From Gammaproteobacteria bacterium (GTDB lineage: Bacteria > Pseudomonadota > Gammaproteobacteria > Pseudomonadales > UBA7434): DNA of 37,108 bases. Numbering within the stretch: the stretch's first letter is position 1; each line of letters opens with the position of its first letter. The notes under the pieces were generated by a model. The model was not told the DNA's origin. It did not search any database and worked only from the letters and a program-made list of their open reading frames with translations. The translations under genes were made by a program, and so were the position numbers. Shown in pieces: positions 1 through 37,108 of this stretch. Location: the NCBI GenBank assembly GCA_024280785.1, contig JAJRPK010000036.1, positions 1-37,108 of the forward strand, written 5' to 3'.

Positions 1-234
1 AGTTCGACGCTGGCATCCCTGCCAGCAACGGTCTTGAAATCAAAGATATTCCTTTCAAAGGCCTTAGTATCTCAATAGGTTGCGTATTCAATGCGGGCAA
101 GTCGCAGCTATTGATATGAGTCAGATCATGGGTATGGCAATTTGTTGCCATAGTTTAAACGTGTTTTCCTGTGTTGCTTGGCCACGGTATAAAACGCCCA
201 CTAAACAATAATTTTTAACGATTGGAGTGAAGTT

Positions 235-1173
235 ATGTCCACACCGGATTTTGCAGACCAAGACGGCACAATTTGGTTTGATGGTGAAATGGTACCCTGG
301 CGCGATGCTAAGGTACATGTGTTAACGCATACTTTTCACTACGGTTTGGGGTGTTTTGAAGGTGTTCGTGCCTACAAAACTGATCGCCAGGGTACCTGTA
401 TTTTTAAGCTAAAGGCACATACCGATCGACTCTTTGGCTCGGCCCACATTTTGGGTATGGATGTGCCTTTTACCAAGGAGCAAATATTTGAAGCGCATCG
501 CGCCGTTGTTCATGTCAATGGGTTAGATAACGCTTATTTACGGCCGATGTTTTTTTACGGTTCCGAAGGCATGGGTTTGCGAGCCGATAATCTTAAAACA
601 CATGCCATTATTGCTGCTTGGGATTGGCCTTCTTACGCTTCTCCCGAGTTGCAGCAAGTGGGCATGAAAGTGAAGACCTCTAGTTTTACTCGTCACCACG
701 TCAATATAACCATGTGTAAAGCCAAAGCGAATGGCAATTACATTAATTCGATGATGGCATTAAAAGAAGCCCTGGATTGCGGTGCCGACGAAGCCTTGCT
801 GTTAGACAATGAAGGCTATGTTGCAGAAGGTAGTGGAGAAAACATTTTTGTTGTTCGCGACGGAGTATTACATACGCCTGAATTAACCTCTTGTTTGGAC
901 GGAATAACCCGTAAGACAGTTTTTGAATTGGCAACGGAATTGGGTTACTCAATAAAAGAGCGCCGAATAACACGTGATGAAGTGTATATAGCAGACGAGG
1001 CATTCTTTACTGGAACAGCGGCAGAGGTGCTACCCATACGCGAGCTGGATGGACGTAAAATTGGTACAGGTGCGCGAGGTCCTATAACTGAGAAGTTACA
1101 GACTCTCTATTTCGAATCTGTTCGGGGGCAGCGGCCTACTCCAGAGGGATGGCTAGTTCCTGTTGCTGATTGA
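235..1173 (+). CDS. ilvE: Branched-chain-amino-acid aminotransferase (class IV PLP enzyme)
   Basis: 312-aa ORF. The N-terminus IWFDGEMVPWRDAKVHVLTHTFHYGLGCFEGVRAY and the blocks EGSGENIF and FFTGTAAEV are typical IlvE. A GGAG Shine-Dalgarno lies about 9 nt upstream of ATG 235. Confidence 0.95.
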   Translation: MSTPDFADQDGTIWFDGEMVPWRDAKVHVLTHTFHYGLGCFEGVRAYKTDRQGTCIFKLKAHTDRLFGSAHILGMDVPFTKEQIFEAHRAVVHVNGLDNAYLRPMFFYGSEGMGLRADNLKTHAIIAAWDWPSYASPELQQVGMKVKTSSFTRHHVNITMCKAKANGNYINSMMALKEALDCGADEALLLDNEGYVAEGSGENIFVVRDGVLHTPELTSCLDGITRKTVFELATELGYSIKERRITRDEVYIADEAFFTGTAAEVLPIRELDGRKIGTGARGPITEKLQTLYFESVRGQRPTPEGWLVPVAD

Positions 1174-1176
1174 TTT

Positions 1177-2085
1177 TTAATAAAAAGAAGCCTCACCCGC
1201 TGGCCTTGTTTTAAACCGACGATGTACCCACATGTATTGGTCTGGTTGAACGCTGATGCCTTTTTCGATCAAGGCGTTGATTAGTGTGGCATCTTGAATG
1301 TCATCGCCCGTTGGAAAAGCCGGATCGATGGGTTCAAAAACTATTCGATATTGATGGGTGATGGGGTCACGGTAGTGAAATAATCCTAACGTTTTTGCAC
1401 GGCCCAAGCGGGCAAGTTTTGATGTGCTGACCAAAGTGGCTGCGCTGACACCAAAGAACGGAGCAAATACAGCTTGATTGCGGCCGTAGTCTTGGTCAGG
1501 TGCGTACCAAAGCACATCGCCTTGGCGTAGTGTCCGCACAATGGCTCGCATGTCAGAGCGCTCAAGCACATTTTTAAATCGTCGTTTTCGGCCGCTGGTA
1601 ATAACATATTCAAATACGGGGTTGTTGTGTTTTCTGTATATGGGGCCAAGAGGAGTAACTTGATTAATCATTCGCCCGCATAAGTCCAAATGGACAAAAT
1701 GGGCGCCTACTAACAATACGCCGCTGCCGTCTGCTTTTGCTGCGTCTAAATGTTCTAACCCTTCAACCGTATATCGGTGAGCGATGTCTTCTGATTTTGC
1801 CCACCAGCCCCAAGCGATTTCAAAAAAACCGATCGCGTTTTGTTTAAAAATTTCTTTGGCAAACTGTATTTTCTCTTTAGCGGAAAGGTCGGGAAAGCAG
1901 AGGTCGATATTGACCTCGACAATATGGCGACGTTTGTGAATAAAGTGGTAGCCAACTTTACCCAAAAAATTTCCTGCCGCCAATTTAGCACGAAAGGGTA
2001 GTGCGGAGATAATGCGCAAAATCAACACGGCAAACCAGCTGGGCCAATGCCGGGGATGTAATAAATTTTTAGGTAGTGAATCCAC
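1177..2085 (-). CDS. lpxL: Lipid A biosynthesis late (lauroyl/myristoyl) acyltransferase, LpxL/HtrB family
   Basis: 302-aa ORF with an N-terminal membrane anchor (WPSWFAVLILRII), an H-x4-D type block (GAHFVHLDL) and the C-terminal WVHRRFKTRP signature of LpxL/HtrB enzymes. GTG start at 2085, 10 nt after the stop of the upstream GT4 gene. Confidence 0.85.
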   Translation of the reverse strand: MDSLPKNLLHPRHWPSWFAVLILRIISALPFRAKLAAGNFLGKVGYHFIHKRRHIVEVNIDLCFPDLSAKEKIQFAKEIFKQNAIGFFEIAWGWWAKSEDIAHRYTVEGLEHLDAAKADGSGVLLVGAHFVHLDLCGRMINQVTPLGPIYRKHNNPVFEYVITSGRKRRFKNVLERSDMRAIVRTLRQGDVLWYAPDQDYGRNQAVFAPFFGVSAATLVSTSKLARLGRAKTLGLFHYRDPITHQYRIVFEPIDPAFPTGDDIQDATLINALIEKGISVQPDQYMWVHRRFKTRPAGEASFY

Positions 2086-2095
2086 AGCTATAGCA

Positions 2096-3199
2096 TTAGT
2101 CGGCGATTGAGAGGTTTCTAAAAAAGGCTATCAATTGTTGAGCTTCTCGTTCAATAGTGTAGTTTTGCTCAATGCGAGTACGGCCGTTATTCCCCATTTT
2201 TTCCAGTTGCTCGGGGTCTGACATTAACGTTTCCAGTTTAGCGGATATTGCTGCCGTATCTTCGTTCGGAACAGTGTAACCGTCTACGCCATTGCGCACA
2301 ATTTCTGGCCAGGCACCCGCGCTACTGGTTAGTACTGCAACGTTGCTGCTCATGGCTTCCAGTACAGTGAGTCCGAAACCTTCTGTCCTACTCAGTGCGG
2401 TAATAATTGACATGGCTCGGAACAGTGATGGAATCTTTGAAAACGGTAACTCGCCTAAGTAAACAATTTGCTGATGAACGCCTGCACGGTTAGCTTGTTC
2501 CATCAATTGGTCAAAAAATTCTTGGTGATCGGGTGTAACACTGCCGGTTATGACGACGGTAAAATCGGGGTACTTTTTTAACAGCGGGATGATGGCTGTA
2601 AATAGTAGATCAATACCTTTTTGACGACGAACCCGGCCAAAAATACCAATCCCGTATTTTCCGGGCAAGCCCAAGGCTTGCCAGTCTTTTCTTTTATCGG
2701 TCGCAGGGCAAAAAAGAGCGGTGTCGATGCCGTGAGGAACAATAATATCGGGCTGGCGTTCCAGGAATCGTGCAGCAGCATCACAGGTGGAAACTACGCC
2801 GTCCATTTTTCTGATCAGCCAACGAGTAAATTTGGAATGATGCCGCTGTGCTGTAGAGGTAAATACGATTTTAAGTTTTGCTCTGAATAACCAGCGTAAT
2901 AATAGAGCCTGAATCATCTCATCGTTTCGTCGAGCATGAAAAATTCTATACCGGCCATCTGGCAAGGTAGATTTACACAGTTTAGCGGTTTGCCAGAAAG
3001 TCAAAATTTGAATCTCAGTAGGTACATAGTGTTGGCCCATCACCGCCAGCGAAAGCAGGGCTTTTTGCCGGCCAAGAACTTGCAGCATGGTAGACGTCAC
3101 ACCGGAGAAACGCTTATTAGAATTTCCGAGAATGAGTTCGATTTCGTTTATTTTGATACCTGCCGTTTTGTTACCCATTGTACTAATGCCAGAATCCAT
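2096..3199 (-). CDS. Glycosyltransferase family 4 (GT-B), probable LPS core glycosyltransferase
   Basis: 367-aa ORF. The C-terminal EGFGLTVLEAMSSNVAVLTSSAGAWPEIV is the E-x7-E region of GT4 enzymes. Co-oriented and nearly contiguous with lpxL. The start is ambiguous (ATG 3199 or the ATG 7 codons downstream); neither has a clear SD. Confidence 0.85.
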   Translation of the reverse strand: MDSGISTMGNKTAGIKINEIELILGNSNKRFSGVTSTMLQVLGRQKALLSLAVMGQHYVPTEIQILTFWQTAKLCKSTLPDGRYRIFHARRNDEMIQALLLRWLFRAKLKIVFTSTAQRHHSKFTRWLIRKMDGVVSTCDAAARFLERQPDIIVPHGIDTALFCPATDKRKDWQALGLPGKYGIGIFGRVRRQKGIDLLFTAIIPLLKKYPDFTVVITGSVTPDHQEFFDQLMEQANRAGVHQQIVYLGELPFSKIPSLFRAMSIITALSRTEGFGLTVLEAMSSNVAVLTSSAGAWPEIVRNGVDGYTVPNEDTAAISAKLETLMSDPEQLEKMGNNGRTRIEQNYTIEREAQQLIAFFRNLSIAD

Positions 3200-3475
3200 A
3201 CAGAAAAACGGTTGCTGTTGCTAATAGTCTCAGAGGGGGAAAACCGCTCTGGCGCAATTATATGCTGGATTTGCCGCTTTTACTAAGAGGGCGATGCCCT
3301 GTGATTGTCCATGCAGATAAACCCGGCTGGATGGTTTGAAAAACTACCTGTTCAGAGTGGCAGTTTCAGCGAGAGTGTTCCCCTTAGAGGTCGGTATCGG
3401 TATACTGCTGCTTACTTTTTATCCCTAAGTATACCGTCAGTTATATCCAAGCCGATTGAACGCTCGATACGCATT

Positions 3476-4516
3476 ATGAAAAACTCTCGTCGCTATTTGT
3501 TTTTTGCCTGCCACAACTATTGTTTTTCAATTTTGCGTCCGCTGCAAGATGCGATTAGAGCGAGAGGCGACGAAGTGTCTTGGTTTATACTGGGCGACCG
3601 GATCAACCCGCAATATCTCACTGACGACGAACAGCGCTGCCTGACGGTAGACGAAGTGATGGCCTACCAACCGTTAGCTGTGTTTACGCCGAACAATGTA
3701 GTGCCCCACTTTTTTCCTGGAATAAAGGTGCAAGTTTTCCATGGCTTTAATGCTCGTAAACGCTCTGATGATGATCATTTCGGATTGCGCGGTTTTTTTG
3801 ATTTGTATTGTACGCACGGACCGTGTACCACCGAGGTATTTCAGCAATTAGCTGAAAAGAAAGGTTACTTTAAAGTTGTTGAAACAGGTTGGCCAAAAGT
3901 AGATTATTTATTGAGTGGGTCGGAAAAAGAAAGAAAACCTAGTAAGCCTACGGTAATACTGACCTCAACATTTAGTAAAAATTTAACTTGCGCACCTCAC
4001 CTTTACAGCACCATAGAACGGTTGGTAAAAAAGAACTCGATGCAGTGGTTAGTGCAATTTCATCCCGAAATGGATTCATCGATTGTACAGATGTATAAAG
4101 CGATAAAAGCGGAGAACTATCAATTTATTGAAACCAGTGATGTAATTCCTTATTTGCGGCTTGCCGATGTTATGGTCTGTGATACCTCATCGATTTTGCA
4201 AGAATTCATGCAACTTGAGCGCCCGGTTGTAACTTTTAAGAATCGAACACCGGGGCCATGGTTAATCGACGTCGACAAGCCAGATGATCTTGAGCAAGCT
4301 ATTGAGCGGGCGTTGTTACGCCCCGAAAAGCTAATGAGTGAAATTCGCCGGTATAATGCGAACTTACATCCGTATTCGGATGGTCAGTCGTCGGTTAGAG
4401 TGCTAGACGCTGCCGACAAATTCATTGCGAGCAAGCCTCGTGCGCTTAGGCGAAAACCGCTGAATATTCTTCGAAAAATTAAGATCTGCCGGCAGTTAAA
4501 TTACTGGAGGCTATAG
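3476..4516 (+). CDS. CDP-glycerol glycerophosphotransferase (TagB/TagF) family protein
   Basis: The blocks VFHGFNARKR, FDLYCTHGPCTTEVF, VETGWPKVDYLL and DVMVCDTSSILQEFMQLERPVV match the TagF-family pattern (xHG..K, GyPR.D, sDySS..fDf..l.kPi). I start the gene at ATG 3476 (MKNSRRYLFFACHNY); the 57 upstream codons of the ORF track look like non-coding leader. Confidence 0.7.
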   Translation: MKNSRRYLFFACHNYCFSILRPLQDAIRARGDEVSWFILGDRINPQYLTDDEQRCLTVDEVMAYQPLAVFTPNNVVPHFFPGIKVQVFHGFNARKRSDDDHFGLRGFFDLYCTHGPCTTEVFQQLAEKKGYFKVVETGWPKVDYLLSGSEKERKPSKPTVILTSTFSKNLTCAPHLYSTIERLVKKNSMQWLVQFHPEMDSSIVQMYKAIKAENYQFIETSDVIPYLRLADVMVCDTSSILQEFMQLERPVVTFKNRTPGPWLIDVDKPDDLEQAIERALLRPEKLMSEIRRYNANLHPYSDGQSSVRVLDAADKFIASKPRALRRKPLNILRKIKICRQLNYWRL

Positions 4517-5319
4517 TGAGTAAAAAATACCGTTTGTCTGTCACCGTAATCACCCTTAACGAAGAAGATCGCTTAGGCCGCTGTCTTGAATCGCTAAAGG
4601 ATGTGGCAGACGAGATTATCATTTTTGATTGCGGTAGCACTGATGCAACCTTGGACGTGGCAAGAAAGTATACCGACAAAATTTGGGAAACGGATTGGCC
4701 TGGATATGGCAAGCAAAAGCAGCGGGCTTTGGAGCAGGCACAATATGAATGGGTGCTCGCGATCGATGCTGACGAAGCGTTAGATTCGAAAATGCTCCAG
4801 TCGGTCAAGGACTTTCTATGCCAAGATCGGGGCGATGTTATTGGTGTTAAAATGAAGTGGGCGGTCACCCTTTATCATAAACGTTTAGACTATGGCCGTA
4901 GTGGAAGATCTCCTTTGCGAATGGTTTGGCGAGAGGGAGCCAGTTTTAGCGAAGACATGGTGCACGAAAAAATGATTCATGCGCCGGGGAGCATAGTGAC
5001 ATTGCCGGGCCGGCTTTTGCATTTCACTCATAGAAACTATGGGCATGCGCTAGAAAAAAACAGTAAGTACGCTTGGCTGGGTAGTCAGAAATATTTTGGA
5101 CGTGGTAAGCGCAGTAATAGTTTAGTGGGCGCAATGCTCCGATCCATCTGGACATTTATTCTAATCTATTTTATTCGACGCGGCTTTTTGGATGGCTCAG
5201 TAGGTTTTTTAGTGGCCGCGAGTTACGCGCAGAATAGTTTTAATAAATATGCGGGGCTGTGGACGTTAACGCGAATGGAGAGAATGGGCGCAGAGCACAA
5301 TCATACGAAGCCTGACTAG
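4516..5319 (+). CDS. Glycosyltransferase family 2, KdtX/WaaE-like LPS core glycosyltransferase
   Basis: 267 aa. LSVTVITLNEEDRLGRCLESL, IIIFDCGSTDAT and LAIDADEAL (DxD) form a GT2 GT-A signature, and the C-terminal amphipathic tail (FLDGSVGFLVA) is as in the KdtX/WaaE group. GTG 4516 overlaps the upstream TAG by 1 nt, with a strong GGAGG 7 nt upstream. Confidence 0.85.
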   Translation: MSKKYRLSVTVITLNEEDRLGRCLESLKDVADEIIIFDCGSTDATLDVARKYTDKIWETDWPGYGKQKQRALEQAQYEWVLAIDADEALDSKMLQSVKDFLCQDRGDVIGVKMKWAVTLYHKRLDYGRSGRSPLRMVWREGASFSEDMVHEKMIHAPGSIVTLPGRLLHFTHRNYGHALEKNSKYAWLGSQKYFGRGKRSNSLVGAMLRSIWTFILIYFIRRGFLDGSVGFLVAASYAQNSFNKYAGLWTLTRMERMGAEHNHTKPD

Positions 5320-5553
5320 ATGTTGGCAGTATTGGCTGAGGGCTGATGGCGGAGAGGGGTAGGATGTGCGTGAATACTGCTGTTGCTCTACCATATTTTT
5401 TGCTTAGCGCATACAGCACCACAGTTATTGTCAATGGCCATCAGGAAAGCGCGTAGCAAATTCTCGAGTTAGCCAAACCTTCTGGGTGCATATTTCTCTG
5501 CCCGGATAAATATATTTTGGGCGTTAAAATGAGCGGTTGGTAAGTGTGCCTAA

Positions 5554-6447
5554 CTAGTCAAATGTGTTTGGAATAAAAGGTTGCCCTTGGTCGTTAAAAG
5601 CGGCTTTGTTGCGGATAAACGCTTTGGTAGCGGCCCTTCTTGTGCGACAACGCTTAGCCCCGTCGTTGTCCAAAAAAAATTCTTTAATGGGGTAAAAGAG
5701 TAAGTGTTTAATGACGGTCGTGTGGTAGTCGATCCAAAAATTGTGTTTTTTAATGTAATAGAGTAGTGACCATTGAAAATGCCATTGCCGCAAAGCACTC
5801 AAGTTGCTGCTTGCTTTGACCGATTTTCCTGCTCCATGGGGTAAGTGGATATGTTCTGCGTAGTGCATAGCGATCCCTTTGTTATCCGCCCGCCGGCAAA
5901 GGTCTATTTCTTCAAAAAATAAAAAAATATTTTCATCGAAACCATCGAGTGACCAGTATTGATTACAATTGAAGAGTAATGCGCAGCCCGTGGCACAGGT
6001 TATTTTCCTTAATGAATTTGTGTCTAGAGGGCTAGTATTTTCTCGCTTGGAGAATTTGACTATCTCACCAGTGTTAGGTGCAACGAATAACCAATGGTCG
6101 CCAAGTTGTTGAGTCGTCTCTATAAGAGTATTTAACGCATCAATTTTAATTTCAATATCAGGGTTTAGTAAGAGAGCATAACGAGTATCGATATGCCTGA
6201 AAGCTTTATTTGCTGCTCGGCCATAACCGTGATTGATCGAGCTGGGAATCACCTCTACGGTTGGATATTGTTCCTGTAGAATCGACAAAGTGTCATCGGT
6301 GCTAGCGTTGTCGAAAATCATAACGTTATATTTATTGAGTTGACCAAGAATGCCTTTCAATAAATGCCCACTATTGTGAGTTATGAACACGATGGTTATG
6401 TCGTTAGTTTTAATATCAGGTCTTAAAGAGACATCTGTTAAGGTCAT
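5554..6447 (-). CDS. Glycosyltransferase family 2
   Basis: 297 aa. ITIVFITHNSGHLL, MIFDNASTDDT and LLLNPDIEI are GT2 GT-A motifs. Last gene of the minus-strand operon 8440->5554. Confidence 0.85.
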   Translation of the reverse strand: MTLTDVSLRPDIKTNDITIVFITHNSGHLLKGILGQLNKYNVMIFDNASTDDTLSILQEQYPTVEVIPSSINHGYGRAANKAFRHIDTRYALLLNPDIEIKIDALNTLIETTQQLGDHWLFVAPNTGEIVKFSKRENTSPLDTNSLRKITCATGCALLFNCNQYWSLDGFDENIFLFFEEIDLCRRADNKGIAMHYAEHIHLPHGAGKSVKASSNLSALRQWHFQWSLLYYIKKHNFWIDYHTTVIKHLLFYPIKEFFLDNDGAKRCRTRRAATKAFIRNKAAFNDQGQPFIPNTFD

Positions 6448-6626
6448 ATATGAGATATCTCATTCGAGTTAGCAAGCAGCCAAATTTTATGCTTTGGCGA
6501 GCCTGTGGACACTTCTATCCAGGACTTATGTTGGGTAAAATATTTTTAATTGCGCTGATCGAAGTGGAGATTAGTGTTAGTTATCACTATGTGATAATAA
6601 CAGAAAAATTGAAGATGTCTCTCCTC

Positions 6627-7316
6627 TTAAAATGACTTCATAAAGGCTTGAGCGCTATTACCTTGATTAAATAATAGGTCGAGAACGCTAACCTCATGAA
6701 CAAATGCGCCATGTAATTGCTGGTAAGGAGGATAGTCGCTGTAGTCCATCCACTTTAGATCTATGCCTTGTTTTAGAAAAAGCTCTTCGTTTAGATAGTC
6801 TTTAGCTGCAGGCCCGGATATATAAATAGATGAGTTTGTTTGCTTGCACAAATCGACTAATCGGTTTGATTTTTCGGAGGATTTTACCGGATAGTCAGAG
6901 GCTAGTGATATTTTTGTTGTGATGTTGAGGGTGGTACAAATAGCTTTAATAAACTCAATATTGATTTTGCTTAATAGCGTTTCGTTGCTATCTAGATACA
7001 AATTTTCGAATAGCTCTTTGAAGTCATGAAAATATGGTGCCTTCGAGTATGCTTGTTTTAACGAAGCCCAGTGTTTTTTTCGCCATATATTATGACTTGC
7101 TTCCACTTCGTCAATTTTAAGCGATAGCGAATGGTTTACCGGTATTGTTAGCCAGGATAGTCCTTGTTGGGTTTTAATTTTATTTCTATTTCTCCAGTCA
7201 TTTTTAGTATACTGAACCGAATCATAAATAATGAATTCGTCTGCTGAATTAACAATATCAAAATATCCTTTCCAAGGGATATAGTTGGACTGAATAATCG
7301 CAAGAGTTTTATTCAT
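6627..7316 (-). CDS. WbqC-family protein (function unknown, associated with amino-sugar loci)
   Basis: 229 aa. The N-terminus LAIIQSNYIPWKGYFDIV...IYDSVQYTKNDWRNRNKI is the recognisable WbqC-like signature. Its start overlaps the upstream aminotransferase stop by 4 nt (ATGA). Confidence 0.8.
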   Translation of the reverse strand: MNKTLAIIQSNYIPWKGYFDIVNSADEFIIYDSVQYTKNDWRNRNKIKTQQGLSWLTIPVNHSLSLKIDEVEASHNIWRKKHWASLKQAYSKAPYFHDFKELFENLYLDSNETLLSKINIEFIKAICTTLNITTKISLASDYPVKSSEKSNRLVDLCKQTNSSIYISGPAAKDYLNEELFLKQGIDLKWMDYSDYPPYQQLHGAFVHEVSVLDLLFNQGNSAQAFMKSF

Positions 7317-8440
7317 TGGTAAAATGCTTTTATAGAATTAATTACGGAGCTGGCATCGTGCGAACTCAGTCCATAGAACATCGGTAGACGCAGCAGCTTT
7401 TCACTTTCCTGTGTAGTATATATATCTTTCCCGTGGAACGAGCCATGTATTTTCCCCGCATCGCTAGCATGCAGCGGTACATAGTGAAATACGGCTTTTA
7501 CATCGAGGTCTTCTAGATATTTGATTAGTTTAGTCCGATCAGACAAATTATTTGTTTTTATAAAAAATATATGGCCGTTGTGAGTGCAGCTGTCTGGCAA
7601 TTCTGGCAAAGTAATGTGGCCGCGCTGCTCTAATTCAACGAGACCGTGATAATAATAATGCCAGCTTGCTAATCGATCGTGGTTTATTTCTTCAGCTCTT
7701 TCCAGTTGCGCATACAGGTAAGCGGCATTGATATCGCTACATAAATAACTGCTGCCGATATCTACCCAGCCGTATTTATCTATCATACCTCTAAAAAACT
7801 TGCTTCTATTGGTACCCTTTTCCCGAATAATTTCAGCCCTTTCTGAGTATTTTGAATCGTTGATAATGAGTAGCCCGCCTTCACCGCAACTATAGTTTTT
7901 TGTCTCGTGAAAGCTAAAGGCGCCTAAGCAGCCTATCGTACCAAGGGGTCGCCCCTTGTAGTGTGACATCATTCCTTGAGCCGCATCTTCAATAACTGGG
8001 ATGTTATGTCGGTTGGCAATGGACATGATGGTATCCATTTCACATGCGACCCCGGCATAGTGAACCACCATGATGGCTTTGGTTTTATTCGTAATAGCGG
8101 CTTCTATGCGATTTTCATCTACATTCATGGTGTCTGGACGGATATCCACAAAGATTATTTTTGCGCCTCTGAGTACAAAAGCATTGGCAGTGGAAGGAAA
8201 GGTAAAGCTTGGCATAATGACTTCATCGCCGGCTTCAATATTGAGCAATATGGCCATCATCTCTAAGGCGTGAGTACAGGACGGCGCAAGAAAGGCCTGC
8301 TCACATTTAAGATGACTTTTAAACCAAGCATGGCACCTCTGTGTAAAAGGGCCATCGCCACTAATTTTACGATTATTAATAGCTTCGAGCACATACTCTA
8401 CCTCTGTCCCAAGCAGTGGCGGGCGATTAAAGGGGATCAT
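7313..8440 (-). CDS. rffA: dTDP-4-amino-4,6-dideoxyhexose (WecE/RffA-type) PLP aminotransferase, DegT/DnrJ/EryC1 family
   Basis: 375 aa. The N-terminus MIPFNRPPLLGTEVEYVLEAINNRKISGDGPFTQRCHAWFK parallels E. coli WecE (MIPFNAPP..G.E..Y......GKL.GDG.FT.RC..W). FSFHETKNYSCGEGG contains the PLP lysine context. Confidence 0.85.
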   Translation of the reverse strand: MIPFNRPPLLGTEVEYVLEAINNRKISGDGPFTQRCHAWFKSHLKCEQAFLAPSCTHALEMMAILLNIEAGDEVIMPSFTFPSTANAFVLRGAKIIFVDIRPDTMNVDENRIEAAITNKTKAIMVVHYAGVACEMDTIMSIANRHNIPVIEDAAQGMMSHYKGRPLGTIGCLGAFSFHETKNYSCGEGGLLIINDSKYSERAEIIREKGTNRSKFFRGMIDKYGWVDIGSSYLCSDINAAYLYAQLERAEEINHDRLASWHYYYHGLVELEQRGHITLPELPDSCTHNGHIFFIKTNNLSDRTKLIKYLEDLDVKAVFHYVPLHASDAGKIHGSFHGKDIYTTQESEKLLRLPMFYGLSSHDASSVINSIKAFYQ

Positions 8441-8571
8441 ATCTAGATTGTCCGTTTTAGTGGCAAAATTGGCGACTATTGAAAATTTAACTGATATTAT
8501 CTCACTTCATTTAAAATGATGAATTCAAAAAATTACAGTTTGGTAGAACATCCTAGTTATTCAGGAAATTT

Positions 8572-9417
8572 ATGAACGATAAACTATCTCGAGAAGGTGT
8601 GATTGAGGCGAATAGATATGTTCACTCTTCAATTGTTGAAGAATACAATAACTCTCCCCATTTTAACCCAGAAAATAAAGCACGGGTTAGCTCGATTCTC
8701 GACGATTTAGTTGATGAAATGGCGCTCAATGGGCGTGAGCCGAACCAAATTATAGATTTTTGCTGCGGTACGGGTTTTATCGTAGATTTGGTTAAAAATT
8801 CGTTTGCCCGAGTGGTAGGGGTGGATGTTACCCAAGAGATGTTAGACAAAGTCGATATTTCGTCTGGTAATATTGAGTTGTTTAACTGTGCTGCTGAGAA
8901 TACGCCTTTTGACGACAATAGTTTTGATATGGCTACCGCCTATTCGTGTTTGGACCACTTGTTAAATTACGAAGAGTTTTTTGCTGAGGCATACCGGGTA
9001 TTGAAACCTGGGGGTATTTTGTACATTGACCTGAATCCCAATCGGGCATTTTGGCATATGCTGAAAACTGTTCAGCATATGCCAGAACTTCACGAGAATT
9101 TGAGTCGAGAAATTTATAACACATTGAATAACGATGAGCGTAATTCAAAGAAATACAATATTGACATCGATCGACTGGTAATGGCGGAACCCATTAAAAA
9201 TCATCAGTTTGGGTTTGATGATGATGAGGTCAGAGCGGTGGCCAAAAAAATTGGTTTTTCCAAGTTTAAAGCAAGCTACCATTGGTTTCTTAACGAAGGC
9301 ATTGTTTTGCATGAGCAATCTGAAGATCATGCCAGCACAATTAACTCTTATTTTCAGAGTATCCTCCCTGCATCTAAGTCGTTATTTAAATACCTTGGCT
9401 TTGTTCTAACTAAGTAG
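8572..9417 (+). CDS. Class I SAM-dependent methyltransferase
   Basis: 281 aa. IIDFCCGTGFIV (motif I), FDMATAYSCLDHL and VLKPGGILYIDLNP are class I methyltransferase motifs. First gene of a plus-strand operon divergent from the aminotransferase. Confidence 0.85.
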   Translation: MNDKLSREGVIEANRYVHSSIVEEYNNSPHFNPENKARVSSILDDLVDEMALNGREPNQIIDFCCGTGFIVDLVKNSFARVVGVDVTQEMLDKVDISSGNIELFNCAAENTPFDDNSFDMATAYSCLDHLLNYEEFFAEAYRVLKPGGILYIDLNPNRAFWHMLKTVQHMPELHENLSREIYNTLNNDERNSKKYNIDIDRLVMAEPIKNHQFGFDDDEVRAVAKKIGFSKFKASYHWFLNEGIVLHEQSEDHASTINSYFQSILPASKSLFKYLGFVLTK

Positions 9418-9428
9418 GTTGTTTGTCA

Positions 9429-10190
9429 ATGGATAGCCTAGAAGCTCGGTTGCAGGAATTCCATAATACAGGGTATACAATTGTACCGGCGGTTCTTGAT
9501 AACGAATTCGTAGTTGGTTTACGTTCGGAGCTATGTCGCGCTATCGAGGAAGATAAAAAAGATTATTCTGGTGTTTTTGATGCTGGAATGGTTCACAATT
9601 TGATGATGCGTGGAAAGCTTCTTGCTCAAGTGTTAGAGAATGACACTATGAATGAGACCGTAAGCAGCATTATGTCCGACACCCACATTTTATATGCCTA
9701 TCAGTCGTCTAGCCTTCCGCCAGGGAGTAGCAACTACGGTGGCCGAGTGCATGTTGATAGTCCTAGATTTATAGAGAACTACTGTACAAATGTTGGGGTG
9801 ATCTTTCCTCTCGATGATTTCACTATTGAAAACGGCGCAACTCATGTATTACCGGGAAGCCATAAACTAGAATTCGTCGATCGCGACGTCGAAGACCGGT
9901 ATTTTAGAGCCGTATGTAAAAAAGGAGATATGATCGTATTTCATGGCCGTCTTTGGCACCGGGCGGGAGTTAATAAAACTGATGGTTTTAGGCATGCGAT
10001 TACACTGAATATGTGCAGATCATATATGCGCCAGCGATTCGACTTTCCTCGCATGCTTTCTAACGCATTAATTGATTCTTTAAGTGAGCAGGGTAAGAGA
10101 TTGATTGGAATGAATGTCAGGGTCCCAGTCAGCCTTGCAGAATTTTATTTGCCTGAAGGTGAGCGGCTCTATAAATCTAATCAGGGGTGA
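9429..10190 (+). CDS. Phytanoyl-CoA dioxygenase (PhyH) family Fe(II)/2-oxoglutarate oxygenase
   Basis: About 253 aa. HVDSPRF (H-x-D), THVLPGSH and FHGRLWHRAGVN (distal His plus Arg) fit the PhyH pattern. ATG 9429 preferred; an in-frame TTG at 9423 is possible. Confidence 0.8.
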   Translation: MDSLEARLQEFHNTGYTIVPAVLDNEFVVGLRSELCRAIEEDKKDYSGVFDAGMVHNLMMRGKLLAQVLENDTMNETVSSIMSDTHILYAYQSSSLPPGSSNYGGRVHVDSPRFIENYCTNVGVIFPLDDFTIENGATHVLPGSHKLEFVDRDVEDRYFRAVCKKGDMIVFHGRLWHRAGVNKTDGFRHAITLNMCRSYMRQRFDFPRMLSNALIDSLSEQGKRLIGMNVRVPVSLAEFYLPEGERLYKSNQG

Positions 10191-10193
10191 TTT

Positions 10194-10832
10194 TTGAAAA
10201 AAAAATTACTGATCTACGGGGCAGGTTCATTTGCTCGACAAATGCGATTTTATTTCGATTCGGATAGTGACTATGAAGTAGTTCATTTTGTCGTTGATGA
10301 TTGCTACTACAGCGCAGACCGTTTTGATGGTTTGGCTGTTCTTCGGTTTGAAGAAATTGTTGAGTCATGCCCTCCTCAAGATTACGATATGTTTGTCGCG
10401 ATTGGCTATAAAAATATGGGTTTGCGCTCGTCGATGTTTCAAAGGGCAATTTCAGGAGGCTATTTTTTGGCGAGTTACATAAGCTCGTCTGCGGTAATCG
10501 CCAGCAACGCAAAAATTGGGAAGAATAACGTATTTTTCCCTCAGGTCGTTATAGAGCCGTTTGCCGAGATTAAAGATAATAATATATTTTGGAGTAACAC
10601 AACGATTTGCCATGATGTAAAAATAGGGAGCCATTGTTTTTTTGCGGTTAACTCTATTATTGGCGGTGAAAGCGAGGTGGGCGACACCTGTTTTATTGGT
10701 TTTAATTCAGTCGTTAGAGAAATGCTGAAGATTGGCAGCAACACTTTTCTAGCTGCGGCCAGTTATATAAATAAAAATTCGGATGGCTCGGCAATGTACA
10801 TGGGGGTGCCGGCAAAAAAACACCTTACATAG
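10194..10832 (+). CDS. Left-handed beta-helix (hexapeptide) sugar N/O-acyltransferase, NeuD/PglD-like
   Basis: 212 aa. An N-terminal Rossmann-like KKLLIYGAGSFARQ is followed by hexapeptide repeats (IGKNNVFFPQVVIEPFAEIKDNNIFWSNTTICHDVKIGSHCFF...). TTG 10194 is preceded by an AGGGG SD. Confidence 0.8.
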   Translation: MKKKLLIYGAGSFARQMRFYFDSDSDYEVVHFVVDDCYYSADRFDGLAVLRFEEIVESCPPQDYDMFVAIGYKNMGLRSSMFQRAISGGYFLASYISSSAVIASNAKIGKNNVFFPQVVIEPFAEIKDNNIFWSNTTICHDVKIGSHCFFAVNSIIGGESEVGDTCFIGFNSVVREMLKIGSNTFLAAASYINKNSDGSAMYMGVPAKKHLT

Positions 10833-10840
10833 GCGGGCTG

Positions 10841-11725
10841 CTACAGCCAGAAGTTTAGTTTTTTCCAGGGCATTTCTGTAAAAAGTGATTGCGTGGCATT
10901 AATAACGTCGTGATTAATTGTGCCAATCTTCCCTTGTTCTTTTTCGATATAACCAAGCACTGTGTCTATGTTCGCGTAACCTGTTACGTTGTGTGTGGGG
11001 TATTTAGAGTAATTTTTCTTTTTAAAGCCAAGCATGCTTTTAAAACTAGGCTTGGCGTATTTTAACTCTGCGTTGTAAAGATTGGGGGCACCGTACATGT
11101 TGCAAGCAATGGTTTTTCTTCCCATATGGGCTAGTTCCCACATCGTGCTATTGCCACCTAATTCGTTAGGCTTTATAAAGATAAAGGCATTCGTATAAAC
11201 TTTTTCAATCAGGTCTTGCATCGAAAGATGGCTAGCAAAAATAAACCTGTCTTCCCCTAAATGCTCGATCAAAGGGACGATACATTCTTTGAAAAGGCCT
11301 TTGTTAAGGCCGCTATTATCGTTTAAATAATCTCTTTGATAGTTGCCGCTGTATACGTAAATTTTGTCACCTAAAGGGGTGTTGGTCGGTATATGGTTGA
11401 AATCTTTAACAGATACTGGCCAGGGCTTACATATCACTCCTCGGCTAGAAAGCTGGTGATTTAGCGACTGAGAAAAAACAGGGCAGAAGGTATTGTTAAA
11501 ACTGGGTATCTTCTTAACGTTTTCAAAATCCGATCCGCCGAGAAAAAGTATTTTATAGGATTTATGGTTAATGAATCTTTCTATATCTTCGGGGTGGTAT
11601 ACCCCAATAAAAATTGCCGGGGCATTTGGGTCGTGGTAATCGGCACACGACCAGCTCTTTAGGATATTTTCTTTAAAAAAATCTACCCCGCGAGAAACGT
11701 AGCATTGTGAAAAATCATCTTGCAT
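10841..11725 (-). CDS. Hypothetical protein (possibly GT-B-like C-terminal half)
   Basis: 294-aa ORF with clean coding appearance and no family I can name. NELGGNSTMWELAHMGRKTIACN faintly resembles the nucleotide-sugar-binding helix of GT-B enzymes. Confidence 0.55.
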   Translation of the reverse strand: MQDDFSQCYVSRGVDFFKENILKSWSCADYHDPNAPAIFIGVYHPEDIERFINHKSYKILFLGGSDFENVKKIPSFNNTFCPVFSQSLNHQLSSRGVICKPWPVSVKDFNHIPTNTPLGDKIYVYSGNYQRDYLNDNSGLNKGLFKECIVPLIEHLGEDRFIFASHLSMQDLIEKVYTNAFIFIKPNELGGNSTMWELAHMGRKTIACNMYGAPNLYNAELKYAKPSFKSMLGFKKKNYSKYPTHNVTGYANIDTVLGYIEKEQGKIGTINHDVINATQSLFTEMPWKKLNFWL

Positions 11726-11874
11726 TTATTCTGAGCATCGTTGAATGGCCTTTAGGCGGTGGGAAATAACAGTATTTTCAGCGTAAATATATCAGATTCA
11801 GTAACTGAGTACGAACGCACGGCGTATTTATCTCGCAATGCATCTTGCTGCCAAAGCCTCAATTTAATATTGAC

Positions 11875-12885
11875 CTAATGGTCTAGCTGATATAACGTTC
11901 TCATCGAAAATCCGTAATATATTAACTCTTTGAAGTCATTAGCAAGAATACTGCTAGACAAAGCATTAGAGCTAATGAGGCCAGCCATTATTTCGGCAGA
12001 TTTTTTATAATTGCGTTTTTCGAAGCAATGCTGCATATTTGCTAAGTGTAATCTGCCAACAAATATTTCCTTGCGGTCTACTTCGAACTGTTCAAAGTAA
12101 TGTATGGCACTGTCTATTATGTCTTCTTCATTTCTTTGGGTCATTACTAAGTCTAATTCAGCAATGTCAGCATCTGTGATCGCTCTATTTGTTTTCACGG
12201 CTAGAGTGCTCGCTGCTGTGCTTATTGGAGTAATAAGCCCTGATTCTATCCAGATATAAACAGCGGCAATTAATGTGGCTGACCAGTGGTAGAAAAAATC
12301 CTGGTACACAATATACGAGCCGTTGGCTAATTTGGGTGCGAACCGGTTCAACAATGTTCGGTATTCTTCATACCATTTGGGTAGATCAAAGTGGATAAGT
12401 CTTATCGTTGAATGATCGTGAATCATATCCATAAGTTCGCATTGATTAATGCTTAGCGTGTTTTTGTCTACATCTTTTGAATAGTGTTTAAAAATTTCGA
12501 CAAAGCTAAGAATTCCGTCAGATTCAGACAGTAAATGTGTTACTCCTCCTTTGTCAGCGAATTCCTTAGCGTGAGGGGCAAAGGGCCCATCGACGGCGCA
12601 GGAAAAACTGTCGAACACGGCAAGAGCAGAGACAGACCGTCCGTTAAGTTCGCTGTTGCTTTGGATAATACCGTCAATAATGCATCGGCTGCTTTTTCCG
12701 AAAAACGAACCAAACTCCACTATTTTTTCATCTTTTTTTAAAGTAATTGATTTTGCCAGTTCAAATAAAAGTTTTTGTTCGATAGGTTCGATCATGCCGG
12801 GAATGGCGTTAAGGCCAGCTAATTTAGGTGTGTCCGCACCAGAAATATATTTTTTTATAGATTTCAATAGAGATTTTCTAGGCAT
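11875..12885 (-). CDS. Hypothetical protein with class I methyltransferase-like (Methyltransf_24-type) N-terminal domain
   Basis: 336 aa. GMIEPIEQKLLFELAK...KIVEFGSFFGKSSRCII and LIHFDLPKWYEEYRTLLNRFAPKLANGSYIVYQDF match the layout of cation-dependent OMT-like folds. The C-terminal ~110 aa look helical and are unassigned. Confidence 0.6.
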   Translation of the reverse strand: MPRKSLLKSIKKYISGADTPKLAGLNAIPGMIEPIEQKLLFELAKSITLKKDEKIVEFGSFFGKSSRCIIDGIIQSNSELNGRSVSALAVFDSFSCAVDGPFAPHAKEFADKGGVTHLLSESDGILSFVEIFKHYSKDVDKNTLSINQCELMDMIHDHSTIRLIHFDLPKWYEEYRTLLNRFAPKLANGSYIVYQDFFYHWSATLIAAVYIWIESGLITPISTAASTLAVKTNRAITDADIAELDLVMTQRNEEDIIDSAIHYFEQFEVDRKEIFVGRLHLANMQHCFEKRNYKKSAEIMAGLISSNALSSSILANDFKELIYYGFSMRTLYQLDH

Positions 12886-12993
12886 GGTCTATTTTCCTTG
12901 TTTCGAACTCAAATAATTTTCTGTCAGCGGCAATATAATTTTTCACCGCGTAGAGAGAGAAAAATATTGAGGGCCCACCGTTATTTCATTTGC

Positions 12994-14502
12994 TTAGCTA
13001 TTTTTTATGCGGTAAATTTTTGTTGCGAGCTTTATAAAAAGTAAAGCCACATAACCGCGTATTTTTTTTATTAACGTATTCTTTCTATGCCATTTTGTTT
13101 GTCTGTAAGGTGGGTTAAACAGGCGATCTGCCCAACTGACGTATTTTGGTATATCGCTTGGATCATAGAGTGCTGTATTTAGTTGAAATATTAATGTAGG
13201 CCTCACATTACCAAGAAAAACTTCATTTTTGACTTGAGAGCGAGAAATAAATTGATGCTGAATGGCACTGGCAAGCTCTGCAACCCATATTACGGCTAAG
13301 GGGTTTCGTTTTGATAGCCAAGGTTGAAGTACCATATCGGTGTAGTGAAGGAGTTTAGTTTTCTCGGCATCAAAATGTTCGAGCGAGTTCCATTCATGCT
13401 CAATTAGGCCATCTTTTCGCTCGGCTATTTTCATTTGGTATACGAGATCTTCGTAGTTTAATTCGTTGCTATCTAACGCGGATACTATATTTACTATATC
13501 CCAATTTAATGCAGAACAGTCCATTAGCATAACGCTGTATTGTGGAATCCTGCCGCTGGATGTTTCTTCCCAGGCGCTAAGCACCTGCTGGCCTTTCATA
13601 TCTCTGTAAGCCAGGCCGCGAATGTCGGTAAAAACTTGCATGTCTGAGTCTAGGTATATGGCTCGACCTTTATGAGAGCACAGCTGCGGAATCAAAAAAC
13701 GTTGAAATGAGAACGGAGTTCTCGGTTGGTTTTTTTTGCTTTTGGGTGTAGGTATATGAATATTAGCTTCGCACAAGGGGAGTACTTCAACGTTAGCACT
13801 AGTGTGCAATTTTATCGAGTATTCAAGTACCTTTGTAGCAAGCCATTGATCATTGGTTGTTCCTACGAACACTTTTATACTTTCTTCTCCCAGTGGGGTT
13901 AGCGTCGCACCGAATTTATCTAAGGAGTTGGCAATGGCAATAAACTGTGAGTTGAATGATTGCCTATCATTGGCTAGAAGGGTTTTCTCTTTAAGTGAGT
14001 CAAAGGCATTACTATAGTATTGGCCTCCATCAATACCAATAGATCGCAATGTTTTTTCGCCGGATGATACTAATAGAGCCACCACGGCATCGGCGCTAAA
14101 AAATTTTACAGGTATGATCGGATAGTTTTTTTTGTGGATAAGCGATGTTGAAGAGTTATACCAGATGAGTCTTTTTTCCGCGTTCATTTCGCGTAACAAT
14201 GGAATCTTGCTTTCCCAGTCCGACAAAGATAATTCCCCGGCAGAGTTGTCTACATGGGGATAGAAGGGCATTAATAAAAAACGGGCGTTTTTTTTAATTA
14301 CCTCAGCTAATGGCTCAATTATGTCGATATCAATTACGTGACATATTTCAGCTTTTTGCAGAGTAATAGCGTGGTTAAGCACTAATTTTCGATATTTAGT
14401 GGTATCGTAGTCGGCTATTTTGTTGAACGATGGGCCTTTACCTATCAAGAGCCATGGTAGGTCGCTAGGGTTGTCAGCCATCCAATCTATAAAATTTTGC
14501 AT
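12994..14502 (-). CDS. Two-domain putative glycosyltransferase: N-terminal GT42/CstII- or DUF115-like domain plus C-terminal GT8-like domain
   Basis: 502 aa. The N-terminal LLIGKGPSFNKIADYD and LRSIGIDGGQYY parallel Campylobacter CstII IIAGNGPSLKEIDYS and IYLSGIDFY. The C-terminal IKVFVGTTNDQW, AIYLDSDMQVFTDI (DxD) and LLHYTDMVLQPW parallel GT8 motifs (FAADDNY, YLDxD, HYxGxxKPW). Confidence 0.65.
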   Translation of the reverse strand: MQNFIDWMADNPSDLPWLLIGKGPSFNKIADYDTTKYRKLVLNHAITLQKAEICHVIDIDIIEPLAEVIKKNARFLLMPFYPHVDNSAGELSLSDWESKIPLLREMNAEKRLIWYNSSTSLIHKKNYPIIPVKFFSADAVVALLVSSGEKTLRSIGIDGGQYYSNAFDSLKEKTLLANDRQSFNSQFIAIANSLDKFGATLTPLGEESIKVFVGTTNDQWLATKVLEYSIKLHTSANVEVLPLCEANIHIPTPKSKKNQPRTPFSFQRFLIPQLCSHKGRAIYLDSDMQVFTDIRGLAYRDMKGQQVLSAWEETSSGRIPQYSVMLMDCSALNWDIVNIVSALDSNELNYEDLVYQMKIAERKDGLIEHEWNSLEHFDAEKTKLLHYTDMVLQPWLSKRNPLAVIWVAELASAIQHQFISRSQVKNEVFLGNVRPTLIFQLNTALYDPSDIPKYVSWADRLFNPPYRQTKWHRKNTLIKKIRGYVALLFIKLATKIYRIKNS

Positions 14503-14579
14503 GCTTTCTGCCTAAATCGTAGAGGTATATGTGTTTTTCAGCCTGATGAATGATTTTATCTTATTTGGAGGGCGTATAG

Positions 14580-15662
14580 GTGAGTGATTTTCCTCTGCTG
14601 AAGCCTCTTCACGATGTCTCCTCTGAACCCTCAGTTTCCATCGCGATGACAACCTATAATGGCGAAAGCTATTTAGAAGAGCAGCTGTATTCGATACTTA
14701 AGCAAGATTATCCTGTCGCTGAAATAGTGATCTGCGATGATGCTTCGACTGATCAAACTAAAGCTATATTGCAGTCCTTTTCATCCAAATTGATAACCGT
14801 CCATTGCAACACGTCTAACTTGGGTTATGTGAAAAACTTTCAGCAAGCTATGCAAATGTGTAGCGGGGATTATATTGCACTATGTGATCAGGACGATATT
14901 TGGCTGCCGAACAAAATTTCCACCCAAGTTGATTTGATGCAGCAAAATAAGCTGTCGGCAGTTTTTAGCGACGCTACTCTCATTGATGATCATGGAGATG
15001 AAATAGACGTGGGGTTGTGGGCCTCTCTTGGGTTGGAGAATCGGTTAGCTAAAGGTATCGACTTTCGGGCCTTCTATTTATCGAACTGTGTGACGGGTTG
15101 TACTTTAATGGTGACGAAAGAGCTGGTGAATATAGCCTGCCCCTTTCCTGATAGCGTACCCCATGATTGGTGGTTAGCTTATCACGCTGCCCATCAAAAC
15201 AGCCTGGCTTTTAGCAAAAAGAAGTTAGTTGCCTATCGGCAGCATAGTAACAACGTCATTGGCGTGTCGGGAATGGGTCAAAAAAAATGGTTTGAAATGG
15301 ACTGGAAACGATGGTTGGGCACACTGAGTTTAAGGTTGAAGTTGCGTAAGCTAGTAACCGGGATGCGTGGGACCCAAAAGCGGCTTCGAGCCATGCTGGC
15401 TCATGAGGCGACCAGTAATACAGGGCCGTCGAAAGAATTGCAATATTTGAATAGCTGGATTGATGATAGACTAGACAGTAAGGATTTGGATCAGTACCGG
15501 CCGTTTTTTAAGTCGGGAGGCGCGACGTTTCAATTTTTTCATCCCGCCGATCGATATTGTAGAGGGCTGGACGAATGCAAGCGGCGCGTAGCTAATAGAG
15601 TATTGTTAAGGTATTTTATTATTTTTTTGCTTGCAGGCTCTCTCGCTGCGGCGTTTATTTAG
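14580..15662 (+). CDS. Glycosyltransferase family 2 (rhamnosyltransferase-like) with C-terminal membrane anchor
   Basis: 360 aa. VSIAMTTYNGESYLEEQLYSILKQDY, IVICDDASTDQT and ALCDQDDIW (DxD) are GT2 motifs, and the tail is hydrophobic (YFIIFLLAGSLAAAFI). GTG 14580 has a GGAGG 10 nt upstream. Confidence 0.85.
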   Translation: MSDFPLLKPLHDVSSEPSVSIAMTTYNGESYLEEQLYSILKQDYPVAEIVICDDASTDQTKAILQSFSSKLITVHCNTSNLGYVKNFQQAMQMCSGDYIALCDQDDIWLPNKISTQVDLMQQNKLSAVFSDATLIDDHGDEIDVGLWASLGLENRLAKGIDFRAFYLSNCVTGCTLMVTKELVNIACPFPDSVPHDWWLAYHAAHQNSLAFSKKKLVAYRQHSNNVIGVSGMGQKKWFEMDWKRWLGTLSLRLKLRKLVTGMRGTQKRLRAMLAHEATSNTGPSKELQYLNSWIDDRLDSKDLDQYRPFFKSGGATFQFFHPADRYCRGLDECKRRVANRVLLRYFIIFLLAGSLAAAFI

Positions 15663-15719
15663 CGGTCAAAAAGTGTATAAAGCACTCCTTAGAGTTGGCC
15701 ACAATATATTTTCAAACAG

Positions 15720-17486
15720 TTGGGTTATTTGTTGCAAAATTCAGATTCAGCAGAACAGTCGGAAGACCTTGACGTCGTCCAGACATACCGACGGATTGCG
15801 ACCTATTTGTGGCCGTATCTTTCCTACCTCCTTATAGCTTTTTTTGGTTTTGGTTTGTATGCCATTACCCAGCCTGGATTCGCCATGCTGATGGAAGCTT
15901 TTATCAGGGCGCTTGACGGGGAGCAAGTACGTGGGCTGTACTTTGTTCCTAGCGCTTGTGTGGCGATTGCGCTGCTTCGGGGTATTGGTAGCTATCTGGG
16001 CAGTTACTACATGGCCAAAACAAGTGCAAATTTTGTTCATAATCTTCGCTGTGATTTGTTTGGGCACATAGTTGCTTTGCCCATTCCTTATTTTGACAAG
16101 AATAAGAGTGGTCGGTTAGTTTCGCTGTTTACCTATAATACCAATGTGGTGGCTAGCTCTGGTACGCAAGCAATGACGACGCTCGTTCGTGAAGGACTTA
16201 CAGTGATCGCGCTGTTCGCTTATCTGTTAGTACAAAACTTCCAATTGACCCTCGTATTTCTGCTGCTAGGTCCGCCTTTGGGTTTGGCGATTAACTGGAT
16301 CGGAAAAAAAATCAAACACTTTGGTCGTGGAATCCAAGCGTCAATCGGCGAATTAAACCACGTCTCTGCCGAGGTGTTTGGGGGCATTCGATTAGTTAAA
16401 TCGGCTGTGGGAGAGGCTGACGCCAAAAGGCGGTTTCAATCAATCAGTGCGACAACAAAAAAGTTTGGACTTCGTTTGGCTAAAGTGAGTTCAATATATG
16501 CTCCCATGATGCAGATGATGATTGTCATGGCGTTGGCTGTTGTGATGTACGTTGTACTGCTTTCGCGCGATACTATGGAAGCTGCGGAGCTAATAGCTTA
16601 TGTCGTTGCTGCCGGCTTGCTACCCAAACCGATTAGAAGCCTGAGTGGGGTTTATCCTCGACTTTTACAGGGAGTTGTCGCGGCGGAAGAAGTCTTCCGC
16701 CATATAGATTATGAAAAAGAACTGGATACTGGACAGCTTGATGCGGTAAATATAAAGGGAAACCTAAGGTTTGAAAATGTAGATTTTAGCTACGAAGGGA
16801 TTGAAAAAAATGTGCTTCAAGGTATTAATTTTGATGTTCCTGCCGGTAAAACAGTGGCACTGGTCGGTCGATCCGGCGGAGGCAAGTCAACATTGGTAAA
16901 TTTAATTCCTAGATTTTATTTGGCTACGGGGGGTGAAATTTTGCTAGATTCTCGGCCCATAAGCGAATATAAGTTGGCCTTTTTAAGAAAAAATATAGCA
17001 ACAGTTTCGCAGCAAGTAACACTGTTTAATGATTCTATAGCTAACAATATTGCTTACGGTGTCGAAGACGTATCAATAGCCGACGTTGAAAAAGCTGCGA
17101 AGGCGGCCAATGCACATGACTTTATTAAAGAGTTGCCCGAAGGTTATGAGACGCTTGTCGGTGAAAATGGCGTATTGTTGTCTGGCGGGCAAAGGCAACG
17201 CATAGCTATTGCGCGGGCAGTTCTTCGAGGGTCAGCCATATTAATCCTGGATGAAGCAACTTCGGCGCTAGACAATGAATCTGAAGTAAAAGTACAAAAT
17301 GCATTAGAAAAATTAATGGCTAACAGAACAACCTTTGTTATTGCGCATCGTCTTTCAACGATAGAGCATGCAGATTCTATTTTGGTATTAGATGAAGGCA
17401 GAATTATCGAGCAGGGAACCCATGCCGACTTAATGGAACAGTCCGGATTTTACCATCGTATGGTTCAGCGAGATTTTAGTGAATGA
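15720..17486 (+). CDS. msbA: Lipid A / LPS-core flippase, ABC transporter permease-ATPase MsbA
   Basis: 588 aa. TM region followed by Walker A GRSGGGKST, signature LSGGQRQR, Walker B ILILDEATSALD and H-loop AHRLST. The N-terminus VQTYRRIATYLWPY parallels E. coli MsbA WQTFRRLWPT. No in-frame ATG is usable, so the start is one of TTG 15720/15729/15732. Confidence 0.9.
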   Translation: MGYLLQNSDSAEQSEDLDVVQTYRRIATYLWPYLSYLLIAFFGFGLYAITQPGFAMLMEAFIRALDGEQVRGLYFVPSACVAIALLRGIGSYLGSYYMAKTSANFVHNLRCDLFGHIVALPIPYFDKNKSGRLVSLFTYNTNVVASSGTQAMTTLVREGLTVIALFAYLLVQNFQLTLVFLLLGPPLGLAINWIGKKIKHFGRGIQASIGELNHVSAEVFGGIRLVKSAVGEADAKRRFQSISATTKKFGLRLAKVSSIYAPMMQMMIVMALAVVMYVVLLSRDTMEAAELIAYVVAAGLLPKPIRSLSGVYPRLLQGVVAAEEVFRHIDYEKELDTGQLDAVNIKGNLRFENVDFSYEGIEKNVLQGINFDVPAGKTVALVGRSGGGKSTLVNLIPRFYLATGGEILLDSRPISEYKLAFLRKNIATVSQQVTLFNDSIANNIAYGVEDVSIADVEKAAKAANAHDFIKELPEGYETLVGENGVLLSGGQRQRIAIARAVLRGSAILILDEATSALDNESEVKVQNALEKLMANRTTFVIAHRLSTIEHADSILVLDEGRIIEQGTHADLMEQSGFYHRMVQRDFSE

Positions 17487-17788
17487 ATGTTGAAGACATA
17501 CGGTTAAGAGTTTTAGTGTTGGGCGACCTCGGCGACCTCGGCCAGCTCAGATTTGACATATTTTCAAACTACCCTAACGGTTATGAGTTATTGCGCGCTT
17601 CAGATTTCGCTGTTGATATCTGCGAGTCGGAAGCATGCACTCGCATGTTGAACCAGTTAGCGCCGGACGTAGTGATAAACGCAGCGGCATGTACTAAGGT
17701 GGATCAAGCAGAGAAAGAGCGAGTCCGTGCATTCGCGGTGAACAGCGTTGCGCTTATTAGTTCAGGGTTTACAGGGTTGGACCGATGA
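17483..17788 (+). pseudogene. rfbD: Truncated dTDP-4-dehydrorhamnose reductase (RfbD/RmlD) N-terminal stub
   Basis: The 101-aa ORF matches only the first third of RmlD: the Rossmann glycine region VLVLGDLGDLGQL, and PDVVINAAACTKVDQAEKE versus E. coli PDVIVNAAAHTAVDKAESE. It stops before the catalytic YxxxK region. ATGA overlaps occur with both the msbA stop and the rfbB start. Confidence 0.75.
17522..17539. repeat. Perfect 9-bp tandem duplication GGCGACCTC x2 inside the rfbD stub
   Basis: Read directly: gGGCGACCTCGGCGACCTCggc. It encodes the duplicated DLG in LGDLGDLGQL. Confidence 0.9.
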
Positions 17789-18855
17789 AACGAATACTGG
17801 TTACCGGTGGAGCCGGATTCATAGGGTCGGCGCTTATTCGACATTTGATTGCCGCTACTGGAGCCAATGTTTTAAATATCGATAAATTAAATTATGCCGG
17901 TAACCTAAGTTCTTTGAAGAGCGTAGAGAGTAACGATCGCTATCAATTTATGAGGGCGGATATAGGCGATGAAAAAGTAATGACGTCGGCCATTGGAGGC
18001 TTTAAGCCAGATGTTATTATGAATTTGGCGGCGGAATCGCATGTTGATCGATCGATTGATGCGCCCGCTGAATTTATCGAAACAAATATTAATGGGACGT
18101 TTACTCTGTTACAAGTGGCTCTTAAATATTGGCAGGGGTTGGCGGCCTCAGAGCAAGCTGCTTTTCGTTTTCATCATATATCGACGGATGAAGTATACGG
18201 TAGCTTGGGCGACACCGGGCTGTTTTCGGAGACGATGGCCTATGATCCACGGTCTCCCTATTCTGCGTCCAAAGCGGCAAGCGATCATCTAGTGAAAGCG
18301 TGGTTTCATACCTACGGTTTCCCCGTTATTGTTACCAACTGCTCTAATAATTACGGGCCTTACCATTTTCCCGAGAAGCTAATCCCACTGGTGATACTGA
18401 ACGCTTTAGATGAAAAACCTTTGCCTATATACGGTAAGGGCGACAATATTCGCGATTGGCTCTACGTTGATGATCATGTAGAAGCTTTGGTCTTAGCCGT
18501 CAGCCGTGGACGGTGCGGTGAGACCTATAATATTGGTGGCAACAATGAGCGAACCAATCTGCAAGTTGTTGAAGCAATCTGCGCGACTTTAGATGAAGTT
18601 CGGCCTCGAACGTCAGCAGCACCCTATTCGGACCTTATCGAGTTTGTCGAAGACCGTCTGGGTCACGATAGGCGTTACGCCATTGATGCCAGTAAGATAA
18701 AAGACCAATTGGGTTGGCAGCCAAGGGATGGTTTTGATTCGGGTATCCGTAAAACGGTGCTCTGGTATCTTGATAATGTATGGTGGTGGGAACCCATTCG
18801 TAAAGCAAAGTACTCGGGGCAGCGCTTGGGCGTTAGTGCGACCAGTAAAATCTAG
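17785..18855 (+). CDS. rfbB: dTDP-glucose 4,6-dehydratase
   Basis: 356 aa. [30 protein letters not shown] and [12 protein letters not shown] (YxxxK) are the canonical RmlB motifs. Confidence 0.95.
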
Positions 18856-18953
18856 AACAGTAGTTGGGCTGCAGAACTTAAAATGAATACTCCTGGTTTG
18901 AAATAAATCGTTCTATAGATAAAAGACTATTCTAATTAAAATTTTGGGTAAAT

Positions 18954-19826
18954 ATGAAAGGAATAATATTAGCTGGTGGAAGCGGGACTCGCTTGTACCC
19001 ATTGACTAAAACTGTTAGTAAACAGATATTGCCAGTTTATGATAAGCCGATGATTTATTATCCCTTATCAGTACTAATGCTGGCAGGAATTAACGACATC
19101 TTGATAATTAGCACATCGCGAGATTTACCCGATTTCGAGAACCTATTAACGAATGGCTCGGATTTGGGTATAGATATTTCTTATGCTGTACAGCCCTCTC
19201 CCGACGGGTTGGCTCAGGCATTCATTATTGGTGAAGAGTTTATTGGCGAAGATTCAGTTTGTCTCGTGTTAGGCGATAATATTTTTTATGGCATGCACTT
19301 TTCAGAAATACTACGCCGTGCAGCGGAAAACGAAAGTGGTGCAACGGTCTTTGCTTACCCAGTGACAGATCCTGAACGGTATGGAGTGGTTGAGTTCGAT
19401 GATGCTGGCAATGCTCTGTCTATAGAAGAAAAACCTTCTCAGCCCCGCTCCCGTTATGCGATCCCAGGCCTTTATTTTTACGATAATCGTGTTGTAAAAA
19501 TTGCTAAGAAAGTTACGCCGTCAGCTCGCGGGGAGTTAGAAATAACGGATGTAAATCGCGCATATCTGGCATTGAACGACTTAAAAGTTGAGGTGCTTGA
19601 CAGGGGCTTCGCTTGGCTGGATACCGGCACCCATGAGTCTCTTTACGATGCGTCAGCTTTTGTTGAAACGATCCAAAAAAGAACGGGTTTAAAAATTTCT
19701 TGTATCGAAGAAATTGCCTGGCGTATGGGCTATATTGATAGTCAGCAGTTGCTACTTCTAGGCAAAGCTATGAATAAAAATGCTTATGGCCAGTATTTAA
19801 TGAACTTGGTCGACAATAAATGGTGA
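18954..19826 (+). CDS. rfbA: Glucose-1-phosphate thymidylyltransferase
   Basis: 290 aa. [29 protein letters not shown] and LGDNIFYG are the canonical RmlA motifs. Confidence 0.95.
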
Positions 19827-19921
19827 TGTCAAATTTTCAGTTTATATTGGCTAGCGAGCGGGGCAGTAATGGTCAGTTTAGTCGCGCGTCAGTAAACGAT
19901 AAATAGTAAACGGAGACCCGA

Positions 19922-20476
19922 GTGGAAGTTCGCAGCCTGGCAATACCCGATGTAAAGCTCATAACTCCGCAACGGTTTGGTGATGGTCGAGGATACTTTG
20001 AACAAACATATCACCGTGATGACTATGCTAGTGCCGGTATTGATGCAGAGTTTGTGCAGGACAATCACTCAAAATCGAGTTTGATGGTGTTACGTGGTTT
20101 GCACTACCAGTTGAAAAACTCGCAGGCAAAATTGGTGAATGTACTGTCGGGCAGCGTTTTCGATGTGGCTGTGGATTTGCGCCGGTCGTCGTCATTTTTT
20201 GGGCGCTGGGTGGGGGAAGAGTTATCGGCGGAAAATGGCCACCAGCTTTTTATTCCTCGTGGCTTCGCGCACGGCTTTCTCGTCTTAAGTGATGAAGTTA
20301 ATTTCTATTACAAGTGCGATAATTTCTATAGTCCGGGCGATGAGTATTGCTTGCGCTGGGATGACCCTTCAATTGCCATCGATTGGCCCATAGTCGGTAA
20401 GCCATTACTATCTACAAAAGACTTAAAGGGTGTAAATTTGGCTTCAATTCCGGTTGAACAGCTATTTATTGATTAG
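19922..20476 (+). CDS. rfbC: dTDP-4-dehydrorhamnose 3,5-epimerase
   Basis: 184 aa. F.D.RGYF.E, RGLHYQ and FIPRGFAHGF are RmlC cupin motifs. GTG start at 19922. Confidence 0.93.
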   Translation: MEVRSLAIPDVKLITPQRFGDGRGYFEQTYHRDDYASAGIDAEFVQDNHSKSSLMVLRGLHYQLKNSQAKLVNVLSGSVFDVAVDLRRSSSFFGRWVGEELSAENGHQLFIPRGFAHGFLVLSDEVNFYYKCDNFYSPGDEYCLRWDDPSIAIDWPIVGKPLLSTKDLKGVNLASIPVEQLFID

Positions 20477-20809
20477 CGCTCAATATTTGAGCAAAAACGA
20501 TCGCTGCGACAAGAATAGTACAAAAAACAACTCAAGCTTCTATCAGTAAACTGGATGACCAAGCCCTCCAATCTTAGCTTTAGTCATGCATACGTTTCCG
20601 AAAATTGACACTAAACTTTTTTTAACGTAGCTGTTACCGATTATCCGACAATATTTGATTAAAAAACAGTCACCTGCTCTAGACGTTTAGGGTGCTTTGT
20701 AAGAGAATGCGCGGTTCATTTTCATCGTCCGATTGCCGTTGTTCGTGCCCTCGCTATTTGGCTCATTTATGGTCAAGTCCGAGAGCTAGGAAGGCTTGCC
20801 GGCGCATCA

Positions 20810-22387
20810 ATGGTTGTTAAAACGTCAATGAGTCAGTTAGACAAAAAAAATTCGGGTTCAGATAGGGCAGCTCGATCTACTGAGGTCGCGAATGAAAGGC
20901 CTTCGGCAATCCTGCCCCCTTCTTCGGGGGATTTAGGCCACTATGTTAAAGCTGCTATCGATGCAAACCGTGGCCAAGATCTTAATCGCACGCAAGTTGC
21001 CGATGATAGTATCCAACTTAAGTTACAAGGTTCTTCAATCAATTTGTCGTCGGTAGAGTCGCAACAATTGGCCTCAGGGTCTTGTGCTGCCAGGCCGCTA
21101 AAAATTTGTATTACCGGATATCGTAGTGCTCCATTTGGTGGCGGGCAGGGAATTTACATAAAGTATTTGAGTAAGGCTTTAGTTGAAGCAGGTCATGACG
21201 TTGAAGTGATTTCTGGTCAGCCGTATCCCCACCTCGACCTTCGGGTAAAGCTGATTAAAATGCCGGGGCTGGACTTATTTAATAATGGCCTCGGTTCGCT
21301 ACGGTTACAGCACTTAAATTCTTTGACTAACATAATCGAATGGCTGAGTAAGTTGACCGGTGGTTTTGCCGAGCCTTATTGTTTTAGTCGACGTGTCTAC
21401 AATTATCTTTGTCAGCACGGCTCTCATTACGACATTATTCACGACAACCAGTGTTTAGGTTGGGGAATGCTCAAGTTGCAAGACAAAGGGTTTAAGCTGC
21501 TGACGACGATTCATCACCCTATTACCAGTGATTTACAAATTGCGCTCAATGCTTGCGATAAATGGTGGGAGAGGATACTCATTAGGCGCTGGCATTCGTT
21601 TTTAAAAATGCAAAAAACTGTCGCATCTAAACTCGATCACGTAGTAACAGTTTCTCAGCGGTCGCGTATTGACATTGCGAAAGCATTTGCTCTCGACGAA
21701 AAAAATATTCAGCTCGTCTACAACGGCATCGATACTGATGAATTCCGTTCGATGCCCCATGTCGCTCGCAAGCCATGGCAAATCATGGCAACAGCGTCGG
21801 CAGATCAACCATTGAAAGGGTTGAAGTATTTATTAATCGCGGTATCAAAATTAGTGGTTACTTACCCGCAACTCAGGTTGCTGTTAGTGAGCAAGCCTAA
21901 GCCGGATGGAGAAACGGAACAACTTATTAAGCGTCTTAAGTTGTCGAACTTTATTCATTTTGTTCATGGGATTAGCACTGAAGAACTCGTCAAATGTTAC
22001 GCAGAATCGAGCGTTGCGGTTGTTCCGTCAGTCTACGAAGGGTTTGGTTTGCCCGCTGGCGAAGCTATGGCCTGCGGCGTTCCCGTGGTTTCGACTAACG
22101 GCGGAGCATTGCCAGAAGTCGTGGGTGATGCCGGTATTATCGTCGGTATAAAAAACGCCGATGCGTTGGCCGGCGCGATTGAATCTTTGCTGAATGATGA
22201 GCTTGCGCGTCAACGTTATAGTGAGTTGGGCCGACAGAGAATCGAAGATAAATTTTCCTGGCGTATAGCGGCTGAGCAACTATCTCAGTTTTACTGCAAT
22301 ATTATTGATGACGAATCGACTGGGCTTGAAGATCAAAATTTTCCTGTCGAAAATTTTCAACTGGGGGTCGCAAGTGCAAACAGTTGA
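20810..22387 (+). CDS. Glycosyltransferase family 4 with an ~86-aa low-complexity N-terminal extension (start uncertain)
   Basis: The GT-B core starts at LKICITGYRSAPFGGGQGIYIKYLSKALVEAGHDV, and EGFGLPAGEAMACGVPVVSTNGGALPEVV is the E-x7-E region. ATG 20810 gives 525 aa. An in-frame TTG at 21068 would give a conventional ~439-aa GT4. Confidence 0.85.
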   Translation: MVVKTSMSQLDKKNSGSDRAARSTEVANERPSAILPPSSGDLGHYVKAAIDANRGQDLNRTQVADDSIQLKLQGSSINLSSVESQQLASGSCAARPLKICITGYRSAPFGGGQGIYIKYLSKALVEAGHDVEVISGQPYPHLDLRVKLIKMPGLDLFNNGLGSLRLQHLNSLTNIIEWLSKLTGGFAEPYCFSRRVYNYLCQHGSHYDIIHDNQCLGWGMLKLQDKGFKLLTTIHHPITSDLQIALNACDKWWERILIRRWHSFLKMQKTVASKLDHVVTVSQRSRIDIAKAFALDEKNIQLVYNGIDTDEFRSMPHVARKPWQIMATASADQPLKGLKYLLIAVSKLVVTYPQLRLLLVSKPKPDGETEQLIKRLKLSNFIHFVHGISTEELVKCYAESSVAVVPSVYEGFGLPAGEAMACGVPVVSTNGGALPEVVGDAGIIVGIKNADALAGAIESLLNDELARQRYSELGRQRIEDKFSWRIAAEQLSQFYCNIIDDESTGLEDQNFPVENFQLGVASANS

Positions 22388-23108
22388 GTTTAAACATATA
22401 GCATTGCAAGCGGGAGATAAAGTCCTTGATTTGGGCTGTGGCGAAGGTCGGCATGTTATTTCGGCATATCTAGAAGGCGATGTTCAGGCCGTAGGTGTTG
22501 ATTTAGGATTTGAAGACTTAAAAATCACCGCCGAAAAATTTGCTGATTTTTCTGAACCTGATAACGACAAAAAAAGTTTTGGTTTGTCAGTCGCTAACGC
22601 TTTGAGTTTGCCGTTTGCCGATAATACATTTGAGGTGGTGATTTGTTCAGAAGTGTTAGAGCATATCCCGGATTATAGCTCGGCGCTAATTGAAATAGAG
22701 CGCGTACTGGTTCCCGGTGGAACTTTTGTCGCCAGTGTGCCGCGTGCATGGCCCGAGAAAATTTGCTGGGCATTTAGCAGCGCTTACCATCAGGTTGAAG
22801 GTGGCCATTTGCGCATCTTTAATGCGGCACAATTGCGTGGTGAAATCGAAGCACGAGGATTTAAGCATTACCGTCGTCATTGGGCGCACGCATTGCATGC
22901 GCCATTTTGGTGGTTGAAATGCTTGTTTTGGGAAAAACAGGAACAGTCTAAATTGATTGCTTGGTACCATAAGTTATTGGTTTGGGATCTTATGGAGCAT
23001 CCTTGGATAACTCGCGGGTTAGAGAAAATATTAAATCCGGTTATGGGTAAGAGTGTTGTGATGTACTTTCAAAAGCAGCAGCCCGCTACCGAAGGCTTAG
23101 TGGAATAA
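22374..23108 (+). CDS. Class I SAM-dependent methyltransferase (Methyltransf_11 type)
   Basis: VLDLGCGEGRHV (motif I), FADNTFEVVICSEVLEHI and VLVPGGTFVASVP. I prefer GTG 22374 (GGGGG SD 8 nt upstream, 14-nt overlap with the GT4 stop) over the longer ORF-track start at 22305, which overlaps the GT4 by 83 nt. Confidence 0.85.
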   Translation: MQTVEFKHIALQAGDKVLDLGCGEGRHVISAYLEGDVQAVGVDLGFEDLKITAEKFADFSEPDNDKKSFGLSVANALSLPFADNTFEVVICSEVLEHIPDYSSALIEIERVLVPGGTFVASVPRAWPEKICWAFSSAYHQVEGGHLRIFNAAQLRGEIEARGFKHYRRHWAHALHAPFWWLKCLFWEKQEQSKLIAWYHKLLVWDLMEHPWITRGLEKILNPVMGKSVVMYFQKQQPATEGLVE

Positions 23109-23112
23109 ATTT

Positions 23113-24189
23113 ATGAGTGGTTTGTATTTATCAAAGGGATTGTTTCCAGAATCTTTTTTTGCTCCGACGGCAGAGTATATTCGTTCGGCGCAACAAGGCA
23201 GTGGAGCAATACCCTGGTTTGAAGGGGGTTATTGTGACCCTTGGGACCACGTTGAAGCAGCGATGGGGCTAAGTATTTGTGGTGACTATGGCAATGCTGA
23301 GCGCGCGTACCAGTGGTTGTCAGATCGACAGTTGGACGACGGAAGTTGGTGGGCGGCCTATAAAGACGACAAGATAGAAAACTTTGAACGACGCGAAACC
23401 AACTTTATTGCGTACATCGCAACAGGCGTATGGCATCATTATTTGATAAGTCAAAACCGGCGCTTTCTTGAGAATATGTGGCCCACGGCCGAAAAAGCGA
23501 TTAAGTTTGTCGTTGCTCAGCAGCAAGATGAGGGGGATATTAACTGGGCGGTAGATGAGCAAGGGCAGCCAAAAAATGACGCTCTAATCACAGGTTGCTG
23601 CTCCATTTATAAAAGCTTAGAGTGCGCGCATAATATTTCTATTACCTTAAATTATTTACGGCCCGAGTGGTTGATGGCGCGCGAAAAACTGGGTGTGGCT
23701 TTACGAACTAAACCCCATCGTTTCGACCGGACTTGGGAGAGTAAGTCGCGATATTCAATGGACTGGTTTTATCCTGTTTTGACTGGCGTAATACCAAAGC
23801 CGCAAGCCTCGGCTTATTTACAGTCTCGATGGAGCGAATTTGTAGAAAAAGACATGGGTTGCCGTTGTGTATCTGATGAGCCGTGGGTAACAATTGCCGA
23901 GTCCTGTGAACTGACAATGGCATTGTTGGCGGCGGGCGATCATGCGCGAGCGGTAGAAGTTTATAGTTGGTTGCATCAGTGGCAGTTAAAAGACGGATCG
24001 TATTGGACTGGTTATCAATTTGCTCAAGATTTGCTCTGGCCAGATGAAAAGCCGACTTGGACAGCAGGGGCGATCTTGTTAGCGGCAGATGCATTAACTG
24101 AGCATACAGCGGCTTCTCGATTATTTACCTGTGTTGAATTGTTAGATAGTCGAGTTGAAGAGTCGATAGAGCGAGTGTCGCCGCGTTAG
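23113..24189 (+). CDS. Alpha/alpha-toroid protein (prenyltransferase / squalene-cyclase-repeat or six-hairpin-glycosidase-like), function unknown
   Basis: 358 aa. Recurrent aromatic repeat motifs YQWLSDRQLDDGSWW and SWLHQWQLKDGSYW are typical of terpenoid-cyclase/prenyltransferase-type toroids. It is single-barrel in size (about half of a squalene-hopene cyclase), with no DxDDTA motif seen. It starts 4 nt after the methyltransferase stop. Confidence 0.7.
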   Translation: MSGLYLSKGLFPESFFAPTAEYIRSAQQGSGAIPWFEGGYCDPWDHVEAAMGLSICGDYGNAERAYQWLSDRQLDDGSWWAAYKDDKIENFERRETNFIAYIATGVWHHYLISQNRRFLENMWPTAEKAIKFVVAQQQDEGDINWAVDEQGQPKNDALITGCCSIYKSLECAHNISITLNYLRPEWLMAREKLGVALRTKPHRFDRTWESKSRYSMDWFYPVLTGVIPKPQASAYLQSRWSEFVEKDMGCRCVSDEPWVTIAESCELTMALLAAGDHARAVEVYSWLHQWQLKDGSYWTGYQFAQDLLWPDEKPTWTAGAILLAADALTEHTAASRLFTCVELLDSRVEESIERVSPR

Positions 24190-24196
24190 ATTTGCG

Positions 24197-24823
24197 TTAA
24201 ATTCTTATAAATCTGCCTAGCGTATTAACGGTAGGCAGCTCCTCAAACAAACCTGAAGATTTTGCAAGTTTCCAAATCGTATAAGGCGCTTGGCCGCCTT
24301 CATCGGGGTTAGGAAAGATGTCGTGAATGGCGAGAATGCCCCCTATGGCCACGTGTGCGGCCCAAGCGCGGTAGTCGGCCATGGCGGCCTCCATGCTGTG
24401 CCCGCCGTCAATAAAAACCAAACCTAACGGTGTAGACCAGCGTTGAGATGCCGTGGTGGAAGAAGCCACAATGGGAATGACTGTATCCTTTAGTTTGGCA
24501 CGACGCATGACTTTACGGAACTCTTTAAAAGTGTCGACCATTTCTACGTCGCTATCGTATAGGTCGCTATCGTGATATTCCTCGCCTAATTGATGCTCTT
24601 CGGAACCGCGATGATGATCAATCGCGTAGACGATATTGCCGGTTTGCTTGCAGGCGGTGCCTAAATAGACGGTGGACTTTCCGCAGTAGCTTCCTACTTC
24701 GAGGCAGGGACCTATATTGCTTGCCGACGTAGCGGCTTCAAATAAAGCGGCCCCTTCTTCGGGAGCGAGGAAACCTTTGACACTATCGATGTCGAGAGGG
24801 AGTGTGGGTAGTTTGGTGGACAT
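24197..24823 (-). CDS. Class I SAM-dependent methyltransferase, cation-dependent O-methyltransferase-like (Methyltransf_24 type)
   Basis: CLEVGSYCGKSTVYLG (SAM motif I), VFIDGGHSMEAAMADY and GGILAIHDIF. Convergent with the toroid gene (7-nt gap). The start is uncertain: ATG 24823, ATG 24841 or TTG 24856. Confidence 0.8.
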   Translation of the reverse strand: MSTKLPTLPLDIDSVKGFLAPEEGAALFEAATSASNIGPCLEVGSYCGKSTVYLGTACKQTGNIVYAIDHHRGSEEHQLGEEYHDSDLYDSDVEMVDTFKEFRKVMRRAKLKDTVIPIVASSTTASQRWSTPLGLVFIDGGHSMEAAMADYRAWAAHVAIGGILAIHDIFPNPDEGGQAPYTIWKLAKSSGLFEELPTVNTLGRFIRI

Positions 24824-24880
24824 AATAAGGTGAGCACTCATTAACAGGGGGAACAAAACAGGCGCGCACCATAGCGATAA

Positions 24881-24903
24881 TTGACAGCGAAGGCAACTGT
24901 CAA
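24881..24903. promoter_or_regulatory. Perfect inverted repeat TTGACAG-N9-CTGTCAA in a divergent promoter region (candidate operator)
   Basis: Read directly: TTGACAGCGAAGGCAACTGTCAA, lying between the minus-strand methyltransferase and the plus-strand acyl-CoA synthetase. Confidence 0.3.
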
Positions 24904-25059
24904 AGCTGTCGATAGCAGATTGTATGAGGGTGGTTTAATGCAGCAACAAGCTGTGGGGAGTATACTAAAGCGAAAGTGACGAGTTCAATCGTCGTCTCTA
25001 TAAATAATCTTTATCCAGTGCTGTGCATACCCATGTTATAAATAATCAGAGAAAAACAT

Positions 25060-26730
25060 ATGACCGCATCTAGCCCCTCCGCTCTAACAATTGCCAAACT
25101 AATTATTGCTCAAAAGGACAATGATCAGACAGCTATATTATTTGAAGATCAGCGCTGGTCCTATCGTGACTACGTTTCGGCCTGCATTAATTTTGCCAAC
25201 TTATTATTAGAGCATAAACAGCCAGGCCCGTTTCATGTCGCTGTATTGTTAGACAATGTCCCCGAATATTTAGTTGTGTTAGGCGCAGCCTCTCTCGTGG
25301 GCGCAGCTGTTGTCGGGTTAAATCCGACTCGCCGTGGTGCCGAGCTAGAGCGAGATATCCGCCATAGTGATTGTCAGTTTTTAGTGACGGAAAATAATCA
25401 TTTGCAAGATCTGGACTCGTTGGATCTTCAGATTCCTGATGCTCGTTGTTATAACATCGATACCCCGCGGTGGGGCGAGTTACTGGCATCGCAAAAATCC
25501 AAACCGATACCCGATGTTCCGATAAATGCGGCTGATGTGTATTTGCTCGTATTTACCTCGGGGACAACGGGCAATCCTAAAGCGGCAATTTGCACCCAAG
25601 CTCGCTTAGCAGGAATTGCCGAAGTGTTTCCTGCCATGAGCGGGCTTGATAAGACGTCGGTTAGCTATTTGGCGATGCCACTCTTTCACTCGAATTCCTT
25701 AATGGCCAATTGGGCGCCGATGGTGGCTGTGGGTGCAGCCGTAGCTCTGAGACGGAAATTTTCCGCTTCGGGTTTTCTGCCCGACATTCGCCGGTTCAAT
25801 TGCACTTTCATGAATTATGTGGGAAAACCGCTCACCTATATTTTGGCAACTCCAGAGCAGGATGATGATCAAGATAATTCTTTAGTCTTGGCGTTTGGCA
25901 ACGAGGCAGTGGTTCACGATATTGCACTGTTTGAAAAACGTTTTGGCTGTCATGTGAGTGATAATTATGGCTCGACCGAGGGTGGGATTAATATTGTGCG
26001 AACAGCCGATACACCAGCGGCTGCGTTGGGGATGGGGCAGCCGGGTACAGTTGTTCTTAAGCCCGAGACGGGAGAGGAATGTCCACTGGCCCAGTTTGAC
26101 AGCAGCGGAAAATTAATTAACGCTGACGAGGCCGTGGGAGAAATCGCCAACGTAGAGACGGCTTCTAGTTTCGAAGGTTATTGGAGAAACGAGGATGCAA
26201 ACACCGAACGGACTGAAGGAGACATTTTTTGGAGCGGCGACCTTGGTTATCGCGATAAAAAGGGGTTTCTATATTTTGGTGGTAGAAACTACGATTGGTT
26301 GAGAGTTGATGGAGAAAATTTTGCTGCTGCGCCGCTAGAAAATATTTTGACCCGACATAGTGAAATTGGCATTGCGGCGGTCTACGCGGTGCCAAATTCT
26401 GATGGTGGGGATGATGTGATGGCGACATTGCTTCTACATCCTGATAGCCATTTTGAGGCGTTAGAGGTGGCAGATTTTTTATCAAATCAGAGCGACATGG
26501 GCAGCAAGTGGTTACCTAAATACATTCGCGTTACTCAGAACATGCCTACCACAGCATCGAATAAAATAATTAAGCGCGAGCTTAGGGCGCAAGGTTGGGA
26601 GTGTGATGATACCGTTTGGTTGCGCCAGAGTGATGGCACTTTTAATTTAATGACATCGGCAGATTGCCAGGATATTCGTAAAAAGTTCGCGTCGAGAGAG
26701 CGAGAAGCGCTAATAGATTTTTCTGCATGA
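25060..26730 (+). CDS. Acyl-CoA synthetase / AMP-dependent ligase (FadD-like)
   Basis: 556 aa. LLVFTSGTTGNPKAA (AMP-binding motif I), DNYGSTEGG and GDLGYRDKKGFLYFGGRNYDWLRVDGENF (A8 region). Confidence 0.9.
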   Translation: MTASSPSALTIAKLIIAQKDNDQTAILFEDQRWSYRDYVSACINFANLLLEHKQPGPFHVAVLLDNVPEYLVVLGAASLVGAAVVGLNPTRRGAELERDIRHSDCQFLVTENNHLQDLDSLDLQIPDARCYNIDTPRWGELLASQKSKPIPDVPINAADVYLLVFTSGTTGNPKAAICTQARLAGIAEVFPAMSGLDKTSVSYLAMPLFHSNSLMANWAPMVAVGAAVALRRKFSASGFLPDIRRFNCTFMNYVGKPLTYILATPEQDDDQDNSLVLAFGNEAVVHDIALFEKRFGCHVSDNYGSTEGGINIVRTADTPAAALGMGQPGTVVLKPETGEECPLAQFDSSGKLINADEAVGEIANVETASSFEGYWRNEDANTERTEGDIFWSGDLGYRDKKGFLYFGGRNYDWLRVDGENFAAAPLENILTRHSEIGIAAVYAVPNSDGGDDVMATLLLHPDSHFEALEVADFLSNQSDMGSKWLPKYIRVTQNMPTTASNKIIKRELRAQGWECDDTVWLRQSDGTFNLMTSADCQDIRKKFASREREALIDFSA

Positions 26731-26738
26731 ACCGCTTA

Positions 26739-27530
26739 TTAAGCGGCAGGGCCCGAGGCCTCGCCGCTAGTTTTATCTTCTTTGTTTTCGACCAGACGAC
26801 TCATGAGCAGCCCCAATTCAAATAACAACCATGCGGGAATCGCCAGTAAGGATTGAGAAATAATATCCGGTGGTGTTAATAGCATTCCGAAAATAAAGCA
26901 AATCACTATGATATAGGGCCGTTTTTCCGCCAGCGATTGTCGAGTGGTGACGCCAGCCTTAATAAGGATTAAGGTGGCGACTGGAATTTCAAAGGTAATA
27001 CCAAAGGCGAAAAATAATTTTAAGATAAAGCTAAGGTAACTTGAAATGTCAGGGGTTATTGCAATTCCCTCGGGTGCAACGCTGGTAAAAAATCCAAAAA
27101 CTATCGGAAACACAACATAATAGGCAAAGGCAATGCCTAGATAAAAAAGTAATATACTACTAACAAATAATGGGACCGCCAATTTTTTCTCTTTTCTATA
27201 GAGCCCTGGTGCAATAAAGGACCATAACTGATACAGCACATAGGGAATGGCAATAAAAAACGATAGCACCAATGTTAGCTTAAAGGGTGCGAAAAATGGC
27301 GCCGTTACTTCGGTTGCAATCATCGTAGAGCCTTCAGGCAACAAGGCTTGAATGGGCGCCGAAAAAAACGAATAGATATCGTTAGAAAAAAAGATTAAAC
27401 ATAAAAAAACGATCAGTATTGATGTGATGCTATGCAGAAGTCGTGTTCTTAGTTCGAGTAAATGTTCAACCAGAGGCTGTTCTTTTTCATTGTTATTAGC
27501 CGGTGGCTCGGTTTGAGAGTTGTTTGGCAT
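26739..27530 (-). CDS. tatC: Twin-arginine translocase subunit TatC
   Basis: 263 aa, six predicted TM segments. PLVEHLLELRTRLL and the LTPPD(I/V)ISQ signature. Confidence 0.95.
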   Translation of the reverse strand: MPNNSQTEPPANNNEKEQPLVEHLLELRTRLLHSITSILIVFLCLIFFSNDIYSFFSAPIQALLPEGSTMIATEVTAPFFAPFKLTLVLSFFIAIPYVLYQLWSFIAPGLYRKEKKLAVPLFVSSILLFYLGIAFAYYVVFPIVFGFFTSVAPEGIAITPDISSYLSFILKLFFAFGITFEIPVATLILIKAGVTTRQSLAEKRPYIIVICFIFGMLLTPPDIISQSLLAIPAWLLFELGLLMSRLVENKEDKTSGEASGPAA

Positions 27531-27539
27531 GTCAAGAAC

Positions 27540-27884
27540 TCAGGACTTGTCCGACGGTTTATCTATGATTTGATTGGCGCGATGGCTTAGCTCATCTGAT
27601 GACTGGTTAATTTGTTCCACCGTTTGGTTGATTGTCTCTGCGGTCTGCTTAAGTTGATCTGCAGATTCGCCCAGTTGATGCATGATATTTTCGTTGTGGA
27701 TTTGCTGCCGAATTTCGTCAGCATTTATTTCGCGCTCGATGTCGGTCTTGATGTCATTGAAGCTGCGTTTGATTCTCCCTATCCACAACGCCACTGTTTT
27801 TATTGCCGCAGGCAGACGCTCGGGGCCGAGTATTAGCAGCGACAGCACGCTGATCAGTAGAATTTCTTGAATACCTATATCCAT
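27540..27884 (-). CDS. tatB: Twin-arginine translocase subunit TatB
   Basis: 114 aa. N-terminus [25 protein letters not shown] plus an amphipathic helix. Positioned between tatA and tatC. Confidence 0.9.
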
Positions 27885-27946
27885 GATATATCCGTGCCTA
27901 CATTAAAACGGCGGTGGCGTTATAAAAGCCCATGAACAATGGCAAG

Positions 27947-28204
27947 TTAATCCTTTTTGCTTTCAACGGTTTCAGCATTTTTGGTGCTGTCAGTGTCAGT
28001 GTCCGTTGCCGATGTTTGAGCTTGAATGCTTGTGGTTTCATCCGTCTCTTTTTCAGGCTCTTCTTCGTTTAAAGATTGTTTGAATCCTTTGAGCGCCCCA
28101 CCTAGATCGCTGCCAATATTTTTTAATCGCTTAGTGCCAAAAATCATAATGACGATAGCTAAAATAATAAGGAGTTGCCAAATACTAATTCCACCAAAAC
28201 CCAT
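27947..28204 (-). CDS. tatA: Twin-arginine translocase subunit TatA
   Basis: 85 aa. [42 protein letters not shown] is the canonical TatA/E N-terminus. Confidence 0.92.
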
Positions 28205-28268
28205 GACTGTATCTCCGATAACGAGTAGTTAACTGTTGTAGATATGTTGGTTGTAGTTGTGCTTCGAT

Positions 28269-28628
28269 TTACTTCGATTTACGCGATGCTTTTTCGTCAA
28301 TACCTGAGACGCCAAAGCGTCGCGCTAGTTCTTCTAGTACGTCATTTGCATTGGCATCTAAATGCGACAGCATGACCAACGTATGAAACCATAAATCGGC
28401 AGTTTCGCTGATCAGTGCTGCTCTGTCTGTGTCACTGTTCTCTTCTTTCGCTTGAGACGCCGCGTAATCTTTAGCCGCTAAGATTGTTTCAGTGGCTTCT
28501 TCGCCCACTTTTTCTAGAATCTTGTTCAAACCCTTTGCGTGGAGCTGAGCAACATAGGAGCTGTCGGCTAACGCCGAGTTCTTGCGTTGCTCTAGTATCT
28601 CGGTGAGTTCTGCTAATACTTTGCTCAT
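28269..28628 (-). CDS. hisE: Phosphoribosyl-ATP pyrophosphatase
   Basis: 119 aa. SYVAQL...[23 protein letters not shown] and [13 protein letters not shown] are MazG-like HisE motifs. Confidence 0.9.
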
Positions 28629-28650
28629 GGTTTTGACTCTTGATTCATTT

Positions 28651-28692
28651 CACTTCTCACTTCTCACTTCTCACTTCTCACTTCTCACTTCT
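28651..28692. repeat. Heptanucleotide microsatellite (CACTTCT)6, i.e. (AGAAGTG)6 on the gene strand, 22 nt upstream of the hisE ATG
   Basis: Counted directly: six perfect head-to-tail copies followed by a partial CA, in the 176-bp hisI-hisE spacer. Confidence 0.97.
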
Positions 28693-28804
28693 CAGGAAAG
28701 GAAAGAGATTGCCTTGTTCAGTGAATAATAGCGGCAAATGGATAAGATAAAGTTTAGTTGAAATACGTCACTATCGGTGCTCTGGTATGGAGATGTTAAC
28801 CCCG

Positions 28805-29197
28805 TTAATAAATTTCGCTAGGATCCTTTATCGGTTTTTCGACGGCAATCCAGCCCTCGTGCTCTGAATACCGCTGATACATGCAGCTTTGACGGCCTGT
28901 GTGGCAAGCGATGCCACCGCGCTGTTCTACCATCAGCAATATCGTGTCGGCGTCGCAATCGAGCCGAATATCGACAATTTTCTGCGTGTGCCCAGAAGTT
29001 TCGCCTTTATGCCATAGGCGCTGTTTGGACCGTGACCAGTATACGGCTTCGCCTTTGTCAATGGTGGCAACCAAGGCATCGCGATCCATCCAGGCCAGCA
29101 TTAACACCTTCTTGCTGGCGGCATCTTGGGCTATGGCAGGAACCAGACCATCACTGTTCCATTTGATAGCGCTTAATAGCAAATCTTGATCGTTCAT
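28805..29197 (-). CDS. hisI: Phosphoribosyl-AMP cyclohydrolase
   Basis: 130 aa. [37 protein letters not shown] and ACHTGRQSC are canonical HisI motifs. Confidence 0.95.
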
Positions 29198-29215
29198 TTC
29201 AAAGGGCTGGCCAGA

Positions 29216-30790
29216 TTAGTTGAAAAACAGCGTGCTGATGATAAATAGTATCGCGAATGTGCCGAGAGTTACATTGAATAATTGTTGCTGCCGTGCCAGC
29301 CGTTCTAGCCTGTCGATCTGCTGCTGTTCGTGCCGACGGAGTTGCTGCTGTTGCTTAGAGCTGGGGCCGGTATCCTGCCGCAGTTTGTCAAACACCAGAT
29401 GAGGTAGACTGGGCAATAGTTCCAGCAGTGACGGCGCTTGGTCTTTTAACTCGCTTAGTATTCGCTGTGGCGAGTAGCGTTTGGCCATCCAATTTTCTAA
29501 AAACGGGTGAGCGGTTTGCCACAGGTCAAGATCGGGGTAAAGTTGCCGCCCCAGACCTTCGATATTCAGCAGTGTTTTTTGTAGCAGAACCAGCGAGGGT
29601 TGAACTTCCATGCCAAAGCGGCGAGCAGCCTGGAACAAGTAAATCAGAAGAGTCCCGAATGAAATTTCACTTATTGGCCGTTCAAAAATGGGTTCACAAG
29701 CACTACGAATAAGATTTTCAAAAGCTTGAGCATTCGTCTCAGCAGGCACCCAGCCGGATTCAATATGCAGTTGCGCGACTAAGTGATAATCTCGGTTGAA
29801 AACAGCTAGTAAATTGCGGGCTAAATAGTAACGATCGGAGTCAGAGAGAGAGCCCATGATTGCGCAGTCGATGCCAATGTAGCGGGGCGAGTCCGGCTTG
29901 CTGATATCGACAAAAATGTTGCCAGGGTGCATGTCGGCATGAAAAAAATTATGGTCGAACACCTGGGTAAAAAATATTTCGACACCGCGTTCGGCCAAAA
30001 CTTTTAAATTAACATTGTTCTCGTTTAGCTCGTCAATATTAGAGACGGGCACACCGTACATGCGCTCCATGACCAACACTTTTTGGCAACTAAAATCCCA
30101 GAAAATCTTGGGGATGATGAGCATTTTTTGAAGCTCTTCCGAGGCTTCAAAATTCCGTTTGAGCTGAGAGCAATTAGCCGCCTCACGCTTTAGGTCGAGT
30201 TCGTCAAAGATGGTGTGTCGGTAGTCACTGACTACTTCGACGGGGCGCAATCGCCGACCGTCTAACGAGTACTTCTCGATTAATGTCGCTATTAAAAACA
30301 GTAGTTGGATATCCTGATGAATCACTCTTTCGATGCCAGGCCGGATGACTTTTACCACAACTTCTTCGCCGCTGTGCAAGCGGGCGGAATGGATTTGCGC
30401 AACCGAGGCTGAGGCAAGCGGGGTTACCTCAAAGCGGGCGAATGCTTGTTCTACCGATTGATGTAATGCATTTTCAATAATAGCCACTGACGTGGCGCTG
30501 TCGAACGGTGCCACCTGGTCTTGCAACTTTGCCAATTCGTCAGCTAAATCAGTTGGTAGTAAATCACGGCGAGTTGATAGTAGCTGTCCAAATTTAATAA
30601 AGACCGGGCCAAGATCCTGTAAGGCATGGCGCAACCTTACTGCACGCTGTTCGCTGTTGGCTGGAAAAAGAGCAGCCAATGCAACCGCCAGTTTTAACGG
30701 CCATCTAAGATTTTCTCTCGGGATAAAGCTATCGAGCCGATAACGAATCACCGTACGGATAATAGCGAGTAAGCGTAAAAAACGGTTCAT
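29216..30790 (-). CDS. ubiB: Ubiquinone biosynthesis regulatory kinase-like protein UbiB (ABC1/ADCK family)
   Basis: 524 aa. [44 protein letters not shown] and a C-terminal TM helix. Its stop overlaps the ubiJ region (30787-30790). Confidence 0.95.
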
Positions 30791-31428
30791 TGGGGATTTT
30801 TGTCTTTGTCTGCGTTTTGTTGTTGGTGGCGAGAGAGGCGCGCTTGCATGCGATCTAGCTGCATCTCTATTTCTCTTAAGCGAGTGGAAAAATTTTCGAC
30901 TTCGATGCGAGTAGGTAAAAGCCTCGCTTCTTCGTGGAGAAAATCGTTGATGCTACGGTGCAGGGTTTTACCCAGCTGTTTGCCAAAGCTAATAGCGAGG
31001 TCAGTGGCACGGCCGGCAAAGTGGGCGGGCACGTCGCCGATAATTCGAGATAGGTGACCTTCCCAGTCGAGCTGAATATTTGCGGCTATAGCTTTTAGCT
31101 CGACGAATACGGTACTGTCGCCGCTGATTGAGAGCTCACCGTTTATGAGCGCCGAGGCGGTGTCATCTGCTGCTAGCAGCTCTAGCCAAGCGGCTAGCTT
31201 ACCTTCGATGCTGGCGTCAGCGGCATGTTCGTAGTGTTGTAATATTTCGATCTTTTCGCCAATACGAATATACATTGTGATATCAGGTTGATGACAGCTG
31301 ATACACAATACGCGGCCGGCATAATCTGCCAATTTTTTTCGAGTGCTATGATCTAGCGTTAGACTACGATTAATCGCATTTTCTAACGCCGCATAACTGG
31401 CCGATGTCAGAGTGGGGTCAATCATCAT
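30787..31428 (-). CDS. ubiJ: Ubiquinone biosynthesis accessory factor UbiJ (SCP2 domain, YigP-like)
   Basis: 213 aa, located between ubiE and ubiB as in E. coli and Pseudomonas. It has an SCP2-like N-terminal half and a coiled C-terminal tail ([14 protein letters not shown]). Confidence 0.8.
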
Positions 31429-31461
31429 AGTGCGGGACTACTCGTATAATATGATGCTCAT

Positions 31462-32253
31462 TCATTCGCTTTTTATGCCTTTGTGCACGGCGACAATACC
31501 GCCCGTCATATTGTGGTATTCGCACTCGTTGAAACCCGCGTCTTCCATCATGCCCTTTAACGTTTCCTGATCGGGGTGCATGCGGATCGATTCGGCTAAA
31601 TAGCGATAGCTGTCCTCATCTTGTGCAAATATTTTGCCGATTTTGGGGAGTATATTAAACGAGTAAGTATCGTAGATTTGGCCGAGTAACGGATGAGTAG
31701 GTTTGGAAAACTCCAATACTAATAATCGCCCGCCGGGTTTTAATACTCTAAACATAGAACGTAATGCGAGGTCTTTATCTGTCACATTGCGTAGGCCAAA
31801 GCCAATGGTTATGCAGTCGAAATAATCGTCGGGAAAGGGCAAGTATTGAGCGTCGCCTTGAACACAGTGAACATTGCCACATAAGCCGTTATCAGTCAGG
31901 CGGTCGCGCCCTGTACTGAGCATTGAGGCGTTGATATCGGATAAGATGACTTCACCCTCACGACCCACTAGCCGACTAAACTTTGCTGCCAAATCGCCTG
32001 TACCACCGGCTAAATCAAGAACTCTGTGGCCGGGGCGAACCGCCGAGAGCTCAATGGTAAAGCGCTTCCATAGTCGATGAACCCCCGCTGACATTAGGTC
32101 GTTCATGATGTCGTAGCGGCTGGCGACAGACGAAAACACTTGGTTAACCAGTCCGGCTTTATCCTCGGTAGGCACCTCTTGATAACCAAAATGGGTTGTG
32201 TTTTGCTTGTCTGCAGTGCTTGATTGTTGGTCAGTAGAGCGGTGGTCTGTCAT
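31462..32253 (-). CDS. ubiE: Demethylmenaquinone / ubiquinone C-methyltransferase
   Basis: 263 aa. [39 protein letters not shown] and GGIVAVHKG are canonical UbiE/MenG motifs. Confidence 0.95.
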
Positions 32254-32397
32254 GTAGGCCTCGATGAGGGTGACTTAATGAGGGTATTGTACCCGTCTGT
32301 GTTCTTTCACGACAGGGGGTAAGACGTCGGGTTTGACAGTGCCGATAGCTATGTTTTGTTTCGTTATTGTAAGCGGTAGAATTTTGTTACTGAGTCT

Positions 32398-32781
32398 TTA
32401 GGAAGGTTCAAAAAAGTTGATAACCTGTACGTCGGGGTCACGATTTTTTCCGTGTTCGACCAATTGGTCTAAATAGTCTTGCCAGTAGCGATTATAGTTG
32501 TCACCCAACTCTTTTAAATAATCCCAGGAATAGATTCCGCTATTATGTTCATCGTCAAAGTTGATCTGTAGTGCGTAGTTTCCGACGGTGGCAATCGATG
32601 TAATACCCACTTGTTTTTTCCCGTGCTGTAACACTGCTTGGCTAGGGTGATGGCCTCGAACTTCGGCGGATGGTGAATAGACTCTTAAGTATTCTGCATC
32701 CAACAGCAAGCGCTCATTTTCGCTATAGGCCAATTCGAGTTGCTTGGATTTTTTGTGTAATTCGACGCTTTCAGGGATCAC
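32398..32781 (-). CDS. DUF971 family protein (gamma-butyrobetaine hydroxylase-like N-terminal domain)
   Basis: 127 aa. LLLDAEYLRVYSPSAEVRGH and GNYALQINFDDEHNSGIYSWDYL fit DUF971. Conserved position upstream of ubiE. GTG start. Confidence 0.8.
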   Translation of the reverse strand: MIPESVELHKKSKQLELAYSENERLLLDAEYLRVYSPSAEVRGHHPSQAVLQHGKKQVGITSIATVGNYALQINFDDEHNSGIYSWDYLKELGDNYNRYWQDYLDQLVEHGKNRDPDVQVINFFEPS

Positions 32782-32829
32782 TTTTCGTGGCTCTTGTTTG
32801 TTATGGACATGATTACTATTTAAGATGTT

Positions 32830-32891
32830 GTTCAGGGTGGATTGTTCAGGGTGGATTGCTCAGGGTGGATTGTTCAGGGCGGACTGTTCAG
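32830..32891. repeat. 14-bp tandem repeat GTTCAGGGTGGATT, about 4.4 copies (copies 3 and 4 carry 1 and 3 substitutions)
   Basis: Read directly: units at 32830, 32844, 32858 and 32872, plus a partial GTTCAG at 32886. Confidence 0.95.
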
Positions 32892-33002
32892 AACAAAGTC
32901 GGCGGCTCTCTCCTCCAGCATGACACAGGCCGCGATTCGGTAGGCTGCCGCGCAACCGGCAGACCCTGCGCCAACAACAATGATATCGTATTCTTTTGTC
33001 AC
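32874..33002 (-). pseudogene. N-terminal stub (42 codons) of an FAD-dependent oxidoreductase
   Basis: My translation of the minus strand from GTG 33002 gives (M)TKEYDIIVVGAGSAGCAAAYRIAACVMLEERAADFVLNSPP*. This carries the dinucleotide-binding GxGxxG fingerprint of FAD/GMC-type enzymes. The frame terminates at a TGA inside the 14-bp tandem repeat. Confidence 0.6.
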
Positions 33003-33016
33003 CGGATGGGTCCGCT

Positions 33017-33824
33017 TTATGTTTCGGGGTCGAGGCCGAAGGATTTATTGATGCCAAAGCGCTTGCCGGCAAGGAAACCACCGTCGACAGTTAGCGCCGC
33101 ACCGGAGACAAAGGATGCTTCATCCGAACCGATAAAGGCGCAAACATTGGCAACTTCACGCGGTGTACCCATACGGCCAAGTTGGTGAGCATCTTCGACA
33201 GCCTCCCGCATTTCCGGGTCTTCGATAGCCGCTGACATAGGCGTTTCAATAAAGCCGGGGCAGATGGCGTTAATGCGAATGCCCCAGCGACCGTAATCTA
33301 TGGACATATTTTTTGACAGCATCACAACGGCGCCTTTTGAGGCGTTGTAAGCAGCGGTGAACTCCTGGGCCTCTAAGCCTTCAACGCTGGCGATGTTCAT
33401 AATTGAGCCCGATCGTTGCTCCATCATGATGGGCAGCGCATAGTGGCAGCTGAGAAAAGTACCTTTGAGGTTAATATCCATAACGCGGTCAAACTCGTCT
33501 GGGTCGACGAGATGTACTGAGCCCGCTCCACCGATACCCGCGGAATTGACCACGATATCCAGTGAGCCAAATTGTTTTTGAGTGAGTTCAATCGCAGCCT
33601 TAAGGGCTTCTTTGTCGGTCACGTCACCTTGGATAAACTGACATTGGCTCTGTTGTGCAACCGCCGCGGGCCAATCTCCATTACTGGCCAGGTTCAGGTC
33701 ATAGCCAACGACAATGGCCCCTTGTTCGGCAAAGCGAAGAGCGCATGCAGCACCGATACCTGAGGCAGCACCGGTAATAAAAGCAACTTTTTTGTCTAAA
33801 GGTAGTATTAGCGAACCCTTCCAT
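33017..33824 (-). pseudogene. Short-chain dehydrogenase/reductase (SDR), apparently frameshifted near the 5' end
   Basis: The ORF track gives only 33017-33622 (NSAGIGG, YNASK = YxxxK, ICPGFIETPM). The same frame stays open upstream and encodes DKKVAFITGAASGIGAACALRFAEQGA (TGxxxGIG) but contains no ATG/GTG/TTG. ATG 33824 (MEGFANTTFRQK) is one base out of frame and would join the SDR frame if the T6 run at 33788-33793 were T5. Confidence 0.6.
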
Positions 33825-33874
33825 TATTCATCATTTGGAGCTGCACTTTTGTATAAATACATATACGGATATTA

Positions 33875-33890
33875 GTATACCATGGTGTAC
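33875..33890. promoter_or_regulatory. Near-palindrome GTATACCATGGTGTAC (14 of 16 positions symmetric) in the SDR / CoA-transferase divergent promoter region
   Basis: Read directly. Its size and position are typical of a TetR/IclR-type operator, but no regulator gene is adjacent. Confidence 0.25.
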
Positions 33891-33975
33891 AAAGTGGCCT
33901 TCAGTGTATCGATACGGCTTAATTGGAGCCTTAAACAATAAGCACAATATCAACTCATCAAAAGGTTTAGACATT

Positions 33976-35103
33976 ATGGGTCCACTTCAGGGCATTCGAA
34001 TTATTGAAATTGCAGGCATAGGCCCAGGCCCGTTTTGTGGCATGTTGCTAGCGGATATGGGCGCAGAAGTTATTCGCATAGACCGGCCGGGTGGTGGTAT
34101 GTTCGGCGGAAACGCCGATTATGATTATCTTAATCGAGGCAAACGCTGTATTGCGGTAAACCTGAAATCACCCGAAGGTGTTGAAGTCGTGTTGAAATTG
34201 GTAGAAACCGCCGATGGTCTGATCGAAGGATTTCGTCCTGGTGTAGTAGACAAGCTGGGTATCGGCCCGGACATCGTTTGTGCACGAAACCCCAAGCTTG
34301 TATATGGCCACATGACGGGCTGGGGGCAAGATGGCCCATGGTCGAAAATGGCAGGTCACGATATCAATTACATTTCGATAACCGGTGCTTTGGCGGCTAT
34401 AGGCAAGAAAGACAGCGGCCCGGTACCGCCTCTGGCGTTAGTGGGTGATTTTGGCGGTGGCGGTTTGATGCTGGCTTTCGGCATGGTGTGTGCGCTGATG
34501 GAAGCGAAGATCTCCGGCCAAGGGCAGGCGGTGGATGCGGCGATGATCGATGGCGTATCCGTTTTAATGGCAAGCTTTTTCGGTGCACAGCAAGTAGGAT
34601 TTTGGAATGAAAAACGGGGAACCAACATGTTAGATTCCGGCGCACCCTATTACGACACCTATGAATGTGCTGATGGCGAATACATTAGTGTGGGTGCCAT
34701 TGAACCCCAGTTTTATATCGAATTGCTTGAGGGTTTGGGATTGAGCGGTAGGGAGCTACCCGATCAAAATGACATGGAACAGTGGCCGCTGCTAAAAGAA
34801 ACCTTTATCGAGGTCATTAAATTAAAAACCCGCGATCAATGGGCAGAAGTATTTGATGCTAAAGATGCTTGTGTAACACCGGTTTTGAAAATGTCCGAAG
34901 TTGCGGAACATCCACAAATAAAGGCCCGTGGAACCATGGTGGATGTTGATGGTATCTTGCATCCTGGGCCTGCACCGAGGTTTAGTCGTACCAAGGCAAA
35001 AATTAAACACGGTGCGGTAGACAGTGGAGAGCACACGGACGAAATTCTTAATGCACTGGGATTGGACGCCTCGGCACTACGTGAAATGGGTGCTGTTTGT
35101 TAA
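33976..35103 (+). CDS. Family III CoA-transferase (CaiB/BaiF), alpha-methylacyl-CoA racemase-like
   Basis: 375 aa from ATG 33976. MGPLQGIRIIEIAGIGPGPFCGMLLADMGAEVIRIDRP closely parallels the racemase N-terminus (GPL.G.RV.EL.G.GP.P...M.L.D.GA.V.RI.RP), with GHDINY and VGDFGGGG also present. The 47 upstream codons of the ORF track are rejected. Confidence 0.9.
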   Translation: MGPLQGIRIIEIAGIGPGPFCGMLLADMGAEVIRIDRPGGGMFGGNADYDYLNRGKRCIAVNLKSPEGVEVVLKLVETADGLIEGFRPGVVDKLGIGPDIVCARNPKLVYGHMTGWGQDGPWSKMAGHDINYISITGALAAIGKKDSGPVPPLALVGDFGGGGLMLAFGMVCALMEAKISGQGQAVDAAMIDGVSVLMASFFGAQQVGFWNEKRGTNMLDSGAPYYDTYECADGEYISVGAIEPQFYIELLEGLGLSGRELPDQNDMEQWPLLKETFIEVIKLKTRDQWAEVFDAKDACVTPVLKMSEVAEHPQIKARGTMVDVDGILHPGPAPRFSRTKAKIKHGAVDSGEHTDEILNALGLDASALREMGAVC

Positions 35104-35138
35104 TTTGTCTGGCATTCAATAGCGCGGGACCGGCTTTA

Positions 35139-35282
35139 TTTGTAGACGCAGTGGTGGATAACTATCACCTTAAGCCGTCATCACCGGCGGTCGACTCCGA
35201 TAATTCCGCCAATAGCTATAGCAACGAGCCCGGTTTACATGGCCAGAAAATTAACCGCGGTGCGTACGGCGATACCCCATAA
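35139..35282 (+). pseudogene. C-terminal remnant (~48 codons) of a right-handed beta-helix / pectate-lyase-fold protein
   Basis: FVDAVVDNYHLKPSSPAVDSDNS...GLHGQKINRGAYGDTP resembles the common C-terminal tail F.DA..GDY.L.PGSPA.D.G....D..G..R...GAY. No upstream body exists; the CoA-transferase gene occupies that space. Confidence 0.4.
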
Positions 35283-35393
35283 GCGGTCAGTAAAACTGCC
35301 GTTGGGTACCTGCGGTTGGATTACTAGAAAGCAGCACATGGGTAGCATAGGGTAATTATTAGAATTTAAAATTGCGCTAAGTCATTGATTTAA

Positions 35394-35440
35394 TGGTGGG
35401 CTCGGGAGGGTTTGAACCTTCGACCTGTCGATTATGAGTC
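35394..35440 (-). other. 3' half of a CAU-anticodon tRNA (Met/Ile2-like): a possible att-site scar or decayed tRNA
   Basis: The reverse complement reads GACTCATAATCGAC-AGGTC-GAAGG-TTCAAAC-CCTCC-CGAGCCC-A-CCA, i.e. anticodon loop CUCAUAA, variable loop, T-arm (one A.C mismatch), acceptor 3' strand and CCA. The required 5' acceptor strand GGGCTCG and a D-arm are absent upstream. Confidence 0.6.
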
Positions 35441-36175
35441 AAGTGCACAATAAGAACTGACTCAACTAAGTTGAATAAACCTAACAGCTTTTCTTCTGGG
35501 CACTCTCTCCGAAAACCGAAACCGAACCATGGCCGAACAGGTGGATGACCGTCAACAGTTTCAAATATTCCCTCTGATCGTAAAGTGGCCGCAAGGAAGC
35601 CGTGATTGTTGGCACTGTTGAATTCGTAGAGGGGAATGAAGATGGTCGCCTTGAAGGGGTCGTCATGGCCGACATGGTAGGTGAGGGTGCCTTTTGCTCG
35701 GGGGGGAGAGTTTGGGGCAGGTGGATTTTTTTGATGATACGGAGTGAGCCGTTAGGCTTGGGGATCTTAGACACACATAAGGTTTTTCTCAGCAGTTGGA
35801 TAGGATGGAGAACAGGTAGTGTTCTCCATATAAGATACTGAGGTTTGCGCAGGTAATTGGCGATTGAGTTGCATAGTGGGGATAGGCGAAGTAAGTCTTA
35901 GCAAGTACAATGACCCCTCGAAATCATGATTTCTCGAGCTTTGCCGCATCGATTCACGACGATCATGAAAAGCGTTGGATTGAGGTGATTACCGATGAAT
36001 TTGATTTTAGCGTGTCGACGGTGAAATCTTTTATCAAATGTTGATCAACACGGCTAACACCGTTTTTTTGTTTTACCGTAAAAGTATGCTTAGTAAGCAA
36101 GAAGTAGCAGAAAAAATCGACCTTTATCTCAACCAATTGTTAGACCCTTATCGAAAATAAACAGGTAAATATCTT

Positions 36176-37108
36176 ATGTCTCAATGTCCTTTTGCAAACA
36201 TATTGGATCCGGCGTATCTAGGTAATGGATACAAAGGAGACGACGTTGCGGAAATTCGTGCAGCTGGCCCAGCTGTAAAAATCGATGATCCTTCTACCGG
36301 CGTTCCTTACTGGGCAATCACGCGTCAATCGGCGACTGATTTTGTTTCGAAGAATAACGATCTATTTTCATCGCAGTTGCGTTCCGCAATACCGATGGAG
36401 CATTCCCAAGAGATGGTGGATGACGTCCATAGTCATATGTTTATCAATCTTGATCCGCCTCTCAACCTCGATTACCGCAAGCTGATTCGCGATCACTTTA
36501 CGCCAGCCGCGTGCGCCACCTACGAGCCACGTGCAAGAAAATATGCCAAAGCAATTGTCGATAGGGTGATCGACAAAGGCGAATGCGAGTTTGTGACCGA
36601 TATCGCGGCGGAACTGCCACTGTTAATGATCCTCGACTTTTTCGACATTCCGGCCGAGGACAGGCACAAGATTTTTGAGTGGACCAATCAGATGATGTTC
36701 TCCGATGATCCAGAGCTTCCTAACGGAAAAGAACTTGCCGATACTGCCTCGTTTGAACTTATACTGTATGGCAATCAGCTGGCGGCCAAATGGCGTAACA
36801 GCGATGTGAAAAATGTGAGTAGCCAATTATTGAATGGTGTTATCAATGGGGAGCCCGTTTCCGACGAAACCTTTAGCTGGATTTTCTTGATGATTATTGT
36901 TGCGGGTAATGAAAGTACGCGAACCACGATCACACACGGTATGCGTAATCTGATGGAAAACCCAGACCAGTACCGCTACCTGCAAGAAAATATCGATAAA
37001 CTCGATAACGCTATTTACGAAATCTTGCGCTATAACCCACCTTTTATTTGTATGCGCCGCACTGCTACACAGGACATCACTGTGCCAGAGCTGGATAACG
37101 CACCGATC
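36176..37108 (+). CDS. Cytochrome P450 monooxygenase (5' partial view; runs off the right edge)
   Basis: My translation from ATG 36176 stays open for 311 codons to the window end: MSQCPFANILDP..., FINLDPPLNLDYRKLI (the DPPxHxxxR-type block) and the I-helix IIVAGNESTRTTI (AGxxT). It is absent from the ORF track because it has no stop in the window. Confidence 0.9.
   Translation, partial: MSQCPFANILDPAYLGNGYKGDDVAEIRAAGPAVKIDDPSTGVPYWAITRQSATDFVSKNNDLFSSQLRSAIPMEHSQEMVDDVHSHMFINLDPPLNLDYRKLIRDHFTPAACATYEPRARKYAKAIVDRVIDKGECEFVTDIAAELPLLMILDFFDIPAEDRHKIFEWTNQMMFSDDPELPNGKELADTASFELILYGNQLAAKWRNSDVKNVSSQLLNGVINGEPVSDETFSWIFLMIIVAGNESTRTTITHGMRNLMENPDQYRYLQENIDKLDNAIYEILRYNPPFICMRRTATQDITVPELDNAPI

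Follow-up and report, generated by a model that had tools for sequence, protein, structure and literature searches.

A gammaproteobacterial gene cassette resembling the actinobacterial methylmannose polysaccharide module

The window analysed here, a stretch of 37,108 nucleotides from a gammaproteobacterial contig, contains four tightly packed genes at positions 20810–24856, separated from rmlC by a 333-nt non-coding gap (20477–20809) that presumably holds the promoter or leader region. The first encodes a GT4 glycosyltransferase homologous to ManT (20810–22387, plus strand), the second a homologue of pMeT3 (22374–23108, plus strand) that overlaps it by 14 nt, and the third, after 4 nt, a 358-residue toroid protein homologous to MmpH (23113–24189, plus strand). 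A MeT1 homologue (24197–24856, minus strand) converges on the latter across 7 nt. The ORF list reproduces the positions and spacings given in the initial annotation. The 14-nt overlap presupposes a GTG start at 22374 for the pMeT3 homologue, rather than the TTG at 22305 in the mechanical ORF list, and what favours the GTG is that M. agri pMeT3 then aligns from the first residue. The ManT homologue probably starts at Met7 (20828), since relatives carry an N-terminus resembling MSQSNKK, and the MeT1 homologue probably at an internal ATG (24841 or 24823) instead of the TTG at 24856. No transmembrane-grade hydrophobic segment occurs in any of the four proteins, with MsbA-like and TatC controls positive, and secretion features are likewise absent. 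An Rfam search of 20300–25200 matched no family, and a consensus promoter scan of the gap upstream of ManT returned 9 matches against 7.3 expected from shuffles; there is no enrichment, and no promoter was assigned.

The closest known counterpart is the mycobacterial 3-O-methylmannose polysaccharide (MMP) cluster, comprising ManT, pMeT3, MmpH and MeT1 in M. hassiacum (MHAS_04402–04405) and M. smegmatis (MSMEG_6481–6484), which was reportedly covered by Ripoll-Rozada in PNAS in 2019. It is also treated by Maranha 2023 in Commun Biol (PMC9883506). All four window proteins are 43–47% identical, over their full length, to the M. agri counterparts, and the E values of 2e-59 to 2e-109, from one comparison each, place the match far beyond chance. 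The M. agri genes overlap or abut in the order ManT, pMeT3 and MmpH (plus strand) and MeT1 (minus strand), the same order and orientation as in the window, and the M. hassiacum genes agree as well. For three of the proteins, M. hassiacum enzymes are the best or only strong PDB matches: 7QSJ for the MmpH homologue (E=7.2e-91 over residues 16–343), 7QSG for the ManT homologue (E=4.9e-96 over residues 97–495) and, for the MeT1 homologue, 6G7D, which we take to be the MeT1 of that species. The former two are M. hassiacum MmpH and ManT, respectively (PMC9883506). The fourth protein is 44% identical to M. agri pMeT3 over 243 residues (E=5e-72). With conserved, experimentally defined catalytic residues, these matches carry the earlier proposal of an MMP-like cassette (a GT4 ManT, two O-methyltransferases and a hydrolase) beyond functional class to specific orthology, and the similarity far exceeds a generic fold.

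Both systems feature overlapping starts and stops, a convergent MeT1, and soluble, presumably cytoplasmic proteins. Their settings differ: the window host is a Gram-negative marine gammaproteobacterium with LPS-core, rml and tat genes nearby, whereas the mycobacterial cluster is accompanied by TetR and P450 genes.

The ManT homologue contains the Pfam domains Glyco_transf_4 and Glycos_transf_1, in agreement with its GT4 assignment, is 43% identical to M. agri ManT over 406 residues (E=2e-109), and groups with ManT rather than WaaG. Residues G111, H235, K336, E410, G411, F412, L414 and E418 correspond to G15, H142, K240, E313, G314, F315, L317 and E321 of ManT; these positions cover catalytic, ribose, phosphate and mannosyl-loop residues and are invariant in 72/72 sequences. 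The acceptor (N-terminal) domain is conserved like the donor domain (43% vs 47%). Pfam likewise upholds both methyltransferase family calls. The pMeT3 homologue (Methyltransf_11, E=3.4e-19) is a putative SAM-dependent 3-O-methyltransferase and shares 43% identity with the N-terminal half of a natural MeT3-MmpH fusion (P0271); pMeT3 is biochemically uncharacterised even in mycobacteria. The convergent protein (Methyltransf_24, E=1.8e-23) matches only 6G7D/6G80/6H40 in the PDB (E=1.4e-55), sharing the long identical blocks DHH.GSEEHQ.G.EYHD, FIDGGH and IHD.FP.P..GGQAP. With M. agri MeT1 it shares 45% identity (E=2e-59), which points to a 1-O-methyltransferase-like MeT1 homologue.

The toroid protein shares 47% identity with M. 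agri MmpH (E=2e-104). Its residues D42, W44, D45, F98, T160, M216, Y220, E263 and E266 align with MmpH D47, W49, D50, F102, T163, M215, Y219, E262 and E265, nine residues assigned to the active site and adjacent subsite by mutagenesis or structure (PMC9883506), and are invariant in 83/83 sequences. This signature is discriminating, because only 19 of 67 family representatives carry it in full. Pfam returns only sub-threshold GH95-like and GH15-like matches. The (α/α)6-barrel inverting glycosidases of GH15 and GH125 (clan GH-L) are themselves only ~10–13% identical to MmpH, and the window protein falls far under their cut-offs (51 vs 821 bits). Because of the homology to 7QSJ and the nine invariant residues, the protein is therefore predicted to be an MmpH-type, (α/α)6-barrel endo-α-(1→4)-mannosidase-like enzyme, and not a prenyltransferase. 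The suggestion that it is a glycoside hydrolase thus holds: the catalytic residues are kept, and prenyltransferase motifs and hits are lacking.

Of 80 loci from related species, 66 (in Halieaceae, Spongiibacteraceae, Litorivivens, Oceanicoccus and BD1-7) hold the cassette complete, canonical and syntenic, and contig ends cut 8 of the remaining 14. MeT1 is missing within 6 kb at five loci whose sequence extends on both sides. Median identities of 58–70% to the window proteins are consistent with purifying selection. Outside these species, Teredinibacter turnerae T7901 and one Desulfovermiculus MAG carry the intact cassette in unrelated genomic contexts, which extends its conservation to other phyla. 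An acyl-CoA synthetase lies beside the cassette in 0/80 related loci, and a functional link to the one next door in the window, which the initial annotation offered as only suggestive, is not supported.

We consider it likely, from these sequence comparisons, that the four genes are an orthologous copy of the actinobacterial module for MMP biosynthesis and recycling; the sugar identity, linkage, methylation pattern and physiological role are what we infer by analogy. It is unlikely that the module instead makes a related, chemically different methylated polymer by the same logic of extension, methylation, capping and cleavage, with another donor (dTDP- or UDP-linked, conceivably tied to the adjacent rml genes) or another chain length or substitution pattern. 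Such a product would fit the systematic change at Asp293, the predicted guanine-N2 contact of mycobacterial ManT, which is T390 in the window, Thr in almost every gammaproteobacterial sequence (69) and in Desulfovermiculus, and Ser in Teredinibacter; donor nucleotide specificity could therefore differ. Gammaproteobacterial ManT also has a low-complexity N-terminal extension of ~40–90 residues (~90 in the window protein, whose closest relatives share it) that mycobacterial ManT lacks. The window has dTDP-rhamnose genes (rmlBAC) upstream of the cassette, and in ~40 Halieaceae-type loci rmlA/rmlC are found directly upstream of ManT in divergent orientation. However, no rml genes accompany the cassette in the relatives closest to the window (L002–L007), Spongiibacteraceae, Oceanicoccus, BD1-7, Teredinibacter and Desulfovermiculus, and the rmlD of the window is only a 101-residue remnant. 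At the nine catalytic and subsite positions of MmpH and in the mannosyl loop of ManT, the residues are identical to those of the mycobacterial enzymes, which makes L-rhamnose or an otherwise different backbone hard to reconcile. In Teredinibacter and a Thermodesulfobacteriota MAG, hexapeptide acyltransferases adjoin the cassette, which suggests acylated variants, and the acetylated MMP (AMMP) of Streptomyces griseus offers a precedent (PMC9883506), whereas the window cassette has no adjoining acyltransferase.

A role in an LPS or envelope glycan locus, with a methylated mannan destined for lipid A-core or some other surface structure, appears improbable. Its appeal is positional. In the window, an LPS glycosyltransferase island lies upstream, and an msbA-like ABC transporter and rml genes are present; in Cellvibrionales, LPS-core and nucleotide-sugar genes (rml, hldE, waaA, msbA) usually adjoin the cassette, with hldE directly downstream in 45 loci and waaA nearby in 33. 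In position, the separation from the LPS locus is therefore weaker than the initial annotation assumed. Recurrent neighbours (hldE, waaA, tolC, cpdA-like, DUF1249 and parE) form a conserved housekeeping backbone consistent with plain synteny, and neither they nor the annotated ORFs include an O-antigen export or polymerase gene of the wzx/wzy/wzm/wzt/waaL type. The flanks in Teredinibacter (his genes, thioredoxin and pqiAB/mlaD) and Desulfovermiculus are unrelated to LPS, and the cassette matches the core genome in GC content, whereas the LPS island of the window is low in GC. Polymannose O-antigen systems with methyl terminators, such as E. coli O8/O9a (WbdA/B/C, WbdD and Wzm/Wzt) and the poly-3-O-methylmannose O-antigen of Oligotropha carboxidovorans, resemble the window in placing GT4 mannosyltransferases and SAM methyltransferases beside LPS genes, and they make methylated mannose polymers. 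However, those polymers are lipid-linked, exported by the Wzm/Wzt ABC transporter and joined by α-(1→2) or α-(1→3) linkages (α-(1→2) in Oligotropha), with neither reducing-end 1-O-methylation nor a dedicated intracellular endo-hydrolase. All four window proteins match MMP enzymes instead. By established biochemistry, undecaprenyl-linked assembly is not compatible with an intracellular endo-hydrolase or with MeT1-type capping of a free reducing-end 1-OH.

A reading of the 358-residue protein as a prenyltransferase or an enzyme like terpenoid cyclases, with the cassette acting on an isoprenoid or other non-carbohydrate substrate, is for practical purposes refuted by sequence: the DGSWW and DGSYW motifs, present in the translation, resemble QW repeats superficially, and NCBI/UniRef homologues are named "prenyltransferase" or [quoted passage not shown], but no Pfam prenyltransferase or cyclase matches at E<0.01, the mutagenesis-validated Asp/Asp/Glu of a biochemically and structurally characterised endomannosidase are kept, and bona fide mycobacterial MmpH orthologues bear the same label, which marks it as an annotation artefact.

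Under the favoured assignment to MMP biosynthesis and recycling, the pathway may follow the "partially conservative replication" model of mycobacteria (PMC9883506). In the cytoplasm, ManT would lengthen α-(1→4)-oligomannoside primers from a nucleotide-mannose donor (PMC9883506), pMeT3 would methylate the 3-OH of newly added mannoses, MeT1 would add a 1-O-methyl cap at the free reducing end, and MmpH would cut mature chains internally into defined oligomers for reuse as primers. Such a pathway would yield a polymethylated oligo- or polysaccharide that is soluble and intracellular rather than a lipid-linked envelope glycan, although with rml and hldE/waaA/msbA adjacent, a connection with envelope glycans is conceivable.

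Binding of acyl-CoA or fatty acids and cold adaptation have been proposed as roles of MMP in mycobacteria. Gammaproteobacteria are not known to possess FAS-I, nor is the window host known to have mycolic acids or MGLP, and as modulation of FAS-I is what has been proposed for MMP, the physiological role is not simply transferable. The MMP-cluster homologues that PMC9883506 cites from Nocardia, Rhodococcus and Corynebacterium, together with AMMP, indicate that neither cluster nor polymer is strictly mycobacterial and that acylated variants exist, yet all of these hosts are Actinobacteria. Our literature search found no report of MMP-type clusters outside that group. The polymer has so far been reported only from actinobacteria, and the cassette described here is conserved in dozens of marine species.

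The cassette consists of four genes, of which the last runs convergently to the other three. A 525-aa GT4 protein homologous to ManT is encoded by an ORF at 20810-22387 (+), followed by a pMeT3 homologue of the Methyltransf_11 family (22374, a GTG codon, to 23108, +), the 358-aa MmpH homologue (23113-24189, +) and a MeT1 homologue of the Methyltransf_24 family (24197-24856, -). The ManT gene lies 333 nt from rmlC and overlaps the pMeT3 gene by 14 nt, with 4 nt between pMeT3 and MmpH and 7 nt between MmpH and MeT1. The 14-nt figure presupposes that pMeT3 starts at GTG 22374, which is the correct start because its alignment to mycobacterial pMeT3 then begins at residue 1. These ORF positions and gap sizes confirm the initial annotation, and Pfam HMMs agree with its assignment of a GT4, a Methyltransf_11-type methyltransferase and a second methyltransferase. 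For ManT, initiation at Met7 (20828) is suggested by the 'MSQSNKK'-type start common to its closest relatives. No riboswitch or other known RNA was found in the 333-nt leader or the rest of the cassette, and consensus scans for promoters and terminators gave no enrichment over shuffles. Hydrophobic segments of transmembrane grade or resembling signal peptides are absent from all four cassette proteins, with the MsbA-like protein and TatC as positive controls.

An MMP-like cassette, that is, one resembling the mycobacterial cluster for 3-O-methylmannose polysaccharide, had been proposed at the outset, and specific homology, gene layout, residue conservation and retention across species support this proposal. 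The convergent methyltransferase matches only 6G7D, 6G80 and 6H40 in the PDB (E=1.4e-55), with long identical motif blocks; we take these entries to be M. hassiacum MeT1. The sole strong PDB match of the 358-aa protein is 7QSJ (E=7.2e-91, residues 16-343), and the GT4 protein matches 7QSG (E=4.9e-96), seventy orders of magnitude ahead of other glycosyltransferases. These structures are M. hassiacum MmpH and ManT, respectively (Maranha et al. 2023, PMC9883506). The cluster in that species comprises MHAS_04402 (ManT), 04403 (pMeT3), 04404 (MmpH) and 04405 (MeT1) (PMC9883506), a numbering that follows the gene order in the window.

As pMeT3 is without a solved structure, a Mycolicibacterium agri locus was used for comparison. 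It encodes ManT (+, 411 aa), pMeT3 (+, 243 aa), MmpH (+, 356 aa) and MeT1 (-, 223 aa) in overlapping or abutting genes, and the window has the same layout, including the convergent MeT1. In pairwise BLASTP the window proteins share 43% identity with M. agri ManT (406 aa, E=2e-109), 44% with pMeT3 (243 aa, E=5e-72), 47% with MmpH (332 aa, E=2e-104) and 45% with MeT1 (190 aa, E=2e-59). The pMeT3 homologue is a putative 3-O-methyltransferase, an activity that is putative in mycobacteria too. We consider it likely that the cassette represents an orthologous module of the MMP type whose polymer product resembles MMP.

The 358-aa protein had been proposed to be a glycoside hydrolase rather than a prenyltransferase, and its MmpH identity and conserved catalytic residues bear this out. 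It has no prenyltransferase or SQHop_cyclase match in Pfam or NCBIfam at E<=0.01 and does not fit that group by isoprenoid-diphosphate binding motifs; the lack of family matches, the strong identity to MmpH and the conserved catalytic residues lead us to reject a prenyltransferase or cyclase. The matches returned for this protein are GH95-like and GH15-like and all sub-threshold. Membership of the GH15 glucoamylases and glucodextranases is rejected by scores of 51 bits for TIGR01577 (cut-off 821) and 19 for TIGR01535 (cut-off 742), and the relation to GH15 is at the clan or fold level only, as for MmpH itself (PMC9883506). NCBI and UniRef nevertheless label the MmpH-family records (P0001-P0240) as 'prenyltransferase' or 'prenyltransferase/squalene oxidase repeat-containing protein', a label that genuine mycobacterial MmpH orthologues also carry. 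One JGI record among the gammaproteobacterial matches reads 'MMP endo-(1,4)-3-O-methyl-alpha-D-mannosidase', where NCBI usually has 'prenyltransferase'. Members of a characterised glycoside hydrolase family are systematically misnamed in this way, an error pervasive in the databases that the present assignment corrects.

Residue conservation was assessed by aligning the window proteins with the 80 related gammaproteobacterial loci and mycobacterial sequences. Mutagenesis and structure define nine residues in MmpH, namely the candidate catalytic acids Asp47/Asp50, the base Glu262, and Trp49, Phe102, Thr163, Met215, Tyr219 and Glu265 in the subsites (PMC9883506). All nine are identical in the window protein and invariant in the 83 sequences aligned (83/83). 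This signature discriminates, because only 19 of 67 representatives of the wider family carry it in full (Cellvibrionales, Teredinibacter, mycobacteria and four others); about half of the family has Asn in place of Asp50, and Phe102 and Thr163 are variable. In ManT, Gly15, His142, Lys240, the mannosyl loop Glu313-Gly-Phe-x-Leu317 and Glu321 are invariant in 72 of 72 sequences, and the acceptor-binding N-domain (43% identity) and the donor domain (47%) are comparably conserved. The one systematic departure is at Asp293, a residue predicted by superposition on PimA, where it equals Asp253, to contact guanine N2. Across the 72 sequences this column holds Thr in 69, Asn in one and Asp in two, both of the latter being M. 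agri loci. The equivalent is Thr390 in the window ManT (21977 region), Thr in Desulfovermiculus and Ser in Teredinibacter, so that the replacement is clade-wide and at a predicted nucleotide-base site. ManT also bears a low-complexity N-terminal extension that is absent in mycobacteria; it spans ~90 aa in the window's sub-lineage, and relatives have a median of 38 residues ahead of the first conserved motif.

Relatives of the MmpH-like protein number in the thousands. A scan of species-representative genomes yielded at least 574 encoding stretches, and the best 80 of these, 65-84% identical to the window MmpH, all belong to marine Cellvibrionales-type Gammaproteobacteria. Carriers among these 80 include Halieaceae (Halioglobus, Congregibacter, Seongchinamella, Parahaliea), Spongiibacteraceae, Zhongshania, Oceanicoccus, Litorivivens, BD1-7, HTCC2143 and NOR5-3; the closest among the matches listed are uncultured 'Pseudomonadales/Cellvibrionales' MAGs with 77-84% MmpH identity. 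Sixty-six of the 80 loci hold all four genes in canonical order and orientation. Of the 14 others, contig ends truncate eight, and six are without an intact gene in reach: Zhongshania and three MAGs have no MeT1 there, and two loci have no intact ManT. Five loci with both flanks sequenced, L054, L079 (Zhongshania), L062, L063 and L070, contain ManT, MeT3 and MmpH with no MeT1 within 6 kb, and ManT is also damaged in L070; these loci could serve as natural variants for the reducing-end capping role. Two MAGs labelled Cryomorphaceae and Bacteroidia (L035 and L067) carry cassettes 69-70% identical to the window's, with rmlC/rmlA upstream in L067. Synteny in both is gammaproteobacterial, and the contigs probably derive from Gammaproteobacteria and were mis-binned, instead of marking true carriers in the Bacteroidota.

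An exhaustive search of 50%-identity representatives recovered 255 family clusters at E<1e-30, with named members in Teredinibacter turnerae, Desulfovermiculus, other Thermodesulfobacteriota, Acidimicrobiales and Chloroflexota. T. turnerae T7901 has a complete cassette with a hexapeptide acyltransferase, flanked by his genes, a thioredoxin gene and pqiAB/mlaD-type genes. The Desulfovermiculus MAG has a complete cassette as well, with a BrnT/BrnA toxin-antitoxin pair (4032-4538 of its locus) ahead of MeT1. A simple NJ tree places Cellvibrionales, Desulfovermiculus and Teredinibacter together, separate from the mycobacterial clade, and the window proteins are 47-61% identical to those of Desulfovermiculus compared with 43-47% for M. 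agri. In some Actinomycetota MAGs MeT3 and MmpH are naturally fused (P0271, 590 aa; residues 1-239 MeT3-like and 43% identical to the window MeT3, residues 264-588 MmpH-like), which independently ties the two activities together. In Litorivivens and one Spongiibacteraceae MAG (L009, 7090-10623; L010, L012, L018, L019), one or two Peptidase_S15/alpha-beta-hydrolase genes lie between MmpH and MeT1. As either these genes or, in Desulfovermiculus, BrnT/BrnA occupy the MmpH/MeT1 junction, it tolerates insertions.

The mycobacterial product is a cytoplasmic, linear chain of 11-14 alpha-(1->4)-linked 3-O-methyl-D-mannose units with a 1-O-methyl aglycon. By orthology with the mycobacterial model, ManT would elongate alpha-(1->4)-oligomannoside primers that are at least 3-4 units long, and pMeT3 would 3-O-methylate the newly added units. 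MeT1 would cap free reducing ends with a 1-O-methyl group, and MmpH would cleave finished chains to tetra- to octamers, which then prime further ones. The homology, the cluster layout and the conservation of residues and across species are direct observations, whereas the sugar, how it is linked, the length of the chain and its physiological role are inferred. A variant module that uses another donor or makes another product is a less probable alternative, suggested mainly by the Asp293-to-Thr change in ManT and the frequent rml adjacency; a different backbone sugar is opposed by the identical MmpH subsite residues. Hexapeptide-repeat acyltransferase genes adjoin the cassette in two unrelated lineages, T. 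turnerae T7901 (7670-8395 of its locus) and a Thermodesulfobacteriota MAG (1912-2703). They hint that the MMP-like product is acylated there, much as the MMP known from Streptomyces griseus is acetylated (PMC9883506).

That the cassette belongs functionally to LPS or another envelope glycan has a small probability. Upstream of it in the window is an LPS region with a lipid A acyltransferase, GT4/GT2/GT8-like glycosyltransferases, an MsbA-type ABC transporter, an rmlD remnant, rmlB, rmlA and rmlC; fadD, tatCBA, hisE/hisI and ubiB/ubiJ/ubiE lie downstream. LPS-related housekeeping genes are also commonly near the cassette in relatives, with rmlA/rmlC upstream and divergent in about 40 loci, hldE as the next downstream gene in 45 and waaA in the vicinity in 33, on a backbone shared with tolC, a cpdA-like gene, DUF1249 and parE. 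The initial annotation had set the cassette apart from the LPS locus, and the survey of 80 loci qualifies this: LPS-related genes often adjoin the cassette in relatives. Genes for O-antigen export or polymerisation were not found. Specifically, neither Wzm/Wzt nor Wzx or Wzy occurs among the annotated window ORFs or the recurrent neighbours, and the only ABC protein near the cassette is the fused MsbA-type transporter (ABC_membrane + ABC_tran). In contrast, ABC-transporter-dependent polymannose O-antigen loci (WbdA/D, Wzm/Wzt) have an adjacent exporter and a WbdD-type terminator and assemble their glycan on a lipid, a type that the cassette does not match. We read the LPS proximity as synteny inherited along the margin of the LPS-core region, not as a functional tie, because the surroundings of the cassette in Teredinibacter and Desulfovermiculus have no relation to LPS and because reducing-end 1-O-methylation and an intracellular endo-hydrolase are at odds with lipid-linked assembly. 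The GC content of the cassette is at the core-genome level, unlike that of the low-GC LPS island in the window.

This island (~5500-14500) has a GC content of 0.37-0.42, compared with 0.44-0.50 elsewhere in the window, and contains GT2s, WbqC, a DegT aminotransferase, a PglD-like acetyltransferase, a PhyH dioxygenase, two methyltransferases and a GT8-like protein. The island has the appearance of a variable locus for LPS/LOS sugar decoration that was probably acquired horizontally, and its composition differs from that of the MMP-like cassette. The rmlD remnant (17483-17788, +, 101 aa) matches only the first ~80 positions of a 287-aa RmlD model. At its start it overlaps the stop of the MsbA-like gene, and at its stop the start of rmlB. 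A Halioglobus RmlD query found no match to the remaining rmlD sequence in the window. As the window holds no other RmlD-like sequence, the local rmlB, rmlA and rmlC set for dTDP-rhamnose appears to be without a functional rmlD.

The acyl-CoA synthetase gene fadD (25060-26730, +) is best matched in NCBIfam by the CasI steroid-22-oyl-CoA synthetase (605 bits), FadD1 (560) and FadD17 (512), all below cut-offs and all actinobacterial-type families. A link between this gene and the cassette, raised by the initial annotation, fails as a conserved functional association, with the gene absent beside the cassette in all 80 related loci and MeT1 abutting tatC in the closest of them (L002, L003). Its absence there suggests that fadD was inserted between MeT1 and tatC in a lineage-specific event.

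Polymethylated polysaccharides, including MMP and MGLP, are regarded as peculiar to mycobacteria and their close actinobacterial relatives, and their role, whether in acyl-CoA sequestration, FAS-I modulation or thermal adaptation, has been debated since the 1970s. The published cluster survey covers mycobacteria and a few related actinobacteria only, with no mention of Proteobacteria (PMC9883506). In the literature searched, which leaves most subscription journals outside, no MMP-type clusters or polymethylated polysaccharides are reported beyond Actinobacteria. The marine gammaproteobacterial cassettes add members from an unexpected taxonomic group to a known system and do not amount to a system of a new kind. 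We lean, with some reserve, towards the view that abundant marine Gammaproteobacteria (OM60/NOR5-type Halieaceae, Spongiibacteraceae, BD1-7, Litorivivens and Teredinibacter), some Thermodesulfobacteriota and possibly Chloroflexota make an intracellular polymethylated mannose polysaccharide through a self-sufficient, horizontally mobile four-gene module.

MMP must already be present for the published mechanism to run, yet all four genes have evidently been transferred together between phyla. If the above view is true, the 'partially conservative' cycle would need some way of priming de novo that just these four genes either encode or can work with, a question that the module makes testable. Many cultured, fast-growing marine bacteria of the Gram-negative type carry the conserved, intact cassette and offer independent systems for probing the purpose of the polymer. 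The cassette also points to an overlooked, widespread intracellular glycan in ecologically abundant marine bacteria, and the carriers could, speculatively, be a bacterial source of marine O-methylated hexoses. If the above view holds, MMP would be no actinobacterial speciality bound to FAS-I and mycolic-acid physiology, and would represent a widespread lipid-binding or cold-adaptation polymer.
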